In this document: one piece after another, positions 1 to 64,000 of the stretch | How the letters are laid out: the number at the start of each line of letters is the position of its first letter | How positions within the stretch are numbered: the first letter of the stretch is position 1 | Virus record (IMG/VR): IMGVR_UViG_3300029117_000001 | Coordinates: 3,829 to 67,828 of that record | DNA length: 64,000 nt | Strand: one strand, 5' to 3' | Source: a virus | Position numbers and translations under genes: made by a program | Notes under the pieces: model-generated | What the model saw: only the letters and a program-made list of their open reading frames with translations | The model's database searches: none | Told to the model about the DNA's origin: nothing

Positions 1-7
1 CTGGGGC

Positions 8-394
8 ATGAGCACAGACCTAAAAGCAGCTTTTGAGAAAGTACTTGATATTGCTGAGAAGAATAACGTTTCACAGGAAGAAATGCCGAAAGCTATAGTT
101 GTTATCTCTGATATGGAGATTGATTATAGCGGAAATAAGGACTGGTCTTTCTATGACAAAATGGAAAAGAAATTCCGAAAAGCCGGATATGTTATTCCGA
201 ATATAATTTTCTGGAATGTCGACAGCAGACATGATGTATTTCATGCAGATGCTACAAGAAAAGGTGTGCAGCTTGCAAGTGGCCAGTCGGTAACAGTATT
301 CAAACATGTATTACAGAATCTTGGATATAATCCAATTGAAGCCATGGAAAACACAATCAATTCAGAAAGATACGATTGTATTACGATTGAATAA
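8..394 (+). CDS. hypothetical protein, C-terminal portion; ORF stays open to the window edge, so it is probably 5'-truncated by the window
   Basis: Open frame from nt 2; no recognisable catalytic motif; possibly an alpha/beta (vWA-like) fold judging from the IIFWNV and VVISDMEID segments. Inference only. Confidence 0.35.
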   Translation: MSTDLKAAFEKVLDIAEKNNVSQEEMPKAIVVISDMEIDYSGNKDWSFYDKMEKKFRKAGYVIPNIIFWNVDSRHDVFHADATRKGVQLASGQSVTVFKHVLQNLGYNPIEAMENTINSERYDCITIE

Positions 395-447
395 AATAAA
401 GTGAAACTCAACTCAGTTTTGCATAAAACTGACCGTGACAGGCGGCA

Positions 448-516
448 CGGAATGTAGCTCAGGTGGAAGAGTGCGCTACAAATGCGAGGTCACAGGTTCG
501 AATCCTGCCATTCCGA
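448..516 (+). tRNA. tRNA-like element, irregular (69 nt)
   Basis: 7-bp acceptor stem CGGAATG/CATTCCG, D-arm TAGCTCAGGTGGAAGAGT close to consensus, T-arm ACAGG-TTCGAAT-CCTGC and a discriminator A. Only 18 nt are left for the anticodon arm plus variable loop (a 3-bp stem CGC/GCG around loop TACAAAT), so the element is too short for a canonical tRNA and the anticodon is ambiguous. Confidence 0.4.
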
Positions 517-781
517 TTCCAATGAACTGCAATCATTGGAAAAATTTCTTTTTCTTTTACCTTGTTTCGGTTTCCAGTACTCCACGTTGGGTGGCAAGTT
601 ACGGTTCGAGTCCGTGTACTGGAATTTTTGTTTTGATGAGAGAATATGGAAAGAAAAGATTATTGTTGCACATGCAAATGGTACGAACTGGAAGAAGGTG
701 TCTGCTGTAATGGCGACAGTGAACATTGTGCAGGTTTTAGATGTCTTGATGACAGTTGCGAATGTTGGGAGGGCGTAGGAA

Positions 782-1147
782 ATGGGAAAACGGAAGATTA
801 TTTATATAGCAGTCGATCATAAAGATGCAGATTATTTTCTAATAAAATTATTTAATAAAATACATAACAAAACACCGATAGTGCAGCTCAATAGGAAAAC
901 GTTTATTTTGGAAACGGAAACATGTATTGTAGGGACTTTCATTATTAATTCACCTCATAGAACAAAAACACTTCGTGGCGCTGCTAGTTATTTCTTACAA
1001 AGTGACAAACCGTTTGAAATGCGGATAAGTAGAATTAATGAACTATATAATTCTTTACAATATAAAAATTTATGGCTTGAAATCAATGCGAAGGAAATTA
1101 CAGAAGAACAGCTTATTAAACTACTGATATACGGAGATGTGGAATGA
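782..1147 (+). CDS. hypothetical early protein
   Basis: ORF with upstream GGAGGG; no recognisable motifs. Confidence 0.4.
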   Translation: MGKRKIIYIAVDHKDADYFLIKLFNKIHNKTPIVQLNRKTFILETETCIVGTFIINSPHRTKTLRGAASYFLQSDKPFEMRISRINELYNSLQYKNLWLEINAKEITEEQLIKLLIYGDVE

Positions 1148-1308
1148 AAGTATTCGGCAAAGAAATCAAAGACGAATGTTCCAGATGCGGAAATATCCTT
1201 GAGTGTGAATTGTTCCGTCAGGGACATGGAATAAAGCAGGAACGTGAGAATATAGCAAAGATGATCGAGTGCCAGATGAATCACAGGAAAGGTAGGGAAA
1301 AATAAATT

Positions 1309-1593
1309 ATGGAAAATGATTTATTGTTACGATACAAACGTAAATGTCCACTTTGTGGAGGAACGGTAATCAATACAGGAGTGGATATCTTTGGCGGTGA
1401 CGTAGATGCTGCAGGTTTGAGAACTGATGCAGAATGGATTTGTACAAACTGCAAAACTGAATTTAATAGTGAATTTTATCTCGAATCTGATAGGATTAAG
1501 ACAATTTATAACGCAAAGGCCACATTACTTGATAAAAAAGATTGTCAGCCTAACGTTCTTGGAGAATTAAACACTAATAGAGGAATATGGTGA
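1309..1593 (+). CDS. small zinc-ribbon protein (CPLCGG ... CTNCK)
   Basis: Two CxxC pairs; RBS AAAGGTAGGGA upstream. Confidence 0.45.
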   Translation: MENDLLLRYKRKCPLCGGTVINTGVDIFGGDVDAAGLRTDAEWICTNCKTEFNSEFYLESDRIKTIYNAKATLLDKKDCQPNVLGELNTNRGIW

Positions 1594-1599
1594 TATAAA

Positions 1600-1809
1600 A
1601 TGATTAAAATTTTAGTTCCTGGAACATTAAAAAGAATAAATTGCGGAAAATGCGGAGCAGTGTTGCAGTACGATGAAAAAGAAGATGTTAAAGAAGAATG
1701 CATAGAAAAAATGTTTTCTACAAATATGCCATCTGGACGTGGACGTAAGCAGAAATATATCATATGCCCACAGTGCAAGAATAAAATAGTTACGTGGTCT
1801 ACAAGATAG
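1600..1809 (+). CDS. small zinc-ribbon protein (CGKCG ... CPQCKNK)
   Basis: Two CxxC pairs; RBS GGTGA upstream. Confidence 0.45.
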   Translation: MIKILVPGTLKRINCGKCGAVLQYDEKEDVKEECIEKMFSTNMPSGRGRKQKYIICPQCKNKIVTWSTR

Positions 1810-1822
1810 AGGGAGTGTTGTC

Positions 1823-2164
1823 ATGAGAATTGAAGATTTGAAGAGCTGGACAGTAGATCAGTTGAAAGAAGAGATTGTTCGTCTGGCTGATGAGAGAGAA
1901 TCAAAGCAACATGAGATTTTAGACAAGGATAATAAAATCAACGAGCTTCAGGCTGAACTGGATAAAATGTGCGCTTATAATAACGAGTTAAAAAGACAGG
2001 TGGACGAAAAGGCAGATGCACCATTTTACGACGAATCTGTAGAAATCGCAAAATATCACAGACAGCATCAGGACGATTGCATTACGATTAATCAGTTACA
2101 TACAACACTTGACGTTCTGATTGACCGATATGCGAATCTGAGAAAGATTCATGGGGTGAGTTGA
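1823..2164 (+). CDS. hypothetical coiled-coil protein
   Basis: RBS AGGGAG 7 nt upstream; heptad-like E/K/L-rich sequence. Confidence 0.45.
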   Translation: MRIEDLKSWTVDQLKEEIVRLADERESKQHEILDKDNKINELQAELDKMCAYNNELKRQVDEKADAPFYDESVEIAKYHRQHQDDCITINQLHTTLDVLIDRYANLRKIHGVS

Positions 2165-2168
2165 TGTT

Positions 2169-2450
2169 ATGGATAATCAAATTACTGTTAGCAAATTATT
2201 AAATATACTTGATGGCCTTTTACAGAGTGGCTTTGGAGATGCACCTGTGTTCTTAGGCGAAAATTATCCGCTGTTAGAAGATTCAATAAGCGTTAATCTG
2301 TGTGAAAACAAGCTACACATTAGGAATACATATTATGATGAAAAAATGGCAGAAGCAATGAGAAAAGCTATTAATGGTATGGAAGATGTACATAGAACAT
2401 ATATAGCAGATTGTTACAAAGCTGGAAGAGGAATAGACATAAAGGAGTGA
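2169..2450 (+). CDS. hypothetical protein
   Basis: ORF with RBS GGGGTGAG. Confidence 0.4.
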   Translation: MDNQITVSKLLNILDGLLQSGFGDAPVFLGENYPLLEDSISVNLCENKLHIRNTYYDEKMAEAMRKAINGMEDVHRTYIADCYKAGRGIDIKE

Positions 2451-2456
2451 GAAAGC

Positions 2457-2747
2457 ATGAAAGATAATGCATATTTACTTAGTAGCCCTTGGATAGAAGC
2501 CGTTCAAAGCATATATCTTTCTTCAGGAGCGTTTAAAACATGCATTGCTTCGTATAAAAACAATTATCTTAAAATGCATGGAAAACGCAAAATAAGACAG
2601 ATTGCCGGAAGAAAGAGAAAGAGGAAGTTTCACAATCAATTCAGCGATAATGTAAGAAGCAAAATGAGAATTTATCTTAAACGGAAACGTAAAGGCATTA
2701 AGCATAAAAAGAATAGGAGAAATAATGAGTATCAAATCAGCATTTGA
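2457..2747 (+). CDS. highly basic (K/R-rich) small protein
   Basis: Strong RBS AAGGAGTGA; the C-terminal half is about 40% Lys/Arg; overlaps the next gene by 23 nt. Confidence 0.35.
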   Translation: MKDNAYLLSSPWIEAVQSIYLSSGAFKTCIASYKNNYLKMHGKRKIRQIAGRKRKRKFHNQFSDNVRSKMRIYLKRKRKGIKHKKNRRNNEYQISI

Positions 2748-2958
2748 ATCTGAGGGGATAGATTTCTCTCAGGTAATGAATCCACCAGAGCCGTGGGACG
2801 GACGGGCATTAATAAAGAATATCAATGGCAAACTGTGGTATTGCTGTCCCTTTTGCGAGAAGAAAGCACTTCTGATTAGCCCAGAGACAAAAATTCGGCA
2901 TCTTAAATTGAAGTGCAAGGGAAGTAACTGCAAGAAAGAGTTTGAGGTGAATGTATGA
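2725..2958 (+). CDS. zinc-finger protein (CCPFCEKK ... CKGSNCKK)
   Basis: RBS AGGAGAAATA upstream; Cys4 pattern. Confidence 0.4.
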   Translation: MSIKSAFESEGIDFSQVMNPPEPWDGRALIKNINGKLWYCCPFCEKKALLISPETKIRHLKLKCKGSNCKKEFEVNV

Positions 2959-3536
2959 GAATTGTGGTTAAAAGGATTCCGATTGAGATCATCGAACTTG
3001 GAATAGAAACATATGCGCAGATTGATATCGAGGAAATTCTTCTTATATCTTATCCGCCAATTACAAAGACCGTTTTAAAATTTTATACTGAGTACATTGC
3101 GTTTGAATTCCAAAAGGAATATTCAGTAAAAATAAAAAATGATGATGCAGTGATAAAATGTTATAGGGGAAACACTTTGAACACTTTCATTCAGAAAGAC
3201 GCAGGTGAAAGAACTGTTGCTGAATGGCGCAAGGTTATATCGCATTCAGAAAACACTCCGTACATTGTTAAAGCTATTGATTCTATAAAAGTGCCTGATA
3301 AAGATGTTATTAAAACAGTTGCCAGCAATGCGGAAGAACTTCAAAAGACTAAACCTGTGGAAGCGGACGAACTTTCGGAAGAAACCAAGTTTAGAATTTA
3401 TAAATTAATTGTAAATGAAATTGGAAAGCATTTTTACAATTGCGAGATGCGTATGTCATATAAAGACTTTATACTTGTTGAGGATTGCATCAGAAAAGTT
3501 TTGCAAGGAGAACAAGATGAACGCAAAACGGATTAA
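2955..3536 (+). CDS. hypothetical protein
   Basis: RBS GAGGTGA; ends with TAA immediately followed, in the same frame, by the ATG of the SPFH gene. Confidence 0.4.
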   Translation: MRIVVKRIPIEIIELGIETYAQIDIEEILLISYPPITKTVLKFYTEYIAFEFQKEYSVKIKNDDAVIKCYRGNTLNTFIQKDAGERTVAEWRKVISHSENTPYIVKAIDSIKVPDKDVIKTVASNAEELQKTKPVEADELSEETKFRIYKLIVNEIGKHFYNCEMRMSYKDFILVEDCIRKVLQGEQDERKTD

Positions 3537-4298
3537 ATGTCCGTTGGAATCGAGCAGTCTTATCTTACATCTGAGGATAAGGGCGATTCTCCAAAAGATG
3601 AAAGTTTCAAGACACCAACGGCAGATGGAAAATCGCTTCAAGTCGACCTTGAATTTTCTTATAAATTCGATCAGAGCAGAGTAACTGATGTATTTACTCA
3701 GTTCAAAGGTCAATCCGGGGAATCTGTGAAAAATACTTTTATTAAGCCTAAGATGAAAGCATGGACGCAGGAAGTAACTGCGAAGTATCCAGTAACAGAT
3801 GTTTTCGGTGATAAACGCCAGGAACTGAATGAAGCACTTGACGAATATCTTAAGCAGAAGTTTGAGCCATACGGAATTATTATTGATACAGTAAACTTTA
3901 CTTCCATTTCCACTGATGATGAAACACAGGCTGCAATCCAAAAGAAGGTAAATGCACAGCAAGAATTAGAACTTGCTAACATTGAAGCTAAAACAGCCAA
4001 AGTACAAGCTGATAAAGATAAAGAAGTTGCACTGATTGCTGCTGAAAAGGAAAAGGAGAAAGCATCTATCCAAGCGGAACAGGCCAAAATTGATGCAGAA
4101 GGTAAAGCTGAAGCTATTAAGATTAAAGCAGAAGCTGAAGCAGAAGCAAATAGAAAAATCGCAGAATCTCTTACTCCCGAACTGATTGAAAAACAGAAAA
4201 TTGATAAATGGAATGGTGAAGTACCAAAAATTCAAGGAAGTAACACTTCTACTATCGTAGATACAAGAGATATGACAGCTGATGAGAATGCTGAATAA
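3537..4298 (+). CDS. SPFH/band-7 (prohibitin/flotillin/YqiK-like) domain protein; appears to lack the N-terminal membrane anchor
   Basis: The segment TADGKSLQVDLEFSYKFDQSRVTDVF resembles the conserved SPFH core (TKDNLxVxVDAVVxYRI); a long Ala/Glu/Lys-rich coiled coil (AEKEKEKASIQAEQAKIDAEGKAEAIKIKAEAEAEA) is typical of this family. Weak RBS. Confidence 0.55.
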   Translation: MSVGIEQSYLTSEDKGDSPKDESFKTPTADGKSLQVDLEFSYKFDQSRVTDVFTQFKGQSGESVKNTFIKPKMKAWTQEVTAKYPVTDVFGDKRQELNEALDEYLKQKFEPYGIIIDTVNFTSISTDDETQAAIQKKVNAQQELELANIEAKTAKVQADKDKEVALIAAEKEKEKASIQAEQAKIDAEGKAEAIKIKAEAEAEANRKIAESLTPELIEKQKIDKWNGEVPKIQGSNTSTIVDTRDMTADENAE

Positions 4299-4327
4299 TA
4301 AGTAAAACAGTCAAGAGAGCCACACGA

Positions 4328-4373
4328 GAGCCAGACTAAATCCTAAAAAGAAAGGAGGTCTGGCTCTATTTTT
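4328..4373 (+). terminator. terminator-like hairpin immediately upstream of terL, with the terL RBS inside the loop
   Basis: Perfect 9-bp stem GAGCCAGAC/GTCTGGCTC with a 21-nt loop containing AAAGGAGG, followed by TATTTTT and then the terL ATG. Confidence 0.45.
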
Positions 4374-6068
4374 ATGGGAAAAATTACAGAAGGCTCGCTT
4401 GAATGGTATCGGGCAGTGCTGAATCAGATTATCAGTAGTGACATGACAATCTATCAAAATCAAAAAGATTGCCTTGATTTGCTCTTAAATATGAATATTG
4501 ACCTTCCTTTCAACAAGAACCAAGAATCACGGAAAATGGCTATGAAAGTAAGTCAATACTCACATAACATAGCAGAGAAGTGTGCCGCATTAACTGGAAG
4601 TGGTAATTTTGACGATATCTATTGGCAGTATTTGCTACTGGAAGCACCACATTTATTTGAAAGTTACTTGCTTTATATGGAAAAAAATAGACCGGACAGC
4701 AAGAAATTTTATATTCCACGAAAAAAAACACTGCATGTGGTAGCCAAAGACCTACAAGATTTGGAAGAAAGAAAGATAGAGTTTTACGGCTTATCACTTC
4801 CAAGCCGTGTTGGAAAATCCACTATGTGTATTTTCTTTATGTCATGGATAATGGGAAAAAGACCGAATAGTCATAGCGCCATGGGTGGTCATTCTGGAAA
4901 ACTGGCAAAAGGATTTTACGGAGAACTTCTTAACCTCATTAATACACAGGAATACAACTACAGTGAAATTTTTCCGCAATCGAAACTTCAAAAACAGAGT
5001 GCTGATGATTTTGAAATAAACCTGGACAAACCAGACCGATTTGCAACAATGACTTGCCGTGGTATTGAAGGTACTTGGACAGGTGCCGTTGATATTTCTT
5101 CTGATGGGTATTTGTACGTGGATGACCTTGTAAGAGATAGGCAACATTCATTAAGCCCTACCCGATTGGAAAATACATATCAAGAATATCTGAACAAGAT
5201 GGTTGACCGTAAGATTGATGGTGCAAGAGAACTTATGGTTGGAACCAGATGGAATTTATATGACCCTCTTGGAAAAATCGAGAAGCTAAATCGGGATAAT
5301 CCAATGTATCGGTTTAGAAAAATTCCAGCTTTGAACGATGATGGTGAATCCAATTTCGATTATGAGTATGGCGTTGGATTTTCAACAAAATATTATGTTG
5401 ATATGAAAGCTAGGCTAGACGCTAACGAATGGGAAGCTAAATATCAGCAAAAGCCCTTCTTGCGTGAAGGAATTGTGTTTGCAGCTGATGAATTGAGATA
5501 TTATAACGGCGTTCTTCCAGAAGGTGGATTTGTTAAAAATGTTTCTGCTTGCGATGTTGCGTGGGGTGGTGGCGATAGCTTATCAATGCCAGTGGGTGCA
5601 GAATACGAAAATGGAGATGTATATATTTATGATTGGATTTTTAGCACAGCACCAAAAGAAGGAACATTGCCATTAGTTGTTGGAAGAATCATGGGAAATA
5701 ATATTCAATCCATTAATTTTGAAGCAAATAATGGTGGAGATATGTATGCCTATTATGTAAACGAACGCTTGAAAGAACATAAATACGCTTGCAGCACGAC
5801 AAGTACAAAAGCACCTTCAAAACAAGCAAAAAAAGAAAAAATAAATCAATATTCCGGGGATGTTAAGCAAAATTTTATATTTTTGGCTCCGAAATATCAA
5901 GATAAACAGTATCAAAAGGCTATGGATGAATTAACTACATTCGTCTATATTGGTGATAATGAACATGATGACGCTGCCGATGGAGTTACGCAGCTTGCAA
6001 TAACGCTTGCCGGCAAAAGATTTGCAGAAGTAAAAGCAACCAAAAATTTTATGTGGGGAAGGAGATAG
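4374..6068 (+). CDS. terL: terminase large subunit
   Basis: 564 aa; Walker A-like P-loop GLSLPSRVGKST; C-terminal acidic nuclease-type residues (VGDNEHDDAADGV); lies upstream of the portal gene. Confidence 0.85.
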   Translation: MGKITEGSLEWYRAVLNQIISSDMTIYQNQKDCLDLLLNMNIDLPFNKNQESRKMAMKVSQYSHNIAEKCAALTGSGNFDDIYWQYLLLEAPHLFESYLLYMEKNRPDSKKFYIPRKKTLHVVAKDLQDLEERKIEFYGLSLPSRVGKSTMCIFFMSWIMGKRPNSHSAMGGHSGKLAKGFYGELLNLINTQEYNYSEIFPQSKLQKQSADDFEINLDKPDRFATMTCRGIEGTWTGAVDISSDGYLYVDDLVRDRQHSLSPTRLENTYQEYLNKMVDRKIDGARELMVGTRWNLYDPLGKIEKLNRDNPMYRFRKIPALNDDGESNFDYEYGVGFSTKYYVDMKARLDANEWEAKYQQKPFLREGIVFAADELRYYNGVLPEGGFVKNVSACDVAWGGGDSLSMPVGAEYENGDVYIYDWIFSTAPKEGTLPLVVGRIMGNNIQSINFEANNGGDMYAYYVNERLKEHKYACSTTSTKAPSKQAKKEKINQYSGDVKQNFIFLAPKYQDKQYQKAMDELTTFVYIGDNEHDDAADGVTQLAITLAGKRFAEVKATKNFMWGRR

Positions 6069-6071
6069 AAT

Positions 6072-6494
6072 ATGATGACTGCAACTCAATATTTACGCCA
6101 GATTGAAAATTATGATAACAGAATCAAAAACAAGCTTATCGAAGAAGAACAGCTCATTTCTCTTTCCACAAGTGTATCTGCAATTCCTGTTGGAGAAAAG
6201 GTACAAACTTCTGTAAAACGTGATCCGATGGGAGACATGATTGCGAAGATATTTGATCTGCGAGAAGAGATTTCAGAAATGATATCTGAATTTTTACAAA
6301 AAAGACAAGAAATAGTCCGAACTATAGAACAGGTTGAAGATCCATTACTATATGACATATTATTTAAGCACTATGTTGAGTACAAATCTTTGGTTCGCAT
6401 TGCAGATGAGATGGGTTATTCAGAGATTCACATTAAAAAAAAGCATTTAAAAGCCATAGCAGAAATAAAAAAGATAAAAGGTTTCGAAAGATGA
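6072..6494 (+). CDS. ArpU/RinA-like (sigma-70 region 4-like HTH) putative late transcriptional activator
   Basis: 140 aa; the C-terminus YDILFKHYVEYKSLVRIADEMGYSEIHIKKKHLKAIAEI has the sigma region 4 HTH pattern; size matches the ArpU/RinA family. Placement after terL is atypical. Confidence 0.4.
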   Translation: MMTATQYLRQIENYDNRIKNKLIEEEQLISLSTSVSAIPVGEKVQTSVKRDPMGDMIAKIFDLREEISEMISEFLQKRQEIVRTIEQVEDPLLYDILFKHYVEYKSLVRIADEMGYSEIHIKKKHLKAIAEIKKIKGFER

Positions 6495-6517
6495 TACCGA
6501 AGTATACTGAAAAATAC
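6493..6517 (+). promoter_or_regulatory. copy A of a 25-nt recurring motif GATACC-N-GTATACTGAA-N-ATAC
   Basis: GATACCGAAGTATACTGAAAAATAC; near-identical copies at 18247 and 31787, all at gene boundaries and all followed by a hairpin-T structure. Confidence 0.4.
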
Positions 6518-6545
6518 TTTTAATATGTGTAGAATATAAAGTAGA

Positions 6546-6579
6546 GCATTGGATTAAAATATCCAGTGCTTTTTATTTT
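6546..6579 (+). terminator. intrinsic terminator-like hairpin upstream of the portal gene
   Basis: GCATTGGAT/ATCCAGTGC stem (one G-U pair) followed by TTTTTATTTT. Confidence 0.5.
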
Positions 6580-6588
6580 GCAGAAAGG

Positions 6589-8085
6589 ATGGTTCGGCTC
6601 GTGAGAAATACAATGAATTTTGTAGATTTATGCCGAGGTGATTTCGGGCGAAAAGTAGCCTACACAGGCGTTGACCGAATCACTCCACAAAATGTAGTAA
6701 AAGTAGTATCAGATACAATTGGCATACATAATAAAAATCGAACATTGATTGATTACTTGTATCGGTACATGAAAGGCGATCAGCCAATATTGTACCGAAA
6801 TAAAATAGTCCGTCCAGAAGTTAATAACAGAGTGGTTGAAAATCACGCATTTGAAACCGTGAAGTTTAAAGCTGGACAGATTTGCGGGGAACCAATCCAA
6901 TATGTATGTAAAAAGAAAAATGCAGATAAAAAAATAAATGAGCAAGTTGATTTGCTGAATGATTATCTTGATGAAGCCAATGCAGATGCAAGAAACATCC
7001 AGAGAGCAATATACCAAAGTGCAACAGGAACTTCTTATAAGGCTATTCTGAAAGAAGAGGACTGGACAGAAAACGGAGATTTACCGCCGTTTAGAATCTT
7101 TATTCCGTATCCTGGTGATTGTTACATTGTATATTCGCAGAGGAACGGAAAACCAATGCTGTCCGTTCAGATTTTGAAGGATGAAGATGAGCAACAATAC
7201 TACTTATGTTATTCAAAGAACCAGTTTTTCAAAATCACGAATGGAAAAGTAACCGAATATGGAATCAACGGTTTTGGTGGGATTCCTATTGTTGAATGCC
7301 CGAATAATCATGACAGACTTTCGGACGTTGAAATTGCAATCACATTATTTGATGCAATCAACAAATACCAGTCTGATAGATTAAATGGCGTTGAACAGTT
7401 TGTGCAAGCCTTTATGAAGTTCAAGAACTGCGAGGTAGATGAAAACGAGTTTTTGAAAATGGTAAAACTTGGTGCCATCTCTGTAAAAGATACTGGAAAT
7501 GGCTGTCAGTCGGATGTTGAACTGATGACCGCTGAATTGAATCAATCAGAGAGCCAGGTTGCAAAGGATGATATCTACAATAACATGCTGATTGTGGAAG
7601 CAATGCCAAACCGCCAAAGCAATAGCGGAGGGGATACAGGAAATGCTGTATACCTTCGTAATGGATGGGACTTCGCAGAAAGAGATGCAAAATTGGTAGA
7701 AGCATTTACCAAGGAAGCTGAAAAGGAATCTGCTAGAATTATTCTGAATATTATCCGTGGTACATCAAATGATGTTAATATCTCAACCCGAGATTTTGAT
7801 GTAAAGATAACCAGAAACCCAACAGACAATATGCTTGTAAAAGCACAGGCACTTGATTATCTGTTTAAAAATAAAATTCATCCGCTTATTGCACTGATTA
7901 CTTGCGGTTTATTTAGTGATCCGCAGAAAGTCTACGAAATGAGTTTACCGTATCTGGGAACTATTTACCCGGAACTGGCAGACCCGGAAGCGGAAATGCA
8001 GAAAGCACAGCAATTACTTGACGGAAAGTTTCAAAATCCGTCCAAAACAGAACCAATGGCAAATTCTCCATCTAACGAAGAATGA
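6589..8085 (+). CDS. portal protein (SPP1 gp6-like family)
   Basis: 498 aa; gene order terL-portal-scaffold-capsid; the N-terminal region resembles SPP1-type portals. The exact start is uncertain (GTG at 6601 is an alternative). Confidence 0.8.
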   Translation: MVRLVRNTMNFVDLCRGDFGRKVAYTGVDRITPQNVVKVVSDTIGIHNKNRTLIDYLYRYMKGDQPILYRNKIVRPEVNNRVVENHAFETVKFKAGQICGEPIQYVCKKKNADKKINEQVDLLNDYLDEANADARNIQRAIYQSATGTSYKAILKEEDWTENGDLPPFRIFIPYPGDCYIVYSQRNGKPMLSVQILKDEDEQQYYLCYSKNQFFKITNGKVTEYGINGFGGIPIVECPNNHDRLSDVEIAITLFDAINKYQSDRLNGVEQFVQAFMKFKNCEVDENEFLKMVKLGAISVKDTGNGCQSDVELMTAELNQSESQVAKDDIYNNMLIVEAMPNRQSNSGGDTGNAVYLRNGWDFAERDAKLVEAFTKEAEKESARIILNIIRGTSNDVNISTRDFDVKITRNPTDNMLVKAQALDYLFKNKIHPLIALITCGLFSDPQKVYEMSLPYLGTIYPELADPEAEMQKAQQLLDGKFQNPSKTEPMANSPSNEE

Positions 8086-8250
8086 ACCAAATTTCGATTA
8101 TTTAAGGAGTTTTAGAGAAATCTAAGGCTTCTTTTTTAATACCCAAAATCAAATAAATTGCAACAGCCCGTGAGCGTAAATCGGGTACAGACCATGTGCG
8201 GAGCGAACCGTGTTGAAAAAGCGTATTGGACTGGAAGAAAGGAGATTTCA

Positions 8251-8898
8251 ATGACAAGAGAACAGGCAAAACAGGCACTTATCGGTATGGGAGTTGCAGA
8301 ACCTTCCGAGGAACAGGTTTCTAAGCTTCTTGATTCTATTTCTGCTGAAACTAAGAAAGAGAAAGACAAAAATGTTTCTCTGAAGGAAAAAGCTGAAAAA
8401 GCAGATTCCCTGGAAAAAGAGTTGGAAGATTTGAAAAAGCAGAACATGACCGAAGCAGAACGGCTAGAAGCTGAACGCAAGAAAGAAAAGGAAGCAGTGG
8501 ATAAGGAGTTAGCTGATTTGAAAGCTGCGCTTGCAGAATCCAACAAAAAAGCCCTTACCAGTGAAATTACTTCTATGTTCGCAAATGCAGGACTTTCAAC
8601 CGAAACATACGCGAGTGCTATTAAAGCATACGCATCTGCACCGTATGAGAAACCAGAAGATGCAATGAAAGAAGTCGAAACTTTTGTTAAGGGAGTTTCC
8701 GAAGCAAATAAAACAGCACTTGATACCGCAAAAGCAGCTTGGGAGAAAGAAGCATTGGAAAATACTCCTAATCCAGGAGGCGGTAGCGGTGGCAAACAGG
8801 AAAAAACTAGTAAAGCGTCTGAGTACGCTAAACAGTATTCGGCACGCATGAACCCAGATGCAAAACCGGCTGATGATAATGCACCAGCTAATTTCTAA
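8251..8898 (+). CDS. head scaffolding protein
   Basis: Strong RBS GAAAGGAG 7 nt upstream of ATG 8251; Glu/Lys/Ala-rich coiled coil throughout; sits between the portal and capsid genes. Confidence 0.6.
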   Translation: MTREQAKQALIGMGVAEPSEEQVSKLLDSISAETKKEKDKNVSLKEKAEKADSLEKELEDLKKQNMTEAERLEAERKKEKEAVDKELADLKAALAESNKKALTSEITSMFANAGLSTETYASAIKAYASAPYEKPEDAMKEVETFVKGVSEANKTALDTAKAAWEKEALENTPNPGGGSGGKQEKTSKASEYAKQYSARMNPDAKPADDNAPANF

Positions 8899-8917
8899 GA
8901 AAAGGAGATTTTAAAAC

Positions 8918-9262
8918 ATGGCTTTCATGAAAATTAAGCAGTACGAATCTACCCCGAATATCCTTGAATCTGAGGTAGGACTTGTACTCAAAACTTACAC
9001 AGCAGATCAGACAAATGCAGTTGCAGTTAATGACAGAAAAATTATTAAGGCAGGTTCCGTATACCCAACAAACGCAACCGGCGCAAAAGGTCTTGTGTTT
9101 GAAGATGTGGATATGACAGACGATGAGAAGCGTCCAATTTCCGTTATTGTTGCCGGACGTGTCCTAGAAGACCGACTTCCCGCAACTGTTGACACAACTG
9201 CAAAAACTGAATTACAGGCACTTGGAATTGTGTTTGTAGAAGAAACCGAAGTTGTATTTTAA
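8918..9262 (+). CDS. head decoration protein (lambda gpD-like, ~114 aa)
   Basis: Size and position immediately upstream of a lambda gpE-like major capsid gene mirror the lambda D-E gene pair. Inference from synteny. Confidence 0.45.
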   Translation: MAFMKIKQYESTPNILESEVGLVLKTYTADQTNAVAVNDRKIIKAGSVYPTNATGAKGLVFEDVDMTDDEKRPISVIVAGRVLEDRLPATVDTTAKTELQALGIVFVEETEVVF

Positions 9263-9277
9263 GGAGGATAATAAGCA

Positions 9278-10312
9278 ATGGCATACAATGTATTAGAAGC
9301 AATCAGCGAGGAAGAAAGACTTAATTTCTCCCAGAATTTCTCTGTTAAAAGACCTGGAATCCTTGATACCATTTTCCCGGATGTAAAAACAGATTACTGG
9401 AAGGCTGAATACTACAGACTTATGAGCGGACAGCGGCTTCCGGAAATCGCATTTGTACATGCCCTTGACACCGAAGCAGAAATCGGTTCCAGACCTGGTT
9501 TTGAAAAGGTGTTGACCGAGAAACTTCTCATTAAAAGGAAGCTCAATCAGTCCGAGAGCTTACAACAGGCTATCGAGAACGGTGTACCAGATAATGAGGA
9601 ACTTACAGACTTTGTATTCGATGACGCGACAAACCTTTTTGAGGCCGTCCTTGCCAGAACCAAAGTTATGAAAGGCCAGGCACTGTCTACTGGAAAACTT
9701 GTTATCAAAGAAAACAAAGTGGACATGACTATTGATTTTGGAGTTCCGTCTGAATTAAAAATTACCATTACAGACTGGTCTAAACCAGATTCTGATATTA
9801 TGGGTGATATTCAGAAAATGGTTCAGCTTGCAGAAGATGGCGGATATGTTGTCAATAAGGCAATTACCTCTCTTAAAATGATTAACAACATGAGAAACAA
9901 CACCGGAATGCAGACCGCAGTTCTTGGAGCTGCAAATAAACGTCTTCTGACGAAACAGGAGCTTGCGAACCTTCTCATGCAGGAGTACGGAATTACAATT
10001 GATCGCTGTGACGAAAAGTTCCGTTACAGAAGCAAAGGCATTGTTAAAACAGGTAGATATTTCAAAGAAGATGTATTTACCCTGTATGAATCTAACCAGG
10101 ATGGTTCTTTTGGTACTGGACTTTGGGGCGCAACACCAGAGGAAAAAGAGTACCGTCAGTTCATTCAGCAGCAAAACCGTTCCTTTATTACCATGTCCAT
10201 GTGGGCTACGCCAGATCCAGTTGCAGTATGGACGAAAGCTTCTGGAATGTTCATCCCGGTTGTACCGAAAGCAAACGGCGGTATCGTGATCGGTACCAAG
10301 GCGGGGGAATAA
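9278..10312 (+). CDS. major capsid protein (lambda gpE-like family)
   Basis: 344 aa, which matches lambda gpE (341 aa); lies downstream of the scaffold and decoration genes; strong RBS AAGGAGGA. Confidence 0.75.
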   Translation: MAYNVLEAISEEERLNFSQNFSVKRPGILDTIFPDVKTDYWKAEYYRLMSGQRLPEIAFVHALDTEAEIGSRPGFEKVLTEKLLIKRKLNQSESLQQAIENGVPDNEELTDFVFDDATNLFEAVLARTKVMKGQALSTGKLVIKENKVDMTIDFGVPSELKITITDWSKPDSDIMGDIQKMVQLAEDGGYVVNKAITSLKMINNMRNNTGMQTAVLGAANKRLLTKQELANLLMQEYGITIDRCDEKFRYRSKGIVKTGRYFKEDVFTLYESNQDGSFGTGLWGATPEEKEYRQFIQQQNRSFITMSMWATPDPVAVWTKASGMFIPVVPKANGGIVIGTKAGE

Positions 10313-10520
10313 ACGGGCATAGTCTCGATGAAAGCAGCCAGTCACCATCTGTAGCAAGTGCTTACAATGAATCAATACATAAGTATACAGAAAGCGAGTT
10401 GTCTAATATGACTGTATCTCAGTTAAGACAACTCGCAAGTGATAACGGCTATGCCCTGACAGCAACTAATAAGGCTGGAATAATATCAGAGATTTTATCT
10501 CAGCAAAGGTAGGTGATTAA

Positions 10521-10841
10521 ATGGACGAACAGCTTATAGAGGACTTGACAAATTATCTTGAAGATGATGAAGAAACTGCGAGGATGATTCCTCTTTCAGC
10601 AAAGAGGGCTATTCGTTCATTTAAGAAGAAAAGGAATTATCCTTCATCTTACAGTGATGAGAAAATAAATTCCGATATGGAAAACTGCTATGATTGCATT
10701 TTTGATTTGGCTCTTTTCTTTCTGGTGAAACAGGGAGCTGAATTTCAAGGATCACATTCCGAATCTTCTGTAAACAGAAATTGGACTTCTGAAACTGAAA
10801 TATATGTAAATCATGGTGTTTTTCCATTTATCGGATTCTAA
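10521..10841 (+). CDS. head-tail connector protein (gp6-like)
   Basis: 106 aa; the acidic N-terminus MDEQLIEDLTNYLEDDEETARMIPLSAKRAI fits the Phage_connect_1 pattern; position just after the capsid gene. Confidence 0.5.
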   Translation: MDEQLIEDLTNYLEDDEETARMIPLSAKRAIRSFKKKRNYPSSYSDEKINSDMENCYDCIFDLALFFLVKQGAEFQGSHSESSVNRNWTSETEIYVNHGVFPFIGF

Positions 10842-10948
10842 GATGGTGTGTGCGTGATACGTCAATCCTCCCACGTATCGCAGGGGTGCTTCAAATTAGG
10901 TGGGTAGAAGCAATATCTAAAAAATGGGAGTGATGGAAAGGAATAGCG

Positions 10949-11260
10949 ATGGGATGTGAACACGAGTGTATCAACGAACACCGCTTGGAAGAATTGGAAA
11001 ATGCCGTCCGTGAGATGAAAGAAAAGCATTCCAAAAGGGATGAAGGCTTTTTTAATCGTATCAATGCGCTAGAACAGAAAATTGCTTTATACAACAACGA
11101 TCTGGGACACATCAAAGATACAGTTGACGAAATGAACGACAATTTAAAAGCACTCATGGAAAAACCAGGAAAATTACAGGACAAAATTATTGCTTATGTC
11201 ATAACTGGCATAATCGGTATTATTTTAGGCTTTGCCCTTAAAGGCATTTTCCCGGTGTAA
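10949..11260 (+). CDS. XhlA-like protein (coiled-coil N-terminus plus C-terminal transmembrane helix)
   Basis: Leucine-zipper-like N-terminus, then AYVITGIIGIILGFALKGIFPV as a single C-terminal TM helix. The architecture matches haemolysin XhlA-type lysis-associated proteins. Confidence 0.45.
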   Translation: MGCEHECINEHRLEELENAVREMKEKHSKRDEGFFNRINALEQKIALYNNDLGHIKDTVDEMNDNLKALMEKPGKLQDKIIAYVITGIIGIILGFALKGIFPV

Positions 11261-11291
11261 TATTGATTCCACTAACAGGGAGGACGGTGGA

Positions 11292-11531
11292 ATGGATAAT
11301 TATAAAGACTTTTCGGAAGATGAAAGAATCTTCTATTTGCGTGAAGCTGGATTTGATTCCAGAGAAAAAGAGTTATTCCGATTGCGTGTTTACGAAGAAA
11401 AAACACTTGCAGAAGCTTCAGAAATCATGGGTTACAGCACAAGAACAGTAGACCGCATAAACAGAAAATTAAAGAAGAAAATTATGAAAGTCGCCCCGAT
11501 GTATTGTCGGGGCTTTTCTTTGTATTCATAA
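11292..11531 (+). CDS. sigma-70 region 4-like HTH protein (candidate late regulator)
   Basis: RBS AGGGAGGACGGTGGA; LAEASEIMGYSTRTVDRINRKLKKKI is a classic sigma region 4 / LuxR-type HTH. Confidence 0.5.
   Translation: MDNYKDFSEDERIFYLREAGFDSREKELFRLRVYEEKTLAEASEIMGYSTRTVDRINRKLKKKIMKVAPMYCRGFSLYS
11492..11522 (+). terminator. rho-independent terminator
   Basis: GCCCCGA-GTATT-TCGGGGC hairpin followed by TTTTCTTT; overlaps the 3' end of the preceding CDS. Confidence 0.6.
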
Positions 11532-11621
11532 AATGTGGCGTATTTATGGCGTTATCATGGCGTGTTAATCAACCTCTTATTATTGTAAAATATAGTTATA
11601 AAAACAAGGGAGGTTTGAGAT

Positions 11622-12119
11622 ATGCAGTATGGTAATCCGTATTTTGCGCAACCATTTCAACAAATACAGCCGTATCAAGATAGATTAGCACAATTACAGA
11701 ATAGTTATCAGCAGGCAATGCCATACGGACAGGCACAGATTCAGCAACCAATACAACAAATGCCACAAGTGCCACAAATCCCCATGTTGCAAGGGCAGAT
11801 GGTTGATGGCATTGATACCGTAAAGGCAAAAGACGTAGATATGTCTGGAAACCCTGTCTATTATCCAAAAACAGATGGAACAGAAATATATAGAAAACAA
11901 TTACAGGCAGATGGAAGAAGTAGAATTTTTGTTTATCGACTTATAAATCCGGAAGAACAACAGCAACCAAAGGTAGAAGAAAAACAGATTGACATAGAAG
12001 CTATGTTTAATCAACTTCGGAACGATGTTTGTTCTGAGATTTCCGAAATAAAGAGTATGTTCCCGACCCAAATGTCGGGAACATCGGAACCAAGGCAGAA
12101 TGGAGGTAAACAGAGATGA
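11622..12119 (+). CDS. Gln/Pro-rich low-complexity protein
   Basis: RBS AGGGAGG; the N-terminus is dominated by Q/P/Y repeats (QPFQQIQPYQ, QIQQPIQQMPQVPQIPMLQGQ). Confidence 0.45.
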   Translation: MQYGNPYFAQPFQQIQPYQDRLAQLQNSYQQAMPYGQAQIQQPIQQMPQVPQIPMLQGQMVDGIDTVKAKDVDMSGNPVYYPKTDGTEIYRKQLQADGRSRIFVYRLINPEEQQQPKVEEKQIDIEAMFNQLRNDVCSEISEIKSMFPTQMSGTSEPRQNGGKQR

Positions 12120-12361
12120 ATTTTAGTCCAAACGCCATGATGAAAAAGCAATTTGAGAAAATGATTACTCAGAGGTTCGGAAGTGTTGATAACATGATGA
12201 ACGATATGAGCAAATTTGCAGGAAATAATCCAACATTAAAAAATGCGTTGGATTTATATAAAAAAGGTGACGCAAGTCAATTGCATCAAATCCAACAGAA
12301 TGTTTTTGAAGAAAAGCATTTATCTCCAGATGGAATTATACAGAAATTCCTTGGATTATAA
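12116..12361 (+). CDS. hypothetical small protein
   Basis: ORF whose start overlaps the upstream stop (ATGA overlap). Confidence 0.35.
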   Translation: MNFSPNAMMKKQFEKMITQRFGSVDNMMNDMSKFAGNNPTLKNALDLYKKGDASQLHQIQQNVFEEKHLSPDGIIQKFLGL

Positions 12362-12457
12362 CACTTCCCCATAATTGGGTGATTAAGAATCGCTACAATT
12401 TGGGACGACAGCCGCGGATGTCTCCTATTGTAAATAAAATTTAAGGAGACTAAAAAC

Positions 12458-13264
12458 ATGATGAATGGTTCAAATTACAGCCTTAGCGACATTGCAGCTG
12501 CTACAGGCTCTAATAACCGTGCAAATGACATGTGGGGCGGCGATGGTTTTTCCCTTATCTGGCTTGTCCTTATTTTCGCAATCTTCGGCTGGGGCGGTTT
12601 CGGCGGCTTTGGCGGCTGGGGTGGCAATGGTGGAAACGGTACAAATGGTGCAGGTTTCCAAGGATGGGCTACCCGTTCAGATATTAATGAGGAATTCGCC
12701 CTTAATGATATTCAGAATGGTATCAGAGGTATTCAGCAGGGTATCTGTGACAGCACATATTCTCTTAACAATACCATGCAGAGTGGCTTTAATGGTATGA
12801 ATGTTGGAATGCTTCAGGGCTTCAACGGCGTTCAGCAGGCAATCAATGCTGATACTGTAGCCGGTATGCAGAATACCAACGCATTACAGTCTCAGTTAGC
12901 AAACTGTTGCTGTGAAACAAGAGAAGCAATCCAGGGCATCAATTATAACCTTGCTACCAACACTTGTGCTCTCCAGAACACAATGAACAACAATACCAGA
13001 GATCTTCTGGAAAACCAGAACAGCAACACAAGAGCAATCCTTGACTTCTTGACTAACGATAAGATTGCAACATTACAGGCAGAGAACTCTGATCTGAAAC
13101 GTGCTGCATCCCAGGATCGCCAGTCTGCATTGCTTACAACAGAGATGTATGCACAGGCTCAGAGATTAATCAATGCAATCAACCCGGCTCCGATTCCTGC
13201 ATTCCAGGTTCCAGCTCCATATGCATACGCAGGATGTAATACATATGGTAACGGTTGTTGCTAA
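12458..13264 (+). CDS. Gly/Asn/Gln-rich membrane-anchored low-complexity protein with a C-terminal Cys cluster
   Basis: RBS AAGGAGA; one TM helix (LIWLVLIFAIFGW) followed by GGFGGFGGWGGNGGNGTNG (YjcZ-like glycine run); N/Q-rich repeats; CCC and a C-terminal GCC; its own terminator downstream. Confidence 0.5.
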   Translation: MMNGSNYSLSDIAAATGSNNRANDMWGGDGFSLIWLVLIFAIFGWGGFGGFGGWGGNGGNGTNGAGFQGWATRSDINEEFALNDIQNGIRGIQQGICDSTYSLNNTMQSGFNGMNVGMLQGFNGVQQAINADTVAGMQNTNALQSQLANCCCETREAIQGINYNLATNTCALQNTMNNNTRDLLENQNSNTRAILDFLTNDKIATLQAENSDLKRAASQDRQSALLTTEMYAQAQRLINAINPAPIPAFQVPAPYAYAGCNTYGNGCC

Positions 13265-13296
13265 GTAACTCACCCTTAGAGGTTGACTAAATTCTA

Positions 13297-13330
13297 AGAG
13301 GTGGGTTGCGGCTCACCTCTTATTTTGATT
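13297..13330 (+). terminator. rho-independent terminator
   Basis: AGAGGTG-10 nt-CACCTCT hairpin followed by TATTTTGATT. Confidence 0.6.
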
Positions 13331-13343
13331 GAGAGGTAGAAAT

Positions 13344-13769
13344 ATGAGTTGTAAAAATGTTTGTAAGCTCTGCAACCGTCTTGTAATAAGCCAAGCTGTT
13401 GCGTTTACAGGAGGTAATCTTGTAATCACACTCCCAGCAGGCAGTTACAACAATGGAGAGAAATATTGTATTGTTGTTGCACAAAGTATACCAGAAGCCA
13501 CTACAATTACTGCTCCGGTAATGATTCAGATAGGAACAGGAACAACTTTGTATCCGCTAGAAAATCGTTGCTGTGCACAGATTACGGCTTGTGGAATAAG
13601 AACCAGAACGAAGTACGCAACCAGAGTAGCTACAAGTGCAACTGGCGGAGTATTCAAGATGTTAGGAAATCCGGCTTGTAGTCCGAGCAACAATTTGAAA
13701 GCAATTAATGGTACAGCCCCAACGACAGAAGCACCTGTTACGCAGGCTGTTAGAAAGGGGGCACTGTAA
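13344..13769 (+). CDS. Cys-containing Thr/Ala-rich hypothetical protein
   Basis: RBS GAGAGGTAGAA; 11 Cys including CKNVCKLC and CCAQITAC. Confidence 0.45.
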   Translation: MSCKNVCKLCNRLVISQAVAFTGGNLVITLPAGSYNNGEKYCIVVAQSIPEATTITAPVMIQIGTGTTLYPLENRCCAQITACGIRTRTKYATRVATSATGGVFKMLGNPACSPSNNLKAINGTAPTTEAPVTQAVRKGAL

Positions 13770-14401
13770 TGCATAAAGTTGCAATGGAAATGGGAAAATG
13801 GGCTATGGAAAAAGCCAAAACACATGGCTTTGATAATCTCAGTGCTCAAGACTGGGACGATCTGAAAGACTGCATGGAAGTAGTAAAATGTGCGATTTGC
13901 GCTGATAAGGATTACAGAATCGTAGAAGCTATGGACGAATGCGAACAGGAAGAAAAGTATCTTGGACGCATGGGATATGACCGTTACCGCTATTCAAATG
14001 GGCGTTTCGCTCCAAAAGGTAGGGGAACCAGAAAAGGATATAGACCGTATCTGTATATGCAGGATGATGACTGGATGGATGAGTATTTAAACAATCCAGA
14101 GTTTGAGCGCAATATGTACCGCATGGGATATCATCCAGATCGTAGTGATATGGAAAATGATGGTATGAATATGAATTGGAAGAAATCCAGATATGGCGAA
14201 TCCTATGATAGATACGATGAGAATCGTAGGCACTATCATGATTCCAAAGATACGGAATCCAAAAGAAAAATGGATGATTCCATGAAGGAGTATACGTCTG
14301 ACATTATCCGTAATCTCACGGAAATGTGGTCAGATGCAGATGCAACGCTCAGACAGTCAATGAAAACTGACCTGACCAGACTTGTACAGCAGATGAACTA
14401 G
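13769..14401 (+). CDS. Arg/Tyr/Asp/Met-rich charged hypothetical protein
   Basis: Start overlaps the upstream stop; unusual composition (RYRYSNGR, RKGYRPYLYMQDDDWMDEY); followed by a terminator. Confidence 0.45.
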   Translation: MHKVAMEMGKWAMEKAKTHGFDNLSAQDWDDLKDCMEVVKCAICADKDYRIVEAMDECEQEEKYLGRMGYDRYRYSNGRFAPKGRGTRKGYRPYLYMQDDDWMDEYLNNPEFERNMYRMGYHPDRSDMENDGMNMNWKKSRYGESYDRYDENRRHYHDSKDTESKRKMDDSMKEYTSDIIRNLTEMWSDADATLRQSMKTDLTRLVQQMN

Positions 14402-14420
14402 AGCAATAAATGAATTAAGT

Positions 14421-14456
14421 CCTTGTCGCAAATTAATGCGGCAGGGGCTTTTTTCG
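14421..14456 (+). terminator. terminator-like hairpin
   Basis: CCTTGTCGC ... GCGGCAGGGG imperfect stem followed by CTTTTTTCG. Confidence 0.5.
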
Positions 14457-14477
14457 TAGAAAGGATGGTAATAAACC

Positions 14478-14864
14478 ATGCTACGAAAATTTTACATGAA
14501 TGGGGATTTATGGAGAGTGCAGTTTGTTCCATCACAAGATGATGTTTTAATTGACCGTACAGGAAACAGAACACTTGGAGTATCGGATTATTCCACCCAT
14601 ATTATTTCGATTGCGAATAACCTACATGGAGAACTTTTGAACCGTGTATTTATCCATGAGTTAGGACATTGTGTAATGTTCAGCTATGGATTACTGCCAG
14701 AGCTTCACCGCATGACCAAGAAACGATATTGGGTGGATGCAGAGGAATTTGTATGCAATATTCTGGCAGACTACGGACAGTTTGTTATTAGAACAACAAG
14801 AGATATTTTGGGAAACAAATTTACATACGTTTCGCCTGTTGGAATGGAAAGGATGACTGCATGA
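14478..14864 (+). CDS. small HEXXH zinc-metallopeptidase-like protein
   Basis: HELGHC motif (HExxH); 128 aa; RBS AAAGGATGG. Confidence 0.5.
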   Translation: MLRKFYMNGDLWRVQFVPSQDDVLIDRTGNRTLGVSDYSTHIISIANNLHGELLNRVFIHELGHCVMFSYGLLPELHRMTKKRYWVDAEEFVCNILADYGQFVIRTTRDILGNKFTYVSPVGMERMTA

Positions 14865-15178
14865 GAGTATTAAGATTTATTGTAAATAATCAAAGAATTT
14901 ATCCAGATCCGAAGTGTGATTTCTCTGGACTGGTAAAGGGCACGACTGGATATCTTAAAGCATTGTTTATCTTTTCTCCAGAGTGGAACGGATGTAAAAC
15001 AGCTGCTTCATTTTGGAGAATGGAAAAAGAATACCCAGTAATACTGAAAAACAATCAATGTGAAATTCCGCCAGAAGCCCTTACTTGGGATTATTTTTCT
15101 GTATCTGTCACCGGAGTGAAAGATAACGGAAAATACATTATAACTACTGGTAAAACCAAAGTATCACAGAGGGGGTAG
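14861..15178 (+). CDS. hypothetical protein
   Basis: ORF overlapping the upstream stop by 4 nt (translational coupling). Confidence 0.4.
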   Translation: MRVLRFIVNNQRIYPDPKCDFSGLVKGTTGYLKALFIFSPEWNGCKTAASFWRMEKEYPVILKNNQCEIPPEALTWDYFSVSVTGVKDNGKYIITTGKTKVSQRG

Positions 15179-15181
15179 AAC

Positions 15182-17293
15182 ATGGCAACAGCACTTGATT
15201 TACTTATGAGCGCAAAAGAAGATGTTAATTTTCTTTCTGAAGAATCCGATATATGCACAATTGACGATAAGACAAGGGCTATTTTCGTGCCCTCTACAAT
15301 CGTAGTTTGTGGGGTGCAATCTGACAAGAATGCAGAACGTATTAAATTTTCATGTCCCAAAATTGTAGGAGATAATCTTGATTTATCCAAATTTTCAGTC
15401 AGAATTAACTTCGAAAACGTAAGCAGTGTGGATTTTAATGTTTCTATCAAAGACCAATACATTTGTGATGATGTAGCTGTAGATGGCGAAAATGTAACTT
15501 TTTCTTGGTTGATTGGAAGAAATGCAGCAAGGTATATGGGAACGGTACGTTTTATTGTTTGCGCTGTTAAAACGGATTCCGATTCAAATATTAGTGTTGA
15601 ATGGAATACCACAATAGCGGAAGTACCAGTGCTAGAGGGTATCGAGATTGATCAACCACAGATAGGAAAGGAAGAAAAAGATGTTATAAATCAGCTTTTG
15701 GAGCTTACTAAAAACACATCTTCGGAAGCTGTTCAAAATGTAAATTCCGCAAAAGAACAAGCTATTAAGGACATCCAGAGTGTATCACAGCCAGACACTA
15801 CATTGACTATAGAAGGTGGGCTTGCAGAAGCAAAAGCAACGGGAGAAGCTATTGGTTCGCTAAGGGAAGATATAGAGTATTTTAAAGATGATGTTACCAA
15901 AGCATTTAACGTGACTGAAAATCTATATAACCCACATTCATTTACAAATACAAAGGGTGTAGCATTAACTATTGCTGATGGTACAGAGTACGCAGATTCT
16001 ACAACAGTAAATGCAATTACAACTGGATATTTTGACACAAATGAGGGGGATGTATGGAGGTTTTATAGATGGAATACAGCCAAGGATAATATATATGAGC
16101 TGGAAGTAATAGTGCATTGGTTTGATGAAAATGGAAAGTATATAAGCGGTGCAATTATAACTGGTGATGTAACAGCACCTATAAACGCTAGACGTTTACG
16201 TTTTACAGAAAAATTCACATTACTATATCCGACGTTAGATGTAATGGTTACTAAAAATTATTCGTTTGGTGTAAATGGTTATGTCCCGTATGGTATTACG
16301 CAGTTAAAAGAAACATTCTTGCCAAGAGAAAAAGTATATGAACAAGTGCATAGAAACGGAACACTTCATAGCGGTGATTCATGGGTATTGGAAAATAATA
16401 ATATTATGGCAAGAAAGGTGTTTGTTTTAAGTGGAATTGTAAACTCATTTTCAACACTTGAAATGGGGCATGGTACTAAAACAAATTCTCCGTCAAGTTG
16501 GATGGTTGTGGATAATGAAAATATTACAGTATACTCAACACCTACCAACAAAGTAACACTTGCACACGGATTAACTATTAAAAACACAATTCAGATTATA
16601 ATTGAAGTGGGCGCAAACTATAAGGCAAAAATTACATTATTATCTAATGGAGAAAAATACAATACAGAGCAAGATTGGGACGGAAACATTGGAAATATTT
16701 TTGTAAATAGTGTTAATACAGAATTAGTAAATTGCGCCGTATCTTGGACTTGCAAAAATTATTCTTCAACAATATGGGCATATGGAGATAGCTATTTCGG
16801 TATGACAAATAAGGCACGTTGGATTGCTCAGTTGTTAAGTAATGGATATGGTACAGATATGCTAATTGACGGTTATCCCGGTAGAGGTTCTGATGACGCG
16901 TATAATTCATTACAAACTGCATTAAAACATGGCAAACCAAAATATATATTATGGGCTATGGGTATGAATAAACCCGATAATGAATCATCTGTTAATGAGA
17001 ACTGGAATAATAGATTTAATGATGTAAAGAAGCTGTGTAAAGAAAATGATATAACACTTATCGGGTGCACAATTCCGAATACACCAACACAGTTTAATAG
17101 CTACAAAAATAACGTTGTTAGAAATGCAGGAATTAAATATATAGATTTCGCAAAATCAGTGGGTGCTGAACACAAGGGAGATTCGTGGTATGACGGTATG
17201 CTGTCGGGTGATAATGTACACCCTACGGAAAAAGGTGCTATAACATTATATTTACAAGCATTAGCAGATTTTCCAGAATTGGCGAACACTTAA
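15182..17293 (+). CDS. 703-aa virion-associated protein with a C-terminal SGNH/GDSL hydrolase (esterase) domain; candidate neck-passage or whisker protein
   Basis: C-terminal block I GDSY (IWAYGDSYFG), a Gly block, and block V DNVHP (DxxH) define an SGNH hydrolase. The N-terminal ~480 aa are unknown and likely beta-rich. Sits between the head and tail genes. Confidence 0.65.
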   Translation: MATALDLLMSAKEDVNFLSEESDICTIDDKTRAIFVPSTIVVCGVQSDKNAERIKFSCPKIVGDNLDLSKFSVRINFENVSSVDFNVSIKDQYICDDVAVDGENVTFSWLIGRNAARYMGTVRFIVCAVKTDSDSNISVEWNTTIAEVPVLEGIEIDQPQIGKEEKDVINQLLELTKNTSSEAVQNVNSAKEQAIKDIQSVSQPDTTLTIEGGLAEAKATGEAIGSLREDIEYFKDDVTKAFNVTENLYNPHSFTNTKGVALTIADGTEYADSTTVNAITTGYFDTNEGDVWRFYRWNTAKDNIYELEVIVHWFDENGKYISGAIITGDVTAPINARRLRFTEKFTLLYPTLDVMVTKNYSFGVNGYVPYGITQLKETFLPREKVYEQVHRNGTLHSGDSWVLENNNIMARKVFVLSGIVNSFSTLEMGHGTKTNSPSSWMVVDNENITVYSTPTNKVTLAHGLTIKNTIQIIIEVGANYKAKITLLSNGEKYNTEQDWDGNIGNIFVNSVNTELVNCAVSWTCKNYSSTIWAYGDSYFGMTNKARWIAQLLSNGYGTDMLIDGYPGRGSDDAYNSLQTALKHGKPKYILWAMGMNKPDNESSVNENWNNRFNDVKKLCKENDITLIGCTIPNTPTQFNSYKNNVVRNAGIKYIDFAKSVGAEHKGDSWYDGMLSGDNVHPTEKGAITLYLQALADFPELANT

Positions 17294-17341
17294 CTAAAGA
17301 GGGCTTTAGTTAAGCAACCAAATTTAAGAAAGAGAGGAAAT

Positions 17342-17734
17342 ATGAGAGGATTAGTCCGTCAAAAGCAAAAAGTATATTGGTCACGAATTACTGAAAAAAC
17401 AAAAGGATTAGACCGTATTAAAGTTTATGAGAAACCAGTTCTATACTCTTTTTCTGTATCATCTACAGCCGGAACACCAGAAGAAATTGCAGCCGGAATA
17501 GTGCCAGATTATGACAGGTATATTACAAGCTTTAATCGAAATTTTCATCCACAGGAAGCGGACATATTTTGGATAGATAGAATTCCACAAATAAGCGAGG
17601 ACGGAAGCCTTATTTTGAGCAAAGATGGAGAACCCACAGTATTGCCAGATTACACGCTAAAGAAGATTTTAGACACACAAAAAGGCAATATTGCCAGATA
17701 CGGAATTTCTAAAAGAGGAAACGAAAATGGGTAA
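17342..17734 (+). CDS. hypothetical protein (possible head-tail joining protein)
   Basis: RBS AGAGAGGAAA; size and position fit a head-closure or adaptor protein. Synteny only. Confidence 0.35.
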   Translation: MRGLVRQKQKVYWSRITEKTKGLDRIKVYEKPVLYSFSVSSTAGTPEEIAAGIVPDYDRYITSFNRNFHPQEADIFWIDRIPQISEDGSLILSKDGEPTVLPDYTLKKILDTQKGNIARYGISKRGNENG

Positions 17735-18242
17735 GACAATAAAGTGTACCTTATCACAGAAATCAATCCAAAAAGCTATTGATGAAATAAAAAATTATCA
17801 AAAATCTTTAAGGAACAAAAATGAAATTTTCATAAAAAGATTATGTGAATTAGGGATTCCAGTTATTGACCAAAATATTTTGGCAGCACAAGGCGATTCC
17901 GATAAGAACCACAATACTTACATCAAAATTAACAGTTTTGGGGACTATGCAGAAGCCCACTTAATATGTGAAGGAATAGACCTTTTGTTTATAGAGTTCG
18001 GTGCAGGTATTCACTACAATGGTGCATCCGGTTCTAGTCCGCACCCAAAAGGAGAAGAATTTGGTTATACAATTGGTTCTTACGGACAAGGAAAAGGAAA
18101 AAACGATTCCTGGGTATATATTTCTGATTCCGGCGAATGGGTACGTTCTTACGGTACAGAAGCTACAATGCCAATGTATAAGGCAAGCGTAGAAATCATT
18201 CAGAATATCCGCAAAATTGCCAAAGAGGTATTCTATTCCTAA
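17727..18242 (+). CDS. hypothetical protein (possible neck protein)
   Basis: ATG 17727 overlaps the upstream gene; synteny only. Confidence 0.35.
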   Translation: MGKTIKCTLSQKSIQKAIDEIKNYQKSLRNKNEIFIKRLCELGIPVIDQNILAAQGDSDKNHNTYIKINSFGDYAEAHLICEGIDLLFIEFGAGIHYNGASGSSPHPKGEEFGYTIGSYGQGKGKNDSWVYISDSGEWVRSYGTEATMPMYKASVEIIQNIRKIAKEVFYS

Positions 18243-18246
18243 AGAA

Positions 18247-18272
18247 GATACCATAATATACTGAATGATACC
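18247..18272 (+). promoter_or_regulatory. copy B of the 25-nt recurring motif
   Basis: GATACCATAATATACTGAATGATACC, followed by the inverted copy GGTATCATT, which forms a hairpin. Confidence 0.4.
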
Positions 18273-18317
18273 AATTAATTATGGTATCATTACAGTGTTA
18301 AATTGTAGCATAAAATG

Positions 18318-18353
18318 CAATGCGTTCACTATGAAGGTGGGCGCATTTTTTAT
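18318..18353 (+). terminator. terminator-like hairpin upstream of gene 18369
   Basis: AATGCG-17 nt-CGCATT followed by TTTTTAT. Confidence 0.35.
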
Positions 18354-18368
18354 TGTGAGGTGACAGAT

Positions 18369-18770
18369 ATGCCAGACACAATAGAATCTCCTGTATTAGA
18401 AGTTTTTTCAAGATGGGGAGCGGCTGTTTCTAAGATTACCGGCGCAGACAATTATTCCATGGACGGAAGCGAAACAAATGCTTCTGGCAAAAAAGCATAT
18501 GCACAGCTTTATATGCTCGGAAATCCAATTACGAGAGGTGACCTCGAAGGAGATGAATGCGCAACAATGCCATCATTTCAAGTAAACTGCTTCACGTCTG
18601 GGAGCAAAGCACTAACCAGAGTGTATGAATTGGACAAGATAAGTCACAAAACTATGGTGAGCATGGGATTCCGCCGCACATACGGACCGGAACCCATGTT
18701 TTTTGGTGACAGTGGAATCAAAAAGCTTGTTAGTCGATACAGCCGGATATATACAGGAAAATTACTTTGA
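18369..18770 (+). CDS. hypothetical protein (possible tail-completion protein)
   Basis: RBS GGTGACAGATATG; synteny only. Confidence 0.35.
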   Translation: MPDTIESPVLEVFSRWGAAVSKITGADNYSMDGSETNASGKKAYAQLYMLGNPITRGDLEGDECATMPSFQVNCFTSGSKALTRVYELDKISHKTMVSMGFRRTYGPEPMFFGDSGIKKLVSRYSRIYTGKLL

Positions 18771-18828
18771 AACCAATGAACGCATAGACGTTCTTTTTTT
18801 ATGCTTAAAACGAAAGCGAGGTGAGATT

Positions 18829-19122
18829 ATGGATCAGATTTTAAGCTATGTAAAGCCAGAATTACTTGTTGTCGTTGTATTTCTTTATTTCATCGGAGAA
18901 ATTATTAAAAAGTCAGAGAATATTTCTGACAAATTTATTCCAATGATTTTAGGAATTCTTGGTGTATTAATTTGCGGTCTTTATGTTTTTGCAACATCTA
19001 CGATTTCCGGTTCACAGGAAGTTGCAATGGCGCTGTTTACTGCAATTACACAAGGAATTATCGTTGCTGGATTAAGTACTTATGTAAATCAGCTTATTAA
19101 GCAGTCTGGAAAAGAAGAGTAG
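18829..19122 (+). CDS. holin-like small membrane protein (two TM helices)
   Basis: RBS GCGAGGTGAG; 97 aa with two hydrophobic helices (LLVVVVFLYFIGEII; ILGILGVLICGLYVFA) and a charged C-terminus. Confidence 0.45.
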   Translation: MDQILSYVKPELLVVVVFLYFIGEIIKKSENISDKFIPMILGILGVLICGLYVFATSTISGSQEVAMALFTAITQGIIVAGLSTYVNQLIKQSGKEE

Positions 19123-19197
19123 AAAGGCGGTGATCCGCTATCTCCCGGCACTGGGTTACGTGCATAAAACTTGAATTAAAGAAAGGAGCCTATCAAA

Positions 19198-19728
19198 ATG
19201 GCAGATTTAACAACACTTGGCGTAACTTTTCATTACGGTGTTGAAACCGCTAAAGGAACAAAGCCAACTGCATTCACATGGTTAAAAAGATGTAGTTCCA
19301 TCGGTGGAATTTCTCTTGATACAGAACAGATTGACGTATCAGCTCTTGAAGACTTCATTACACAGTATGCGTCCGGTAGACAGGATACTGGCGGTACTTG
19401 GGATGTAACCTTCAACCTTAACGCTGATGTTATCACAGCATTAAAGAAGCTTATGACTGATGCGGCAACAGGAAAGCCAAAAGGATTTAGAGTTTGGTTT
19501 GAAGTTGTATTTCCAGACCTCGCTGATGCATTTTTTGTTATCGCAGACCCCGGAAAAAACATTCCATTGTCTGATATTGGACAGAATGAAGCAGCAACAA
19601 TTCCGCTATCTCTTATTATCCAAGAATATAAAGGCCTTGATACAAAAGTTGTTTCCGAAGAACTTGCACAGGCTTTAGACATCGCAAAAGCAGTAGCAGA
19701 TTCCACAGGTGCAATGGCACTCAGCTAA
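19198..19728 (+). CDS. major tail protein
   Basis: 176 aa; strong RBS AAAGGAGCC; directly upstream of the chaperone pair and TMP (conserved siphovirus order). Confidence 0.6.
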   Translation: MADLTTLGVTFHYGVETAKGTKPTAFTWLKRCSSIGGISLDTEQIDVSALEDFITQYASGRQDTGGTWDVTFNLNADVITALKKLMTDAATGKPKGFRVWFEVVFPDLADAFFVIADPGKNIPLSDIGQNEAATIPLSLIIQEYKGLDTKVVSEELAQALDIAKAVADSTGAMALS

Positions 19729-19753
19729 TAAAATATATCGGGAGGATTATAAA

Positions 19754-20182
19754 ATGGTAACTTTTAATGTACATGGAAAAGAATATAAGGTTGTATTTGG
19801 ATACGGACTTCTTACAAAAACAGATGTGCTGGACAAGGTACAGGGAATTACAGATGGAAAAGAGAGAAGCCTTCAGAAGATGATTTCTCTTCTCCCGGAA
19901 CTGCTTCTTGCCGGACTTCAAAAGAAGCACAAGGAAGAGTTTGGGTATGAAAGTGATTCTGAAAAAGAAGCTGTTCTTAATAAAGTCTGTGACCTTTTGG
20001 ATGATTACGAAGATGAAGGAACTGAGGAAAATCCGAAAAGCGGATTTGATTTATACCAACTTCTCGACAAAGAATTGGAGAAAAATGGTTTTTTATCCGG
20101 TCTGCTGAATGCAGTAGCAGAAGCACAGGCAGTGGAGAAGAACGCAACGAAGATTTCACAGGATCACAAAAAGAAAAATTAA
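19754..20182 (+). CDS. tail assembly chaperone (gpG-like)
   Basis: RBS GGGAGGATTATAAAATG; acidic C-terminal region; position between the major tail protein and TMP. Confidence 0.5.
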   Translation: MVTFNVHGKEYKVVFGYGLLTKTDVLDKVQGITDGKERSLQKMISLLPELLLAGLQKKHKEEFGYESDSEKEAVLNKVCDLLDDYEDEGTEENPKSGFDLYQLLDKELEKNGFLSGLLNAVAEAQAVEKNATKISQDHKKKN

Positions 20183-20253
20183 CATTTCGAGAAGTTGTTT
20201 ACCAAGAGATTCTTCCTTTATACCTCTCTATTGGCGTATCTAAAGAAGAATTT

Positions 20254-20577
20254 ATGGATTCTACACCAGCTGAATTAAAACCTTATCTCGAAGCTGAAAA
20301 GATACGTCAAAAGAGAAGAGACGCTGAGCTTTGGCAAGCGGGCATTTATGAAACATCAGCCACATTCACAGCTGTTGCAAATGCTTTAATGGGAAAAAAA
20401 TCCAAGGCAGAGTATTTGAAAAAACCTTTACTGGAATCAGCAGAGGAAGAAAAGCGTAAACAGGAAGGTATACTTTCCGAAGAAGAAAAGAAAAAACAGA
20501 GAAATGCACTTTTGGCAAGCTTGCAACTCATGCAGGCGAACTTTGAGCTTAACCATGAAAAGGGCAGGCAGGATTAA
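20254..20577 (+). CDS. second tail-chaperone-region protein (gpT-like position)
   Basis: Lys/Glu-rich; lies between gpG-like gene and TMP. No obvious slippery-site fusion to the upstream ORF. Confidence 0.4.
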   Translation: MDSTPAELKPYLEAEKIRQKRRDAELWQAGIYETSATFTAVANALMGKKSKAEYLKKPLLESAEEEKRKQEGILSEEEKKKQRNALLASLQLMQANFELNHEKGRQD

Positions 20578-20603
20578 CACTCTTGTCTGCCCTTTATTTT
20601 TTT
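20562..20603 (+). terminator. terminator-like hairpin immediately upstream of the TMP start
   Basis: GGGCAG-19 nt-CTGCCC followed by TTTATTTTTTT; the stop codon of the preceding CDS lies in the loop. Confidence 0.5.
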
Positions 20604-20626
20604 GTAAAAAAGGAGGGACAAATAAA

Positions 20627-23600
20627 ATGGCTGACAATACCATTGATACCCTTGATATACAAATTAGCAGTAGTACAGAAAAAGCAGTACGTGCGCTGAC
20701 TAATCTTTCAAACAAACTCACAGAAGTTAATTCCGCATTAAGCGGAGTTAATACAAACGGATTACGTAGTTGTGTAAGGGAGCTTGGAAAACTAAAAGAA
20801 CTTGATATAGGGAAAATGACAAGCATTGCTGATGGAATTGGAAAATTCTCAAATTCCATAAAGACAATGGGCGGAGTAGATTATAAAGGCTCTGGTCTGA
20901 ATGCAGTTATAAACTCAATAAACAGACTTAGCCAGGTTGATGTTAGTGGATTTGATTCTGGGAAACTCGGAGAAATAATCCATAAATTATCAGGCTTATC
21001 GGAAATACCAGATGTATCTACCAGTGTTAATCGCTTTGTCAATTCAATGGCTAGATTAGCCAATTCCGGTGAATATATTGCGAATGTATCAGCTGAATTG
21101 CCTGGGCTTGGAAGAAATCTTAAATCAATTGTAGAGAGTTTTACGAGCGTTGGCGATATATCTGAACCTGTAAATAGGTTAGTTCAGTCTATTGCACAAT
21201 TGGCAAGCTCTGGAAATAAAATCGGACAAACGTCAAGCCAACTTGGAACCCTAGCAAAGGAAGTATTATCTTTCTTTGACGTGATGAAAACTGCACCTAA
21301 AATCAGTGATAACACAATCCGAATGACGGAAGCACTGGCAAAGTTGGCTAATGCAGGGGGAAAGGTAAATTCCGCTACAAATTCTATATCCAGTGCGTTT
21401 TCTAAATTATCATCTGCAACATCTAGCCTTGGTAATATTGTTAGTAAAACTTCTTCTATAATTGGAACCGGGGTAAAAGGCATTATTGGATGGTTTCAAC
21501 GTCTCGGGAATAGTAGTTCTGGAATTAAAACCGCTTCTTTTAATCTCGGAAATTTGCTTAAAACTGCTATCGGTTTTAAGGCTATTCGTGGTCTGGCAAA
21601 TTTAGGAAAAAGTGCAATTGGTTTTGGCTCTGCTATTACAGAAATCGAAAATGTTGTAGATGTTTCCTTTGGAAGCATGGCAGATGAAGCCTACAAATTT
21701 GCTTCTACGGCCAAAGAACAATTTGGATTATCAGAATTGGCAGCAAAGCAATATTCTGGAACCATGATGGCAATGATGAAATCATCTGGTGTTGCGCAAG
21801 ATGCAGCTTCTAAAATGTCAATTTCTCTTGCTGGATTAGCCGGGGATATTGCATCATTTTACAACATTGATACAGATACTGCTTTTCAGAAAATACGCTC
21901 TGGAATTTCCGGGGAAATTGAGCCTTTAAGACAATTGGGTATTAATTTATCCGTTGCAAATATGGAGGCTTATGCTCTTTCAAGGGGAATTACAACATCT
22001 TATAATGCAATGTCTCAAGCTGAAAAAGTTGCTCTTCGATACAACTATTTAATGTCAGTTACAGGAGATGTGCAAGGAGATTTCGCAAGGACATCTGGCA
22101 CCTGGGCGAACCAGGTTCGTTTGCTCACTCTTAACTTCCAGTCACTTTCCGCAGTAATTGGGCAAGGATTGATTGCCGGCATTCTTCCTGCTATTCAAGC
22201 TCTTAATGCACTTATGTCAAAACTTATGCAAGCTGCGAATGTGTTCCGTAACTTCATGTATGTATTGATGGGAAAGAAACTAAAAGGCTCGCAGAGTGGA
22301 GTTAGTGATATCGTATCTAATTTAGGTGGTATAGAAACAGCTGGTGATGACGCATCTTCTGGGCTTGATGACGCTACATCATCTGCTAAGAAACTGAAAA
22401 AGGCACTTTCCGTATTGCCATTCGACCAATTGAATCAGCTTACCGATAATTCCGATAATTCTGGAACTGCATCTAAAAGTCTTGGTTCTGGACTTGGAGA
22501 TTTGGCAGATAGTTTTTCTGGAATACAAGATTCACTGGATGAAGTTTTGACTGTTGATGAAACACCAATTAATAAATGGGCTTCTAAAATTAGAAAGGCA
22601 TTTATCAATAAAGACTGGCAGGGGCTAGGCTTTACTATTGCAGATATGATAAATGTTGGAATGGAGAAAATATACGAAGTTATTAATTGGAATAATGTTG
22701 GCCCGAAAATAACTGAATTTGTAAATGCTTTTACAACAGCATTTAATTCCATGGTTAGCGGAATTGATTTCGACTTAATGGGAAGAATGCTTGGAGCTGG
22801 AATTAACACGGCAGTAAATACCCTAAACCTGTTGCTCGGAGAGGGAGGAATAGATTTTTCCGGAATAGGGGCAAAACTGTCTCAACTTTTAAAAGGTGCT
22901 ATAAAGGAAATTGACTGGACAGGTCTTGGAAACTTAATTGGGAACAGTTTTATGGCATCTTGGAAAATGCTTTCTGGCTTTGTAAAGGATATGTCTAAAA
23001 AGGATGGTGCTGGAATTACTGGATGGGGTAAGCTTGGCACTGCTATTGGAAAAGCCTTAAATGGTGCAATAAAAAAGATAGACATGAACACAATTGCAGA
23101 TGCACTTTCTGGTTTATTAAACGGAGCGTTCGAAAGCTTAAAATCATTTACAGAAACATTTAATTGGGATGATCTCGCAACCAAGATAAGAGATGGAATC
23201 GCTAAATTCATCAAAGAAACAAACTGGAAAGAAAATGGACAGGCTCTTGGAGATTTTATATCTCACCTGTGTACCGCATTAAAAGATTCTCTCACTACAG
23301 ACACATTCTATGAGTTCGGACAAGGAGTTGGAACATTCCTTGGTGAATTGCCATGGGGTGAAATCCTTAGTACAGCAGCTGATCTGCTATTAACTGGCCT
23401 TACCAGTGCATTAAACGGATTATTCGATGGATTAGAGGAAAAGCACCCGATAGCCGGACATATTGCAGAATGGCTTACAAAAGCATTTATTGCAGTAAAA
23501 ATAGCAAATATCACAGGTATCAGTACTCTTGTTGGTTCACTTGTGGGACATATTGCGAGTAAAATAGCTGAAAAGAAAAACGCTGAAATGATTGCTGAAA

Positions 23601-25303
23601 AATTAGCAGATGTACTTGGAGATGGCACAAGTGGAGCAAAAGAAGCAATAAAAGATTTAGGGGATGCGGCAGGTTCTTCAAGCAGTAAATTTGGCTCTCT
23701 TGCTAAAGCACTTGGCCCTCTTGTAGGTGAAGCTGGACTTATCGTGGCAGTAGGAGTAGCTGCAGCTGGCGCAACCTCTCAATTGGCTGGTCTTGTTGAA
23801 ACCATGCAAGGCGGTAATGGTGTTGGAACCACATTTGGCAATACCATGAATAACTTCATTCAAACTTTACAGAGAAGAGGTGATATTCTTTCTGGATCAG
23901 CAGAGGAAATTTGGCAGTTAAAAGAAAGCCTTGAGCAAGAAGGGATGACCGCCGAGGATAAGGCAAAAGCAACACAACAATTGATTGACAAGTTGGGAGA
24001 AATGGGGGTTACATCCGACCAGGCAGAGCAAGCATTTTCTCAATTAAACCAGAAAGGTCTTATTACGGACGACATGTTTAAAATATTGTCTGATTCTATT
24101 AAAACATTGGATGATAAAACAACAAATATGTCTGGAAGTATTGACCTTAGTAAACAGTCGATTGATGATTTGTATGACACTGTTCTTCCACAATTGCAAA
24201 CACAGTTAGGACTTAGCGCAGATGAAATGGTTTCTCTTGATACAGCATTAATGGAAGCTGAAAATTCTGGTGGCACTGCACAGGATGCATTTGATAATAT
24301 CATGGCGCGCGCCAAGGAACTCGGAATCAATACAGAATCTGTAGCAAAGATTTTTGCACAAGTATTCCCAGATTCCGTGAAAGAGATGGAAACTAAGACG
24401 AAAACCTCTATCAGCAGTACAAATACTTTTGTAAAAACTGGAATGGGAAGCATATCCAAAGCTACAGGAACTGCAATGTCTGGAATTCAAACAGCAACTG
24501 AGAAAGCTATGTCTGCCGCACAGACAAAAGTAAAAACTTCCACAGAAAATATTAGTTCTGATTCTAAAACAAACTGGGGAAATTCCGCAAGTGCTGTATC
24601 GACAGCTCTCGGAACCATGGACACCGATACAAAAGATGTAATGGGTAAGGTTATGACAACCATTCAAAGTTATTGGTCTTCTGTTCTAATCAATACAAAC
24701 CAGATTTGGGAAAAGGCTTCTGGTAAAGTTGACACGGAAACTGGGAAAATGAAATCTTATACAGAAACCAATTTGTCTGGGATTTCGGATAAAATTAAAA
24801 GGCTATTTAATGTTAATCTTACATCAATTGGTCGGGAAACTGCTCAATCATTCGCTGATGGCATGAAACAAGTACATTTACCAACTCTGACTTATTATAT
24901 TTCAGAGTGGAGAAAACATGATCTTGGCGGTGGAAGAACCAGTTCTACACCAGTTTACAAGCCTAATTGGTATGCCAAAGGTGGTCTTTTCAATGGCGCA
25001 CAGGTAATTGGTATCGGTGAAGCCGGTTCCGAAGCCGTTCTTCCACTGGAAAATCCACGAACCATGAAGAAGATCGCAGACAGCATTGTTTCCAGTTCGG
25101 ACGGAAGCATGGGACTTACAAAAGAAGAAATGACAAAAGCAGTAGCCCAGGGAGTCGCAATGGCAATGAGCATGAACAGCGGAACCAAAAATCCGCAATA
25201 CATTATGAACAGCATTATTCTGGACGGAAACGAGATTGCAAAGGCTGTGACCAAAGCCCAGAATGATACGGATAGCCGTTTCAAACCATCCCCGGCATAT
25301 TGA
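20627..25303 (+). CDS. tail tape measure protein (1559 aa)
   Basis: RBS AAAAAGGAGGGAC; very long Ala/Gly/Ser-rich alpha-helical protein; conserved C-terminal motif AKGGLFNGAQVIGIGEAGSEAVLPLEN. Confidence 0.85.
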   Translation: MADNTIDTLDIQISSSTEKAVRALTNLSNKLTEVNSALSGVNTNGLRSCVRELGKLKELDIGKMTSIADGIGKFSNSIKTMGGVDYKGSGLNAVINSINRLSQVDVSGFDSGKLGEIIHKLSGLSEIPDVSTSVNRFVNSMARLANSGEYIANVSAELPGLGRNLKSIVESFTSVGDISEPVNRLVQSIAQLASSGNKIGQTSSQLGTLAKEVLSFFDVMKTAPKISDNTIRMTEALAKLANAGGKVNSATNSISSAFSKLSSATSSLGNIVSKTSSIIGTGVKGIIGWFQRLGNSSSGIKTASFNLGNLLKTAIGFKAIRGLANLGKSAIGFGSAITEIENVVDVSFGSMADEAYKFASTAKEQFGLSELAAKQYSGTMMAMMKSSGVAQDAASKMSISLAGLAGDIASFYNIDTDTAFQKIRSGISGEIEPLRQLGINLSVANMEAYALSRGITTSYNAMSQAEKVALRYNYLMSVTGDVQGDFARTSGTWANQVRLLTLNFQSLSAVIGQGLIAGILPAIQALNALMSKLMQAANVFRNFMYVLMGKKLKGSQSGVSDIVSNLGGIETAGDDASSGLDDATSSAKKLKKALSVLPFDQLNQLTDNSDNSGTASKSLGSGLGDLADSFSGIQDSLDEVLTVDETPINKWASKIRKAFINKDWQGLGFTIADMINVGMEKIYEVINWNNVGPKITEFVNAFTTAFNSMVSGIDFDLMGRMLGAGINTAVNTLNLLLGEGGIDFSGIGAKLSQLLKGAIKEIDWTGLGNLIGNSFMASWKMLSGFVKDMSKKDGAGITGWGKLGTAIGKALNGAIKKIDMNTIADALSGLLNGAFESLKSFTETFNWDDLATKIRDGIAKFIKETNWKENGQALGDFISHLCTALKDSLTTDTFYEFGQGVGTFLGELPWGEILSTAADLLLTGLTSALNGLFDGLEEKHPIAGHIAEWLTKAFIAVKIANITGISTLVGSLVGHIASKIAEKKNAEMIAEKLADVLGDGTSGAKEAIKDLGDAAGSSSSKFGSLAKALGPLVGEAGLIVAVGVAAAGATSQLAGLVETMQGGNGVGTTFGNTMNNFIQTLQRRGDILSGSAEEIWQLKESLEQEGMTAEDKAKATQQLIDKLGEMGVTSDQAEQAFSQLNQKGLITDDMFKILSDSIKTLDDKTTNMSGSIDLSKQSIDDLYDTVLPQLQTQLGLSADEMVSLDTALMEAENSGGTAQDAFDNIMARAKELGINTESVAKIFAQVFPDSVKEMETKTKTSISSTNTFVKTGMGSISKATGTAMSGIQTATEKAMSAAQTKVKTSTENISSDSKTNWGNSASAVSTALGTMDTDTKDVMGKVMTTIQSYWSSVLINTNQIWEKASGKVDTETGKMKSYTETNLSGISDKIKRLFNVNLTSIGRETAQSFADGMKQVHLPTLTYYISEWRKHDLGGGRTSSTPVYKPNWYAKGGLFNGAQVIGIGEAGSEAVLPLENPRTMKKIADSIVSSSDGSMGLTKEEMTKAVAQGVAMAMSMNSGTKNPQYIMNSIILDGNEIAKAVTKAQNDTDSRFKPSPAY

Positions 25304-25328
25304 TTTTTGACTGATTGTGTGGTATAAT
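25300..25328 (+). promoter_or_regulatory. sigma-70-type promoter with extended -10
   Basis: -35 TTGATT (25300-25305), 17-nt spacer, TGgTATAAT (25320-25328). Confidence 0.45.
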
Positions 25329-25364
25329 TTCTTCAATGAAGAAGTACACACGGTCTTGATTTTT

Positions 25365-25440
25365 GAGCCGCTAAGAAGAAATTAATATTTCTCAATTTTG
25401 AGAAATTTTTTGTCTTACTTGGCGGCTCTTTTTTATTTTA
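25365..25440 (+). terminator. long hairpin plus T-run between TMP and the HNH-fusion gene
   Basis: GAGCCGC ... GCGGCTC stem enclosing the inner palindrome GAAATTAATATTTC, followed by TTTTTTATTTT. Confidence 0.4.
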
Positions 25441-25565
25441 ACCGTTAATTTTGGTAAAACCAACAGGCTAGACCGATCATCGAAAAGCGGAAATGCCTTG
25501 CCGCCTGCCTGTTGATTTACATACAGTTCAAGGCACTCTTTTATACGAAAGGCAGGTATCAATCT

Positions 25566-26783
25566 ATGGCAAGAAAACCACTTAGCAAGAAAATCAGATT
25601 TGAAGTATTCAAAAGAGACAAATTCACATGTCAATACTGTGGAAGAATGTCACCAGACGTAATTTTGGAAGTAGACCATATTGAGCCAGTAGCAGAGGGC
25701 GGGGATAATGAGATTACAAATTTAATTACTTCGTGCCGCGACTGCAATAGAGGGAAGGGCAAAACTAGAATTTTAGATTCCAAAGCAATATCGTTTCAAC
25801 AGGAAGCATTAAAAGATCTTGCAGAGAAAAAAGAACAGTTGGAAATGATTGCTGAATGGAAGAAAGAGCTACTTGATTATGATAATATGGCAGTAAACAT
25901 GCTAACGGAATATTTTGAACAATTGACAGGGTGTGATGTAAACGATAACGGACGTAAGGAAATAGGAATATGGTTAAAAAGATTTTCAGCAGATAAAATT
26001 ATGGAAGCAATGGAAAAATCTGTAAAATCATATTGTAAAGAATTTTCGTACGATGAAATTGTAATGGCATTTTCAAAAATACCAGGAGTGTGTATTAATC
26101 ACTCAAAGGGGGATAATAAGTCAAAGTATTATTTTAATTATATAAAAAAAGTTTTAACATCACGAGGAATAGAGTTCAATCCGAAACTTTTAAAATATTA
26201 TGTTGAAACATATTTGATTACAGAAGAAGATTTTGCAGCGGAAAAGAAAAGTAAACGGTATTTAAAAATATTTGTTTCATATCTACACCCCAGATTTGAT
26301 AAAGATAAATTTGCTCAAAACTATATGATGGATAAATGCTTTGTTGGGATCGCTGATATTGACGGAGAAAAGAGCATAGAAAATCTTAAATATGGGCTTG
26401 ATTTAGAAAACAAAGGTTATTTCTTTTCAGATAGATACTCTCCGAAAAATAGAGTTAGTTTGATTCCTTATCTCAATGGCTTTACAGAACTGTTAAGAGA
26501 ATATTATAGAGAATATTATCAAACATATAATGAGCCTCATCCTGTTTTAACTACCGAACAGGGATTAAGGCTTTTAAATCATTATGCGTCAAATAAATAT
26601 TGGGCGAACTGTGTTACAAAAGAAGACTATTGTAATATGTTTTCAATGCTTAAATTGAGTAAAGAATATGGTTGGAAGGAGCAAATGCCAGAAGCTATGT
26701 TTACAAGTGGTGGTACTATTTGTGACGAGAAAATTGCAGAATATGAAAGCGAGGAAAGAAAAAAGCATGATTTTCGACCTTAA
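25566..26783 (+). CDS. HNH endonuclease domain fused to a ~330-aa uncharacterised C-terminal domain
   Basis: N-terminus FEVFKRDKFTCQYCG ... EVDHIEPVAEGGDNEITNLITSCRDCNRGKG is a canonical HNH (H-N-H with a Cys4 zinc site); the remaining ~330 aa have no recognisable motif. Confidence 0.6.
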   Translation: MARKPLSKKIRFEVFKRDKFTCQYCGRMSPDVILEVDHIEPVAEGGDNEITNLITSCRDCNRGKGKTRILDSKAISFQQEALKDLAEKKEQLEMIAEWKKELLDYDNMAVNMLTEYFEQLTGCDVNDNGRKEIGIWLKRFSADKIMEAMEKSVKSYCKEFSYDEIVMAFSKIPGVCINHSKGDNKSKYYFNYIKKVLTSRGIEFNPKLLKYYVETYLITEEDFAAEKKSKRYLKIFVSYLHPRFDKDKFAQNYMMDKCFVGIADIDGEKSIENLKYGLDLENKGYFFSDRYSPKNRVSLIPYLNGFTELLREYYREYYQTYNEPHPVLTTEQGLRLLNHYASNKYWANCVTKEDYCNMFSMLKLSKEYGWKEQMPEAMFTSGGTICDEKIAEYESEERKKHDFRP

Positions 26784-26799
26784 TGTTTTGCTGTGTAAA

Positions 26800-26900
26800 A
26801 ACTGTAACATTACAGTAACGTTACAGTAACGGTATAGAATAAGAAATAGAAATAGAATTAGATTAAGATATAGATTTAGATTAAGAAAAAGAGAAAGAAT
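26800..26900. repeat. tandem/low-complexity repeat block
   Basis: TTACAGTAACG tandem duplication containing the 10-bp palindrome GTAACGTTAC, followed by AGAATAAGAAATAGAAATAGAATTAGATTAAGATATAGATTTAGATTAAGAAAAAGAGAAAGAA. Confidence 0.5.
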
Positions 26901-26975
26901 TATATTTTGAATAATATCTAACGATATTATTATGTCAGATAAATCTGACGCAGAATGGGACAGGGAGGACACACT

Positions 26976-27419
26976 ATGATATTTTGGCTATCAGTAATCA
27001 TTTTTGCGGTTGGCGTTGTTATTCTGATTGGAAATAGAATAGGCGAATCTTTAAGCTACGAATATGAGTATTCAAGTGTGAGTGGATTTATATTGTCTTT
27101 TGGCGTGGTAATTTCTTTCATCAGTGTAGTATGGTTCCTGGTAGCCGGATTGATTTTATTTCTCACCAAAACCAATGTTACCGCCACCAGACAGGCAAAT
27201 GCCGAGAAATACAAAGCATTGACTTACAAACTGGAAAGTGAAGCTTGCCGAGATCAATTCGGACTTCTAAACAAAGAAATTATTGACGAGGTACAGAGAT
27301 GGAATGTAAAAGTAACTTACTACAAAGCAATGGAGGATAACTTCTGGATTGGAATTTATTATCCAGATGTGTACGGTGATCTTGGAACGATTGATTATGA
27401 GACATATGAGGGTAATTAA
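26976..27419 (+). CDS. integral membrane protein (2-3 TM helices)
   Basis: RBS CAGGGAGGA 6 nt upstream of ATG 26976; hydrophobic helices IFWLSVIIFAVGVVILI and ILSFGVVISFISVVWFLVAGLILFL. Confidence 0.45.
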   Translation: MIFWLSVIIFAVGVVILIGNRIGESLSYEYEYSSVSGFILSFGVVISFISVVWFLVAGLILFLTKTNVTATRQANAEKYKALTYKLESEACRDQFGLLNKEIIDEVQRWNVKVTYYKAMEDNFWIGIYYPDVYGDLGTIDYETYEGN

Positions 27420-27538
27420 TTGACATGATAAAATAATCAAATTCGTTTCAAAACCTCTCGCCCGATAAAATATAGGCACAAGCCAAGAAAATTGATTTTT
27501 TAGAAAAGAAATTAATTAATTGTGGAGAATTAAAACAT

Positions 27539-27697
27539 ATGAGCAAAATAGGAACAGAACTTCCAACAGAATATTCAGACCGTTTTGATAAATTGCGCCA
27601 AAATCGGGCTGAGATGAGTTTTTACAAATATGGCACAGCAAAGGATAATTTCGGGGAGAAAGTGCCGGAGTTGCCGGAACACCAATTAATCAGCTGA
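27539..27697 (+). CDS. small hypothetical protein (52 aa)
   Basis: Short ORF with a weak RBS; below the ORF-track cutoff. Confidence 0.2.
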   Translation: MSKIGTELPTEYSDRFDKLRQNRAEMSFYKYGTAKDNFGEKVPELPEHQLIS

Positions 27698-27713
27698 AGG
27701 AGAAGTGGTATTG

Positions 27714-27929
27714 ATGGATTTCAAGCAGACTTACTTTTCCATCTGGCAGGAAATATGGAACCTCCACAAGAAGTATGCCTTTATCTCAAAGGACGATATT
27801 GCTAAGTGGGAAAATCTCACCATGGAAGCAAGCCGGATTCACGATAAATACGCTGATTCTTTCGGTGCGAAATTTGCCGAAGCACTTTTGTTTGCCGTAA
27901 CTGCGGAAATTGATAGAAAAGCGAAATAG
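27714..27929 (+). CDS. hypothetical small protein
   Basis: RBS GAAGGAGAAG; a GTG at 27705 is an alternative start. Confidence 0.35.
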   Translation: MDFKQTYFSIWQEIWNLHKKYAFISKDDIAKWENLTMEASRIHDKYADSFGAKFAEALLFAVTAEIDRKAK

Positions 27930-27992
27930 TGCTTTCGGAATGCGTCCCAAAGTGGTACAATGTGGGTATCAAATATTGGGAGGTACGTATGT

Positions 27993-28919
27993 ATGAAGAA
28001 AGTAAAAAGAGTTATTGCTGCTGCAACCGTGATGGCGAGTTTGGTGACTGTGACACCTGTCATGGCGTTTAAGTGGGAAATCGGACAAAAGGAAGAAACT
28101 AAAGAAACAACACAAATAGAACCAGCAACAGAAGAAGAAACAGAAGCGGTATTTTCTGTATGCAAGGATTTGTGGGAAGACTTGGAATTGAAAACTTATA
28201 AAATGAGCCATTCAGAGATATTTGGAGATTCTGATGATTCTGCGGATACAGAAATCCACTACGAAGATGTAATCAAAAAAATATATTCAGAAAAAATTAA
28301 TGATTATCCAGACTTTTCAATGGGAGACAAGGTAAAAATAAATGGATATGTGTTACAGACCATAGAGCTTCCGACAGAACAAGAATGGCAAGCAAATAGT
28401 GTTAATAAGGCTGGCGCATATCGTGTTGAAATTTCAATTGATAATTCTATAACATATACAGGATATGATGAATTTGCAATGTTCGTAAGAAGCAATAACT
28501 CAAATGTATTAAAACTACAGGTGGGAGATTACGTTACTGTTGAGGGAATATTTTTAAAACCAGATTCAATTTCTGCGCAAGATTATATATATGATTGCAC
28601 TATCTCAAAATGCGAAGATACACCACAAGTACCGCTTGGAAAGAAAAATGCGCTGAAAGAAGCTATAGATTATTTAGATATAAATTCGTTTTCTTATAAT
28701 GGAATAATTCAGCAACTGAAATTTTCACAATATACAGATGAAGAAGCTAAATATGCAGCAGACTTTTGTGGAGCAAGTTGGAATAGACAAGCTGAAAAAT
28801 CTGCTAAAAGTTATTTGGATATTACAAGTTTTTCAAGAGATGGGCTGATTCAGCAATTGGAATTTGATGGATTTACTTCTGAACAGGCAGAGTATGGGGT
28901 CACTCAAGTAGGGTATTAA
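27993..28919 (+). CDS. secreted Ltp-repeat protein (superinfection-exclusion lipoprotein Ltp family of S. thermophilus phage TP-J34)
   Basis: Signal peptide MKKVKRVIAAATVMASLVTVTPVMA; two C-terminal repeats (AIDYLDINSFSYNGIIQQLKFSQYTDEEAKYAADF / SYLDITSFSRDGLIQQLEFDGFTSEQAEYGV) match the Ltp repeat signature. No lipobox Cys is present. Confidence 0.6.
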   Translation: MKKVKRVIAAATVMASLVTVTPVMAFKWEIGQKEETKETTQIEPATEEETEAVFSVCKDLWEDLELKTYKMSHSEIFGDSDDSADTEIHYEDVIKKIYSEKINDYPDFSMGDKVKINGYVLQTIELPTEQEWQANSVNKAGAYRVEISIDNSITYTGYDEFAMFVRSNNSNVLKLQVGDYVTVEGIFLKPDSISAQDYIYDCTISKCEDTPQVPLGKKNALKEAIDYLDINSFSYNGIIQQLKFSQYTDEEAKYAADFCGASWNRQAEKSAKSYLDITSFSRDGLIQQLEFDGFTSEQAEYGVTQVGY

Positions 28920-28926
28920 AATGATT

Positions 28927-28958
28927 AGGCTAGGGATTTCTCCCTAGCCTTTATTTTA
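28927..28958. terminator. bidirectional terminator between convergent genes
   Basis: Perfect AGGCTAGGGA/TCCCTAGCCT hairpin followed by TTATTTTAG. Confidence 0.55.
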
Positions 28959-29852
28959 GTTCATCCAATTATATGTGTAAGAATCATTAACATATACTTC
29001 AAATTTATCTGGCGTTATTGTATCGTAATTCCTATCATGAGGGAATCTAAATTCAAGATAAGCAGTTGAACCAGGATTTTCAACGTGAGCAAATTGATAA
29101 TCATATCCAACTATTCTTCCATCTTTGTAAAATACGACTGCAATAGTTGTGTAAGAGTTTCTTTTTCCATTATTAGTTACTTTTACCATAACATTTCCAG
29201 CTCCAAAATTAGCTGAATAGTGTATTCCGGAATTGTTCAAAATAAGGCTTGAAGAAGCCTTTTCAATTTTTAAATTAACTTTGAAAGAATCCCAGGTCTT
29301 GTCAGCGTTCCAACCTTGAAGCGCACATTTTGAATGTGGAGCAAAAGCGTATATACTATCAGAATCTGTTCCAATCATAGAACCATTCAAAAAATAAACA
29401 AACTCAACTCTAACACGTACTGCATAATCATAATGATTTTCAAGAATTGCCACCGCTCCATACGGTGTAGATTCTGCATGATATGTAACAATATTCTTCT
29501 TACCGCTACTGTTAGTGCTAGGATTTCCTCCAAAACCACCATTGCCGTTAGAAACCTTTTTCACGGTAACTTTACAAGTGTATTTCTTTTTGCCGACCTT
29601 TGCAGTAATCGTTGCGGATCCTTTTTTCTTAGCTTTTACTCGTCCTTTAGAAGATACCGTTGCAACAGACTTCTTGCTACTTGTCCATTTTACTTTTCTT
29701 TTTGTTCCAGTCACTTTTAATTGTAATGTTTGCCCGACTTTTAAAGTGGCTTTTTTCTTGTTGATTTTGCCAGCCGCCGATACTGGAACTGCCATACAGA
29801 CAATCAGTAACATTATGGTCAAAACTGCCAGTAACTTTTTGGATTTTTTCAT
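28956..29852 (-). CDS. secreted Big_2 (bacterial Ig-like group 2) domain protein
   Basis: Minus strand; RBS GGGAGGAAAACGC; signal peptide MKKSKKLLAVLTIMLLIVCMAVPVSA; KATLKVGQTLQLKVTGTKRKVKWTSSKKSVATVSSKGRVKAKKKGSATITAKVGKKKYTCKVTV is a Big_2 fold signature. Confidence 0.6.
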   Translation of the reverse strand: MKKSKKLLAVLTIMLLIVCMAVPVSAAGKINKKKATLKVGQTLQLKVTGTKRKVKWTSSKKSVATVSSKGRVKAKKKGSATITAKVGKKKYTCKVTVKKVSNGNGGFGGNPSTNSSGKKNIVTYHAESTPYGAVAILENHYDYAVRVRVEFVYFLNGSMIGTDSDSIYAFAPHSKCALQGWNADKTWDSFKVNLKIEKASSSLILNNSGIHYSANFGAGNVMVKVTNNGKRNSYTTIAVVFYKDGRIVGYDYQFAHVENPGSTAYLEFRFPHDRNYDTITPDKFEVYVNDSYTYNWMN

Positions 29853-29934
29853 ATGCGTTTTCCTCCCTAAATCAGTATGATATACATATTTTACCACTCC
29901 AAAATGAATAGTGGAATAGGAAATTTGAAAAAAA

Positions 29935-29962
29935 TAACGATTCATCAAAATGACGAATCGTC
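29935..29962. other. 11-bp-stem palindrome; terminator-like for minus-strand transcripts
   Basis: ACGATTCATCA-AAA-TGACGAATCGT (one mismatch); on the minus strand it is followed by a T-run. Confidence 0.35.
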
Positions 29963-30053
29963 AGTAAAAAAAACTGTCGTGAATTTCAAGACGGTTAATA
30001 GCTGTTCCACAAATTTATGGAGCTGTTTTTTCACAAAAAAATGAAAAATACTC

Positions 30054-30103
30054 TTGACATTGTACGTACAAACTGATATATTAAAGATGTACAAAATGTA
30101 CAC
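30054..30103 (+). promoter_or_regulatory. promoter with TGTACA-type operator repeats
   Basis: -35 TTGACA, palindrome TGTACGTACA in the spacer, -10 TATATT, then the direct repeats TGTACAAAATGTACA. Confidence 0.5.
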
Positions 30104-30125
30104 ACAATCTGAAAGGAGTGATAAA

Positions 30126-30302
30126 ATGTCTCCCAAAATGGGGCAAAAGTTGAAGGACAATCCTAGAAACGTAAGATTGGAAGTCAGACTTACACAGGAA
30201 GAAAATGCACTATTGGAAGAATGTGCAAAAAGACTTCAAGTCACAAAGACAAAAGTTATCACAAAGGGAATCGAATTAGTAGATAAAGATTCTCGCAACT
30301 GA
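30126..30302 (+). CDS. small ribbon-helix-helix-like regulator
   Basis: RBS AAAGGAGTGATAAAATG; 58 aa; NVRLEVRLTQEENALLEECAKRL fits an RHH (CopG/Arc-like) beta-alpha-alpha fold. Confidence 0.4.
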   Translation: MSPKMGQKLKDNPRNVRLEVRLTQEENALLEECAKRLQVTKTKVITKGIELVDKDSRN

Positions 30303-30426
30303 AAAACAGCCGTAGCACCGACCAAAGCACAAACGACTGTTTAAGCAACCAGAAGTCTCACATCTGGTAATCAATATCTTATCATTTGTGAGACTTCTTT
30401 TCAAGAGAAAAGGAGTATTTTTTTAT

Positions 30427-31188
30427 ATGAACGAAATCACAATTAACACAGCAAACCGGACACCTATCGAAATCGCACTTGGAATTGATGAAGAGGGCAT
30501 GACTACTGCCAGAAAGTTATATGCCTTTTTAGAATTGGATTCTAGCAATTATTCAAGATGGTGCAAGAGCAACATTACAGGAAATGAATTTGCAGAGGAA
30601 AACGTTGATTATTGGGCATTCGTCATTAATGACGAGACGCCGACAGGTGGTGTTATTCAGAGAGAAGATTACAAGCTTTCTGCCAGCTTTGCAAAGAAAC
30701 TTTCTATGCAGTCAAAGAGTGCCAAAGGTGAACAAGCCAGACAATATTTTCTCAAAGTAGAGGACAAATTAAAAGAAACAGTTCGCCACCCAGTACCAAT
30801 GACCATCCCCGAACAGATTCAGCTTCTAGCACAGGGAAACGTAGAACTGAATAAGCGGATTGACGATATTCAGACAGAGTTTGAGACTTTGAAAATGGAT
30901 TTGCCGATTCTCCCGATTGAAGCGGAGAAAATCACGGAAGCCGTAAAGAGAAAAGGAACGCTGGTACTTGGTGGCAAGGAATCCAATGCTTACAATAGCC
31001 GTTCCATTCGCCAGAAGGTTTACAGTAACATTCATTCCAATCTGCGCTACCAGTTCCAGGTCAAAAGCTACAAGGCAATTAAGAGAAGCCAGGTAGAACA
31101 GGCAGTCAAGATTATTGGAGAATACAAACCGCCAGTTTTCTTGAAGAATGAGATTGATACAGAAAATGCACAGCAGAGATTCTTTTAA
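30427..31188 (+). CDS. phage antirepressor (AntA-like N-terminal domain plus ORF6C C-terminal domain)
   Basis: RBS AAAGGAG; domain pattern typical of AntA/AntB antirepressors with a C-terminal ORF6C-type region. Confidence 0.55.
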   Translation: MNEITINTANRTPIEIALGIDEEGMTTARKLYAFLELDSSNYSRWCKSNITGNEFAEENVDYWAFVINDETPTGGVIQREDYKLSASFAKKLSMQSKSAKGEQARQYFLKVEDKLKETVRHPVPMTIPEQIQLLAQGNVELNKRIDDIQTEFETLKMDLPILPIEAEKITEAVKRKGTLVLGGKESNAYNSRSIRQKVYSNIHSNLRYQFQVKSYKAIKRSQVEQAVKIIGEYKPPVFLKNEIDTENAQQRFF

Positions 31189-31224
31189 TTAGATTTTTAC
31201 AGGGATACACAGGAGGAAAATAAA

Positions 31225-31476
31225 ATGACAGAAAATATGGATAGAGAAGACGCAATGTTCGAAGTAGAGGACACTATTGATAAAATCAAGTTTCTTTTGG
31301 ACGATTTCATGGAACAGTATGGATTTAATAGCACAGAAAAAATGGACGAACTGAAAAAATGGCAGTTTGCATATAACAAGCAATTTATGACAATGAAATT
31401 GTTGATTTTATGCGATTATGCCAATAAAGCAAGACAGAAATTTAAGGCTCTTGAATCTATGGAGCAGAAAGCGTGA
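31225..31476 (+). CDS. hypothetical protein
   Basis: RBS ACAGGAGGAAAATAAAATG. Confidence 0.4.
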   Translation: MTENMDREDAMFEVEDTIDKIKFLLDDFMEQYGFNSTEKMDELKKWQFAYNKQFMTMKLLILCDYANKARQKFKALESMEQKA

Positions 31477-31480
31477 TCGT

Positions 31481-31777
31481 ATGGCAAATAGAATCCAGTT
31501 CAATGACTTTCAGAAAAAGAGTGTGTACGCCAAGTGCAACGGAAAATGTGCGATATGCGGTAAGCCTGTCAAATTCAAGAAAATGACAATCGACCACATT
31601 ATGCCGTTGTCTCGTGGCGGCACAAATGATATTAAGAATCTGCAACTGGCGTGTAAGCGTTGCAACAGCATGAAGAGTAACATGACAATGGATGATATGA
31701 TGGGGCAGATTTCCGAGATTTTGAAGTATAACCGCAAACAGAAGTTGATTAGAGTGTTGGGAGGAATTATAGAATGA
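31481..31777 (+). CDS. HNH endonuclease
   Basis: CNGKCAICGKP ... DHIMPLSRGGTNDIKNLQLACKRCNSMK: HNH with a Cys4 site. Confidence 0.65.
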   Translation: MANRIQFNDFQKKSVYAKCNGKCAICGKPVKFKKMTIDHIMPLSRGGTNDIKNLQLACKRCNSMKSNMTMDDMMGQISEILKYNRKQKLIRVLGGIIE

Positions 31778-31786
31778 TACCATAGT

Positions 31787-31811
31787 ATACTGAATGATAC
31801 TTTCAACGTAT
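31787..31811 (+). promoter_or_regulatory. copy C of the 25-nt recurring motif, followed by an extended -10
   Basis: GATACCATAGTATACTGAATGATAC, then TGtTATAAT at about 31817-31825, then a hairpin plus T-run before the Rha gene. Confidence 0.4.
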
Positions 31812-31913
31812 GTTATAATATAAAATCATAATAAGCAAATTTTAAAGCGTTTACCTTTTGGGGTAGGCGCTTTTTTGTTGCCAAAAAATAAATCATAAAG
31901 GAGATATGAATTT

Positions 31914-32573
31914 ATGCTGGTAGAAATCGTTGGAAAAAGATACGAAGAGAAACTTATTACAACAAGTCTGAAAGTTGCAGAGGTTTTTGAGAAAGAACAT
32001 AAGAATGTTCTACAATCAATTGAAAATCTCGTGGCTGATAATTCAGCTGCCAAATTTTTTCAACTTACAACATATAAGAACCGTGGAAAAGAATATCCAA
32101 TGTACGAAATGGATAGAGATGGTTTTTCCTTGCTCGTAATGGGCTTTACTGGTGAAAAAGCCTTACAATGGAAAATTAAGTATATTGAAGCCTTCAACAA
32201 GATGGAAAGCGAGTTAAAACGCTTATATACAGAACGCCAGCAATGGCAAATTGAACGTGACAAGGGTGTTGTTATTCGGCATATCCTCACAGATACAATT
32301 AAGATGAAAATAACAGAAAGCCCAAATAAGAGATTTGCTTATCCAAATTATACAAATCTGATTTATCGCAATTTGTTCGGAAAGACAGCAAAAGAGCTTG
32401 AAAGTGATTATGGAGTAAAAGCAAAAGAGAATCTTAGAGATTTCTTCACAGGTGATGACTTGGCGAAAGTTCAGAGTATGGAAATGCTTGTAAGTAGCCT
32501 TATTAATTGCGGATGGGGATATCAGCAAATTAAAGAATTTATCCGAAGCGAAGCAACAAAAATGATTGCATGA
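31914..32573 (+). CDS. phage regulatory protein Rha
   Basis: N-terminus TTSLKVAEVFEKEHKNVLQSIENL is the Rha family signature; RBS AAAGGAGATATG. Confidence 0.7.
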   Translation: MLVEIVGKRYEEKLITTSLKVAEVFEKEHKNVLQSIENLVADNSAAKFFQLTTYKNRGKEYPMYEMDRDGFSLLVMGFTGEKALQWKIKYIEAFNKMESELKRLYTERQQWQIERDKGVVIRHILTDTIKMKITESPNKRFAYPNYTNLIYRNLFGKTAKELESDYGVKAKENLRDFFTGDDLAKVQSMEMLVSSLINCGWGYQQIKEFIRSEATKMIA

Positions 32574-32583
32574 GGGTTTGCAT

Positions 32584-32949
32584 ATGGCAGAAGTATTTCT
32601 TAAAGTGGATGGGGTAGCATTGCCCTGTCCTTCTTCTTTTACATGGGGATTACAGGATATATCGGCATCAGAATCCGGCAGAACAGACGATACGACCATG
32701 CATAAAAATAGAGTTGGACAGAAACGAAAGCTGTCTGTAGGTTGGAATGGTCCAGACTGGGACACTGCTTGCAAAATTATACAGGCAGTAAATCCAGAGT
32801 ACATACAGGTCACATATCCAGACTTGCTATCTGCAAATAAGCACGAAACCAGAACATTTTATGTTGGTGACAGGGAATCACCATTTAAGTGCTGGTGGGT
32901 TGGAAATGAGCGCATGGAAGGACTTAGTTTTGACTTTATCGAGAGGTAA
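32584..32949 (+). CDS. tail component (distal tail protein-like position; 122 aa)
   Basis: Immediately precedes the large tail-fibre gene with a 3-nt gap; function assigned by synteny only. Confidence 0.35.
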   Translation: MAEVFLKVDGVALPCPSSFTWGLQDISASESGRTDDTTMHKNRVGQKRKLSVGWNGPDWDTACKIIQAVNPEYIQVTYPDLLSANKHETRTFYVGDRESPFKCWWVGNERMEGLSFDFIER

Positions 32950-32952
32950 GAT

Positions 32953-35900
32953 ATGCGAAATTTATCAACGGAATTTAAAGAACAACAGAATAGTGGGAAC
33001 CGTAACTATCTGAAATATGCAGATTTTACCTTTACGGACGGAAGTACATTATCCATTACCGACAAAGACTTATGGTCTAACGGCTTCAAGTTTGAGGATG
33101 CAGTATCACAAAATGGTTCCTTTGATATTGGCGCAGCTATTATAAATAAGCTGACACTGCAGATCAACAACTTTTCTGGCAAGTACACAGATTACATCTG
33201 GGATGGAGCAAGGGTTGTTTGCCATATTGGGCTTGAATTATCTACTGGTATTGAAAAAATCCGTATCTGTACTATGACGGTAACAGATGCTCCATATCAA
33301 AGCACTGCAATTATCAGCCTAACTTGCGAAGATTCAATGCGATTATTTGATCGCGATTATTCAGAAAGTAAACTGACTTATCCGGCAACAAGATTACAAA
33401 TCATCCAGGATGCTTGCGAGGTGTGCGGAGTAACACTTCAATCTACAAGGTTTGATAATGATGATTTTGTGATTCAGAATCGACCAGACGATAGTAGCAT
33501 TACTTTCCGACAGGTAATTGCATGGGTAGCGCAGATGGGCTGCCAGTGGGCGAAATGTGACGAATATGGTCGCTTATGCTTTGGATGGTATGAACGTGAA
33601 GTCCCGGATAATTTTTATGATTTGGTGGAAACTCCATGGAAAGATATTGAAGGGAAAGACATCTTAGATACTACCGGCGCACAGATTATCACTGTTATGC
33701 AAAAGGGTATTACAGCCATAGATACAAATGGATTCACACCATGGCTGTACGATGCTGAAATAACAGGTGTAAAAGTTACAGAATACGTTGAAAATTCTTC
33801 TAAAAATGAAGCAAAAACATATCAGTCGGGGAAATCTGGCTATGTTATCGAAATCAGTGATAATAAGCTAATCCAAGAGGGCTCCGGGGAGAAAATCTGC
33901 CAGATTATCGCAGACAGGTGCGTGGGGCTAAAATTCAGACCATTTACCACAGGAGCATTGACTAATATAGCATGGGAAGCTGGTGACACCATTGCAATTT
34001 CTGATAGAAATGGAAAACAGTACAAGAGCTTCCTAACTTCTGTTACTTTGAATCCAGGCGCATTTGAGCAACTTGAGTGCAGTGCTAAAAGCGTATCTAG
34101 GAATAAGCAAAAGCAGTATACACTAAGCCAACAGGTGCAAGCCGAAAGTAAAAAAAACTTAAAAGATGAACGCACCGCAAGAGAAAAGGCAATTGAAGAA
34201 TTGTCTCAAAGATTGTCTGAATCTTCCGGTACATATACTACTGTGGAAACACAGCCGGACGGAAGCAACATCTATTATCTTCATAATAAGCCGCAGTTAT
34301 CCGATTCTGACATTATATGGAAAATGACTGCGGAAGCGTGGGCTGTGTCTACAGATGGTGGACAACATTGGAATGGTGGTATGACGGTTGATGGTGATGT
34401 AATTGCCAGAATCCTTACTGCCACAGGCGTTAATGCTGACTGGATTAATACAGGAACTATTAAAGCAATTGACAAAGACGGAAATACAACTTTCCTGGTT
34501 GATGTAACAACAGGAAGGGTTGTTATTAATGCAGACTCAGTACAAATCAAGGGAAAAGATGTTAATGCAATTGCAAAGGAAAAAGCAGAAACAGAAGTAA
34601 ATAATTTTATAAGCAATACATACACAACTGATATCAATAATTTACAGTCTCAAATCGACGGACAGATTGAGACTTTTTTTTATGACTATGAGCCAACCTT
34701 ACAGAATATTCCGGCTTCTGGATGGACTACAAATGAAGAACGAAAGAAACACGAGGGCGACTTATTTTACTGGAAATCCAAGGGATATGCGTACCGTTTT
34801 ATGCAAGATGGGGCAACTTGGAAATGGCAATTAGTACAAGATACCGATATCACGTTAGCACTTGCTGCCGCAGAAAAAGCACAGGACACAGCAGATCATA
34901 AGCGTAGAGTATTCGTCGTTCAGCCAGAGCCACCTTATGACATTGGAGACTTATGGACACAAGGCTCTAATGGTGATTTGATGAGATGTAAAGTTGCCAG
35001 AGCAAGCGGTTCTTATTCAGAGGATGATTGGGAAAAAGCTTCAAAGTATACAGACGACTCTACTTTTAATGCTTTCTTGGATGGTGTTTTCAAAGATACA
35101 ATAAACAGTCTTAAAACACAGATTGATGGGAAAATTGAAACCTGGTATCAGCCAAACGACCCTTCTATTAAATGGAAAAAAACAGAGGAATATCCGTGGT
35201 GTGATATTGATGGAAACAAGATTCTGGATGAATCCGGGAATGAAATTGTCTTGGTGTGGGAATCAGAGAAAGTAGAACATGAAGGCGACCTTTGGCACAA
35301 TACCTCTGATAACACACAATGGATTTTTAAATCTGGTATTTGGCAACCACAATCCATACCAAATGAGCTGTTAGACAAGATAGATGGGAAGTCATCTGTC
35401 TATATGGTCCAGCCAAAACCGCCATATTACAAAGGTGACATGTGGGTAACCACGAACAATGAAGGGAAGGCTTCTCTCAAAACATCAACAGTAAATCGGG
35501 TTAGTGGAGCGTTTGATGCTTCTGATTGGATTGATTTCAAGTATGCAGACAAAGACGATATCAAAAATGCAATTGACAATTACGATACCAGTCTTGGGCA
35601 AGACGAAGTATTTAATAAGCTCACAAAAGGCGGCACTGAACAGGGAATCTATATCGAAGATGGAAAAGTATACATCAATGCAAAATATATTCTGGCTGGA
35701 TTGCTTGCCGGTGAGAGAATTAACGGTAGAGGATTAAAAGTCATTGATGATAACAAGGACGTAACCTTAGAAATCGACAGCAAAGGAAATGTCATTCTAG
35801 CTCCAAAAACTTTTTCCTTACAAGGCAAAACAGTAAAGGAAATTGCAGATTCTTCTGCCAGCACCGCAGTTTCTGGACAGACACAAGCCGATATTTTCAA

Positions 35901-37578
35901 CAAACTTACCAATGGCGGCAAGGCACAGGGGATTTACTTGGATGAAAATGGAAATGTCTATGTAAATGGTGAATACGTGCAAGCCAAAGGAATTAGGGTT
36001 GTTGATGGAAATGGAAAAACCACTTTTTCCATTGACAAAACCACTGGTGCAGTAACAATAGCAGCTTCACAGTTTACATTAGGAGATAAAAGCGTTACTG
36101 ATATAGCACAGGAAGAAGTCGTAAAACAAGTCCAAGATATTACATCGGACAATATTATTAAAGGCTATTATCTAACAGAACAAAATGTTAAAGATTATTG
36201 GTCTACACAGAGTGCATATACATATGAGTATGGAGTTCAGGATGTAGATGGCGGTAAAAATGCAATCAAAATAAACGGAACTGGAGCACAATTTGGAACG
36301 AAAAATTATAAGCCAATAAAAGTTACTGGAAATTATACTTTTTCGTTTTGGATAAAAACTAGTGTTGCAACAAAAGTATATGTGTATCTTGGAAGTAAAA
36401 CAATATTAAATGCTAAAACTACAACTGAATGGAAAAGACTGCAAGTAACAACAACTTTATCTAGCTTACCAAATGATAGTTTAAACAGTTTGAGAATCTT
36501 GACATCATCAGTTGGGTCTAGCGTAAAATTTGATACCTATATTTACATGCCAAAGCTTGAATATGCTTACACAAATGAACAAGTGTTCAATATGCTTACA
36601 AACAACGGTGCAATAAAGGGCATGTACATGGAAAATGGAGAATTGTATTTTTCATTCACCTATGCACATGGAGGTACATTGAAACTTGGCGGTTCAAATA
36701 ACGGGAACGGATTACTTTCCATTCTGAATGCAAGTGGCACACAGGTTGGATATATTGACAATACAGGTGTTCATTTTAACCAAGGTGAATTTTCTGGAAA
36801 TTTGAAGTCTAATACTGGTGAAATTGGAAGCTGGATAATTGATAAGACCAACGGTATTCTAAAATCGAAAGATGGAGGAATTATACTGGATGCAAATAAC
36901 AGTAAAATTTATGCCGTTGTACCGACTGGACATACTGGGACTGAGATATCAAAAGAAAAAATTGTTTCTGGAGATGCGAACTTTTCCAGTGCAACCATTG
37001 GGGAAGGAATCATAGGAGAAAATGTTGGTTCTTGGTTTAAAACAGGAAATTCGTTTAATGGCGATAATAGTGCAGAACTAAATATCGAACAATATTTTCA
37101 CGTTACAAGTAGATCATTTGAATTACCGGCATTAGACAAAGTTTCATCTGGCGGTCACTTGGTATTTAAATCAGACGGATTGACAGTGGCTTGTACACTT
37201 TCCTCTTCTAAAAGATACAAAGTTCTTGGAAATAAGATAACAGAGAATGATATAGAGAACCTTTACAATATTAATCCTGTTTGGGCGAAATATAAGAATG
37301 AGTTAATAGCAAAAGATGATGAACGGTACGACACATATATGCCAATGTTCATTGCAGAAGATGTAGAAAAATGGTTTCCAATAGCAACAGACCACAGAAA
37401 CGGGATGGCAGAAGACTGGAACCAAAAAATTATGATTCCATCCATGTTCGCCATGATAAAATTTAATCATGAGAAGATAAAGGAGCTTAAATCTGAAAAT
37501 GAAGAATTGAAATCTGAATTAAAAAGCATTAAAGAAGAGCTTGAGGAAATCAAAAAATTGTTAAACAAATCAATATAA
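32953..37578 (+). CDS. tail fibre / host-specificity protein (1541 aa)
   Basis: The N-terminal ~400 aa resemble siphovirus tail-associated proteins; long beta-rich middle with repeated segments (KLTxGGxxQGIYxxxxGxVYxN occurs twice); C-terminal coiled coil IKELKSENEELKSELKSIKEELEEIKKLL; terminator follows. Confidence 0.7.
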   Translation: MRNLSTEFKEQQNSGNRNYLKYADFTFTDGSTLSITDKDLWSNGFKFEDAVSQNGSFDIGAAIINKLTLQINNFSGKYTDYIWDGARVVCHIGLELSTGIEKIRICTMTVTDAPYQSTAIISLTCEDSMRLFDRDYSESKLTYPATRLQIIQDACEVCGVTLQSTRFDNDDFVIQNRPDDSSITFRQVIAWVAQMGCQWAKCDEYGRLCFGWYEREVPDNFYDLVETPWKDIEGKDILDTTGAQIITVMQKGITAIDTNGFTPWLYDAEITGVKVTEYVENSSKNEAKTYQSGKSGYVIEISDNKLIQEGSGEKICQIIADRCVGLKFRPFTTGALTNIAWEAGDTIAISDRNGKQYKSFLTSVTLNPGAFEQLECSAKSVSRNKQKQYTLSQQVQAESKKNLKDERTAREKAIEELSQRLSESSGTYTTVETQPDGSNIYYLHNKPQLSDSDIIWKMTAEAWAVSTDGGQHWNGGMTVDGDVIARILTATGVNADWINTGTIKAIDKDGNTTFLVDVTTGRVVINADSVQIKGKDVNAIAKEKAETEVNNFISNTYTTDINNLQSQIDGQIETFFYDYEPTLQNIPASGWTTNEERKKHEGDLFYWKSKGYAYRFMQDGATWKWQLVQDTDITLALAAAEKAQDTADHKRRVFVVQPEPPYDIGDLWTQGSNGDLMRCKVARASGSYSEDDWEKASKYTDDSTFNAFLDGVFKDTINSLKTQIDGKIETWYQPNDPSIKWKKTEEYPWCDIDGNKILDESGNEIVLVWESEKVEHEGDLWHNTSDNTQWIFKSGIWQPQSIPNELLDKIDGKSSVYMVQPKPPYYKGDMWVTTNNEGKASLKTSTVNRVSGAFDASDWIDFKYADKDDIKNAIDNYDTSLGQDEVFNKLTKGGTEQGIYIEDGKVYINAKYILAGLLAGERINGRGLKVIDDNKDVTLEIDSKGNVILAPKTFSLQGKTVKEIADSSASTAVSGQTQADIFNKLTNGGKAQGIYLDENGNVYVNGEYVQAKGIRVVDGNGKTTFSIDKTTGAVTIAASQFTLGDKSVTDIAQEEVVKQVQDITSDNIIKGYYLTEQNVKDYWSTQSAYTYEYGVQDVDGGKNAIKINGTGAQFGTKNYKPIKVTGNYTFSFWIKTSVATKVYVYLGSKTILNAKTTTEWKRLQVTTTLSSLPNDSLNSLRILTSSVGSSVKFDTYIYMPKLEYAYTNEQVFNMLTNNGAIKGMYMENGELYFSFTYAHGGTLKLGGSNNGNGLLSILNASGTQVGYIDNTGVHFNQGEFSGNLKSNTGEIGSWIIDKTNGILKSKDGGIILDANNSKIYAVVPTGHTGTEISKEKIVSGDANFSSATIGEGIIGENVGSWFKTGNSFNGDNSAELNIEQYFHVTSRSFELPALDKVSSGGHLVFKSDGLTVACTLSSSKRYKVLGNKITENDIENLYNINPVWAKYKNELIAKDDERYDTYMPMFIAEDVEKWFPIATDHRNGMAEDWNQKIMIPSMFAMIKFNHEKIKELKSENEELKSELKSIKEELEEIKKLLNKSI

Positions 37579-37606
37579 AGAGGGTGAGAAATCATCCTCT
37601 TTTTTA
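37579..37606 (+). terminator. rho-independent terminator
   Basis: AGAGG-12 nt-CCTCT followed by TTTTTT. Confidence 0.55.
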
Positions 37607-37652
37607 TGAATCAAATATTAAAACAAACCTATAATTAAAGGAGGGCAACAAC

Positions 37653-38102
37653 ATGCCAAAATGGACAGAATACACATCAAAAGATACATTAGCGGATAAT
37701 GACGAAGTAATGCTGTATGACGCAACTGCGAGAGCAAACAAGCGCGGACTGATGAGCAAATTTTGGGATTATGTCGTGGATAAAATGTCAACGGCTGTTA
37801 TCAGTAAATTGGAAACGGAAAACAAGACAATTATTGGGGCACTTAACACATTAAATAGTGAAAGCTCAATAAGTCTTTGTAAGGTGATCTCTGGTGAAAA
37901 TACGTTTTCTTCGGAATTAAAAGGAAAATCATACAAAGCTATTATTGGATTCTTTTATGAACCATCCGACAATCCTTTTTCTTTTGGAAGTGGGTATTTT
38001 ATTGCTTTTCAAGCAACATATCTACAAGAAGCCAGCAGTTTTGTTATTATTGGGGCTAGCCTCACTGGAATAATTGAAAATAAATTTGTTAAGTTAAAAT
38101 GA
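37653..38102 (+). CDS. hypothetical protein
   Basis: RBS AAAGGAGGGCAACAACATG. Confidence 0.4.
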   Translation: MPKWTEYTSKDTLADNDEVMLYDATARANKRGLMSKFWDYVVDKMSTAVISKLETENKTIIGALNTLNSESSISLCKVISGENTFSSELKGKSYKAIIGFFYEPSDNPFSFGSGYFIAFQATYLQEASSFVIIGASLTGIIENKFVKLK

Positions 38103-38337
38103 TGAATGTCATAAAATCACATGATCTTTATCCCAATCTTTTTCATATCGAGCAACGGAGGAATTCTTTGGCTGGATTATTAACTCAAATAATTGCTACA
38201 AGGTTATTTAAAAGTACTAATAAAAATAGGATTGGAATATATATCGCATTCAAAAATTAGTGAAAAGTATCACCGCTGCTCGATATGAAAAAAGGTGTAT
38301 GGACTAAAATTGTGTAATAGTGAAGCTCGAATGTTTA

Positions 38338-38598
38338 AAGTAATGTTTTCCAGTCACTCCATGTACCATTTGTGGTATCCATTCTGACACCAATTTTCCC
38401 ATTATATGTCGAATAAAATTGGACGCTTCTATTTAAGGAACATTTAATAGTGACAATTGTTGAATATCCTAATGGATATCCGTAGGAATTAGAATCATTT
38501 GCGCACATGGAAATGCCAATTGGATAATCTATTGGTAGAGTATCTGCCGTGTATTCTTTGATTTTTAGTATTTTGTTCGAAAACTGGCAATCACTATT
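38338..38598 (-). pseudogene. start-less C-terminal remnant of a receptor-binding/tail-fibre-like protein
   Basis: An 87-codon stop-free frame on the minus strand in AT-rich DNA with no start codon (the only internal ATG lies deep inside). Translation ends ...GKIGVRMDTTNGTWSDWKTLL. Confidence 0.3.
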
Positions 38599-38798
38599 TT
38601 ATGTGTTAGAGAGCTGCGGAAATTATAGCCTCCTTATCACGGTACAGCTATACTTGTGGTAAGGAGGTGATGTCATTATGACAGAGAATTTAATCATGGT
38701 AGGTATATTGTATAAAAAGTTTATGTTAAAGAGCATCCCATTTGGGGTGCTTTTTATTATGCACTTTTTTAACCTCAACAATGAAAGGAGAACATACA

Positions 38799-39604
38799 TG
38801 AATATCAATACCTCATTAATCAGCAACAACAACAGCTACGCCGGACAGACACCTCTGTATATTGTCATCCACAATACGGATAATACCGCCAAGACAGCAG
38901 ATGCCAAGGCACACGCCACCGCACAGCATAACGGCAATTTTCATGGCTATTCAGCCCACGTATTCGTTGATGATAAATCAGCATACCAAGCTTTGCCGTA
39001 TAATCGTGGAGCATGGCACGTTGGCGTAAATTACGGCAGTAAGCTTTTTGGAACTATAAACAATCACAACTCTATCGGGATTGAAATGTGCATGAATGCC
39101 GGTTACAACTACGAAAAGGCATTCCAAAATACAGTTGATGTATGTAAGAAGCTTATGAAAAAATACGGCATTCCGGCAAGCCGAGTTGTTCAGCACTACG
39201 ATGTTTGCGCTAAGAATTGTCCTTCCGTTATCCGTGGAAAGGGTGACTGGAATAGATTTAAGAAGCTTATTTCCAGTGAAACCGTGACAGTTCCAACCAC
39301 AAAGCCGACAGTAAAGATTGACAAGTATTACCGTGTCCGCAAGACCTGGAAGGATTCCAAGAGCCAGATCGGGGCGTACAAGTCACTCAAAAATGCAAAG
39401 AAAGCTTGCAAAGCCGGTTATTCTGTTTTTGATTGGAATGGAAAAGCTGTGTATTCCGTGACTGCAAAGAAAAGTGTAGCCAAGGTAGCAAAAGAGGTAA
39501 TTAACGGCGAGTGGGGGAACGGACAAGATAGACGAGACCGCCTGGAAGCTGCCGGCTACAACTACGCAGAAGTGCAGAAAAAAGTCAATGAATTACTGAA
39601 ATAA
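38799..39604 (+). CDS. endolysin: N-acetylmuramoyl-L-alanine amidase (Amidase_2/PGRP fold) with a C-terminal cell-wall-binding region
   Basis: PLYIVIHNTDNTA ... GYSAHVFVDD ... HYDVCAKNCP are amidase_2 zinc and catalytic motifs; C-terminal INGEWGNGQDRRDRLEAAGYNYAEVQKKVNELL is the lysin C-terminal motif. Strong RBS GAAAGGAG. An in-frame alternative start at 38678 adds a 40-aa hydrophobic extension. Confidence 0.8.
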
Positions 39605-39609
39605 TAATA

Positions 39610-39631
39610 CTCCCGGGGCTTTCCCCGGGAG
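39610..39631. terminator. bidirectional terminator hairpin between convergent genes
   Basis: CTCCCGGGG-cttt-CCCCGGGAG perfect stem. Confidence 0.5.
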
Positions 39632-40333
39632 TTACTTAAATGTCGTATATTCTTCAAATTCGTTTCTTATTTTTGCAAAGTCTTTTCTTCTGATAGGCAC
39701 AGTATTTCCAGAAAACATAAGGAACGAAGTGTTTATTTCTTTTACCTCGTCCATGTTTATTATGTAGCTCTGGTGACACCTCAAGAATCTGGAATCCAGT
39801 AATTCTTCAATATCGGATAGTTTACATCGTTCCGTATAAACTATACCGCAAGTGCAGTGGATAATGATGTATTTGTTTCGGCTCTCAATATATTCGATAT
39901 TTTGAAACTCCACCCGATGAATAAAGTCTTTTCCTTTTATCATAAGAGTGCTTTTGCTGATATGTTCCAGAGCATGATTGAAAGCACTATACATTCTGCC
40001 GTTTTCAGAACCTTTTATGATATAGTGTACCGGGAGTATATCAAGAGCTTCAAAAACATACTCTTTGTGGGCTGTCCAGAAAATAATATTTCCATTATAG
40101 CCATTTAATCTCAATTCCTTTGCGACTTCAATTCCATTTTCTTCTTTCAAAACGATATCCAAAACCACAATATCATACCACTCGCCATCTGCCACATCAT
40201 CAATAAGCGGCTGCCCTTTATCATACGGAGTAATCAATGCTTTTATATCACCATTTCGTTTGAGAAAATTATTAATCCGATGCATAAATATATCAATCTG
40301 GATTTCGCTATCATCACATATTGCAATTCTCAT
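39632..40333 (-). CDS. LytTR-family response regulator (receiver plus LytTR DNA-binding domain), orphan
   Basis: Receiver motifs MRIAICDDS and IVVLDIVL (acidic pocket) with K at the FWTAHKEY position; C-terminal LytTR domain (FIHRVEFQNIEYIESRNKYIIIHC ... LRCHQSYIINMDEV). No adjacent histidine kinase. Confidence 0.8.
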   Translation of the reverse strand: MRIAICDDSEIQIDIFMHRINNFLKRNGDIKALITPYDKGQPLIDDVADGEWYDIVVLDIVLKEENGIEVAKELRLNGYNGNIIFWTAHKEYVFEALDILPVHYIIKGSENGRMYSAFNHALEHISKSTLMIKGKDFIHRVEFQNIEYIESRNKYIIIHCTCGIVYTERCKLSDIEELLDSRFLRCHQSYIINMDEVKEINTSFLMFSGNTVPIRRKDFAKIRNEFEEYTTFK

Positions 40334-40356
40334 TCAAATCATCTCTTTTCACGTAA

Positions 40357-40386
40357 AATTCGCCACCAGAGGTGCTAATTTCGCCA
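40357..40386. promoter_or_regulatory. LytTR box: imperfect 9-bp direct repeats with a 12-bp spacer
   Basis: AATTCGCCA-ccagaggtgcta-ATTTCGCCA between the divergent response-regulator gene and gene 40464. Confidence 0.5.
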
Positions 40387-40463
40387 TTTCCTGTGTGATT
40401 GTATATTTTTTGATACAATGTTATTGTAATACATTAAGATGATAGTGTAAAGGGGGTGGATTC

Positions 40464-40820
40464 ATGGAGAAACATAAAAAAATCATAATTGTGTTTATAC
40501 TGATATTCGTGCAGGCGTTCTTGATTCAATACGTTTACTTCCGCCCGGAGCGTAGTATTATCTTTGGGAGGGGTAAAACTATCGCAATTGCAAAAGCAGA
40601 GGTAAAACAGGTTGTCCATGAGCGCTATAAATCCCTCGCTGACAAGCATCCAGCCCCTTTATTTCTATCTACATATATAACGAATGAAAAGTACCAAAAT
40701 CACAATATCTATACTGAAAAAATCATAATTTGCAATAATATCGAGGAAAAGCAACTTGCCAGAAAGGATTTAAGCGGAGATGATTCCATTCCAGTATATA
40801 GTTATGAAAACATGATATAA
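40464..40820 (+). CDS. small secreted/membrane-anchored protein
   Basis: RBS AAAGGGGGTGGATTCATG; N-terminal hydrophobic segment IIIVFILIFVQAFLIQYVYF. Confidence 0.45.
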   Translation: MEKHKKIIIVFILIFVQAFLIQYVYFRPERSIIFGRGKTIAIAKAEVKQVVHERYKSLADKHPAPLFLSTYITNEKYQNHNIYTEKIIICNNIEEKQLARKDLSGDDSIPVYSYENMI

Positions 40821-40971
40821 TTTAATAAGCAGGAACAAATGTTTGGAATATTGGGAGGGATTTACGTGGATTACAAGAAAGAAATTATTGAGATTATTGA
40901 AAAAATGCACAACATAACTTTTATTGCGATGATTCATGCGTTTGCGAAAAAATTATATCAAAAGGAAAAAG

Positions 40972-41006
40972 GGCAGGAGAGTTAATCTCCTGCCTCATTT
41001 TATTTT
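40972..41006. terminator. terminator
   Basis: GGCAGGAG-agttaat-CTCCTGCC followed by TCATTTTATTTT. Confidence 0.5.
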
Positions 41007-41350
41007 ACAAAACGTTCCATAAATTTCCAAAAAAGTTCTTTATCCTCTCTGGAAAGCTGATAATATTTCATTATTGCCTCTTTCGCTTTTATATCGTCAG
41101 TAGATATAGAAGCGCATATATTACTGAATTCTATATCTTCTTTTTTTTGCGGATCTCCTTCACCAGTACGAAGCCATTTTTCATCAACCCCATATTTTTG
41201 ACAAATAAGTGCGATTACTCCATCTGATGGAGTACGCCTGCCAGCTTCATAACTTGATACGTTAGAAAATGGTATTCCTAAATCATCCGAAAAATCCTTT
41301 TGAGTTTTAAAACCTAATATTTTTCGTAATTCTTTTAAACGTTCTTTCAA
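41000..41350 (-). CDS. XRE-family HTH transcriptional repressor (prophage repressor candidate)
   Basis: LKELRKILGFKTQKDFSDDLGIPFSNVSSYEAGRRTP is a canonical XRE/Cro-cI HTH; divergent from the early rightward promoter. Confidence 0.7.
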   Translation of the reverse strand: MKERLKELRKILGFKTQKDFSDDLGIPFSNVSSYEAGRRTPSDGVIALICQKYGVDEKWLRTGEGDPQKKEDIEFSNICASISTDDIKAKEAIMKYYQLSREDKELFWKFMERFVK

Positions 41351-41380
41351 TTAGAATCACCTCCTTTTCACATCCTTATT

Positions 41381-41486
41381 GTACACCAAAAGAAAGTTAA
41401 AATCAATATAAAAATGTACAAAGTACAAATTTATGCTTGACATAGAATGCACTTAGTGATATATTATGATTGTACAAAGTACAAAA
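41381..41486. promoter_or_regulatory. lysogeny switch region: divergent promoters with repeated TGTACAAAGTACAA operators
   Basis: TGTACAAAGTACAA at 41415 and 41471, TTGTACACC at 41381; -35 TTGACA (41437) and -10 TATATTAT (about 41461). Confidence 0.55.
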
Positions 41487-41504
41487 AGAAAGGAAGTGAA
41501 TATA

Positions 41505-41659
41505 TGAAAATGTTTGAAAGAAACGATGTAGAGGATGGAAAGCGTATTGCTGATATTTTTGCTACATTATCAGAAGAAAACAAGAACATGGCAATCGTTT
41601 ATCTGTCAGCATTGCGAGATAAGGAAATTGCTGATTCAAGTAAAAGAGAGAGTTCTTAA
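41505..41659 (+). CDS. small early protein (51 aa)
   Basis: RBS AAAGGAAGTGAATATATG; first gene of the rightward early transcript. Confidence 0.35.
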
Positions 41660-41670
41660 TGGAGGGACGA

Positions 41671-41942
41671 TGAAAACATCAAAAGTTGAAATCAGACAGG
41701 TAGAAGGAGAAAAAGGAATTTATACCGAAATTCTGATTGACGGTCATAAGCTTGAGGGAGTAAGAAGTTTTGAATTAAAACAGGGAATTGGTGATTGCGT
41801 TCCTATTCTTTCCATTGATCTGAATGCTTTAAATTTATCCACGGACTTGCAGATGTTGCAGGTGAACCAGAAAGGTATCGGGGAAATTGAGGGAATCAAG
41901 TTTAAAAGCTCACCAAGGATGCTGAAATTTCAAGCAGAATAG
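41671..41942 (+). CDS. hypothetical protein
   Basis: RBS TAATGGAGGGACGATG; a hairpin GGCTCTC ... GAGAGCC follows. Confidence 0.4.
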
Positions 41943-42267
41943 GCTCTCATATTTCAGAGAGCCAAACAGAATTATTTTGAAGCTTTTAAAATGGAACATT
42001 GTTTCGGATTTGAACAACATCCAGTTTTGCTTGCATAATTACACTTAATTCGACCTATTGTGTAATTAGGCGTCAAATCATCCAATGATCCAGTATTAAT
42101 GAGAGAAGCTTCAATGGAATAATTTTTGTTCTGCTTATCGCAGAAACCATTAAATACCAATAATCATCACCTCCCTTCTTATAGGGAGTATAACACAAGA
42201 AAGGAGGAAAATCATAGACGATTTAGTTTATCTTCAGAATGAAGAAGCTGTCTGTGATAGTTTACAG

Positions 42268-42891
42268 GTGGCTGAGAAATTTGGGAAAAGACATGACAAA
42301 CTCATTTCCGAAATTGAAAGAATGTATTCTGATTTGATTGGAAAAGGGTGTGCTCAAAATGGTGGAGACCCCTTATTTATTAAAAGCAGTTATGTACATC
42401 CTCAAAATAAACAGACTTATCCATTTTATATAATGAATAGGGATGGATTTTCTTTACTAGTAATGGGATTTACAGGGAAAGAAGCCCTTGAATGGAAATT
42501 GCAATACATAAAAGCTTTTAACCAGATGGAGAATTTCATTCGTGAGAAATCAACCCAGGTTTGGATTGAAACCAGAAAAGCCGGGAAACTTACCAGAAAG
42601 GCAGAAACCGATACTATTCAGAAACTTGTTGAATACGCCAAAGTACAGGGAAGCAGTCATGCAGAAATGCTTTACATGACATATTCCAAATTAGCAAACA
42701 AGATGGCTGGAATCAATAAGAGAGATGAAGCTACGGTAATGCAACTCAACAATCTGTCCTTGATGGAAAATATTATCTTACATGAAATTGATCTCGGAAT
42801 CATGCAAGAAAAACATTATAAGGAAATCTACAAAGATTGCAAGAAGAGATTGGAGACAGTTAAAGATTTGGCTTATCTGGAAGCGGTTTGA
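42268..42891 (+). CDS. phage regulatory protein Rha (second paralog); start ambiguous
   Basis: VAEKFGKRHDKLISEIERM ... DGFSLLVMGFTGKEALEWKLQYIKAFNQME parallels the Rha at 31914. The conserved Rha N-terminus continues in-frame upstream (IDDLVYLQNEEAVCDSLQ) back to an ATA codon 6 nt after GGAGG, with no ATG. Confidence 0.55.
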   Translation: MAEKFGKRHDKLISEIERMYSDLIGKGCAQNGGDPLFIKSSYVHPQNKQTYPFYIMNRDGFSLLVMGFTGKEALEWKLQYIKAFNQMENFIREKSTQVWIETRKAGKLTRKAETDTIQKLVEYAKVQGSSHAEMLYMTYSKLANKMAGINKRDEATVMQLNNLSLMENIILHEIDLGIMQEKHYKEIYKDCKKRLETVKDLAYLEAV

Positions 42892-43474
42892 GAGGAAAAT
42901 TCATAAGGAGGTGGGAAGATTACAATTATCAAATTTAAAAATGGGGAAACAATCGAAATTCCGTGCGTGTTCCCGGATGATATTGTGAAACCAGATATTA
43001 GAGATCAACTGATGCGCTTAGAATGGGATGATGGGGGAAAACAATATTGCTTGAAGTTTAACCCAGTAGATGTGCTCTATGTAAAAGAGATTACATAAAG
43101 CACACCAGATAATTATCTAACTGATGGGTATTCTGTTGCAGTTGCTTTTCCAACTTTGACAGGTTCTTTGCTTAAAAAGGTAAGAAATTCATCGTTGTAT
43201 GCGTGGTACAATTTAAGAATTTCTTTTGAACCAGAACCTCCTTTAAGGAGATTATAACATAAGAATTACTATAAGAAAATTTGTGAGAGGTTGAACAGAT
43301 AATGAAAAAGAAAATCGGAAATAGTATGCGTATTCCAAAAAGTTTCCGTGGACAAATAGTGGATGTGAAACCATACCATGAAGAAGGAAGGACTGTATGG
43401 ACGTTTTGGCTGTTTGGTGAAAAATGGATAGCTTTTGAAAATTGGATTTTTGATGAAAATTGGAAAGGAGACTA

Positions 43475-44248
43475 ATGAACGAATTACAGATTTTTAATTC
43501 TCCAGAGTTCGGAGATATTCGAACAGTAATGGTTGAAAACGAACCAATGTTTTGTTTATCTGATGTTTGCAGAGCGTTGGAGATAACAAATGTTGGAAAT
43601 GTAAAACAACGGTTATCCGAAAAGGGTATCCGTACTATGGATACCCTTACAAAAGGTGGAAACCAGAAACTTCTGTACATCAATGAAGCTAATTTGTACA
43701 AAACAATATTCCAAAGCCGAAAAGAATCAGCACAACGTTTTACAGATTGGGTGACAGATGAAGTCCTACCATCCATCCGAAAGAACGGTGGTTACATTTT
43801 AGGACAAGAAACTCTTTCTGATGAAGAATTGATGACGAAAGCAATTCTGGTAGCGCAGAAGAAAATCGCAGAGAGAGACAAGATTATCGAAAAGCAAAGA
43901 CTAAAAATTGAAGCAGACAAGCCGAAAACGATCTTTGCCGATGCAGTATCAACCAGCCACACTTCAATCCTTATTGGAGACCTCGCAAAGTTAATTTGTC
44001 AGAACGGTATCCAGACAGGACAGAAGAGATTATTCCAGTGGATGCGAGAAAATGGATATCTGATGAAGTTTGGTGCAAGTTACAATATGCCAATGCAGAG
44101 ATACATTGAACAAGGGCTATTTGAAGTTAAGGAATCCAGTGTTCAGAATCCAGACGGAAGTGTTCGAGTAACGAGAACCACAAAAGCTACTGGAAAAGGG
44201 CAACTGTATTTTATCAATAAGTTTCTTGGAAATGAAATGGCAAGTTAA
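43475..44248 (+). CDS. antirepressor with a BRO-N domain and a KilA-C-type C-terminal domain
   Basis: N-terminus LQIFNSPEFGDIRTVMVENEPMFCLSDVCRALEI is a BRO-N signature; the C-terminal region matches KilAC-type antirepressors. Confidence 0.65.
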   Translation: MNELQIFNSPEFGDIRTVMVENEPMFCLSDVCRALEITNVGNVKQRLSEKGIRTMDTLTKGGNQKLLYINEANLYKTIFQSRKESAQRFTDWVTDEVLPSIRKNGGYILGQETLSDEELMTKAILVAQKKIAERDKIIEKQRLKIEADKPKTIFADAVSTSHTSILIGDLAKLICQNGIQTGQKRLFQWMRENGYLMKFGASYNMPMQRYIEQGLFEVKESSVQNPDGSVRVTRTTKATGKGQLYFINKFLGNEMAS

Positions 44249-44322
44249 AAGAAAAAGAAATTCTTCCAGTCATTGAGATGTTGGAAGAAACAGCATAAAT
44301 AAAAACAAGGAGGAAAAATAGC

Positions 44323-44604
44323 ATGATTAAATTCGAAAACGGTTTAGTTAACATTTCTGGTAAAGGGATTGATATTCTTTCAGAGTATGCAGTTATTACC
44401 CATGAAATTAAAGAGATGTTCGTAAAGGATGGTGGAGAAGAGGAAGAAGTAAAAGAGCAGCTTAGACATTCGTTCGAGCATGGCCTTATGAACGAGGAAG
44501 AACTTGACAAGCGGTTTATTGAAGCTATGAAAGATCCTGGTTTAGTAGGAATGTTAATTGGAGCAGCTGGGCTTTCGTTATTATTCGGTCAGAAGGACAA
44601 GTAG
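44323..44604 (+). CDS. hypothetical protein whose 3' end abuts or overlaps the left end of the IS
   Basis: RBS AAGGAGGAAAAATAGCATG. Confidence 0.4.
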   Translation: MIKFENGLVNISGKGIDILSEYAVITHEIKEMFVKDGGEEEEVKEQLRHSFEHGLMNEEELDKRFIEAMKDPGLVGMLIGAAGLSLLFGQKDK

Positions 44605-44605
44605 A

Positions 44606-45760
44606 TTGCTGAAGAGTTTCAAGACAGAGATCGACCCTACCAAAGAGCAGAAGACCAAAATACATAAGACAATCGGCACATGCAGATATATTTATAATTT
44701 TTACCTGTTTCATAATAAAGAACGTTATGATGCCGGCAAAAGATTTATGAGTGGCAAGGCGTTCAGTGTATGGCTGAATAATGAGTATCTTCCGAATCAT
44801 CCAGAATATTCATGGATCAGAAAGGTCAGTTCCAAATCAGTAAAGAATGCGATCGAAAATGCATGCACAGCGTTTTTAAGATTTTTTCATCATCAGAGCG
44901 GTTTTCCAAGATATAAGAAAAAAGGAAGATCTGATGTGAAAATGTATTTTGTAAGGAATAATCCAAAAGACTGTTTTTGCGAAAGGCACAGGATCAAGAT
45001 TCCTACACTTGGATGGGTAAGGCTGAAAGAAAAAGGGTATCTCCCGACATCTAAGGATGGATATGTGATCCGAAGTGGAGCAGTTTCTATGAAAGCAGGA
45101 AGATATTATGTTTCTGCGCTTATCGAAGTACCAGCACCGGAAGTGGGTAAAAATTTCAGTGATGGGATCGGGATCGATCTGGGGATTAAGGATCTGGCTA
45201 TTGTGTCGAATGGAACTATATACAGAAATATCAATAAAACCGCACAGATCAGAAAACTTGAGAAACAATTAAGACGGGGACAGCGAAAGCTTTCCAGCAA
45301 ATCTGAAAATTTAAAGAAAGGAGAGTTCACTCAAAGAGCAAATATACGAAAACAAAAGCTCAAGGTACAGAAACTTTATCACCGGATGGAAAATATCCGT
45401 ACAGATCATATAAATAAGGCAATATCTGAGATTGTGAAAACCAAGCCGTCTCACATAACGATTGAGGATCTGAACGTATCCGGGATGATGAAGAACCGGA
45501 ATCTCTCAAAAGCAGTTGCGTCACAAAAATTCTATGAATTCCGGATGAAACTGAAAGCAAAATGTGCAGAATATGGAATCGAACTGAGGGTAGTTGATAG
45601 GTGGTATCCATCTTCAAAGATCTGTCATTGTTGTGGATGTATCAAAAAAGATCTGAAACTTTCGGACAGGATCTACAGATGTGTATGCGGTTATACTGAA
45701 GACAGAGATTTCAATGCAGCACTGAATCTGAGGGATGCTAAGACTTACGAAATTGCATGA
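44606..45760 (+). CDS. tnpB: TnpB (RuvC-like RNA-guided nuclease of IS200/IS605 family)
   Basis: LLKSFKTEIDPTKEQ N-terminus typical of TnpB; RuvC-I GIDLGIKDLA, RuvC-II ITIEDLNVSGM, zinc finger CHCCGC ... CVCGY, RuvC-III DRDFNAALN. TTG start at 44606 inferred; an in-frame ATG at 44558 is the alternative. Confidence 0.8.
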   Translation: MLKSFKTEIDPTKEQKTKIHKTIGTCRYIYNFYLFHNKERYDAGKRFMSGKAFSVWLNNEYLPNHPEYSWIRKVSSKSVKNAIENACTAFLRFFHHQSGFPRYKKKGRSDVKMYFVRNNPKDCFCERHRIKIPTLGWVRLKEKGYLPTSKDGYVIRSGAVSMKAGRYYVSALIEVPAPEVGKNFSDGIGIDLGIKDLAIVSNGTIYRNINKTAQIRKLEKQLRRGQRKLSSKSENLKKGEFTQRANIRKQKLKVQKLYHRMENIRTDHINKAISEIVKTKPSHITIEDLNVSGMMKNRNLSKAVASQKFYEFRMKLKAKCAEYGIELRVVDRWYPSSKICHCCGCIKKDLKLSDRIYRCVCGYTEDRDFNAALNLRDAKTYEIA

Positions 45761-45935
45761 TCTCGCAAGCGTAAGTATGTACCGAAGGCTATTTCGGGAA
45801 TTAACGACTGTGGAGTGTACTTAGGATCTGTGAGTAGAGATAACTTCGGTTACTTAAAAACATACACGAAGAAACAGTAAGCGGTATTCGTGAGAATCCG
45901 CATTATCTCGATGTGAGTATGTTTGATCACATTTT
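45650..45935 (+). ncRNA. candidate TnpB omega-RNA (right-end RNA)
   Basis: Inferred from position (3' end of tnpB plus downstream stem-loops CCGAAGGCTATTTCGGG and GCGGTATTC ... GAATCCGC). Confidence 0.3.
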
Positions 45936-45937
45936 GA

Positions 45938-46135
45938 GTGGCAGGACTAAGCATGGGAGAAACTAAGAGTACAGATTATATTCCAGAGAACGTCAATGAA
46001 GAATATGCACTTCTGGTTGGAAGATTAAAGGCATTTGAAGCTTGGGCGAATAATGTGAGAGATTATGATTTCACAAAGGACATGGCATTCAGAATGCTTG
46101 GGCTTGATGTAGAAAAACAAACAAAAGCAGATTAA
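45938..46135 (+). CDS. hypothetical small protein immediately right of the IS
   Basis: GTG or ATG (45953) start; a hairpin GTGTCC ... GGACAC follows. Confidence 0.3.
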   Translation: MAGLSMGETKSTDYIPENVNEEYALLVGRLKAFEAWANNVRDYDFTKDMAFRMLGLDVEKQTKAD

Positions 46136-46581
46136 GTGTCCTGGAAGGTGCGGACACACCAACCAGGACGGTATCTAACTAAGAATGAGTTAGTTAAATA
46201 CAGGATTATTATAACACAACCTCCTGTATTTGACAAACAAAAATATAACAGGAGGACTTTTTATGCAAAAAAATGGCGAAAATCAGCCACTTTCCAGCGA
46301 AATCATTGCTGATCTGGAAGAAAAGCTGATGGCAAGAAATGTAATTATCGCTATTCTGGCAGCTGCACTTGCAGTAACCACATCCAGAAGAAAGTGAGGA
46401 CAAAATGAAAGAGGTGGTAAATGCAATAGGAGAAATATTTGTAGGAATAGGGATGTTTGCAGTGATATTCTTCATCGCATGGATTCTTACATCATTTGAT
46501 GTTATCGGGGTGTTCTTCGTATCAACAGTCTTATTCTTAATGGTGTTTCTTCCTATTATATTAGAAATGGAGGAAAAGTAA

Positions 46582-47199
46582 ATGCAAAGATTAAATAAAG
46601 TAAGATTATCCGGCAGAGCCGGGGAAATAGTATTTAGCCACGAACATTACGGAAGATACTATTACAAATTCATGCTGACAGTTATTCGTAAAAGCGGTGC
46701 AGTAGATATGTTTCCAATCGTTATAGAAGATTCCGTTGTGCGTGATAATGATTACAACGGAAAAGAAGTTGTGGTAACAGGAGCAATCAGAAGCATGGAC
46801 ACTTCTAAAAATCCAAATAAGCACCACAATGTTAGTTATATCGCAGCTGATGAAGTAGAAATCCTGGATGAACAGGTTCCAGATGGCGATATAAACAAAG
46901 TAGAGTTTATTGCCAGAAGTTGCACGAAAGAGCCATATGCAAAACTTACATCAGTAACGCACAGAAAAGTTTCAAATCTTTTTGTAGCAATTCCAAGAGA
47001 GTATTCAGAAAGAGCGGATTTTATTCGCTGTACTTTATGGGGAAAAGGTGCTGATCTGGCGGTAGAGGTTAAAAGAAATGATTACATTAAAGTAACTGGC
47101 AGGTTAATGAGCCGTGATGTTTATGTTAATGGGGAAGAAACGGAAAGTGTATATGAGATTTCCGTAAAAGAAATGGAGAAATTGGAGGATGAAGAATAA
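46582..47199 (+). CDS. SSB-like protein with two OB folds (paralog 1)
   Basis: N-terminus NKVRLSGRAGEIV ... and C-terminal ADFIRCTLWGKGADLAVEVKRNDYIKVTGRLMSRDVY ... ESVYEISV parallel the E. coli SSB segment [37 protein letters not shown] ... TEVVV. Two such units are present per polypeptide. Confidence 0.5.
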   Translation: MQRLNKVRLSGRAGEIVFSHEHYGRYYYKFMLTVIRKSGAVDMFPIVIEDSVVRDNDYNGKEVVVTGAIRSMDTSKNPNKHHNVSYIAADEVEILDEQVPDGDINKVEFIARSCTKEPYAKLTSVTHRKVSNLFVAIPREYSERADFIRCTLWGKGADLAVEVKRNDYIKVTGRLMSRDVYVNGEETESVYEISVKEMEKLEDEE

Positions 47200-47851
47200 T
47201 AAGAATAAAGTTCAGATGTATGGCGTAATAATGGATATTCAGCCAGGAACGTTTTTCAAGGACGGAGAAAAATTCGTAAGATTCTATATTGGTGCAAAGC
47301 GTACCAGTGGGAACGTAGATTTGCTTCCAGTAATTGTTGAAGAAAAGCAGACGGAAGGCTTAAAGATTGGAAAACACGTCTATGTTGAAGGAAGATACAG
47401 TTCTTCAAACAAACATGAAAGTGGAAAGTCACATTTGATTCTTAAAATCAAAGCGGAAACAATCTGGTGTGGAGATGGTGATGGGAGTGCAGAAGGTGAA
47501 AACAAAATCATTCTGGAAGGTTATCTTTGCAAGCCTCCTATTTACCGCAGAACACCAAGAGGAAAAGAAATCTGTGATTTGATGATTGCTTGCAATGAAT
47601 ATGACTTGCGAAGAACAGATTATATCCCATGTATAGCATGGTGGAAAGAAGCCAGAGAAGCTGCTGATTTCAAGGTTGGAGATTTCGTAAAAATAATCGG
47701 AAGAATCCAGAGCCGGATTTATCATAAAAAATTATCTGGTGATGAAGTAGAGCTTAGAACTGCATATGAGGTATCAATAGGGAGGATAATCGAGCATGAA
47801 GGTGGAAGTAAAAAAGATTTCGTTGGAGAATTACAAGAAGTTTCCGAGTAA
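47189..47851 (+). CDS. SSB-like protein with two OB folds (paralog 2)
   Basis: TDYIPCIAWWKEAREAADFKVGDFVKIIGRIQSRIYHKK ... AYEVSI is the same pattern; overlaps its neighbours on both sides. Confidence 0.5.
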   Translation: MKNNKNKVQMYGVIMDIQPGTFFKDGEKFVRFYIGAKRTSGNVDLLPVIVEEKQTEGLKIGKHVYVEGRYSSSNKHESGKSHLILKIKAETIWCGDGDGSAEGENKIILEGYLCKPPIYRRTPRGKEICDLMIACNEYDLRRTDYIPCIAWWKEAREAADFKVGDFVKIIGRIQSRIYHKKLSGDEVELRTAYEVSIGRIIEHEGGSKKDFVGELQEVSE

Positions 47852-49823
47852 GTCTGTAGATTTGTTTCCAAGAACAGAGATTTCTGGCAGAAACAGAGAA
47901 GGAAAATCCACATTGCAGGACGCATATTTGGACGTTCTGACAGGAAAGATGGCAAATGGTACAGAACCGACTTCTATTAGAAGAAAAGAAAATGGCTTGG
48001 AAGTGCCAAAAGTTGATGTTATAAGAGAGCTTACGCTTGCGATTGATGGAAAAGAAAAAGTGATCCGCAAAATCACAAAACAGAAGTGGAGAAAACCGAG
48101 GGGACAATCCGAAGAGGTGTTCGATGGAAATGAAACTTCTTATGAAATTGACGGATTCCCGGCTAAATCAAAGGATTATACCGAGTTCATCCAGTCAATA
48201 GCAGAACCTTCAACGCTTCTGATGTGCAGTAACCCAAAACCATTTCTGGACACATTGCAGAAGTCAACAGCAGAATCCAGAAAGGTACTGGAAAAGATGT
48301 CTGGTTTTGATATTGCACAGTTTATGGAAGAAAATCCACAGTACGCTCATGTGGAAGAAATCACAAAAGGGCATTCCGTAGAGGATACCTTGAAGAAGCT
48401 CCGAAAGGAACTGAATGCACAGAAGAAAAAGGTGGATGCCAAAAACACGGAGATTGCATATGAAACCAATCGAAGCATTGAAGCAGAAGATACTTCCTCC
48501 CTAGAATCCAAAAAACAGGAGCTTAATGCGGAGCTTTCCAAACTGGAAGAACAGGAAAAGATTCTTGAAGATTCAGCAAAAGGCTATGACAGCCTTACAT
48601 ATGAAATCCGAGGGCTGAAATCTTCCAGGGATGGACTTGTTAGCAAGGCAGATAATGAGCTGAAAGACAAGAAAGCAGCCATTATGAATGTGTATTATGA
48701 CCTTGCAAAAAATAAAATTGAAAAAGAATCAGCTATCCGAATGTTGGGAATGGAACTGGACAACCACATAAGAGCTGGGCAACAGGCGAAAGCTGACTTG
48801 GATAGAGCCAGACAGGACTATCCGAGAATCAAAGAAATGGAGTGGGATGATTCTGAACTGAAAGCTATTGAAGCTGAAACATTCAATGATTCTGATACTA
48901 TTTGCCCTACCTGTGGACAAGAGCTGCCAGAAGAACAAGTTTCCGAATTGAGAGCTTCCTTTGAAGAAAAGAAGAAGTTTAGAATTGAAAATGAATTAAC
49001 CAAAAAGCAAAACTGGGAATCAGCAAAACAGAACCAGTTGAAAGGAACTTGTGATCTTGGAAATTCTGCTGCTGCAAAATTAAAGAAAACTAACGAGGAA
49101 ATCAACAAATTACAGTCGGAAATCGGCGCAGCACAGGATGAAGTTGATGAACTTACTAAGCAGATTGAGGAAGAACAGTCCAAATTTACGGAGCTTCCAG
49201 AATCTGTAGATATGACAAATGATGAAGAATATCTTGCAGTTACAGTGAGAATTGCAGAACTTGAAGAGAAACTGAAATCATTTGATGATGTTACTGGAAA
49301 GAAACAGGAATTAAGAATGCAGATCAGCAATGTTATGAAACAGATTTCCAATGTGGATGCAGACATTAAGATTGCACAGGCAGCAGTCACAGAGAAAGAA
49401 AAGCGAGTAGCCGAACTGAATGAGGAACTGAAAAGCCTTGGACAGGTACAAGCTGATATTGAAAAGAACATTGATACCGTTCTTAACTTCTCAATCCAGA
49501 AGAATAAGGCACTGGCAGAGAAAATCAATCCATTTTTCCATCATTTTCAGTTCAGTTTCCTTGATTACACGATTGAGGGAAATCCAGTGGAGACTTGCAA
49601 GATGATCTGCAATGGAATTGATTACAACAGCGGATTGAATCATTCAGATAAGATTCTGTGTGAGGTCGATTTACTGAATGGATTACAGGAAATGAATGGG
49701 CTGAATATGCCGATTTGGATTGATGATTCGGAGAGCATTGATAAAAGCAGAATCCCTGTATTAGACAGGCAAATGATCGTACTAAGAGTGACGGACGATG
49801 ATTTGAGAGTGAGAAAAATTTAA
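47796..49823 (+). CDS. SbcC/Rad50/SMC-like ATPase (recombination/repair)
   Basis: Walker A GRNREGKST at the N-terminus; about 400 aa of coiled coil; a central Cys-x2-Cys zinc-hook-like motif (ICPTCGQELPEEQ); C-terminal signature and Walker B/D-loop region (LNMPIWIDDSESID). Confidence 0.65.
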   Translation: MKVEVKKISLENYKKFPSKSVDLFPRTEISGRNREGKSTLQDAYLDVLTGKMANGTEPTSIRRKENGLEVPKVDVIRELTLAIDGKEKVIRKITKQKWRKPRGQSEEVFDGNETSYEIDGFPAKSKDYTEFIQSIAEPSTLLMCSNPKPFLDTLQKSTAESRKVLEKMSGFDIAQFMEENPQYAHVEEITKGHSVEDTLKKLRKELNAQKKKVDAKNTEIAYETNRSIEAEDTSSLESKKQELNAELSKLEEQEKILEDSAKGYDSLTYEIRGLKSSRDGLVSKADNELKDKKAAIMNVYYDLAKNKIEKESAIRMLGMELDNHIRAGQQAKADLDRARQDYPRIKEMEWDDSELKAIEAETFNDSDTICPTCGQELPEEQVSELRASFEEKKKFRIENELTKKQNWESAKQNQLKGTCDLGNSAAAKLKKTNEEINKLQSEIGAAQDEVDELTKQIEEEQSKFTELPESVDMTNDEEYLAVTVRIAELEEKLKSFDDVTGKKQELRMQISNVMKQISNVDADIKIAQAAVTEKEKRVAELNEELKSLGQVQADIEKNIDTVLNFSIQKNKALAEKINPFFHHFQFSFLDYTIEGNPVETCKMICNGIDYNSGLNHSDKILCEVDLLNGLQEMNGLNMPIWIDDSESIDKSRIPVLDRQMIVLRVTDDDLRVRKI

Positions 49824-50005
49824 ATAAAAAGTCAAAAAGCATAGGTGCCGTTGTATGGCAATGAAAGTTGCCACTATACCAAAATATATGATTGTAAAGA
49901 ACGAAAAATCAAAGAACATCTAAATACAAAAAATCAACGAATAACACAGTATAGAACAATTCTCATTGCTATACACAGGCACCTATGCAGAAACAGGAGG
50001 GGAAA

Positions 50006-50452
50006 ATGCTAACAGCAACATGGGGAAAACATTTTTTCAAAGCGGATGCTACAAAATGTGCTTCTGAAATCATGGAAATTTGCGATCAGATGGAATCTGC
50101 TACACCACAGCAGATTCTTGAAAAAGCAAGGGATGAAAGCACAGAATTACATAAATGCTTCACATGGGATGATTCCATAGCAGCTGAAAAATACAGAATC
50201 CACGAAGCCAGACAGATTATTTGTCAGTTAAAAATCGTGGAACAGGATATTGATGATAAGCCAAAGCCGACAGCAATTCGAGTGTTTTACAAGACAGATG
50301 GGAAAAGCGGATACAAGCCAACACAGCTTATTTTAAAACAGCCAGATGAATACGAAGCACTTTTAGAGCGTTGCCGGAATGAACTTCTGTCAGTGAAGCA
50401 GAAATACCAGAATATTTCCGAATACGAAGAAGTTTGGGAATTGATTAATTAA
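50006..50452 (+). CDS. hypothetical protein
   Basis: RBS AAACAGGAGGGGAAAATG. Confidence 0.4.
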   Translation: MLTATWGKHFFKADATKCASEIMEICDQMESATPQQILEKARDESTELHKCFTWDDSIAAEKYRIHEARQIICQLKIVEQDIDDKPKPTAIRVFYKTDGKSGYKPTQLILKQPDEYEALLERCRNELLSVKQKYQNISEYEEVWELIN

Positions 50453-51478
50453 ATATTGAGGCCGCTACTGTGCTGATATGCCTACAGGAGTAGGAAGAAA
50501 TCAAACTATATTATGGCACATTATATTGCTAAATAGGACAATACATAATATCACAGAGCACAGCAAAACACCTTATTCTTGTAGGGACATGAGTGCAGTA
50601 GCGGCGAAATTCCTACGTTGATATGCCTGTAAAACAGGCAAGTAAAGTACAGGAAAAAACAGAACGCCACAAGACAACACAGGATAGTTCGAAACAGAAT
50701 ATTCGCTTGATTTTACAGGTTTATGAGCGTAGGAAACCACAGCATTTATCAGTCTGCATAAGCGGAACAAAACTTCACGAAAGTATAACACAGTAAAAAA
50801 GACAAAAGAATAGCATATGACATTGCAGAATACTTTCACTGTTTATGCAGAGCGACAAGTGTTGTGACACTTAATAAAAAATAGCATATGAAACTATAGG
50901 AAATAAAACGGAAGAACAACAGATTACACACAGCACTTACCGGATGGGCTGTTTTGTAGGCGGTATAAATCGTCAAGACAGAACACTACAGTACAACACA
51001 ATACAAAACACAACATATGACTTTTATATCGTCTATAAAGCAGCCCTCTAAAATCTGAATATTGGGTAGGTGACATGAGATGTCACAGCAAAGAACAGGA
51101 TAGCACATTATATTACAAAACAAGACATTACAGAACACTTCATGTTACCTACCGAGTATTCAACACCAAGTGTATTTAGTTGGCAGTAGAAACTGTCATA
51201 ATAGGAAACCATAAAATCTTATATGTGAGAACAAAATAATACAGTAAACAATAGCACAACACAAGACAAGCTTTCTACTGCTTGCTAAGTGCATTTGGAG
51301 TTTGCACAAAGATTTAAGCGGATTATTTCGCAGAACAGAAAATTGTAGCACAGTTAAGAATAGTACAATATAGAACAAGATAGCACAAAACATTAATTGT
51401 ATATTGTAAATAATCCGTTTAAGTGTTTGTACAAACAAAAACTATAAATAAAATCATTTGTTTTAGGAGGAAAACAAC
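50453..51478. repeat. ~1 kb ORF-poor, A+C-rich non-coding region with many iteron-like repeats (candidate origin or regulatory hub)
   Basis: Recurrent (A/G)ATAG(N)ACAA motifs (AGGATAGCACA, GAATAGTACAATATAGAACAAGATAGCACAAAAC, ATAGCATATGA twice), perfect palindrome GTGACATGAGATGTCAC, flanking inverted repeat GGCCGCTACTGTGC/GCAGTAGCGGC; G-poor on the + strand. Confidence 0.55.
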
Positions 51479-52156
51479 ATGGCAAAAAACATCACAATCG
51501 AACCTTTAAAGGAAACTACATTAAGAGTTGAGTTAATCGGGGACACAGACCTCATTCTTCACAAGAGAAGCCGCTACTACGAACAGGCTGAATGCTTCAA
51601 GCAGTCCAAAGACAAGGGCTTCAAAATGCCAGCTATTTACAATCAGCCCAAGAATGTTTGGGAGGGATTAATCACTGGTATTCACTGGGAGAAACCGATT
51701 AATTTCCATGATGAAGATATTTCCCTTTACACAGAGGAAGAGTGGAAAGATTACATGGCAAACAACAGACCTTGCATTCTTACTCAGGCATTCAAGAAGT
51801 CATTCACAGAAACATTTATTACTTTCTTCAAGGATTCTACAGGAAAGAAAGGAACAGATATTAAGCGTTCTCTTTCAATCGAAGGCTCTATTTGCCCGGT
51901 AAACTTTGAATCTGTTGAGGTAGTAAATAAGATCGTTCCGACCTCTGGAATCAGTGCAAGCCCGGTTCTTTGTAGCAGCAATGTGTTCCATAATTGGCGA
52001 ACCACCATTGAGGTATCTTGCCCGGACATTGTATTTCCATATGAGACAGTATTACAGCTGATTGAAACCAGCGGAAAGTACATCGGAATCGGAACACAGA
52101 GAGCAAATGGAAACGGAAGATATCACATCAACCCGGACAATGTAACAATCATTTAA
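51479..52156 (+). CDS. hypothetical protein (225 aa)
   Basis: Strong RBS AGGAGGAAAACAACATG; no recognisable motif. Confidence 0.45.
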   Translation: MAKNITIEPLKETTLRVELIGDTDLILHKRSRYYEQAECFKQSKDKGFKMPAIYNQPKNVWEGLITGIHWEKPINFHDEDISLYTEEEWKDYMANNRPCILTQAFKKSFTETFITFFKDSTGKKGTDIKRSLSIEGSICPVNFESVEVVNKIVPTSGISASPVLCSSNVFHNWRTTIEVSCPDIVFPYETVLQLIETSGKYIGIGTQRANGNGRYHINPDNVTII

Positions 52157-52458
52157 TTAGGTAACTATCGGTGGTATATGAATCCGAATAAAGTCGGAAA
52201 ACAACAAACCGAACTAATCGAAAGAACAGGATAGAACAATACAGTACATAAAAAACATTTATCCTGTTTCATATGTCACTGAGCATAACTCTTGGGTGCA
52301 TTCACGGTGGATTAAATTCTTATCAGAATAGGACACTATAACAAACGAGACAATATTAGAGAATAGAACAAAATATAGCAAAACATATCACAAACTGATT
52401 TTGACCCACTTTGTATGCACCTAAGAGAAAAATATAAAAAAGAAAAAGGAGAATTAAA

Positions 52459-53406
52459 ATGGCAGGAAAAACACAGTTAGCAACAACAGGAGAACAACAG
52501 GCGGCAATTGTAATTAACAACTCATTCATTGATGGATTGGTTAAGCAGCTTGAAAAAAAATGCGAATATGGTCTTTCGTTCCCAAAAGACTACAACCTAA
52601 GCAATGCGCTCATGGGGGCGTATCTGATTCTGAAAGAAACAAAAGACAGAAATAATAAGCCAATTCTGGAATCTTGCACATCCACAAGCATTGCAAACAG
52701 TCTTATGAACATGGCAACACTTGGTCTTTCAGTGCAGAAAAAGCAAGGATATTTTATTTCTTACGGAAATCAGTGTCAGTTCCAGAGGTCTTACTTCGGA
52801 AACATTACAATAGCCAGAAGATACGGAATGAAAGATATTCACGCCGAGATCATCTACCAAGGAGATAAGTTCAAATACCACATTGAAGATGGAAACAAGG
52901 TACTTGATTCCCACGAACAGGACTTTATGAATATTGATAATGATAAAATTCTTGGCGCATATGCAGTAGTGCTGATGGAAGATGGAACAAAGCATTTGGA
53001 AGTAATGAACATGAAGCAGATCAAACAATCTTGGTTACAGGGCTATGGGTACAAAGAAAACGGCAATGGAACGCATCAGAAATTCACTGACCAGATGGCA
53101 AAGAAAACAGTTATCAATCGTGCATTAAAGCAGATTATCAACAGCCACGGTGATGTTTTTGTACAGGAAGCTGACGAGAATACAGAGGATATTCCAAAAC
53201 AGGATATTATTGAACAAGACGTTGCTTATGAAATTAGTGAGAACGCAAACACAGAAGAATTCATTCCACAACCAGAAGTAATCGAAGAAAAGCCAAAGCA
53301 GCCAACCGTAGCCGAAACCGTAAAAACAACAGAGAAAGAACCAGTTCCGGCAGCAGAGCCAGTGGAAACAGAAATTCCGTCATTTATGAGCCAGGAGGAA
53401 ATGTAG
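52459..53406 (+). CDS. recT: RecT-family single-strand annealing recombinase
   Basis: Central region ILGAYAVV ... QMAKKTVINRALK characteristic of RecT/Red-beta; acidic C-terminal tail; strong RBS AAAAGGAGAATTAAAATG. Confidence 0.7.
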   Translation: MAGKTQLATTGEQQAAIVINNSFIDGLVKQLEKKCEYGLSFPKDYNLSNALMGAYLILKETKDRNNKPILESCTSTSIANSLMNMATLGLSVQKKQGYFISYGNQCQFQRSYFGNITIARRYGMKDIHAEIIYQGDKFKYHIEDGNKVLDSHEQDFMNIDNDKILGAYAVVLMEDGTKHLEVMNMKQIKQSWLQGYGYKENGNGTHQKFTDQMAKKTVINRALKQIINSHGDVFVQEADENTEDIPKQDIIEQDVAYEISENANTEEFIPQPEVIEEKPKQPTVAETVKTTEKEPVPAAEPVETEIPSFMSQEEM

Positions 53407-53582
53407 GATGGAAACTTCCACAATTGTGCTTATTATTTTGCTTTCAATAGCACTTTTGGGATGGATAGTAACTTTTATTCGAAAAAATGAATACAATCGA
53501 ACCAATTTAATTATTCTTTTAAATGTTATTACATATGTGGTACTCATTATAATCCGACTTACAATGTAAAAGGAGAGTCAAA

Positions 53583-53858
53583 ATGAAGCATAAATGTATT
53601 AAGACAGCAGTATTAGTCACAGGGGCTATAGCAATCATAATGTTTAGTGGTTGTTCTTCCTGTAGCAGATCATTAAAATCACTATCCAGTGATATTGACG
53701 GCGGTCTGAACCGTACCGTAACTGTTTACGATTACAACGGCGGTAAAATTAAGTCCTGGTCTGGAAAGTTTGATGTTTCCGAATCAGAGAATGAAGTTTA
53801 CTTTGATGATTCTGACGGAAAAAGAGTTATTATCCATGGCGGTATTGTAGTGAATTAG
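53583..53858 (+). CDS. small lipoprotein
   Basis: Signal peptide with lipobox MFSG-C (LVTGAIAIIMFSGCSS); strong RBS. Confidence 0.45.
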   Translation: MKHKCIKTAVLVTGAIAIIMFSGCSSCSRSLKSLSSDIDGGLNRTVTVYDYNGGKIKSWSGKFDVSESENEVYFDDSDGKRVIIHGGIVVN

Positions 53859-53881
53859 GAAAACTAGGAGGGATAATAGTT

Positions 53882-54481
53882 ATGAATGAAATTTTAAAGA
53901 AAGCAAAAGAACGGGTTGAACTTTTAGAGAAGCAGGAGAAAAGTGGGAAAATCAAATTATCAGAGTTGAACCCTGGTGATGTATTCCAAACTACAGGTAA
54001 AAGAAAATACAAAGTGTTGGAACAGTATGAAAATACCACCAAGATAGTTTCTTTTGACCTTGTAAAAGAAAATGTAAAATTCGGGGATAATGCAGATTAT
54101 TTAGAGTCTGAATTAAAAGAACTTTGTGACACGGAAATTTTAGCGAATTTTGAAGAGGAATTTGGTGCGGAGAATATTGAAACACATGAAGCAGATCTTA
54201 TTACGGTCGACGGTCAGAATACAGGCGTTTCGGTGAAATGTAAAATCAGACCTCTTACATTTGATGAAGCAAGAAAATATACGGAATTAACTCCGAACAA
54301 AAAACTTAATGACTGGTATTGGACATGTACATCTTGGTCAACAAAAGAACGCGGATGGAGTAGCGTTGCCGTTGTTTCCTCCTCGGGTAGCGTCAGCTAC
54401 TTTAACCGCATCAGTGACATCGGTGTTCGCCCAGTTTGTATCTTAAAATCTAATCTCTTTGTATCTAAAGTGGAGGAATAA
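53882..54481 (+). CDS. DGR target protein 1 (DUF1566 / C-type-lectin-fold variable protein) carrying VR1
   Basis: C-terminus ...WYWTCTSWST ... SVAVVSSSGSVSYFNRISDIGVRPVCI; the DNA at 54368-54442 is homologous to the TR with differences mostly at TR adenines. Confidence 0.7.
   Translation: MNEILKKAKERVELLEKQEKSGKIKLSELNPGDVFQTTGKRKYKVLEQYENTTKIVSFDLVKENVKFGDNADYLESELKELCDTEILANFEEEFGAENIETHEADLITVDGQNTGVSVKCKIRPLTFDEARKYTELTPNKKLNDWYWTCTSWSTKERGWSSVAVVSSSGSVSYFNRISDIGVRPVCILKSNLFVSKVEE
54368..54442 (+). repeat. DGR variable repeat 1 (VR1)
   Basis: 75-bp homolog of the TR; about 9 differences, 8 of them at TR adenines and one T-to-C, plus a 3' IMH-like divergence. Confidence 0.7.
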
Positions 54482-54483
54482 AA

Positions 54484-55080
54484 ATGAAAAAAGATTTGAA
54501 ATATTTTGAGACAGAAATAAAAAGAATTACAGAGGAATTCGAGGATTACAAAAAGAAACACATGGGCACTCCGAAACCCGGGGAAGTGGTTGAAATTTCC
54601 GGTATGGAATGGATAATACTGGACAAGCTTCCGGATGGATATTTTGCAATTTTAAATAGTTTTTATGGTAAAACAAGAATGTTTGATTCAGATTCCAGCA
54701 ATTGGAAAGAAAGTTCTTTAAGAGAAGAATTAAACACATCATTTTTAGAAAAAATTAATACGCCTTTCGATGGAAATGCAGTTGTTGAATTTGACCGTAA
54801 CCTGTTGGCATTGGACGGGCAGACTGAATATGGAACTTGTAGAGATAAGATTTCACTCTTAACCGTGGATGAATACAGAAAATACAGGAAATATTTGCCA
54901 AATATGGATAAATGGTGGTGGCTTATTACACCATGGAGTACACCTTACAATGATTATTTTAAGAGCGTAGCCGTTGTTTCCTCCTCGGGTTACGTCGACT
55001 ACGGTAACTGCTACGATGTCTGCGGTGTTCGCCCAGTTTGTATCTTTTCCTCTTCAATCTTTGAATCAGACGAGGATTAA
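54484..55080 (+). CDS. DGR target protein 2 (DUF1566 / C-type-lectin-fold variable protein) carrying VR2
   Basis: Paralog of target 1; C-terminus KWWWLITPWST ... SVAVVSSSGYVDYGNCYDVCGVRPVCIF; VR2 at 54970-55044. Confidence 0.75.
   Translation: MKKDLKYFETEIKRITEEFEDYKKKHMGTPKPGEVVEISGMEWIILDKLPDGYFAILNSFYGKTRMFDSDSSNWKESSLREELNTSFLEKINTPFDGNAVVEFDRNLLALDGQTEYGTCRDKISLLTVDEYRKYRKYLPNMDKWWWLITPWSTPYNDYFKSVAVVSSSGYVDYGNCYDVCGVRPVCIFSSSIFESDED
54970..55044 (+). repeat. DGR variable repeat 2 (VR2)
   Basis: Every VR2/TR difference in the body of the repeat (about 11) maps to a TR adenine (A to T or G); the 3'-terminal CAACCTG/CAGTTTG difference looks like IMH versus IMH*. Confidence 0.8.
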
Positions 55081-55082
55081 TA

Positions 55083-55454
55083 ATGGCAAATGAAGATTTA
55101 CAGGTGATAATAAAAGCCAAGCAGTTAGCAAAGCACACGCTTATAGTAACCAGTAACGCGAGGAGATATCCTAAGAAATTCAGATTTTCTTTAGTTGATA
55201 AAATGAAGAACAAATCGCTCGAAATACACGCTAAGCTCTTTGAAGCCAATCGAACAAATTTGAAAGATTATAAGAGAGAAAGGCTAGAATTACAGACAAA
55301 AGCAATTACATATTGTGATGAACTTCTCTTTTATATAGAGCTTTCATACGAGCTTAATATCATTAATTCGGGAAGTATGGAGACATGGTCGAAAATGGTT
55401 ACAGATATTAAGCATATGGCGATTGCTTGGAGAACAAAAGACAGAAACAGATGA
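55083..55454 (+). CDS. avd: DGR accessory variability determinant (Avd-like small basic helical protein)
   Basis: 123 aa, basic, predicted helical; located between the VR gene and the TR exactly as in Bordetella phage BPP-1 (mtd-avd-TR-brt). Confidence 0.6.
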   Translation: MANEDLQVIIKAKQLAKHTLIVTSNARRYPKKFRFSLVDKMKNKSLEIHAKLFEANRTNLKDYKRERLELQTKAITYCDELLFYIELSYELNIINSGSMETWSKMVTDIKHMAIAWRTKDRNR

Positions 55455-55478
55455 TTTTTATAGGTTATGCGTTGTAGA

Positions 55479-55553
55479 GCCGTTGTTTCCTCCTCGGGTA
55501 ACGTCAACAACAATAACTGCAACAATGACAACGGTGTTCGCCCAACCTGTATC
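55479..55553 (+). repeat. DGR template repeat (TR)
   Basis: Adenine-rich (AACGTCAACAACAATAACTGCAACAATGACAAC) non-coding copy of the VRs, 24 nt after avd and 95 nt before the RT gene. Confidence 0.8.
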
Positions 55554-55648
55554 ACAGGCAGACAGAGTAAGCAGAAAGCTGAAATCCGAATAGATACAAG
55601 CAAATGCATAACCTTTCCGCAATGGATAAATATAAAGGAACAAAATAA

Positions 55649-56695
55649 ATGGATAAAGAAATTGTGGCAAATTTTGAAAACTTGTATTCATCTTACAAAC
55701 GAGTTAAGGCAGATAAGAAATTCAATTCCGGCACTGCCAGGTTTTCTATTATGGCGTTGGAAGGAATCCAAACATTGAAGGAACAATTGGAAAATCAAAC
55801 GTATTCCATAGCACCGTATAATAAATTCAAAATATATGAGCCGAAAGAACGCATCATAGAATCGTGTTCTTTCAAAGACAAGACGGTACAGAGATGCTTT
55901 TCAGACTACATTCTTACGCCGAAATTAAATAATATTTTTATAAAATGGAACACAGCAGGACAAATCGGAAAAGGTCATTATATGGCAATGGATGGTCTGC
56001 GAGATCATATGTTGGAATTTTACAGTAAAAATGGTTTAAATGGCTGGATTGTAAAATGCGATATTCGTAAATATTTTTACAGCATAGATCATGAAATCAT
56101 GAAAGACGTGGTGGATTACTATTTTGATGATGAATTTACAGTATGGTTAAATCATCTATTTATTGACAGCGCCGAAAATCCAGGACTTCCACTTGGAAAT
56201 CAAGTTAATCAGAAATACGCTTTACTGTTACTGCATTCGTTGGATCAAATGATAACAATTGAATACGGAATACAGCATTACGGAAGGTATAATGATGATT
56301 TCTATGTGATTTGTAAAAGTAAAGAAGAAGCCAGAGAAATACTTGAAGCTATCCGGATTATGACCGAAAGCCTTAAAATACAATTGAATACTAAATCACA
56401 GATTGTGCCATTTAGAATGGGATTGTGCTATCTTGGCTTTCACCATTATGTAACCTCCGATGGGAAATATATTAGAAAACTTCGAGGAGATAAAAAAAGA
56501 AAAACACACAGGAAGATTCGAAATTGGATTAGAGCTGTGAATAATGGCGAAATGACAGAAGAAAAATTTCAAGAAAAATATAATGCGTGTAAAAACAATA
56601 TGCTGCATGGGAATTGTATTAAATTATGCCACAGCATGGATTTGGATGTTAAGAAAAGAATGAAAAGAGGTGATGAAAAATGTTCATGCGAGTAG
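55649..56695 (+). CDS. DGR reverse transcriptase
   Basis: Motif-by-motif parallel to BPP-1 bRT: FKIYEPKERIIESCSFKDKTVQRC (compare FLVYEPKPRLISALEFKDRLVQHA), KCDIRKYFYSIDHE (KSDFSKFFPSIDRA), GLPLGNQVNQ (GIPIGSLTSQ, the DGR-specific replacement of QGxxxSP), RYNDDFYV (RYMDDIVV, YxDD), MGLCYLGFHHY (RGINFLGYRIW). Confidence 0.85.
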   Translation: MDKEIVANFENLYSSYKRVKADKKFNSGTARFSIMALEGIQTLKEQLENQTYSIAPYNKFKIYEPKERIIESCSFKDKTVQRCFSDYILTPKLNNIFIKWNTAGQIGKGHYMAMDGLRDHMLEFYSKNGLNGWIVKCDIRKYFYSIDHEIMKDVVDYYFDDEFTVWLNHLFIDSAENPGLPLGNQVNQKYALLLLHSLDQMITIEYGIQHYGRYNDDFYVICKSKEEAREILEAIRIMTESLKIQLNTKSQIVPFRMGLCYLGFHHYVTSDGKYIRKLRGDKKRKTHRKIRNWIRAVNNGEMTEEKFQEKYNACKNNMLHGNCIKLCHSMDLDVKKRMKRGDEKCSCE

Positions 56696-57447
56696 TAAAC
56701 ACAGGAAGTACCCATGGAAACTGCTATGTTCTGAAATCAAACACAGGAGAAATACTTCTTCTGGACTGCGGATGCAGATACAAAGACATTCTAAGAGCTA
56801 TTGATTACAGAACAAGTGATGTTTCTGGCGTATTGCTTAGTCATGAGCATGGAGATCACATCAAATCATTTCGGGAACTGATGAACGCCGGCATTCAGAT
56901 TTACACCAATGATGAAACCGTGGAACATCTGCAAATCATCACTGGTGAGCTGATGAAAGGTGTTCCAGAGAAAAGACCATTTCGGGTTGGCTCGTTTACA
57001 GTAATACCGTTCTATTTGCCACATACTACAAGGGACAAGGATACAGGGCAACTTATTCCGTGTTTCAATTATGGGTATATCGTGGAACATAAAGAGATGG
57101 GAAAGCTGTTGTATATGACAGACTTTGAGTTTTGCCGATACAATTTCAAGGCAATGCGACTGAACCACTTGGTTATTGAGTGCAACTATTGTGGAGAATT
57201 GGTTGACAAAACAGCCGAAAATTACACGCACAGGCTTAAAGGGCATTGTTCATTAGATACTTGCAAAAGCTTAGTAAATACGAACCATACGGCAGCATTA
57301 CGGACAGTAACATTGGTGCATTTGAGTAATGAAGCAGCTGACCCGGAACAGATTTTGAGGGAGATACAAGAAACGTCTGGTGCTGATGCACTCGTCCATA
57401 TCGCAACACCCGGGTTAGAAGTTAATTTGGACTTATGTCCATTTTGA
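56680..57447 (+). CDS. metallo-beta-lactamase-fold hydrolase (possible phage recombination or processing nuclease)
   Basis: HxHxDH motif LSHEHGDHIK plus downstream His/Asp residues; overlaps the RT stop by 16 nt (translational coupling). Confidence 0.65.
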   Translation: MFMRVVNTGSTHGNCYVLKSNTGEILLLDCGCRYKDILRAIDYRTSDVSGVLLSHEHGDHIKSFRELMNAGIQIYTNDETVEHLQIITGELMKGVPEKRPFRVGSFTVIPFYLPHTTRDKDTGQLIPCFNYGYIVEHKEMGKLLYMTDFEFCRYNFKAMRLNHLVIECNYCGELVDKTAENYTHRLKGHCSLDTCKSLVNTNHTAALRTVTLVHLSNEAADPEQILREIQETSGADALVHIATPGLEVNLDLCPF

Positions 57448-57459
57448 AAGGAGAAATAG

Positions 57460-57735
57460 ATGGTATCAATTGACTTAAAAGATTGGAAAGAAGTAACAAA
57501 AGGAATTTATGTAAATCCAATTTCTGCAAACGCAGCTTATGAAATCCATATTAAATACTGGGATATGAAAACAGATATTCTTTCCGCAAATGCAGAACTT
57601 TATATTGTAGGAGATTGGCACGAAAAAGATGGAAGAAACATCAGAGAAAGGGAAATACTGCTTGATTCTGCATCTGTTATGGCTTGCCTTGGAAAAGCGA
57701 TTGAAGATGATAAGGAAAACAATTCGACTGAATGA
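57460..57735 (+). CDS. hypothetical protein
   Basis: RBS AAAGGAGAAATAGATG. Confidence 0.35.
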   Translation: MVSIDLKDWKEVTKGIYVNPISANAAYEIHIKYWDMKTDILSANAELYIVGDWHEKDGRNIREREILLDSASVMACLGKAIEDDKENNSTE

Positions 57736-58088
57736 TTGAAAGGAGAAATTTGATGAAACTGTATTTTTACATTCTGGACACGGACAGAAAAACAGATAAA
57801 TGGAATATTTGTCTTGAAGAATGTGAAGTAATAGAAAAACCGAAGACATACAAACCAGTAACTAAATTCCCTGACGGAATCTACTGTTCGTATATAAAAA
57901 AAGAATCAATAGGCAATTTCATTAGCGAATACAGCAAAGTGGTTGTACTAGATGCACCTGATTATCAAAAAGCAAAAGAAGTATTTTTAAAAAAATACGA
58001 TAATGAATTAAACACGCTAAGAGAAAGAATTAATTTCTATGAGGAACTTAAATCAGCGGTTGAAGCAGGAGAGGAGAACTGTAAATGA
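57732..58088 (+). CDS. hypothetical protein
   Basis: Coupled ORF; RBS AAAGGAGAAATTTGATG. Confidence 0.35.
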   Translation: MIERRNLMKLYFYILDTDRKTDKWNICLEECEVIEKPKTYKPVTKFPDGIYCSYIKKESIGNFISEYSKVVVLDAPDYQKAKEVFLKKYDNELNTLRERINFYEELKSAVEAGEENCK

Positions 58089-58408
58089 GCGTATTCAGCG
58101 TACCAGTAACGATTGGTATTAATGAGGAAGAAATTGCAAAGGAAATCCGTAAAAATGTTGAGGACAGGGTAGTTGAAAAAATTACCAAGGAGATTAAAGA
58201 GGTTATTTACGAAAAATCCACATACGGAAGTATGGATACCAATGAGCCGTTGAAAAGAATGGTTCGTATGCAGATTGGAGAAATCTTAGAAAAGAACGAA
58301 AACGTGATCGTACAGGAAGCGGCAAAAGCCTTAGCAGATAAGATGATTAAAACCAAGGCTGTGAAAGAAGCGATAAAAGAAACTATTGAAAAGGTCAAGG
58401 AGGATTAA
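58085..58408 (+). CDS. hypothetical Glu/Lys-rich protein
   Basis: Coupled ORF overlapping the upstream stop. Confidence 0.35.
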   Translation: MSVFSVPVTIGINEEEIAKEIRKNVEDRVVEKITKEIKEVIYEKSTYGSMDTNEPLKRMVRMQIGEILEKNENVIVQEAAKALADKMIKTKAVKEAIKETIEKVKED

Positions 58409-58411
58409 CAC

Positions 58412-58768
58412 ATGAAAATCTTCTTAAAAACACTTGATAAACTGAAAAAGCCAGAACCTTCCGAACAGGAATGTAAGTACGATAAAGGCTGGAATGATGC
58501 AATCAAGAAAGTTGAAGAACTGATTTGTTCCTACAGCTCTGCGGATATGTGGATTCCAACAGATGTGAAGTTACCACCGGAACCAGACAAAGGAGAAAAT
58601 CCGGGAGATTGGAAAGAATATGCAGTTACAATTAATGGAGCTGTTCTTCCGACAAGTCTTACATATTTAGGGGACAGTAAATGGGGAAGTGTAGAAGCAT
58701 ATGGTTTTGCGTATTATCCAGTCATTGCATGGCAACCAATGCCACCAGCTTACAAACCAGGGAGGTAA
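58412..58768 (+). CDS. hypothetical protein
   Basis: RBS AAGGAGGATTAACACATG. Confidence 0.35.
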   Translation: MKIFLKTLDKLKKPEPSEQECKYDKGWNDAIKKVEELICSYSSADMWIPTDVKLPPEPDKGENPGDWKEYAVTINGAVLPTSLTYLGDSKWGSVEAYGFAYYPVIAWQPMPPAYKPGR

Positions 58769-58968
58769 CACCATTGGAAATAACAATCGGAATTGGCACA
58801 GATGAAATTAAAGAAATCATCATGGAGCATATAAAAACAAAAGGATTCAACGTAACGGAAGATGATATTTCCTTTGTTATCGGGAAAGAAGAAATCGTAA
58901 CAGGGAATACAAAGAAAATCAAACACGCACTTATCAGGTGCGACATTCAGATTGAGAGGTGATAAATT

Positions 58969-59394
58969 GTGAATATTGTTATTCTTTCTGGAAGATTAAC
59001 TGCTGATCCAGATATCAGAATGGGAACGAATGACACAAAAATTGCAAGATATATTTTGGCTGTAGAGAGAAGAGTAAAAAAGAACACGGAAAGAAAATCT
59101 GACTTTATCACTTGCGTATGTCTTGGGAAAAATGCAGAATTCGCAGAGAAATATCTTAAAAAAGGCACGAAAGTAAATGTGCGTGGAGAATGGCAGACTG
59201 GAAACTATACAAATAAAAATGGTGAAAAAGTCTACTCAAATGATTGCCTTGTTGCAGAACATGAATTTGCAGAAAGAAAAAGCCAGTCACCACAGACACA
59301 GGAAACAGATACACGACCAGTACCACCGCCAGAACCTAGTTTCATGGATGTGCCGGATTTAGGCGGTATGGAAGATGAATTTCCGTTTAGTTAG
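58969..59394 (+). CDS. ssb: single-stranded DNA-binding protein
   Basis: MNIVILSGRLTADPDIR ... DFITCVCLGKNAEFAEKYLKKGTKVNVRGEWQTGNY is the canonical SSB OB fold; acidic C-terminal tip MEDEFPFS (DDIPF-like); GTG start. Confidence 0.8.
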   Translation: MNIVILSGRLTADPDIRMGTNDTKIARYILAVERRVKKNTERKSDFITCVCLGKNAEFAEKYLKKGTKVNVRGEWQTGNYTNKNGEKVYSNDCLVAEHEFAERKSQSPQTQETDTRPVPPPEPSFMDVPDLGGMEDEFPFS

Positions 59395-59403
59395 GAGAAA
59401 ACT

Positions 59404-60030
59404 ATGGTAGAAGTTGCTGTTTATGATGCGCTTAGAAAAATGGTTAATTCCGAAATTGAAGAATGGCAGCCTTTACTTACATTAAAAAGCAGTAAAGACG
59501 CAAAGACATATGCCAATGGGAAGAACAAAAATTTCAGAATGAAGGAATACTGTATTAATTGGTATATGGCGTTGAATTTTAATCCATGGAGCATAAGAAC
59601 CGACAAAGCAAAAGCTTATTACTGGTTTCATGAAAATGGAAAATATATTCTTCAATTATGGCTGAAAGATACATACAAAACTATTTCTAATGCAATTAGC
59701 AATAGCAATTCATTTGACGACTTATTTAATAGCTATTTAGGATGGTTCAATCAAAAAAGAATGGAAACGAGGAAGAAAATGGAAAATCAGTTAAAAGAAA
59801 CTACCAATAGTAAACTCGCTGAAATGAAAATCCCTCATTCTCATGGTGGAGTTGCAAATCTTCTTAAAGTTTTAACAAATACTATGAAAATGCAGGGAGC
59901 GGATATCCGTAGCATTGCAAAAGTACAATATGCTATTTGTAAGCAAGCTGGAATCTATATCCCGGATGAATTCATTGAAGATGTTGCAGTTGCTATGGAA
60001 TGCGAAAATCCAGATGTTTTAGATAATTAG
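59404..60030 (+). CDS. hypothetical protein
   Basis: RBS AGGAGAAAACTATG. Confidence 0.4.
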   Translation: MVEVAVYDALRKMVNSEIEEWQPLLTLKSSKDAKTYANGKNKNFRMKEYCINWYMALNFNPWSIRTDKAKAYYWFHENGKYILQLWLKDTYKTISNAISNSNSFDDLFNSYLGWFNQKRMETRKKMENQLKETTNSKLAEMKIPHSHGGVANLLKVLTNTMKMQGADIRSIAKVQYAICKQAGIYIPDEFIEDVAVAMECENPDVLDN

Positions 60031-60038
60031 AGGTATAC

Positions 60039-61412
60039 ATGAAAGATTTAATTATAGATTGCTTTGCCGGGGGCGGCGGCGCATCCGTAGGCATTGAAAT
60101 GGCCCTTGGTAGACCTGTAGACATAGCAATTAACCATGATCCAGATGCAATTCTAATGCATAAGACTAATCATCCCGGAACACTGCATCTGACAGAAGAC
60201 ATTTTCAAAGTAGATTTGCAGAAATATGTCGGAAACCAGCACGTAGCGTTGATGTGGGCTTCACCAGATTGTACAAGCCATTCAAAAGCAAAAGGCGGTC
60301 AGCCAAGGAAACAGGGGCTTCGCATTCTTCCGTGGTCTGTATATAAGCACGCAAAAGCAATTCTCCCAGATGTAATTATTATGGAGAACGTGGAAGAAAT
60401 ACAACAATGGGGGCCATTGGACGAGAAAGGACATCCGATTAAGGAAAGAGCTGGCGAAGATTATCGAAAATTCATTTCAGCAATGGAAAATATTGGTTAT
60501 GAATTTGACAGCCGAGAACTGGTAGCTGCTGATTACGGAGCACCAACTACAAGAAAACGTTGGTATGCGGTGTTTCGCAGGGATGGAAAGCAGATAATAT
60601 GGCCAAAGCCTACTCATAATCGTTTTGGCGAAGATGGATTGAAGCCATATGAACAGTGCGGAGACTACATTGATTGGTCGGACTTAGGAAAAAGTATATT
60701 TGAACGCCCTAAACCATTGGCAGAAGCAACGCAGAAACGTATCGCAAATGGAATCAAGAAATATATCGTTGATAATCCAGATCCTTACATTGTGCAGAGT
60801 AAAGATGCACTGGCGTTTATCATTCAGTATCATGGGGAAACCAGGAAAGGCGATTCCAGAGGGCAGTTGTTAACCGAACCAATTAAGACTATTGATACCT
60901 CAAATAGGTATGGACTTGTGACAGCTTTTATCACGAAATATTACAAGACTGGAATCGGTCAAGGCTGTGATGAGCCATTGCATACAATAACCACATCGCC
61001 CGATCACTTCGGGGTAATATCTGCATTTCTGGTCAAGTATTATGGGACAGGATGCGGACAGGTGCTTAATGAGCCACTCGGAACTATCACCACAAAAGAC
61101 AGATTCGGTCTAGTAAACGTTCTGGTTGATATCCATGGAGAGAAATACATTATTTCAGATATCTTTCTCAGAATGCTAAAGCCAGAAGAACTGAAGGTGA
61201 TGCAGGGATTCCCGAAAGATTACATTATTGATCGGGATTACAAGTGGAGAGATTACCCGATTGCGAAACAAGTAGCAAGAATCGGAAATAGTGTGGTTCC
61301 GGTTATGGCAGAAGCACTTGTGAAAGCAAATTGTCCGTATCTGAAAATTGGAGAACGCAAAGTTGCACCGATGATTTATATGCAGAATAATGGACAGGTA
61401 GCGTTTGGATAA
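60039..61412 (+). CDS. DNA (cytosine-5)-methyltransferase-like protein with a non-canonical motif IV
   Basis: Motif I DCFAGGGG, motif VI ENV (IIMENVEE), motif X GNSV (GNSVVPVMAEAL), Q..GFP motif; the expected PCQ catalytic motif is replaced by ASPDCTSHS. Confidence 0.65.
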   Translation: MKDLIIDCFAGGGGASVGIEMALGRPVDIAINHDPDAILMHKTNHPGTLHLTEDIFKVDLQKYVGNQHVALMWASPDCTSHSKAKGGQPRKQGLRILPWSVYKHAKAILPDVIIMENVEEIQQWGPLDEKGHPIKERAGEDYRKFISAMENIGYEFDSRELVAADYGAPTTRKRWYAVFRRDGKQIIWPKPTHNRFGEDGLKPYEQCGDYIDWSDLGKSIFERPKPLAEATQKRIANGIKKYIVDNPDPYIVQSKDALAFIIQYHGETRKGDSRGQLLTEPIKTIDTSNRYGLVTAFITKYYKTGIGQGCDEPLHTITTSPDHFGVISAFLVKYYGTGCGQVLNEPLGTITTKDRFGLVNVLVDIHGEKYIISDIFLRMLKPEELKVMQGFPKDYIIDRDYKWRDYPIAKQVARIGNSVVPVMAEALVKANCPYLKIGERKVAPMIYMQNNGQVAFG

Positions 61413-61425
61413 AAGGAGTGATTAA

Positions 61426-61845
61426 ATGGTACAAACAGGACAGATTATTTATTTTAGCAATCAGAAAATGATGTGCTTTGATGTTGAATCCATTGAGGAT
61501 ATTACTGAACCGCCAGAACAAATAGAAACTACATCGGTTTATGGCGAGACAAGAACGTATGCGCCGGCAATAATGAATCCAACAACTCTTTACGTTACTG
61601 GAAAGGAAATTGTAAAACTTGATCCAACAACCATGAAACGCATTGCCAGATATAATCTTGAAGAAGAGAATAAATCTCTTTTAGAAGAAATCGCAGAAAG
61701 AAAAAAGGTTATTGATGATCTTGAACAGAAAGAACAGGTTTTGCGTGACAGGTTCAAAAAAGCAATATCTACTTTCAAAGAAATTATGGAACATGGTTAC
61801 AGTGAAGATGATGACGAAGATGAGTATGAGAGTGAATGGGAGTGA
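61426..61845 (+). CDS. hypothetical protein with a strongly acidic C-terminus
   Basis: RBS AAAGGAGTGATTAAATG; C-terminus SEDDDEDEYESEWE. Confidence 0.4.
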   Translation: MVQTGQIIYFSNQKMMCFDVESIEDITEPPEQIETTSVYGETRTYAPAIMNPTTLYVTGKEIVKLDPTTMKRIARYNLEEENKSLLEEIAERKKVIDDLEQKEQVLRDRFKKAISTFKEIMEHGYSEDDDEDEYESEWE

Positions 61846-61851
61846 TACCGG

Positions 61852-62442
61852 GTGAATTATAAAAAACTTAGGCAGGCAAAAGCTATTGAAACAACGAACC
61901 GAAAAAGACTTCTGAAAATTAATCCGAAGCTTGATGATGGGAGCGGAATATATTTTCTAACCAGAACTGATGAAAATGGAATCCCATACTTTTATATAGG
62001 CCAGGCAGTACATATAATTCAGAGGATGTGTTCCCACCTTACTGGGTATCAACACATAGACCTCTCAATCAAGAAAAGAGGGTTTTACAGTGAAGAGAAT
62101 CCTTTTGGGTGGAAAATAAATTTTATCCATTATCCAGTAGAACAGCTTGATAAAATGGAACAATACTGGATATTAGAGTATACCAAAAAAGGATATCAAT
62201 GCAGATATAACAAAACCTCTGGGAGCCAAGGGGAAGGGAAAGAAAAAATCAATGAATTTCGGCCGGCAAAAGGATATAGAGATGGAATCCAACAGGGGAA
62301 AATAACCCTTGCAAGAGAACTAAAACACATCATTGATACTCACTTAAATGTATCAATCAGACCAGAAAAAGCAAATAATAAAGTATCTATTAAGGCGTTG
62401 GAAAAATTCAACGACTTACTCAATGAAGAAAATTATCACTGA
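61852..62442 (+). CDS. GIY-YIG nuclease domain protein
   Basis: GIYFLTRTDENGIPYFYIGQA (GIY-11 aa-YIG) followed by conserved R (RMCSH) and E (WILEY). Confidence 0.6.
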   Translation: MNYKKLRQAKAIETTNRKRLLKINPKLDDGSGIYFLTRTDENGIPYFYIGQAVHIIQRMCSHLTGYQHIDLSIKKRGFYSEENPFGWKINFIHYPVEQLDKMEQYWILEYTKKGYQCRYNKTSGSQGEGKEKINEFRPAKGYRDGIQQGKITLARELKHIIDTHLNVSIRPEKANNKVSIKALEKFNDLLNEENYH

Positions 62443-62544
62443 TTCTAACACACCAGTAGTTCTACTGGCTAAATTCCAAAGATAAAAAATAAAAAAATGA
62501 AAGGAGCTTGCCTTCAGCTGACGTAAGGGTGCACCGGGCTTCTT

Positions 62545-63687
62545 TTGAAAATGAAATTAAAGTGTGAAATATATCGTGATTCTATGCAGAACTATAAAAA
62601 ATACGCAATTCCAAGAGCGCAACTCGTAATTGCTGACGTACCATATTGCATAGGCAGCAATTTCTATGGTAGTAGATGTGATTGGTATATTAATGGAGAC
62701 AACAAGAACGGTGAAAGCAAATTAGCCGGGAAAGCAGCATTTAACTCTGACTTCAATTTCAACCTGTATGAATACTTCCATTTCTGCTCGAAAATGTTGA
62801 AGAAGGAGCCTAAAAAGGCAGGAGCAAGAGGAAGAAGTTCAGATGCACCATGCATGATAGTGTTCTGTTCATTTGAACAAATTCAAACTCTGATCAATGC
62901 AGCTGCGAAACATGGCTTTGTTCACTATATACCACTTGTGTTTATCAAAAACTACAGCCCACAGGTGCTTAAAGCAAATATGCGTGTAGTAGGTGCTACG
63001 GAATATGCACTTGTATTCTACAGAGATAAACTTCCAAAATTTAGAAATGGATCACAGACGGATGAAAACGGCAACCGTCTTACAATGTGGAATCTTATTC
63101 CAAGAAAACTAATGCCACCTACCAGAATTGTTCGGTATTGCTGTTCAGAACTGAAAGAAGGTGGGAATCCTAACAGAATGATTGCAACAGGCGTTAGATG
63201 GTCTGAAAGTAGCAAGAGAAGTAATAGAAGCCCATTTGAAGTATTAGGACAGACAGCAAGCAAAAGTATCGGCGTTTCTGATGAGAAAATGCTTATAACC
63301 GATAATGATTGTACTAGAAGATTATTTGAAAATTGCCAGATGAAAGCAAAGACAGTAGTTAATCCAATTATTGACTGGATAGATCAAAATATCTGGCAGT
63401 TCATTGGTGAAAAAGATATTCAGGTATGTGAGCTGTACCAATGCGGATATAATAGGTTAGGTTGCTTAGGCTGTCCGCTTGCATCGAAGAAGCAGAGGGA
63501 AAAGGAAATGTATGATTTCCCAAAATACAAGCAAGCCTATATACGTGCTTTTGACAGAATGATTGAGGAACGCAAGCGGCGCGGAAAAGATGTGAAGTGG
63601 AGCTGTGGTGAAGAAGTTTATCTATGGTGGATGCAAGATAACAACGTAGTTGGTCAGATGGAATTATCTGATTTTATTGAGTATTAA
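62545..63687 (+). CDS. hypothetical protein with an N-terminal DVPY (DPPY-like) motif and a C-terminal Cys cluster; possible DNA-modification enzyme
   Basis: LVIADVPYCIGS resembles amino-methyltransferase motif IV; C-terminus CELYQCGYNRLGCLGCP. No PP-loop SGGKDS seen. Confidence 0.4.
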   Translation: MKMKLKCEIYRDSMQNYKKYAIPRAQLVIADVPYCIGSNFYGSRCDWYINGDNKNGESKLAGKAAFNSDFNFNLYEYFHFCSKMLKKEPKKAGARGRSSDAPCMIVFCSFEQIQTLINAAAKHGFVHYIPLVFIKNYSPQVLKANMRVVGATEYALVFYRDKLPKFRNGSQTDENGNRLTMWNLIPRKLMPPTRIVRYCCSELKEGGNPNRMIATGVRWSESSKRSNRSPFEVLGQTASKSIGVSDEKMLITDNDCTRRLFENCQMKAKTVVNPIIDWIDQNIWQFIGEKDIQVCELYQCGYNRLGCLGCPLASKKQREKEMYDFPKYKQAYIRAFDRMIEERKRRGKDVKWSCGEEVYLWWMQDNNVVGQMELSDFIEY

Positions 63688-63756
63688 AATCATGTACCAA
63701 CTGCACAATAGCATGTCAGTTACTTACATGGGGAAAGTGAGGATGATAAGAGGATG

Positions 63757-64000
63757 GTAATAGGAAAATTAAACCCGATAAATAAAGATGATTTAAAAGT
63801 CGGAGATGTGGTTGGAATTGCAAGAGAAGTACGGTGCGGATGGGGAGCAAGTTTTAGACACGTCATGGTGTATCCGGCAAAAATTATTCGCATAACTCCT
63901 AAACGAACCAAAATCGTAACCGACAAGTTCGGAGAGCACGATAAATATGAGACATTTTACAAATACGATTCCGAAGCTATAAAAGAAAGCAAAATGGCAA
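63757..64000 (+). CDS. partial ORF running off the window end
   Basis: MVIGKLNPINKDDLKVGDVVGIARE ... open to nt 64000; RBS AGGATGG. Confidence 0.3.

Follow-up and report, generated by a model that had tools for sequence, protein, structure and literature searches.

Conserved terminator-like hairpins directly before the terL, portal and TMP genes of a Firmicutes phage, and their possible role in gating late expression

The late region of the common human-gut phage considered here raises the question of why strong hairpins followed by T-runs stand directly before three key virion genes, those for the large terminase (terL), the portal and TMP. An earlier note on this DNA regarded such hairpins as unusual in a co-transcribed structural operon and offered three alternative functions, namely antitermination-dependent expression, RNA processing or stability, and translational control. 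Analysis of the window, the whole 64,000-nt stretch of viral DNA studied, narrows these alternatives. The reading preferred here, which we consider slightly more probable than its converse, is that the hairpins are conserved Rho-independent terminators serving as insulators or attenuators, with late expression proceeding via read-through. Stop signals of this kind are already known; their arrangement before key virion genes is new.

The terL gene (4374–6068; this and all other features lie on the + strand unless stated otherwise) matches phrog_38 (4e-51), and a conserved N-terminus, MGK..EWY, supports the start at 4374. Upstream of it the perfect 9-bp stem recognized earlier is present, with arms GAGCCAGAC (4328–4336) and GTCTGGCTC (4358–4366), which RNAfold lengthens to 11 bp (4327–4337 with 4357–4367) and extends by a 3-nt bulge, a 4-bp UCCU/AGGA helix and an 8-nt loop. 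The hairpin (4327–4367) has a predicted energy of -23.4 kcal/mol (z = -6.0) that 0 of 200 shuffles equaled. The terL Shine-Dalgarno (SD) sequence, AAAGGAGG (4351–4358), does lie between the 9-bp arms but is not free in a loop as had been proposed: its AGGAGG is base-paired in both the MFE and the ensemble fold (unpaired probability <=0.022 for 4353–4358), and the predicted sequestration of the ribosome binding site is thus more complete than the earlier note supposed. Likewise TATTTTT is found at 4367–4373, but 0 nt rather than one separate it from the ATG (4374–4376); the SD–AUG spacing is 15 nt. The ATTTTT tail (4368–4373), which abuts the ATG, corresponds to a U-tract, AUUUUU, whose first base A is sub-optimal for an intrinsic terminator, and its efficiency may be only moderate.

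A duplicate of the 5′ arm, AGAGAGCCA (4314–4322), lies upstream of the hairpin across a variable CACG spacer. AGAGCC is present three times here, twice in direct and once in inverted orientation. Both arm copies are invariant in 78 close relatives and the spacer between them varies from 2 to 6 nt. An alternative leader fold via the upstream copy is predicted at -12.4 kcal/mol, in which the SD stays hidden, AGGA still pairing with UCCU. RNAfold also suggested that the upstream copy pairs at long range with terL codons 7–11, but this is absent in L084, L096 and L154 and so is not general. A sigma-70-like ATGACA-16-AATAAT upstream of the hairpin (4272–4299) was discarded as a promoter candidate since the sequence there differs between relatives. 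Promoter-like matches occur at chance frequency (58 seen, 62 expected). Rfam 15 gave no match at 4250–4450 or near any of the hairpins.

The hairpins before portal and TMP are of similar construction, as had been claimed. The pre-portal hairpin spans 6543–6572 (6543–6579 with its T-run), folds at -15.5 kcal/mol (z = -6.8) and is followed by TTTTTATTTT, its U-tract being UUUUUAUUUU. The pre-TMP hairpin (20559–20595; 20559–20603 with A+T7) comprises 15 bp at -23.1 kcal/mol (z = -6.9), with the U-tract AUUUUUUU, and the TMP SD and ATG (20627) come next; the TAA that ends the preceding gene (20575–20577, stop of ORF 20254–20577) lies within its 7-nt loop, in agreement with the earlier description. 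For each of the two, 0 of 200 shuffles equaled the native energy, and all three hairpins are far below the -8 kcal/mol that had been set as the limit of instability. Their strong folds and U-tracts, together with the positional conservation and covariation described below, bear out the term terminator-like. At the hairpin sites the preceding stop codon is 3–30 nt from the hairpin and the following ATG 0–25 nt from it; because a promoter cannot fit between hairpin and start codon, terL, portal and TMP would be expressed only via read-through. Promoters 3′ of the hairpins whose -10 would fall within the T-run were considered and rejected, as the start sites of promoter blocks 2 and 3 (see below) would then be inside or after the SD.

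The three hairpins belong to a set of about 16 compact sense-strand hairpin+T sites, all located within 4.3–41 kb, of which the terL hairpin is the first terminator-like site after a long terminator-free early/cargo region. Scanning yielded 27 sites in 1–20 kb (13.4 +/- 4.1 expected) and 26 in 20–40 kb (12.3 +/- 3.9 expected). A looser scan (dG <= -13) found 18 sense-strand sites, again all within 4.3–41 kb with 0 in the other 27 kb of the window, and is not discriminating alone, giving 31 antisense sites; the antisense strand is T-rich and yields as many hairpin+T sites as the sense strand under loose criteria. Sense enrichment is limited to compact sites (dG per nt <= about -0.42), roughly 16 against 7 antisense. 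The real evidence for the hairpins consists of their compactness, intergenic position, positional conservation and covariation, not raw scan counts.

Sites of this type are found directly 3′ of the portal gene (8104–8133; shared with L166, missing from L162 and L164), across the 3′ end of a second regulator gene, the sigma70_r4 ORF 11232–11531 (11486–11518; conserved in L162, L164 and L166), and in the intergenic regions 3′ of ORF 12458–13264 (13295–13322; conserved in L162, L164, L166 and L167, with a compensatory change) and 3′ of ORF 13769–14401 (14417–14450, -21.4 kcal/mol; retained at this position in L162, L164, L166 and L167, the L162 stem differing from that of the window by two double compensatory changes). 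Further downstream, one lies directly 3′ of the gene for a 1541-aa tail protein (37578–37601) and another upstream of the endolysin SD and ATG at about 38798 (38718–38765). Three are bidirectional, acting on both strands if functional: one between the convergent genes 27960–28919 (+) and 28956–29948 (-) (28927–28950; -17.5 and -18.4 kcal/mol for the + and - strands, respectively), one between the endolysin gene and the convergent ORF 39632–40333 (-) (39609–39632), and the last strong site (40971–40995), from which no strong sense-strand site follows up to 64 kb.

Conservation of the terL hairpin was examined at 74 distant species-level terL loci, at which terL is 29–59% identical to that of the window. 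A hairpin+T abuts the terL start at 53 of the 74, compared with 48 of 279 (17%) other ORF starts, and the layout of hairpin, T-run and start codon is as in the window in L084, L160, L094, L119, L111 and others. The 54 distinct terL-proximal hairpins are strongly strand-specific: the sense strand folds better than the complement in 51 of 54 (mean energy -22.9 against -15.9 kcal/mol), G·U pairs account for 164 of 882 pairs on the sense strand and 21 of 712 on the complement, and the downstream 10 nt hold on average 6.4 T against 3.6 A in the upstream 10 nt, the T-runs being confined to the 3′ side. Two classes of leader can be distinguished, class A (∼20 lineages), in which the SD is embedded in the hairpin, and class B (∼29 lineages), in which it lies outside, after the U-run. 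Alignment of 17 class A leaders with MAFFT and RNAalifold gave no consensus structure, as variable loops spoiled the alignment; positional statistics and the alignable class B were used in its place. In class B 97.8% of cells in an alignment of 18 sequences are paired and double changes occur in 10 of 16 pairs, which 0 of 500 shuffles reached. Conserved U·G and G·U columns are also present, and this covariation with G·U pairs indicates that the structure acts as sense-strand RNA. Within the 78 close relatives the window-type stem is invariant and the loop and spacer are variable, an invariance that is neutral with respect to RNA-level selection.

These strand asymmetries bear on the proposal that the inverted repeat acts as DNA, whether as a terminase site of the pac or cos type, a site for another protein or a recombination hotspot upstream of terL. 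The location just ahead of terL, bordering on a hypervariable cargo slot, would suit such a role, as would the three AGAGCC copies, the near-perfect palindromy of the window hairpin (-22.3 against -20.3 kcal/mol for sense strand and complement, respectively) and the mosaic relative MT838118, in which the hairpin stays with the conserved terL N-terminus. The sense-only richness in G·U pairs, the better sense folding, the conserved class B wobble columns and the one-sided T-run all speak against it, however, and the 2- to 6-nt range of the spacer between the direct copies argues against a protein site of fixed geometry. A physical genome end at the hairpin found no support, as related contigs neither end at the site nor have ends clustered there. 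A DNA-level function is accordingly scarcely credible on present evidence.

Translational control is a stronger contender for the terL hairpin, which could be an operator or riboregulator that hides the SD, and in some lineages the start codon, with the T-run incidental; opening would be brought about by a factor, by the ribosome or by alternative pairing with the duplicated 5′ arm. The complete pairing of the SD in the window fits this proposal, as do its inclusion in the 3′ arm in ∼20 lineages, the location of both SD and ATG within a -35 kcal/mol hairpin in L083, L088 and L091, and the unusual SD–AUG spacing of 14–20 nt in the AGAGCCAGA subfamily. Exact duplication of the 5′ arm is moreover specific to the SD-embedded class, being found in 8 of 20 such lineages (0.46 expected) against 2 of 29 in class B. 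On the other hand, with the SD outside the hairpin throughout class B, the feature conserved across the clade is the hairpin with its U-run rather than SD sequestration; the alternative fold via the upstream copy does not free the SD; the L166 leader has lost UCCU, leaving most of the SD in the loop; and no ligand-type structure or Rfam family was found, Rfam 15 returning nothing at eight class A or class B terL leaders searched. As the principal function of the hairpin, translational control is thus considered quite unlikely.

The other hairpins of the late region are also maintained among relatives. Those before portal and TMP remain in place in a relative with a terL of only 34% identity. 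That before portal is conserved in L166, L162, L164 and L084/L167, with wobble and compensatory changes; the pre-TMP position and the stop-in-hairpin layout are common to L168, L169, L170 and L167, in which the stems are compensatory or entirely different. Across L162, L164, L166, L167 and L168–170 the hairpins before portal, at 13295, at 14417 and before TMP stay at the same places, with stems that are different or compensated. The closest cultured relatives, Clostridium phage Maintenon and Eggerthella phage EL753P1, are without the terL hairpin. The induced lysogens that the earlier note presupposed are putative: the 64 kb showed no integrase, and a search of 185,579 species genomes found no close prophage, the best terL identity being 59%.

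Between terL and portal lies a gene (6072–6494) for a 140-aa regulator of the DUF1492/LtrB type with a sigma-region-4-like C-terminal HTH, an assignment drawn from Pfam, PHROG and AF2. It matches DUF1492 (PF07374) at 23.7 bits, above the gathering cut-off of 21.5, and its homologues carry precomputed PF07374 and PF04545 annotations. The Q families considered (Pfam PF03589, PF06530 and PF06323) did not extend to it, the match to Phage_antitermQ (PF06530) scoring 19.8 bits, below the cut-off of 26; a 'Q-like' PHROG, phrog_79, matches at 1.2e-5, and phrog_36 matches better. In the AF2 model (pLDDT 85.7) the C-terminal domain superposes on sigma region 4, which is recurrent in the fold search, with no solved Q structure among the best 50 matches listed; a PDB sequence search returned nothing meaningful. 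The weak matches to Q families are a point for the preferred reading, and the sub-threshold Phage_antitermQ score and the resemblance of the model to sigma region 4 are points against it.

The late region contains at least four repeat-bearing promoter blocks together with two sigma-region-4-type regulator genes, which contradicts the assumption of a single co-transcribed late operon and makes hairpins within it less anomalous than had been claimed. Block 1 (6490–6535) comprises three ATAC direct repeats ∼10 nt apart, which begin at the regulator stop codon (6490), a -35-like CTGAAA and a -10 TAGAAT; the hairpin at 6543 and then the portal gene follow. The portal hairpin is thus more than punctuation between two genes of an operon, lying within a 5′ leader, 3′ of a conserved promoter block and promoter-proximal. 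Block 2 (18244–18290; the same block is present in L166) has GATACC repeats, CTGAAT and an extended -10 TGgTATCAT, and is followed by a hairpin+T (18319–18347; the L166 equivalent has a different stem sequence), the SD GAGGTG and the ATG at 18369. Block 3 (31773–31819) combines GATACC/GATACT repeats with CTGAAT and an extended -10 of consensus sequence, TGtTATAAT (31811–31819), and its hairpin+T (31844–31873) precedes the Rha-like gene 31914. Exactly three copies of the 15-mer TATACTGAAWRATAC are present in the window, each upstream of a hairpin, and at up to 2 mismatches there are 5 matches, a number reached in 0 of 100 shuffles. In the block promoters the direct repeats, three in number, overlap the -35 and the spacer. 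The repeats are altered together in every copy (ATAC to ATAT) in L164, a relative with a regulator of 51% identity.

In blocks 1–3 the order is promoter, terminator, gene, the hairpins starting 0–25 nt past the predicted start sites, and at least eight further sense-strand hairpin+T sites lie downstream of these promoter-proximal ones. In the remaining block (11536–11563) TGGCGT occurs three times as a direct repeat, spaced 11 nt apart, ahead of TAAAAT and the SD/ATG of ORF 11622, a pattern seen in 0 of 100 shuffles; the order here is the classical one of terminator, then promoter. The succession of LtrB gene, TATAAT, ∼24 nt, hairpin and SD is found in three unrelated phage records and, among unrelated viral contigs with a 19-mer in common, in 68 of 70; the associated leader hairpins and tails are conserved in sequence. 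An apparent identity of the LtrB leader with the streptococcal sRNA SSRC10 (Rfam) was dismissed, as the match reaches 26 bits against 56 and SSRC10 lies between the core genes SPyM3_0439 and SPyM3_0440; the match had seemed to document experimentally a short, terminated RNA.

We infer that the hairpins actually terminate transcription and that the blocks are active promoters. In the preferred reading the terminators would act on sense-strand RNA made by the host polymerase, within a conserved gating architecture. The terL hairpin, a few nt past a hypervariable cargo gene, would insulate terL and the LtrB-type regulator gene from upstream transcription or attenuate its entry, while the pairing of the terL SD in its stem would keep terminase translation low. 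The regulator would act at the three copies of the promoter block with ATAC or GATACC direct repeats, and late transcripts would cross a promoter-proximal terminator, of which the portal hairpin is one, and then internal ones including the TMP hairpin. The position of the scaffold and capsid genes, one or two strong terminators preceding them, would be difficult to square with high expression unless these terminators were neutralized late in infection; polymerase leaving the block promoters would most likely be made terminator-resistant by the logic of lambda Q, with LtrB as the candidate factor, and Q-like antitermination is thus possibly the means of read-through. Since no such promoter block is present upstream of the terL hairpin, read-through into terL would need a separate explanation, such as leakage or another factor.

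The arrangement resembles the lambdoid Q/PR′/tR′ system in that a regulator gene lies immediately upstream of a late promoter, DNA repeats overlap that promoter, and a terminator occurs within the first tens of nt of the transcript with more in the late region. Blocks 2 and 3 also have -10-like hexamers 7–8 nt past the -10 (TTAAAT and CATAAT, respectively), as do Streptococcus-type leaders (TAGAAT); such a hexamer, a candidate Q-type pause signal, is absent in L173-type leaders, and block 1 is too short for one. Unlike the lambdoid system, however, the regulator here is of the DUF1492/sigma-region-4 type and sub-threshold for the Q families, late promoters number three or more rather than one, terL lies upstream of the regulator, the hosts are Firmicutes, and loading, pausing and antitermination are putative.

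DUF1492 is the experimentally defined LtrB late-regulator family (PMC3753634), part of the Ltr superfamily of Gram-positive phage late activators that includes RinA, ArpU, LtrA, LtrB and LtrC (Quiles-Puchalt et al., 2013, PMC3753634). The phage described here shares with that superfamily the DUF1492 protein, direct repeats right after the regulator gene, and a terminator between the regulator gene and the first late gene; such a terminator has been inferred to block read-through unless Ltr is present, the first late gene being expressed there only with Ltr (PMC3753634). It differs in that the regulator gene is placed between terL and portal rather than before terS, in having three target blocks, and in the order repeats/-10, terminator, SD, which is unexpected under a simple terminator-then-promoter model. 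For RinA, a primary 5′ end has been located 23 nt ahead of terS (Ferrer et al., 2011, PMC3152322), and the published geometry, with the binding site >155 bp from the mapped start and a terminator in between, has been called puzzling. The published interpretation of LtrB and RinA is promoter activation, which runs counter to antitermination.

It may instead be that the terminators are real but constitutively leaky, each passing a fixed fraction of polymerases, without dedicated antitermination, an alternative that we regard as doubtful though still a serious candidate. The hairpins would then set gene dosage, keeping terminase, portal, TMP and distal tail proteins low, insulate late genes from cargo and early transcription, and provide stable 3′-hairpin ends, or 5′-hairpin ends on transcripts from late promoters, with LtrB simply activating initiation, strongly enough for the loss to be tolerated. 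It fits that terL, portal and TMP, each with a hairpin directly before it, are low-copy or catalytic virion components, that the terL tail is imperfect, that the post-portal hairpin at 8104, shared by the window and L166, is dispensable in L162 and L164, and that the published role of Ltr proteins is activation (PMC3753634; PMC3152322). Partial read-through has been documented at phage 5′-UTR terminators in Pseudomonas phages, where ONT-cappable-seq revealed terminators inside 5′ UTRs and two read-through modes (PMC10914365); the order promoter, terminator, gene is the same there, with short terminated or long read-through transcripts, but hosts, phages and polymerases differ, and no LtrB-type regulator or link to terL is described. 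Against constitutive leakage, the most abundant proteins, scaffold and capsid, are encoded behind one or two strong terminators, and losses would compound over 6543, 8104 and 11486 and then 13295 and 14417. The consensus extended -10 of block 3 should, moreover, need no activator, leaving the terminator as the sole obvious control point, and the sequence conservation of LtrB-leader hairpins and tails far exceeds what a generic leaky terminator would need.

A bolder proposal, improbable in its entirety, is that the LtrB 'late activators' work like lambda Q and that, in addition, the terL-clade leader constitutes a distinct, undescribed class of cis-regulatory RNA. DUF1492/LtrB may on this proposal bind the direct repeats in a constitutive consensus promoter, the polymerase may then resist a conserved terminator 20–50 nt into the transcript and all later ones, and the terL leader, including its SD-embedded, arm-duplicated variant, may gate expression of terminase and regulator. 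An arrangement comparable to that of the present hairpins is known from Tn916 T1/canT (PMC11658703), in which a terminator at the edge of a functional module of a mobile element blocks upstream read-through and module expression needs processive antitermination. The Tn916 element is an ICE and not a phage, however, and canT is most likely an RNA element, whereas the late leaders here leave ∼0–25 nt before the hairpin, too short for a put/canT-like RNA.

The layout of regulator, repeats, consensus -10, terminator and first late gene is conserved in very abundant phages of the gut as well as in phages of Streptococcus and Ruminococcus, and antitermination would account for the regulator-promoter-terminator order more naturally than plain activation. 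To our knowledge, the late switch of Gram-positive phages has been understood only as an Ltr protein activating one promoter. The terminator abutting terL, found beside a variable cargo slot in dozens of Clostridia phage lineages, offers a landmark for annotating the early/late boundary and is a likely insulator that would permit expressed cargo genes beside toxic packaging genes; such terminators are also compact natural parts for engineering phages of gut Firmicutes. Were they simply leaky, they would amount to ordinary operon punctuation, still useful for annotation.

A survey of IMG/VR listed 14 candidate structured RNAs within 25 bp upstream of psiM2_ORF9-type large terminase genes (PMC10690425). 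Likened by description and by the terL domain in common, these probably represent the same phenomenon, although they were only listed there, without anatomy, relationship to terminator or SD, or mechanism. The window terL has sub-threshold domain matches to termin_lrg_T7 and psiM2_ORF9 (the latter 23.8 bits against 41.65), and that of the relative L127 carries a psiM2_ORF9 (TIGR01630) C-terminal domain at 50.4 bits, above the cut-off of 41.65.

Terminator-like hairpins, each with a 3′ T-run, lie upstream of the terL (4327..4367), portal (6543..6572) and tape-measure (TMP; 20559..20595) genes, where an earlier note had placed them. In the terL hairpin, 11 bp, a 3-nt bulge and 4 bp are capped by an 8-nt loop (−23.4 kcal/mol, z = −6.0), the portal hairpin has 11-12 bp (−15.5 kcal/mol) and the TMP hairpin 15 bp (−23.1 kcal/mol). 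The terL Shine-Dalgarno (SD) sequence AGGAGG, described earlier as lying in the loop, instead forms base pairs with a UCCU 5′ of it and with the top of the main stem (unpaired probability ≤0.022), and TATTTTT (4367-4373), reported to end one nucleotide before the terL ATG (4374), abuts it directly; the SD-AUG spacing is 15 nt. When 4299-4420 is folded with RNAfold, CAGUCAAGAGAGCC (within 4308-4323) pairs with terL codons 7-11, GGCUCGCUUGAAUGG (4394-4408), enclosing both hairpin and AUG (−39.1 kcal/mol), a pairing not seen in more distant lineages.

The source of the window is a phage of ∼80 kb that is very common in the human gut; nearly all window genes are on the + strand and the G+C content is ∼37%. 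A related terL is encoded on >555 IMG/VR contigs, the best 80 of which are 98-100% identical, many on contigs of 77-86 kb, and the closest relatives in species genomes (29-59% identical) belong mainly to Lachnospiraceae and Oscillospiraceae MAGs. No integrase was seen in the 64-kb window, which makes the lysogens presupposed in the earlier note putative. No phage RNA polymerase was seen among its annotated ORFs, so that host-type intrinsic terminators are relevant.

Both arms of the terL stem are invariant in 78 near-identical relatives, while loop, SD and upstream spacer vary, and the hairpin is unchanged in the mosaic relative MT838118.1, with a terL of only 43% overall identity. Positions 1-2350 of this record correspond to window 4306-6600, with hairpin, regulator and portal near-identical; the N-terminal ∼95 residues of its terL are also near-identical, which points to a recombination breakpoint within terL. 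In syntenic relatives the gene 5′ of terL encodes Band_7, LemA plus an unknown protein, or RtcB, and the stretch from CAGTCAAGAGAGCC to the terL ATG stays constant despite this exchange. Other loci carry unrelated cargo there, including a serine recombinase, an RNA ligase, a restriction-like protein and unknowns. Across lineages this slot (window 3537-4298; L162 6141-7438, L164 3061-4263, L160 1890-2477 and L127 2973-3722 in related loci) holds SPFH/Band_7, LemA, RtcB RNA ligase, another RNA ligase or serine recombinase genes; in L162 an HNH endonuclease is also inserted between terL and the regulator gene. In many terL loci the upstream stop codon lies 3-15 nt before the hairpin and the terL ATG 0-25 nt after it, which leaves no room for a promoter, so that transcription of terL has to pass through the hairpin.

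A strong hairpin with T-run occurs at the terL start in 53 of 74 loci from different bacterial species genomes, as against 48 of 279 other ORF starts in these loci. Two sequence classes can be distinguished. The window belongs to class A, whose SD lies in the 3′ arm or hairpin top and whose U-run acts as spacer before the AUG; class B leaders have a two-tier hairpin, then a U-run, GGAGG and ATG within ∼20 nt. The class B alignment has 97.8% paired cells, double-sided changes in 10 of 16 pairs and conserved U·G and G·U columns; none of 500 shuffles matched the observed values, and slid controls collapsed. Of 54 distinct terL-proximal hairpins, 51 have the more stable fold on the sense strand, and there are 164 G·U pairs on that strand and 21 on the complement; this contrast is somewhat inflated since the hairpins were chosen on the sense strand. 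This covariation, the G·U columns and the strand bias indicate that the terL element acts as sense-strand RNA rather than as a DNA palindrome, and a DNA-level role is unlikely for the clade as a whole. No Rfam family matches the element. An earlier large computational survey listed 14 candidate structured RNAs directly 5′ of 'psiM2_ORF9' large terminases (PMC10690425), and this terL clade carries that domain; that such elements exist has therefore been noted before, though neither their anatomy nor their role was described.

That role might be purely translational, as the paired SD of the window would allow. A second copy of the 5′ arm lies just 5′ of the hairpin in 8 of the 20 lineages with an embedded SD (0.46 expected) but in only 2 of 29 other terL lineages. 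The duplicate (window 4314-4322, with equivalents in the related loci L083, L084, L090, L096, L152, L154 and L160) covaries with the stem, the spacer being free to vary, and its enrichment is confined to lineages whose hairpin includes the SD. An alternative hairpin using the distal copy (−12.4 kcal/mol) leaves the SD unexposed. Between SD and AUG lie 14-20 nt in the AGAGCCAGA subfamily and 8-11 nt in other class A lineages. With the class B SD lying 3′ of hairpin and U-run, a purely translational role is unlikely for the clade as a whole.

Between terL and portal, ORF 6072-6494 encodes a DUF1492 protein (score above the Pfam cut-off) with weak matches to sigma-region-4 and Q families; in its AF2 model (pLDDT 85.7) the C-terminal domain can be superposed on sigma region 4. 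In Gram-positive phages, DUF1492 proteins make up the LtrB family of late regulators (PMC3753634). At the stop codon of this ORF begins a predicted promoter block, present in three copies, that holds three ATAC/GATACC direct repeats ∼10 nt apart, a −35-like CTGAAW and a −10; in two of the blocks the −10 is extended, and in one of these two it is the consensus TGtTATAAT. The window has exactly three copies of the 15-mer core (6503, 18257 and 31786), each just upstream of a hairpin with T-run (6543, 18319 and 31844). Relatives retain both block and hairpin: in L164 (regulator 51% identical) the repeats have changed in concert, all three from ATAC to ATAT, and the pre-portal region of the relative L084 has a −10-like element followed by a hairpin. 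Because the block 1 promoter lies upstream of 6543, the portal hairpin is best read as a promoter-proximal terminator in a 5′ leader, not as a stop between two operon genes. With the regulator gene and several predicted promoters in its path, the single co-transcribed late operon assumed earlier is not upheld, and the terL-to-late region appears not to be one operon. A second regulator, the sigma70_r4 ORF 11232-11531, has the classical terminator-then-promoter order; the terminator is followed by three TGGCGT direct repeats with 11-nt spacing (11536-11563, + strand), a −10, TAAAAT, and the next gene. These repeats look like the target promoter of the regulator itself, and a similar set is found in the related locus L166.

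The order repeats, TATAAT, ∼24 nt, hairpin, UUUCUAUGCC, SD and next gene also follows LtrB-like genes in three unrelated phage records, two 'Heliusvirales' gut phages and Streptococcus phage Javan630. An exact 19-mer from this hairpin and its tail is present in 82 viral contigs, with an LtrB-like ORF just upstream in 68 of the 70 that have enough upstream sequence and a perfect TATAAT 20-90 nt upstream in 67 of 75. Judged from sequence, LtrB systems share the order promoter, terminator, gene as a family trait, and the pre-portal hairpin of the window, with its tail, looks like a divergent representative of the group. The conserved leader AAGCCTTGTGGG..CCTGCAGGGCTTTTTCTATGCC (L171 2977-3004, L172 3013-3042 and L173 2985-3014 among the compared loci, and the 82 IMG/VR contigs, L174-L253) lies between DUF1492/LtrB genes and an HNH-endonuclease-like gene, found in L172 and L173 and, by annotation, in L171; Rfam lacks this leader, which is shared by Streptococcus and gut Ruminococcus-type phages of widely differing sample origin.

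The stop codon of ORF 20254-20577 does lie in the TMP hairpin loop, and in four relatives (L167-L170) a hairpin with T-run likewise overlaps the stop codon of the gene preceding the tape-measure gene, with stems that are compensated (G-C to A-U) or entirely different. One of these relatives, with a 34% identical terL (L084/L167), retains hairpins before terL, before the portal gene and at sites equivalent to 13295 and 14417 as well; the 14417 site differs from that of L162 by two double compensatory changes. A built-in scan found terminator-like sites at ∼2× expectation in 1-40 kb and not in 40-60 kb. Our own scan (dG ≤ −13) gave 18 sense-strand sites, all at 4.3-41 kb, and none in the other 27 kb of the window; the same loose scan gave 31 antisense matches, so raw counts prove nothing by themselves, and what distinguishes the sense-strand sites is their compactness and their position, ∼15 of 17 being intergenic or overlapping a stop codon. 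With the terL hairpin, the first strong sense-strand terminator appears after a stretch of at least 27 kb that is free of them.

The hairpins of the earlier note are hence confirmed and extended, and its interpretation (antitermination, RNA processing or stability, or RBS sequestration) is only partly supported. Given the directly observed structures, strand, conservation, element order and absence of promoter space, the hairpins would terminate host RNAP; that of terL would insulate or attenuate transcription entering terL and ltrB from the cargo or early region and may also repress terL translation, and late transcripts would cross their own promoter-proximal terminator and then internal ones. 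We favour regulated read-through linked to LtrB, with a Q-like logic, since a consensus extended −10 should not need an activator and one or two strong terminators precede the scaffold and capsid genes. In published reporter data, read-through from a promoter further upstream requires Ltr (PMC3753634), which fits antitermination at least as well as activation if the −10 precedes the terminator, an order only assumed here for the published S. suis locus. Against this stand the published model of Ltr proteins as activators (PMC3753634), RinA start-site mapping (PMC3152322) and the regulator itself, which scores below the cut-off of the Q family; constitutive partial termination serving dosage and insulation is a serious rival. 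Terminator/antiterminator gating of phage late genes is known in kind, the variant here being new, and LtrB-linked read-through would be a testable, moderately surprising implication of the layout for how LtrB-family regulators work.

Other features include an Rfam int-alpA RNA motif (25461-25533, + strand; 45.4 bits, above gathering) between the tape-measure stop codon (25303) and an HNH-endonuclease-like ORF (25512-26783), and a RAGATH-18 RNA (45807-45880, + strand; 57.7 bits, above gathering) 47 nt 3′ of a TnpB/IS605-type transposase-like ORF (44558-45760; phrog_506, 1e-109), probably representing the RNA end of an IS200/605-type insertion in the phage. A reverse-transcriptase ORF in the early region (55649-56695, + strand; phrog_1423, 1e-81) may be part of a diversity-generating retroelement or a defence/retron-like module. 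ARAGORN assigns the single tRNA gene (448-516, + strand) to tRNA-Cys, with an unusual anticodon, ACA, and Rfam also identifies it as a tRNA.

Follow-up and report, generated by a model that had tools for sequence, protein, structure and literature searches.

Introduction

RinA, ArpU, LtrA (sigma70_r4), LtrB (DUF1492) and LtrC are late-gene activators of phages of Gram-positive bacteria (PMC3753634, PMC3152322, PMC13123087). The Ltr proteins, one DUF1492 member included, need three to four direct repeats located directly after their own gene. [quoted passage not shown] A terminator located in the intergenic region of the repeats blocks read-through when the regulator is absent (PMC3753634, PMC3152322, PMC13123087). 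For the DUF1492/LtrB family, action through direct repeats right behind the regulator's own gene has been shown experimentally (PMC3753634). In 80alpha and phi11, which have RinA-family regulators, the transcription start mapped by RACE lies downstream of the terminator (PMC3152322). In lactococcal phage TP901-1, as cited in PMC3152322 and PMC13123087, the phage activator Alt binds imperfect direct repeats at about −76 to −32 of the late promoter Plate. A different mode of action is exemplified by AlpA of Pseudomonas aeruginosa, which was first taken for an activator and binds a promoter element, so that polymerase bypasses a downstream intrinsic terminator (PMC7969949, PMC9371919).

Here we analyse a 64,000-nt (64-kb) stretch of viral DNA (IMGVR_UViG_3300029117_000001:3829-67828; 'the window'), which appears to carry a relative of the Ltr systems. 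As in those systems, a small regulator with a sigma-region-4-like C-terminus is encoded directly in front of repeats (three here, three to four in Ltr systems) that follow its own stop codon, and an intergenic terminator comes next. Also as in Ltr systems, repeat and C-terminal helix are matched pairwise, and the genes predicted to be controlled are those for packaging, head, tail and lysis. The arrangement differs in that the Ltr literature describes a single late promoter upstream of terS, whereas here three cassettes (A, B and C) are dispersed over a genome of ∼80 kb. The regulator gene, which in the Ltr literature lies directly upstream of terS, is here located between terL and the portal gene and, unlike the published cases, cassettes B and C have no ltr gene in front of them. 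Judged by its layout, cassette A is a textbook member of the Ltr (DUF1492) kind. What is new with respect to published Ltr systems is the predicted presence of three dispersed cassettes per genome and of a terminator that belongs to the cassette itself.

Results and discussion

Three copies of a repeat motif adjoin late genes

The original prediction was that a 25-nt motif recurs three times at late-gene boundaries. The motif, GATACC-N3-RTATACTGAA-N2-ATAC, is present in exactly three copies in the window, all on the + strand. A pattern scan with GATACCNNARTATACTGAANNATAC returned only the three sites listed in Table 1, and the same three when up to three mismatches were allowed, against an expectation of 0.00 from dinucleotide shuffles. 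Every other position in the window has at least 7/25 mismatches to the consensus, the next-best places having 7–8/25, which rules out a chance repeat. Copies A and C differ at 4/25 positions and copies B and C at 1/25, in line with the ∼21 of 25 shared positions proposed at the outset. Two of the predicted starts (6493 and 18247) were right, while the third, given as 31787, was wrong by 11 and is in fact 31776. The 9-mers TATACTGAA at 40710 and 45692 lack flanking ATAC units and are chance occurrences.

All three copies are intergenic, and the concern that the motif might be abundant in coding regions does not apply. Each adjoins the stop codon of the gene upstream: in copies A and C the first G-A of the motif is supplied by the TGA stop of that gene, and copy B begins 5 nt past a TAA stop. 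The end of an IS or MITE can also be ruled out, as the motif is never inverted, its copies share the + strand and it does not flank the only transposase gene in the window.

When placed in register, the motif consists of three (G/T/A)ATAC(C/T) units, GATACC/TATACT/GATAC-, whose starts are 10 bp apart. Because of this 10-bp spacing, the three direct repeats should lie on one face of the helix. With the downstream hexamer described below set at −12 to −7, the units lie at about −50, −40 and −30, and the block spans about −50 to −26.

Table 1. Positions of the predicted cassette elements and of neighbouring genes in the window
Feature	Position	Strand	Remarks
terL	4374–6068		directly upstream of regulator gene
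Predicted late regulator gene	6072–6494	+	140 aa, DUF1492/LtrB; between terL and portal
Cassette A repeats, GATACC-GAAG-TATACT-GAAA-AATAC	6493–6517	+	overlap TGA stop of regulator gene; 3 ATAC units
Cassette A extended −10, TGTG + TAGAAT	6526–6535	+	hexamer 12 nt past repeats
Cassette A intrinsic terminator	6543–6579 (hairpin 6543–6572)	+	12-bp stem + TTTTTATTTT; −15.9 kcal/mol, z −4.9
Portal gene	6589–8085		start 6589 ATG, or 6601 GTG by alignment with relatives; SD and start directly behind terminator A
Major head protein	9278–10312		head unit behind cassette A
ORF ending in TAA before cassette B	17691–18242		
Cassette B repeats, GATACC-ATAA-TATACT-GAAT-GATAC	18247–18271	+	site also occupied in 70% and ATAT-type lineages
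Cassette B extended −10, TATG-G-TATCAT	18280–18290	+	hexamer 13 nt past repeats
Cassette B intrinsic terminator	18319–18353 (hairpin 18319–18347)	+	12-bp stem, T6; −18.4 kcal/mol, z −3.4
First gene of tail-side unit	ATG 18369		SD GAGGTG; behind terminator B
Major tail gene	19198		tail unit behind cassette B
Tape measure gene	20504–25303		tail unit behind cassette B
HNH gene before cassette C	31418–31777		
Cassette C repeats, GATACC-ATAG-TATACT-GAAT-GATAC	31776–31800	+	overlap TGA stop of HNH gene 31418–31777
Cassette C extended −10, TATG-T-TATAAT	31809–31819	+	hexamer 13 nt past repeats
Cassette C intrinsic terminator	31844–31877 (hairpin 31844–31873)	+	13-bp stem, T6; −21.2 kcal/mol, z −4.1
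Rha gene	31914–32573		behind terminator C; SD AAAGGAG
Tail protein, 1541 aa	32953–37578		behind cassette C
Endolysin	38678–39604		behind cassette C
Transposase	44558–45760		only one in the window

The genes downstream of cassette B include a holin-like gene as well as the tail genes. Upstream of cassette C is an island composed of an HNH gene, a superinfection-exclusion-like gene, an Ig-domain gene on the opposite strand, Ant and a second HNH gene, and bounded by a bidirectional terminator at 28927. Replication and recombination-type genes occupy the region from 40 to 64 kb.

The repeats are held at a fixed distance from an extended −10 element

A TATAAT-like hexamer follows the third repeat unit after 12 nt (A) or 13 nt (B and C) and is preceded by TRTG, the combination that constitutes the '−16' or extended −10 signature of Firmicutes. 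At the −35 position there is only CTGAAT, with 3/6 matches to TTGACA. The predicted cassette promoters, whose −10 was assigned by comparison of sequences, are of the host sigma-A extended −10 type, with a weak −35. The extended −10 that had been proposed behind copy C is indeed found there. The one proposed for copy B, TAGCATAAAAT (18306–18316), is not conserved in relatives and has to be replaced by TGG-TATCAT (hexamer 18285–18290), which has the conserved spacing.

We collected 145 distinct cassette sequences for counts of spacing and hairpins. All 145 have the hexamer 12 or 13 nt past the third repeat, with at least four of its six positions agreeing with TATAAT (five or more in 144/145). 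In 107 distinct downstream sequences, positions 9–12 after the motif are T (0.88), A/G (0.94), T (0.92) and G (0.78), while positions 1–8 are variable. A second TAnnnT hexamer is present 0–1 nt past the −10 in most cassettes; it sits before the predicted +1 and is therefore outside the transcribed region.

Each cassette contains an intrinsic terminator

A hairpin with a T-run starts 7 (A), 28 (B) or 24 nt (C) past the −10 hexamer, that of cassette A beginning at about the predicted +1. Hairpins of this kind had been predicted for all three sites and are real at each; the one at C had been placed ∼10 nt too far to the right (31854–31890). About a dozen strong + strand terminators are present in the 64 kb, and by a rough estimate any given point has a 1–2% chance of being followed by the start of one within 70 nt, so that all three cassettes would have one by chance with a probability of only ∼1e-5 to 1e-6, again as a rough estimate. 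A hairpin of −8 kcal/mol or lower with a T-run is found within 110 nt in 143 of the 145 distinct cassettes (median −15 kcal/mol), and in most the stem begins 7–17 nt past the −10, that is at ∼+1 to +10 of the predicted transcript. The stem at site A shows compensatory, both-sided changes in 4/11 pairs across lineages. In no cassette does the terminator come before the promoter.

Two observations indicate that the terminator is part of the promoter cassette rather than of the ltr gene. Cassettes B and C, which have no regulator gene in front, carry one; and in the relative L226, where the upstream gene has its own terminator (8167–8198), the cassette (8210–8290) nevertheless has a second.

A Shine–Dalgarno sequence and start codon are located within 10–36 nt of each cassette terminator. 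A promoter hidden between terminator and start codon was considered and rejected, as these 10–36 nt include the Shine–Dalgarno sequence and contain no conserved TAnnnT. The interval offers neither the length nor a conserved signal for a further promoter, and the downstream genes can be expressed only by polymerase that has passed the terminator. A start site within the hairpin, which would give a transcript lacking the 5' arm, is possible only at A (TAAAAT in the loop) and has no conserved counterpart at B, at C or in relatives.

Further conserved terminators lie between cassettes A and B at 8106, 13295 and 14419, each with the next gene directly behind it and none with a promoter cassette. 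Polymerase travelling from A towards B must also pass these three predicted terminators. Terminator-like sites are in excess from 1 to 20 kb (27, compared with 13.4 ± 4.1 in shuffled sequence) and from 20 to 40 kb (26, compared with 12.3 ± 3.9), and show no excess from 40 to 60 kb (11, compared with 11.6 ± 3.0). An Rfam search of the window gave no match at any cassette; elsewhere in the window it matched only a tRNA, int-alpA and RAGATH-18.

The predicted regulator is a DUF1492 protein with a sigma-4-like domain

The 140-aa product of the gene between terL and portal matches Pfam DUF1492 (PF07374; 23.7 bits, cutoff 21.5, E = 5.7e-5) and the transcriptional regulator family phrog_36 (E = 1.9e-17), with a weak match to phrog_79, 'Q-like'. 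Its homologues carry PF07374 together with PF04545. By these matches, the protein is a member of class LtrB (DUF1492) of the Ltr superfamily. The direct repeats are immediately 3' of its gene and start inside the TGA stop, as they do in every lineage examined. One source annotates a homologue as 'specialized sigma subunit'.

The AF2 model of the protein (pLDDT 87) consists of an N-terminal helical hairpin (residues 4–86) and a sigma-4-like HTH domain (residues 91–136). The best fold matches are sigma-4 domains, with superposition on an ECF sigma-4 at 1.5–2 Å over ∼56 residues. No sigma-2 domain is present in the model, and no profile search with the protein gave a Sigma70_r2 match. The fold search with the model revealed no similarity to Q proteins, and AlpA is not among the fold matches listed; Phage_antitermQ of Pfam scores 19.8 against 26 bits, below its cutoff, and covers the HTH alone. 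A sequence search for a homologue of solved structure found none.

Cassettes occupy equivalent positions in related phages

A scan of IMG/VR with the motif gave at least 120 matches. In a search with the regulator, the best 80 of 193 stretches were 96–99% identical, on contigs of up to ∼85 kb; further regulators were found at 85%, 70%, 51% and 34% identity, and a profile search added many at 30–55%. The order terL, regulator, portal is kept in all lineages fetched. A search of related phages for the motif had been proposed at the outset; the cassette is found at three equivalent positions in relatives, namely in lineages whose regulator is 85%, 70% and 41–51% identical to that of the window. 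Alignment of the intergenic regions showed that the 85% and 70% lineages keep GATACC-N4-(T/G)ATACTGAAT-(T/G)ATAC. In the 51% lineage the corresponding sequence is (G)TATG-N4-CATATGGAAT-CATAT. Here ATAT(G) takes the place of the ATAC unit, while the 10-bp phasing and the 13 nt to TATAAT are unchanged. In the complete-length 79-kb relative 3300045988_123515, a member of the 70% lineage, the cassette pattern matches exactly three times, at the positions of A, B and C. In ATAT-type genomes, tblastx of the flanks onto the window placed the cassettes at the same three positions, the site equivalent to C preceding the module of the 1541-aa tail protein. In some ATAT-type genomes the Rha gene is found behind B rather than C.

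For site A we derived a footprint from 33 distinct sequences taken from 80 loci. It is not biased by the motif search, because the loci were retrieved via the protein. Invariant in it are the ATAC units, TRTG with the −10, and the stem. Variation is seen in the linkers, in the loop and in the 4 nt that follow unit 3. Beyond these lineages, five of six distant DUF1492-type phages (Ruminococcus phage NatCom_28775, phage NatCom_35866, a Christensenellales phage, Erysipelothrix phi1605 and Streptococcus Javan630) show the order regulator stop, repeats or GAAT, TATAAT-like hexamer, hairpin with T-run, RBS, gene. The 80alpha rinA–terS region does not have the 12–13-nt geometry, and we therefore do not extend the cassette grammar to the RinA class. 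In RinA phages the mapped start is > 155 bp from the binding site, whereas here the repeats end 12–13 nt from the −10.

Repeats and recognition helix change together

Two proteins with sigma-region-4-like features had been put forward as binders of the motif. For the product of 6072–6494, the putative recognition helix changes with the repeats: it reads YSE(I/V)(H/T)(I/M)K(K/R)xH in three ATAC lineages and YS(I/V)QHIRSCH in three ATAT(G) lineages that are 41–51% identical to the window regulator. Lineage L371 has three ATGTT units at 10-bp spacing and yet another helix. Because lineage L337 (39% regulator identity) combines GATACC repeats with a different helix, the matching of helix to repeat is not a simple code. 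[quoted passage not shown]

The second candidate (ORF 11232–11531, real start ∼11292; 79–86 aa) has a significant Sigma70_r4 match. Between genomes of the two repeat types it is 79–95% identical, and ATAC and ATAT genomes show no difference in its helix; for this reason it is not the specificity partner, and the lack of covariation led us to reject it as the repeat binder.

A model for regulator-dependent late transcription

We believe that the three cassettes are probably regulator-dependent late promoters, of which the motif forms the upstream half. The fixed spacing to the −10, the conserved positions, the helix covariation and membership of DUF1492/LtrB bear out the original prediction of a site for a phage regulator at late promoters that have a terminator in the leader. 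As the covariation and the literature on the family suggest, the sigma-region-4-like HTH of the regulator would make the contact with the repeats, the protein probably binding as an oligomer held by the N-terminal helical hairpin. Once bound, it would replace the missing −35 contact and thereby turn on three late units. Cassette A would drive the portal and head genes, cassette B the tail genes, and cassette C the Rha gene, the large tail protein and the lysis genes, restarting late transcription after the island with its moron-like and opposite-strand genes.

The terminator may serve as a gate. It would stop polymerases that arrive from upstream or that have started without the regulator, and let through those that have started at a regulator-occupied cassette; Q at lambda PR'-tR' and AlpA at its promoters provide the parallels. 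We hold this reading tentatively and slightly prefer it to a leaky terminator because promoter and terminator always come in this order, because the T-run has been retained and because of L226; it is likewise slightly favoured by the compensatory changes in the stem, by the distant phages and by the further terminators of the late region. More doubtful is a wider suggestion, that the DUF1492/ArpU-type 'late activators' may be, or may also act as, promoter-loaded antiterminators. Such a protein, bound to the phased repeats, would use its sigma-4-like domain to associate with RNA polymerase at the cassette promoter, and the polymerase would thereby become resistant to the terminator of the cassette as well as to those further along in the late operons. 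The start sites of 80alpha and phi11, downstream of the terminator, oppose generalization of the gate to the whole family. Our literature search found no paper linking Ltr proteins to antitermination.

The nearest precedent for a gate is AlpA, a small phage-type HTH protein that acts from an element inside the promoter with a terminator just downstream. It belongs to a different protein family, comes from a proteobacterial host and uses a single binding element, in contrast to the three phased repeats here. The layout also recalls lambda Q (PR'-QBE-tR'; PMC7171158, PMC7547250), where a phage protein has its site in the late promoter, as is predicted here, with a terminator directly downstream, the late genes behind it and further terminators among them. 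The regulator described here, unlike Q, has neither the Q fold nor significant similarity to Q in sequence, and lambda PR' is constitutive and strong and has a −35 of its own, whereas the −35 of the cassettes is weak. Q-type systems also show terminator-resistant elongation and a sigma-dependent pause close to the promoter, at a −10-like element in the early transcribed region. In the middle promoters of T4, the MotA/AsiA system, a phage protein reads a box at ∼−30 that replaces the host −35 contact, and the host-type −10 is kept. MotA needs a second protein that remodels sigma-4, acts without phased repeats and without a leader terminator, and has a fold unrelated to that of the regulator here. 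The repeat geometry, overlapping the −35 region, is like that of the TP901-1 Alt/Plate system; there, four repeats reach further upstream and there is one promoter per genome, compared with three repeats and three predicted promoters here.

Alternative explanations

A serious possibility, if not a probable one, is that the regulator is purely an activator that only recruits RNA polymerase, and that the terminator is leaky and serves a dual purpose. The hairpin would then end and stabilize the upstream mRNA, attenuate the cassette transcripts without blocking them and, being within a few nt of the 5' end, also guard the late mRNA from 5'-end-dependent decay. Its position suits such a role, as most stems are at ∼+1 to +10 of the transcript, which is where the 5' stabilizer stem-loops of Firmicutes work. 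Phage late operons commonly contain internal terminators with a merely attenuating effect, and the late-region terminators that lack a cassette must be read through in any case. Three promoters would be sensible if transcription of each unit decays with distance; processive antitermination from A, by contrast, would make cassette B partly redundant. The missing Q fold and the subthreshold Phage_antitermQ score also count against a gate, as does the description of the family as activators (PMC3152322, PMC3753634). A stabilizer, however, needs no T-run, and yet the T-run is kept in nearly every cassette. The stems are long and contain G+C (−16 to −21 kcal/mol) and are followed by 5–6 T, and the terminators look efficient by sequence. 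In L226 an internal terminator is unneeded to end the upstream gene, which already has a separate one, and the strict promoter-then-terminator order also counts against a dual-purpose hairpin.

The superposition of the C-terminal domain on ECF sigma-4, the 'specialized sigma subunit' annotation of a homologue and the presence of GAAT at ∼−34 to −31 in ATAC, ATAT and ACAGTA type cassettes alike could be taken to mean that the 140-aa protein is an alternative sigma factor, or a substitute for sigma region 4, that directly reads a −35-like GAAT between repeats 2 and 3, rather than an accessory activator. We consider this improbable: in the absence of a sigma-2 domain from model and profile matches the protein cannot open a −10, the cassettes have a textbook extended −10 for host sigma-A, and three phased repeats suggest several DNA-bound protomers rather than a single sigma-4. 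It is very improbable that the cassettes are genes for small RNAs, with transcripts of 35–60 nt as the functional product. The gap of 7–28 nt between promoter and terminator would give short transcripts whenever termination occurs, and the PR' leaders of lambda and Stx phages yield short by-product RNAs (PMC7547250). The hairpin sequences, however, vary by site and lineage with only the pairing kept, Rfam matches none of the cassettes, and the 7–28-nt segment between −10 and stem has no conserved single-stranded seed. We give least credence of all to the motif being bound by the second sigma-r4 protein, or being a chance repeat, the end of a mobile element or a recombination hot-spot at module borders, despite the Sigma70_r4 match of the 79–86-aa protein, the location of the cassettes at module borders and the movement of the Rha gene between cassettes. 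The helix of that protein does not follow the repeats; there is no target duplication, inverted copy or − strand copy, and the transposase gene is not motif-flanked; moreover, the fixed phasing to the −10 and the footprint would be unexpected for recombination sites.

If regulator-dependent promoters are the correct reading, a late regulon comprising one regulator and three cassettes can be read from sequence alone. Its grammar (three 10-bp repeats, 8 variable nt, TRTG, −10, terminator) should aid the annotation of late genes and the design of reporters. A terminator owned by the cassette makes testable the old question of how Ltr proteins act across a terminator, and with such a layout one may ask whether antitermination is how these 'activators' work. 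If true, the antiterminator view would reinterpret two puzzling Ltr results, the location of the sites upstream of a blocking terminator and the control of unrelated DNA by the repeat block alone. The natural ATAC and ATAT regulator–repeat pairs are ready material for a specificity swap.

Distribution of the phage

A motif search of GTDB (596 Gb) for a host or prophage gave 23 matches, about chance level by our own estimate, and a 160-kb contig with a regulator homologue held no information on the host. The only cassette-like GTDB match, in Blautia faecis, is an orphan, with no same-orientation regulator gene upstream in the ∼500 nt available. Matches in annotated phage records are confined to unannotated fragments from human faeces, and the phage is abundant in the human-gut data of IMG/VR.

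Conserved and variable parts of the probable late-promoter cassettes

In distant phages of the DUF1492 type (L336, L337, L338 and L339), which comprise phages of gut Clostridia, Erysipelothrix phi1605 and Streptococcus Javan630, the hairpin with its T-run, the stretch TTTTTCTATGCCC-GAAGGAGGTGA and the beginning of the coding sequence of the HNH gene that comes next are nearly identical. The leader terminator and HNH gene form a module, placed behind the regulator gene, that is shared widely.

Most cassettes, in the window and in relatives, carry a second TAnnnT hexamer 0–1 nt after the –10 hexamer (see table, where the –10 is written before it and the coordinates are those of the second hexamer); it might act as an alternative –10, or as an element that sigma contacts. 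Copy B contains an additional perfect palindrome, GATACCAATTAATTATGGTATC, made up of the third repeat and an inverted copy of it that overlaps the –10; the palindrome is missing in most relatives, where the sequence reads ...caaccaattatgTTATGAT.

The first gene after cassette C in the window belongs to the Rha family, whereas in some relatives with ATAT-type repeats (L273 and related loci) a Rha gene is first after cassette B instead; the Rha gene therefore appears to move between cassettes. The window holds two additional genes of the Rha/Ant type.

An orphan ATAC-type site, GATACCAAATGATACTGAAATATAC, lies on the minus strand near position 510 of a Blautia faecis contig (L356; NZ_JAJCIA010000001.1). 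It is followed 13 nt downstream by TAAAAT and then by a small gene, without a terminator, and no regulator gene in the same orientation is present upstream within the available ∼500 nt. The remaining motif matches in bacterial genome contigs look like chance occurrences.

Terminators within the late region

The late region of the window also contains strong plus-strand intrinsic terminators with no cassette or promoter behind them, three of which are conserved in relatives. Terminator-like sites are in twofold excess over 1–40 kb of the window, and no excess is seen over 40–60 kb. No gene for a small terminase subunit was recognized in the 64-kb window. The small sigma70_r4 protein, whose gene lies among the head genes, is highly conserved, with 79–95% identity between lineages. 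The last codons of this gene contain a terminator hairpin.

Additional features of the window
Feature	Position	Strand	Detail
Second hexamer, cassette A	6537-6542		TAGAAT-a-TAAAGT
Second hexamer, cassette B	18291-18296		TATCAT-TACAGT
Second hexamer, cassette C	31821-31826		TATAAT-a-TAAAAT
Copy B palindrome	18267-18288		
Terminator	8104-8133	+	strong
Terminator	11493-11513	+	strong; conserved
Terminator	13295-13322	+	strong; conserved
Terminator	14417-14450 (also given as 14419)	+	strong; conserved
Terminator	20559-20595	+	strong
Terminator	28927-28950	+	strong
sigma70_r4 gene	11292-11531		79-86 aa
Rha gene	31914-32573		first after cassette C
Rha/Ant-type gene	30388-31188		additional
Rha/Ant-type gene	42268-42891		additional
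tRNA	448-516	+	Rfam
int-alpA RNA	25461-25533	+	Rfam
Large HNH ORF	25512-26783		
Transposase ORF	44558-45760		
RAGATH-18 RNA	45807-45880	+	Rfam

RNA elements outside the cassettes

Counting Rfam matches above the gathering score, we noted three in the window. The int-alpA RNA sits immediately before the large HNH ORF and overlaps its start, and the RAGATH-18 RNA directly follows the transposase ORF.

What the first reader, a model, noticed from the sequence alone, without database searches (positions are those of the whole stretch)
11622..14456. Terminator-delimited cassette of low-complexity proteins inside the head-tail region
The cassette sits between the terminator at 11492-11522 and the one at 14421-14456, with an internal terminator at 13297-13330. 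It encodes a Gln/Pro-rich protein, a Gly/Asn-rich membrane-anchored protein (GGFGGFGGWGGNGGNG after a TM helix, with CCC and a C-terminal GCC), an 11-Cys Thr/Ala-rich protein and an Arg/Tyr/Asp/Met-rich protein. None resembles standard virion proteins. The compositions recall spore-coat, exosporium or cell-surface low-complexity proteins and YjcZ-like glycine runs. Placement between connector and neck genes, with private terminators, suggests a highly expressed moron or decoration cassette.
Basis: partly seen in the sequence, partly recalled or inferred. Interest (0 to 1): 0.6.

Follow-up and report, generated by a model that had tools for sequence, protein, structure and literature searches.

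The report
Conserved mobile gut-phage membrane-protein gene module
The cassette is real, but it is the core of a larger gene module of unknown function, under strong selection, that is shared by many phages of gut anaerobes and is built around a membrane-anchored cysteine-rich helical protein; it is not a loose set of spore-coat-like oddities.

Summary
The ORFs, their compositions and the three terminator hairpins are present as described. Corrections: there are five ORFs, not four, and the Cys-rich protein has 8 Cys, not 11. All five genes are under strong purifying selection (dN/dS 0.05-0.12, like the capsid gene). The same gene order recurs in about 40 loci from unrelated phages. That order is A, B, C, then D or a non-homologous D', then E. 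These phages infect Lachnospiraceae, Oscillospiraceae, Clostridium perfringens and Butyrivibrio. Protein C also occurs in Bacteroides and crAss-like phages. The module is larger than the flagged interval. It includes a peptidase: either the HExxH gene at 14478-14864 or, elsewhere, an alternative Cys/His/Asp protein. It often also includes the sigma-region-4 HTH and XhlA-like genes upstream. No component matches any Pfam, NCBIfam, PADLOC or PDB family above threshold. Structure predictions failed. The module sits at different genomic positions, often beside lysis genes. It is flanked or split by homing endonucleases and a group I intron. It is retained in every sufficiently long relative of this phage. 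My best reading, at low confidence, is a protease-matured protein assembly on the inner face of the cytoplasmic membrane late in infection. Conversion of spores or the cell surface is unlikely.

The parts
10949..11260 (+). XhlA-like small coiled-coil protein with a C-terminal membrane anchor. It accompanies the module in a subset of loci.
   Evidence: phrog_937 'hemolysin' E 3e-14. Pfam XhlA scores 19 bits, below its cut-off of 34.7. Hydrophobic peak at residues 80-98. Found upstream of the module in 7 of the first ~35 loci and in the window's relatives.
11292..11531 (+). Sig: a 79-aa sigma-70 region-4-like helix-turn-helix protein. It is a candidate regulator of the module.
   Evidence: Pfam Sigma70_r4 scores 29.8 bits, above its cut-off of 24.1. 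NCBI names it 'sigma factor-like helix-turn-helix DNA-binding protein'. Lies upstream of A in 14 of the first ~35 loci.
11493..11513 (+). Terminator-like hairpin closing the upstream transcription unit.
   Evidence: 9-bp stem with 6 GC pairs plus a T-run. dG -15.5 kcal/mol, z -3.7.
11587..11601 (+). Conserved AT-rich element (AAAAT-N4-5-KYATAA) directly upstream of the ribosome-binding site of the first module gene. It is a candidate promoter or translation-initiation signal specific to the module.
   Evidence: The strict pattern occurs 11 times in 416 kb of related loci, and 6 of those lie at the module's 5' boundary. The window has only 4 matches, which is chance level, and one of them is this site.
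11622..12119 (+). A: Gln/Pro-rich N-terminus, then a conserved domain and a helical C-terminus.
   Evidence: phrog_21718 E 5e-18. Found in 30 of ~35 loci immediately before B. dN/dS 0.07. Its stop codon overlaps the start of B (ATGA).
12116..12361 (+).
   Evidence: Family found in 31 loci, always between A and C. The Dulem virus 35 homologue is phrog_22984. dN/dS 0.05.
12362..12457 (+). B-C spacer with two hairpins. The second pairs GUCUCCU with the AAGGAGAC ribosome-binding site of C.
   Evidence: MFE -24 kcal/mol, z -3.25, and none of 200 shuffles folds as well. Conservation in other loci was not tested.
12458..13264 (+). C: the core protein. It has an acidic N-tail, a roughly 35-residue uncharged Gly/aromatic-rich membrane segment, three long helices with invariant Cys (C97, CCC150-152, C170), and a Pro-rich, Cys-rich C-terminus.
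   Evidence: phrog_16490 E 1e-66. At least 7962 homologues at 90% clustering. 2648 clusters at 50% identity, all 118-399 aa; the one listed entry with an extra (SGNH) domain looks like a miscalled chimera. Invariant columns. Helices from AlphaFold2 secondary structure, although the model itself is poor. Charge bias.
13295..13322 (+). Internal terminator-like hairpin after C.
   Evidence: 12-bp stem plus a T-run. dG -17.4 kcal/mol, z -5.1. A strong hairpin plus T-run lies between C and D/D' in 12 of 30 loci by a crude scan.
13344..13769 (+). D: Thr/Ala-rich, beta-rich protein with 8 Cys, including an N-terminal C-x3-C-x2-C. It is one of two non-homologous occupants of this slot.
   Evidence: 4904 homologues, none with a name or Pfam domain. 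C3, C10, C42 and C77 are invariant; C7, C76, C83 and C112 are nearly so. D occupies the slot in 10 of the first ~35 loci and D' in 20. hhalign of D against D' gives probability 0.3%.
13769..14401 (+). E: helical N- and C-terminal segments flanking a region rich in Arg, Tyr, Asp, Gly and Met. Its start overlaps the stop of D (TAATG).
   Evidence: 1456 homologues, none with a name or Pfam domain. Found in 25 loci after D or D'. The Dulem virus 35 homologue is phrog_28802. dN/dS 0.06.
14417..14450 (+). Strongest terminator-like hairpin, after E.
   Evidence: 14-bp stem plus T6. dG -26.1 kcal/mol, z -7.5.
14478..14864 (+). MP: small HExxH (HELGH) metallopeptidase-like protein.
   Evidence: phrog_1233 E 1e-11. 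Weak Pfam hits to M78, DUF6782 and SprT-like families, all below cut-off. One public source names it DUF3920. It follows E in about 20 loci and is mutually exclusive with an alternative Cys/His/Asp protein (CP, phrog_3754) in 12 loci.

Best explanation
The flagged cassette is the core of a self-contained, horizontally mobile phage gene module. Its fullest form is: XhlA-like, Sig, optional small ORF S, A, B, C, D or D', E, and a peptidase.

Shown:
- The gene order is conserved across unrelated phages of strictly anaerobic gut and rumen bacteria.
- Every gene is under strong purifying selection.
- The module carries its own boundary element and terminators.
- Two slots show non-orthologous replacement: D versus D', and a Zn-peptidase versus a Cys/His/Asp protein.

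Inferred mechanism:
- The module is expressed late in infection.
- C is made in the largest amount, because a terminator follows it and it has a strong ribosome-binding site.
- C inserts into the cytoplasmic membrane through its Gly/aromatic-rich segment, with its helical Cys-rich domain facing the cytoplasm.
- There C nucleates an assembly with the Cys-rich beta protein D (or D'), the low-complexity proteins A, B and E, and possibly the tail-anchored XhlA-like protein.
- The dedicated peptidase matures or dismantles this assembly.
- The assembly serves a membrane or envelope step of the lytic cycle, most likely linked to lysis or release. It does not alter spores or the cell surface.
For: Conserved order: A-B-C-(D|D')-E-peptidase is found in about 40 loci from genomes and phages. 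It is present in 69 of 69 sufficiently long relatives of this phage.

Selection: dN/dS is 0.05-0.12. Cassette proteins are 87-94% identical between two phages whose capsid proteins are 80% identical and whose XhlA-like proteins are 59% identical.

Membrane anchor and topology: only C, and the XhlA-like protein, have a hydrophobic segment. Across 219 C homologues the N-tail is acidic (0.8 K/R against 3.1 D/E) and the C-flank is more basic, which weakly favours N-out/C-in. The partner proteins showed no hydrophobic stretch that could serve as a signal peptide.

Stoichiometry: a hairpin plus T-run follows C in 12 of 30 loci.

Peptidase requirement: MP and CP are mutually exclusive, about 20 loci against 12, with one locus holding both.

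Lysis link:
- The module directly follows the holin/endolysin genes in bajarodcaudo virus 5, Dulem viruses 33 and 40, and Butyrivibrio phage Ceridwen.
- It follows a LysB-like gene in crAss cr52_1.
- An XhlA-like gene accompanies it in the window, in Dulem virus 35 and in several genome loci.
- XP41-N3 has holin then XhlA-like about 3 kb upstream.
- The window has a Hol44 holin 4.4 kb downstream.

Importance of C: homing endonucleases flank it in at least 8 loci. A group-I-intron-like element with a GIY-YIG gene splits it exactly in the invariant CCC codons.
Against: - No component has a known function, and nothing here tests timing, localisation or interaction.
- Both AlphaFold2 models were poor (pLDDT 46 and 48), and fold searches gave nothing.
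- The topology call rests on a weak charge bias.
- Adjacency to lysis genes is not universal. In the window and Dulem virus 35 the module lies in the head region, in XP41-N3 and Bacteroides phage C3_41T2LP among recombination genes, and in Dulem virus 36 after the receptor-binding protein.
- The region after the lysis cassette is also the classic site for unrelated cargo genes.
- The window already has a canonical holin and an amidase endolysin, so no lysis function is obviously missing.
- CP is called a peptidase only from its invariant Asp-Cys, His and Asp residues.
- In Bacteroides and crAss-like phages only C is robustly detected.
Confidence: 0.35

Rival explanations
1. The module encodes virion components. 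These could be a disulfide- or metal-stabilised decoration, a fibre or spike (C as a coiled-coil shaft, D/D' as an exchangeable knob), or ejection proteins whose hydrophobic Gly-rich segment enters the host membrane during infection.
For: - In the window, in Dulem virus 35 and in crAss cr52_1 the module lies among structural genes.
- A terminator after C resembles the attenuators that follow abundant structural genes.
- The D/D' swap resembles receptor-binding-domain swapping, and D' has a sub-threshold BclA_C (C1q/TNF-like) match.
- crAss annotators labelled C 'spike protein' or 'viral fiber'.
- The module is retained in all close relatives.
Against: - The position is not fixed relative to head or tail genes, and in several phages it lies outside the structural block.
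- C is never convincingly fused to a virion domain across 2648 clusters.
- There is no similarity to any structural PHROG, Pfam or PDB family.
- The same module occurs in phages with and without a tape-measure gene: the window has one, and crAss-like phages are short-tailed (the latter from general knowledge).
- The crAss labels probably reflect coiled-coil similarity only.
Confidence: 0.2
2. The module is a weapon in conflicts between phages or between phage and host. It could be a superinfection-exclusion system or an abortive-infection-type system, in which a membrane effector (C) is activated or regulated by a dedicated protease, with D/D' as an exchangeable specificity or sensor subunit.
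For: - A membrane protein with an interchangeable protease (MP or CP) and an interchangeable middle subunit follows the logic of several defence systems, for example bacterial gasdermin with its protease. This comparison is from general knowledge.
- The module is mobile, has its own signals and often lies in cargo hot-spots after the lysis genes.
- The window carries other exclusion cargo, an Ltp-like lipoprotein.
Against: - PADLOC gives no match above noise.
- C is predicted to be all-helical, which differs from the gasdermin fold (comparison from general knowledge).
- All 69 close relatives keep the module, and it is more conserved than the capsid gene. Conflict systems usually turn over quickly.
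- It is present in crAss-like phages.
Confidence: 0.15
3. The module is a lysogenic-conversion cassette that adds coat-, exosporium- or surface-like low-complexity proteins to the spores or cell surface of spore-forming Clostridia.
For: - The compositions recall GerQ (Gln-rich), CotC/CotG (Tyr/Arg-rich), YjcZ (Gly-rich hydrophobic) and Cys-rich exosporium proteins. This comparison is from general knowledge.
- D' weakly matches the BclA C-terminal domain.
- Most hosts are Lachnospiraceae, Oscillospiraceae and Clostridium.
Against: - The full module is in a Butyrivibrio fibrisolvens phage, and C is in Bacteroides and crAss-like phages.
- No spore-related Pfam or NCBIfam family is hit at all.
- A, B, D, E and MP showed no hydrophobic stretch that could serve as a signal peptide.
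- The module is embedded in, and co-oriented with, lytic-cycle operons.
Confidence: 0.05

Closest known systems
PBSX-type XhlA / XhlB / XlyA lysis cassettes of Firmicutes phages
   Same: The gene just upstream of the module is an XhlA-like tail-anchored coiled-coil protein (phrog_937 E 3e-14). The module is frequently adjacent to holin and endolysin genes.
   Different: A-E have no counterpart in PBSX-type cassettes. In the window the holin (18703-19122) and the amidase (38678-39604) lie elsewhere. The Pfam XhlA score is below threshold.
Spanins (lambda Rz/Rz1, P2 LysB/LysC)
   Same: C has an N-terminal membrane anchor, two or three long helices, conserved Cys and a Pro-rich C-terminus, and it often sits next to lysis genes. 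In crAss cr52_1 a LysB-like gene lies two genes upstream. The spanin features used for comparison are from general knowledge.
   Different: Most hosts, including the window's, are Gram-positive (CW_7 amidase and Ltp lipoprotein), so there is no outer membrane to fuse. The charge bias suggests the helical domain is cytoplasmic. No partner lipoprotein was seen. There is no sequence similarity to any spanin family in PHROGs or Pfam.
Bacillus/Clostridium spore coat and exosporium proteins (BclA, ExsY/CdeC, CotC/CotG, GerQ, YjcZ, YabG protease)
   Same: The compositional analogies hold component by component: Gln-rich, Tyr/Arg-rich, Cys-rich and Gly-rich hydrophobic proteins plus a dedicated small protease. 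D' has a sub-threshold BclA_C match.
   Different: The window's proteins match none of these families. The module occurs in phages of hosts that do not sporulate. Apart from C, the proteins show no hydrophobic stretch that could serve for export.
Morons (autonomous cargo transcription units in phage genomes)
   Same: The module has its own terminators, a conserved 5' element and strong ribosome-binding sites. Its genomic position varies among phages. DNA-level mosaicism is visible: 84.6% identity to MT837776 across only about 2 kb, covering the end of the XhlA-like gene, Sig, A, B and C.
   Different: It has six to eight genes rather than one or two. It is fixed in all close relatives and is conserved at least as strongly as the capsid gene.

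Membership tests
Pfam XhlA (PF10779), for the upstream gene 10949-11260 | HMM score at or above the gathering threshold of 34.7 bits | tested here: not met
   19.0 bits, E 0.0016. PHROG 937 'hemolysin' does match at E 3e-14.
Pfam XhlA (PF10779), for the upstream gene 10949-11260 | Small protein with a coiled coil and a C-terminal transmembrane segment | tested here: met
   103 aa with a hydrophobic peak at residues 80-98 (Kyte-Doolittle 2.24). Multiple coiled-coil-type weak hits.
Sigma-70 family, for 11292-11531 | Region 4 helix-turn-helix | tested here: met
   PF04545 scores 29.8 bits, above its cut-off of 24.1.
Sigma-70 family, for 11292-11531 | Region 2 (core binding and -10 recognition), which a true sigma factor needs | tested here: not met
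   The protein is 79 aa, and only region-4 and HTH models hit it.
YjcZ-family sporulation proteins, for the Gly-rich segment of C | Match to the NCBIfam or Pfam family model | tested here: not met
   C matches no NCBIfam family except a chance StbC hit at E 0.34, and no Pfam family.
BclA C-terminal domain (PF18573; C1q/TNF-like jelly-roll), for the D slot | HMM match for the window's protein D | tested here: not met
   D has no BclA_C hit. hhalign of the D family against the D' family gives probability 0.3%.
BclA C-terminal domain (PF18573; C1q/TNF-like jelly-roll), for the D slot | HMM match for the alternative occupant D' in related loci | tested here: inconclusive
   The best score is 30.3 bits, below the cut-off of 38 (E 4e-7), covering profile positions 13-127 of 128. 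Only 3 of 17 members match at E<=0.01. A PDB profile search finds no BclA.
Spore coat / exosporium systems | Host forms endospores | tested here: not met
   The full module is in Butyrivibrio fibrisolvens phage Ceridwen. C is in a phage isolated on Bacteroides uniformis and in metagenomic crAss-like phages. That these hosts do not sporulate is from general knowledge.
Spanins | Host has an outer membrane, and a partner outer-membrane lipoprotein (or lipobox) is present | tested here: not met
   The window phage has an Amidase_2+CW_7 endolysin and an Ltp lipoprotein, typical of Gram-positive hosts. None of A-E has a signal or lipobox-type hydrophobic N-terminus. A systematic search for embedded ORFs was not done.
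Moron | Autonomous transcription signals flanking the insert | tested here: met
   Terminators before A, after C and after E. A conserved 5' element. No sigma-70 consensus promoter was flagged in 11514-11621.
Moron | Present in some and absent from other closely related phages | tested here: not met
   69 of 69 capsid-gene relatives with enough downstream DNA carry the complete module.
Known anti-phage defence systems (PADLOC-DB) | Any component matching a defence-system HMM | tested here: not met
   Only noise-level hits: ZorA at E 0.006 on the helical part of C, and PD-T4-6 at E 0.014 on B.
Zn metallopeptidases (M78 ImmA/IrrE, SprT-like, DUF3920), for 14478-14864 | HExxH motif and a family HMM above threshold | tested here: inconclusive
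   HELGH is present. All Pfam hits are below cut-off: M78 at 13.2 bits, DUF6782 at 14.1 and, for homologues, SprT-like at about 14. phrog_1233 E 1e-11. One NCBI record uses the name DUF3920.

The most novel reading that the evidence does not exclude
Phages of strict anaerobes carry a dedicated, protease-matured, membrane-tethered protein assembly that depends on cysteine or metal chemistry. It would be built from a Gly-rich anchored Asn/Gln-rich helical protein, a C-x3-C-x2-C beta protein, a prion-like Gln/Pro-rich protein and an Arg/Tyr-rich disordered protein. It would act as a condensate or scaffold that organises a late step of infection at the membrane, such as assembly, lysis timing or redox-gated release. 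This would be a new kind of phage-built intracellular structure, spread between phage lineages by homing endonucleases.
Probability: 0.12. Interest if true: 0.85.

Novelty: categorically new. Interest (0 to 1): 0.66.

Why it matters
The core protein family has at least 2648 clusters at 50% identity. The module is fixed in a very common ~80-kb human-gut phage lineage, and identical proteins are seen on hundreds to more than a thousand contigs. Yet every component is annotated 'hypothetical' and matches no curated family. The module has six to eight genes and is under selection as strong as that on the capsid gene. It moves between phages of Bacillota and, at least for C, Bacteroidota, and introns and homing endonucleases target it. 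A unit with those properties probably performs a step of the infection cycle in gut anaerobes that has no described counterpart in model phages. Cultured carriers exist: Clostridium perfringens phages XP41-N3, CPD1, 17DYC, HMD-PC1 and PMQ04, Butyrivibrio phage Ceridwen, and Bacteroides phage C3_41T2LP. The question is therefore directly testable.

Tried and rejected
- Family scans. A-E have no significant Pfam, NCBIfam or PADLOC family. PHROGs lists only 'unknown function' families for A and C, and none for B, D or E in the window.
- PDB sequence searches. D, C and profiles of D, D' and CP gave only chance hits.
- Structure prediction. AlphaFold2 gave pLDDT 48 for D (33-sequence alignment, at least 70% identity) and 46 for C (41 sequences). 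Foldseek against the PDB with these models gave no match below E 1.
- D against D'. hhalign found no relation.
- Rfam. Nothing credible in 10.8-15.3 kb.
- Literature. Searches for BclA/C1q in phages, DUF3920, the Bacteroides phage and the C. perfringens carrier phages found no functional or proteomic data on these genes.
- General late promoter. I considered that the AAAAT-N4-5-KYATAA element might be one and rejected it, because it is at chance frequency in the window.
- Fusions. C-SGNH 'fusion' proteins P0072 and P0074 look like miscalled or chimeric contigs, given the SGNH-containing 703-aa gene nearby.
- Low-complexity ORFs by chance. I rejected this because dN/dS is 0.05-0.12.

Full report
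**1. What is in the sequence**

Between 11.6 and 14.4 kb the + strand carries five tightly packed ORFs:
- A, 11622-12119, 165 aa.
- B, 12116-12361, 81 aa. Its start overlaps the stop of A (ATGA).
- C, 12458-13264, 268 aa.
- D, 13344-13769, 141 aa from the ATG.
- E, 13769-14401, 210 aa. Its start overlaps the stop of D (TAATG).

- A has 20 Gln and 8 Pro in its first 60 residues.
- C is 13% Asn and 12% Gly. Its single hydrophobic peak (LIWLVLIFAIFGW) runs into GGFGGFGGWGGNGGNG. It has CCC at 150-152 and ends in GCC.
- E has 15 Arg, 14 Tyr and 14 Asp in its central 110 residues.
- D has 8 cysteines, not 11.

The three hairpins with T-runs are real. They fold far better than shuffled sequence, with dG of -15.5, -17.4 and -26.1 kcal/mol and z-scores of -3.7, -5.1 and -7.5. 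The 96-nt spacer between B and C also folds unusually well (z -3.25). Its second hairpin pairs with the AAGGAGAC ribosome-binding site of C.

**2. These are real genes under constraint**

Against a related ~78-kb phage contig (L036), dN/dS values are A 0.07, B 0.05, C 0.11, D 0.09, E 0.06 and the downstream peptidase gene 0.12. The major capsid gene gives 0.08. The cassette proteins are 87-94% identical between the two phages. The capsid proteins are 80% identical and the XhlA-like proteins 59%.

Family sizes at 90% clustering:
- D has 4904.
- E has 1456.

An exhaustive profile search found 2648 clusters at 50% identity for C (1408 at E<=1e-10). All listed members are 118-399 aa. The only listed entry with an extra (SGNH) domain looks like a miscalled chimera, so no convincing domain fusions exist. 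Where public sources name these proteins at all, the name is 'hypothetical protein'.

**3. No known family**

- The window's A-E hit no Pfam, NCBIfam or PADLOC family above noise.
- PHROGs places A in phrog_21718 and C in phrog_16490 (E 1e-66). Both are 'unknown function'.
- PDB sequence and profile searches give only chance hits.
- AlphaFold2 models of D and C were poor, with pLDDT 48 and 46. Only the secondary structure of C is usable: a helix at 31-43 and long helices at 85-109, 118-156 and 162-241.
- Foldseek with these models found nothing.

**4. The cassette is part of a larger conserved module**

I built profile HMMs from the window and from three annotated phages and searched about 40 loci. 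These came from GTDB genomes, GenBank phages and metagenome contigs. The same order, A-B-C-(D or D')-E, appears almost everywhere that C occurs in Bacillota-type loci.

Slot 4 has two occupants:
- The window's D, with its N-terminal C-x3-C-x2-C, fills it in 10 of the first ~35 loci.
- An unrelated ~140-aa protein D' fills it in 20 loci.
- hhalign finds no relation between D and D'.
- D' has a sub-threshold match to the BclA C-terminal domain. The best is 30.3 bits against a cut-off of 38, and 3 of 17 members match.

After E comes a small HExxH protein, MP, in about 20 loci. In 12 other loci MP is absent. There, a ~125-aa protein with invariant Asp-Cys, His and Asp residues sits upstream of A (CP, phrog_3754; no Pfam or PDB hit). 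Only one locus has both. I read this as non-orthologous replacement of a peptidase. That CP is a peptidase is an inference.

Other accompanying genes:
- A sigma-70 region-4 HTH protein (window 11292-11531; PF04545 above threshold) precedes the module in 14 of the first ~35 loci.
- An XhlA-like tail-anchored protein (window 10949-11260) precedes it in 7 of those loci.
- Both precede it in all close relatives of the window phage.
- Ten loci have an extra ~50-aa acidic ORF (S) before A.

In Bacteroides phage C3_41T2LP and in crAss-like phages only C is robustly detected, at E about 1e-64 against my family HMM. The gene after C and a nearby HExxH protein give only weak matches.

**5. Regulatory anatomy**

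Immediately upstream of the first module gene, and usually right after a terminator, lies a conserved AT-rich element. Its full form is TATGCCAAAATTTAAGCATAAGGAGG. In the window it is AAAATATAGTTATAA at 11587-11601. A strict pattern for it occurs 11 times in 416 kb of loci, and 6 of those lie at this boundary. In the window it is otherwise at chance frequency. It is therefore not a general late promoter.

A strong hairpin plus T-run follows C in 12 of 30 loci by a crude scan. A-B and D-E have overlapping stop and start codons, which suggests translational coupling. C stands alone with a strong ribosome-binding site. I infer that C is made in excess over D, E and the peptidase.

**6. Mobility and context**

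The window is a tailed phage with these landmarks:
- TerL at 4374-6068.
- Portal at 6589-8085.
- Capsid at 9278-10312.
- Tape measure at 20504-25303.
- Hol44 holin within 18703-19122.
- Amidase_2+CW_7 endolysin at 38678-39604.

The module sits between the capsid and tail genes. Elsewhere it sits in other places:
- Right after the holin/endolysin genes in bajarodcaudo virus 5, Dulem viruses 33 and 40, and Ceridwen.
- After the receptor-binding protein in Dulem virus 36.
- Among recombination genes in XP41-N3 and C3_41T2LP.
- Before the capsid gene in Dulem virus 35.
- Beside a LysB-like gene in crAss cr52_1.

Only about 2 kb, spanning the end of the XhlA-like gene, Sig, A, B and C, is 85% identical at the DNA level to another gut phage contig.

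Homing-endonuclease genes (HNH and GIY-YIG types) lie inside or next to C in at least eight loci. In L015 the C gene is interrupted exactly within the invariant CCC codons by 1.25 kb. That insert holds a GIY-YIG ORF and a sub-threshold Rfam group I intron match (34.6 bits, E 9e-7). The exon 1 side ends in T and the insert ends in G, as expected for a group I intron.

Within the window's own lineage the module is not optional. Of 80 capsid-gene relatives in IMG/VR, all 69 with enough downstream DNA carry Xhl-Sig-A-B-C-D-E-MP. I take the other 11 to be cut short by contig ends; I did not check each one. What varies is downstream. The 105-aa gene (with the 703-aa SGNH protein that follows it in the window) is present in 22 of 80, and a second MP copy in 11.

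**7. Hosts**

Genome hits are in Lachnospiraceae (one isolate, Lachnospira intestinalis), Blautia, Oscillospiraceae and other Clostridia. A few MAGs belong to Bacteroidales, Collinsella and Mollicutes. Cultured carrier phages infect Clostridium perfringens, Butyrivibrio fibrisolvens and Bacteroides uniformis.

No hit occurs among the many phages of aerobes and facultative anaerobes in the 50,697-record collection. The module thus appears confined to phages of strict anaerobes. This could reflect ecology rather than function.

**8. Mechanism (inference)**

Only C and the XhlA-like protein have a hydrophobic segment. A, B, D, E and MP showed no hydrophobic stretch that could serve as a signal peptide.

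Across 219 C homologues:
- The ~27-residue N-tail is acidic, with 0.8 K/R against 3.1 D/E.
- The uncharged segment is about 35 residues long, 32% Gly and 23% aromatic.
- The following 20 residues carry more positive charge (1.8 K/R).

This weakly favours N-out/C-in, or a re-entrant anchor, with the Cys-rich helical domain in the cytoplasm beside its partners.

I therefore propose a membrane-tethered cytoplasmic assembly. C would nucleate it. D or D' would join through the cysteine clusters, which may bind metal: CCC...C in C, and C-x3-C-x2-C in D. A, B and E would contribute low-complexity regions. The dedicated peptidase would process the assembly. The recurrent neighbourhood of XhlA-like, holin, endolysin or LysB-like genes points to a role in the lysis or release step.

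This last step is the weakest. Confidence in the whole mechanism is about 0.35. Confidence that this is a conserved, selected, mobile multi-gene module is above 0.9.

**9. Rivals**

- A virion role (decoration, fibre or ejection complex) fits the structural-gene context in some phages, the attenuator after C and the D/D' swap. It does not fit the variable position or the lack of any structural-family similarity.
- A conflict system (exclusion or abortive infection) fits the membrane-effector-plus-protease logic. It does not fit universal retention and capsid-like conservation.
- The spore or surface-conversion idea does not fit the presence of the module in phages of Butyrivibrio and Bacteroides, which do not sporulate. 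It also does not fit the lack of export signals or the absence of any spore-family match.

**10. Verdict**

The spore and surface idea is probably wrong, and the boundaries were drawn too narrowly. As far as these libraries and literature searches reach, the module matches no described system.

Noticed in passing
L015:1604-2856 (Firmicutes bacterium CAG:882 scaffold): The C homologue is split exactly within the invariant CCC codons by a 1.25-kb insert. The insert carries a GIY-YIG endonuclease ORF (1701-2567) and a sub-threshold Rfam group I intron match (2541-2777, 34.6 bits, E 9e-7). The exon 1 side ends in T and the insert ends in G. It is probably a self-splicing intron.
   Followed up: partly
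L013, L018, L019, L031, L032, L002 (9109-9903), L005 (4847-5467), L004 (7778-8356), L041 (6073-6624): HNH-type homing-endonuclease-like genes sit between B and C, between C and D/D', or beside the module in many unrelated loci. This suggests homing-driven spread of the module.
   Followed up: partly
window:18703-19122: A Hol44-family holin (PF16079, E 6e-28) is encoded among the head-tail joining and tail-tube genes. It lies about 20 kb from the Amidase_2+CW_7 endolysin at 38678-39604. The lysis genes of this phage are scattered.
   Followed up: no
window:12362-12457: The B-C spacer folds into two hairpins (z -3.25). The second sequesters the ribosome-binding site of C, which could be a translational control. 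Conservation in other loci was not examined.
   Followed up: no
window:14861-17293: A 105-aa gene (phrog_19695) plus a 703-aa protein with a weak C-terminal GDSL/SGNH hydrolase match form a variable insert after the module. The 105-aa gene is present in only 22 of 80 close relatives, and other genes or nothing replace it elsewhere. A domain like the 105-aa protein matches the 708-aa protein of Ceridwen (L002 1383-3509).
   Followed up: partly
window:25512-31188: Cargo genes lie inside the tail region. They are an HNH endonuclease (25512-26783) just after the tape-measure gene, an Ltp-type surface lipoprotein (27960-28919; this family is known for superinfection exclusion), a Big_2 protein on the opposite strand (28956-29948) and an AntA/ORF6C antirepressor (30388-31188).
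   Followed up: no
window:39632-40333 (-) and 44558-45760 (+): A LytTR-type response regulator lies on the minus strand just after the endolysin gene. An IS605 OrfB/TnpB-like gene (Cas12f-like TNB domain) lies further on.
   Followed up: no
L008:8087-8156 (-): A type II hammerhead ribozyme (62.8 bits, above the gathering score of 37) lies about 2 kb downstream of the module in a Lachnospiraceae MAG contig.
   Followed up: no
L004 (crAss cr52_1), annotated CDSs at 3751-9449: Translation with the standard bacterial code gives in-frame stop codons in the annotated CDSs. This is consistent with the stop-codon reassignment known in some crAss-like phages. C had to be read through such stops.
   Followed up: no
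P0072, P0074: Some database gene calls fuse the N-terminal two thirds of C to an SGNH/GDSL hydrolase domain. They are probably chimeric contigs or frameshifted calls, given the SGNH protein near the module, but this was not checked.
   Followed up: no
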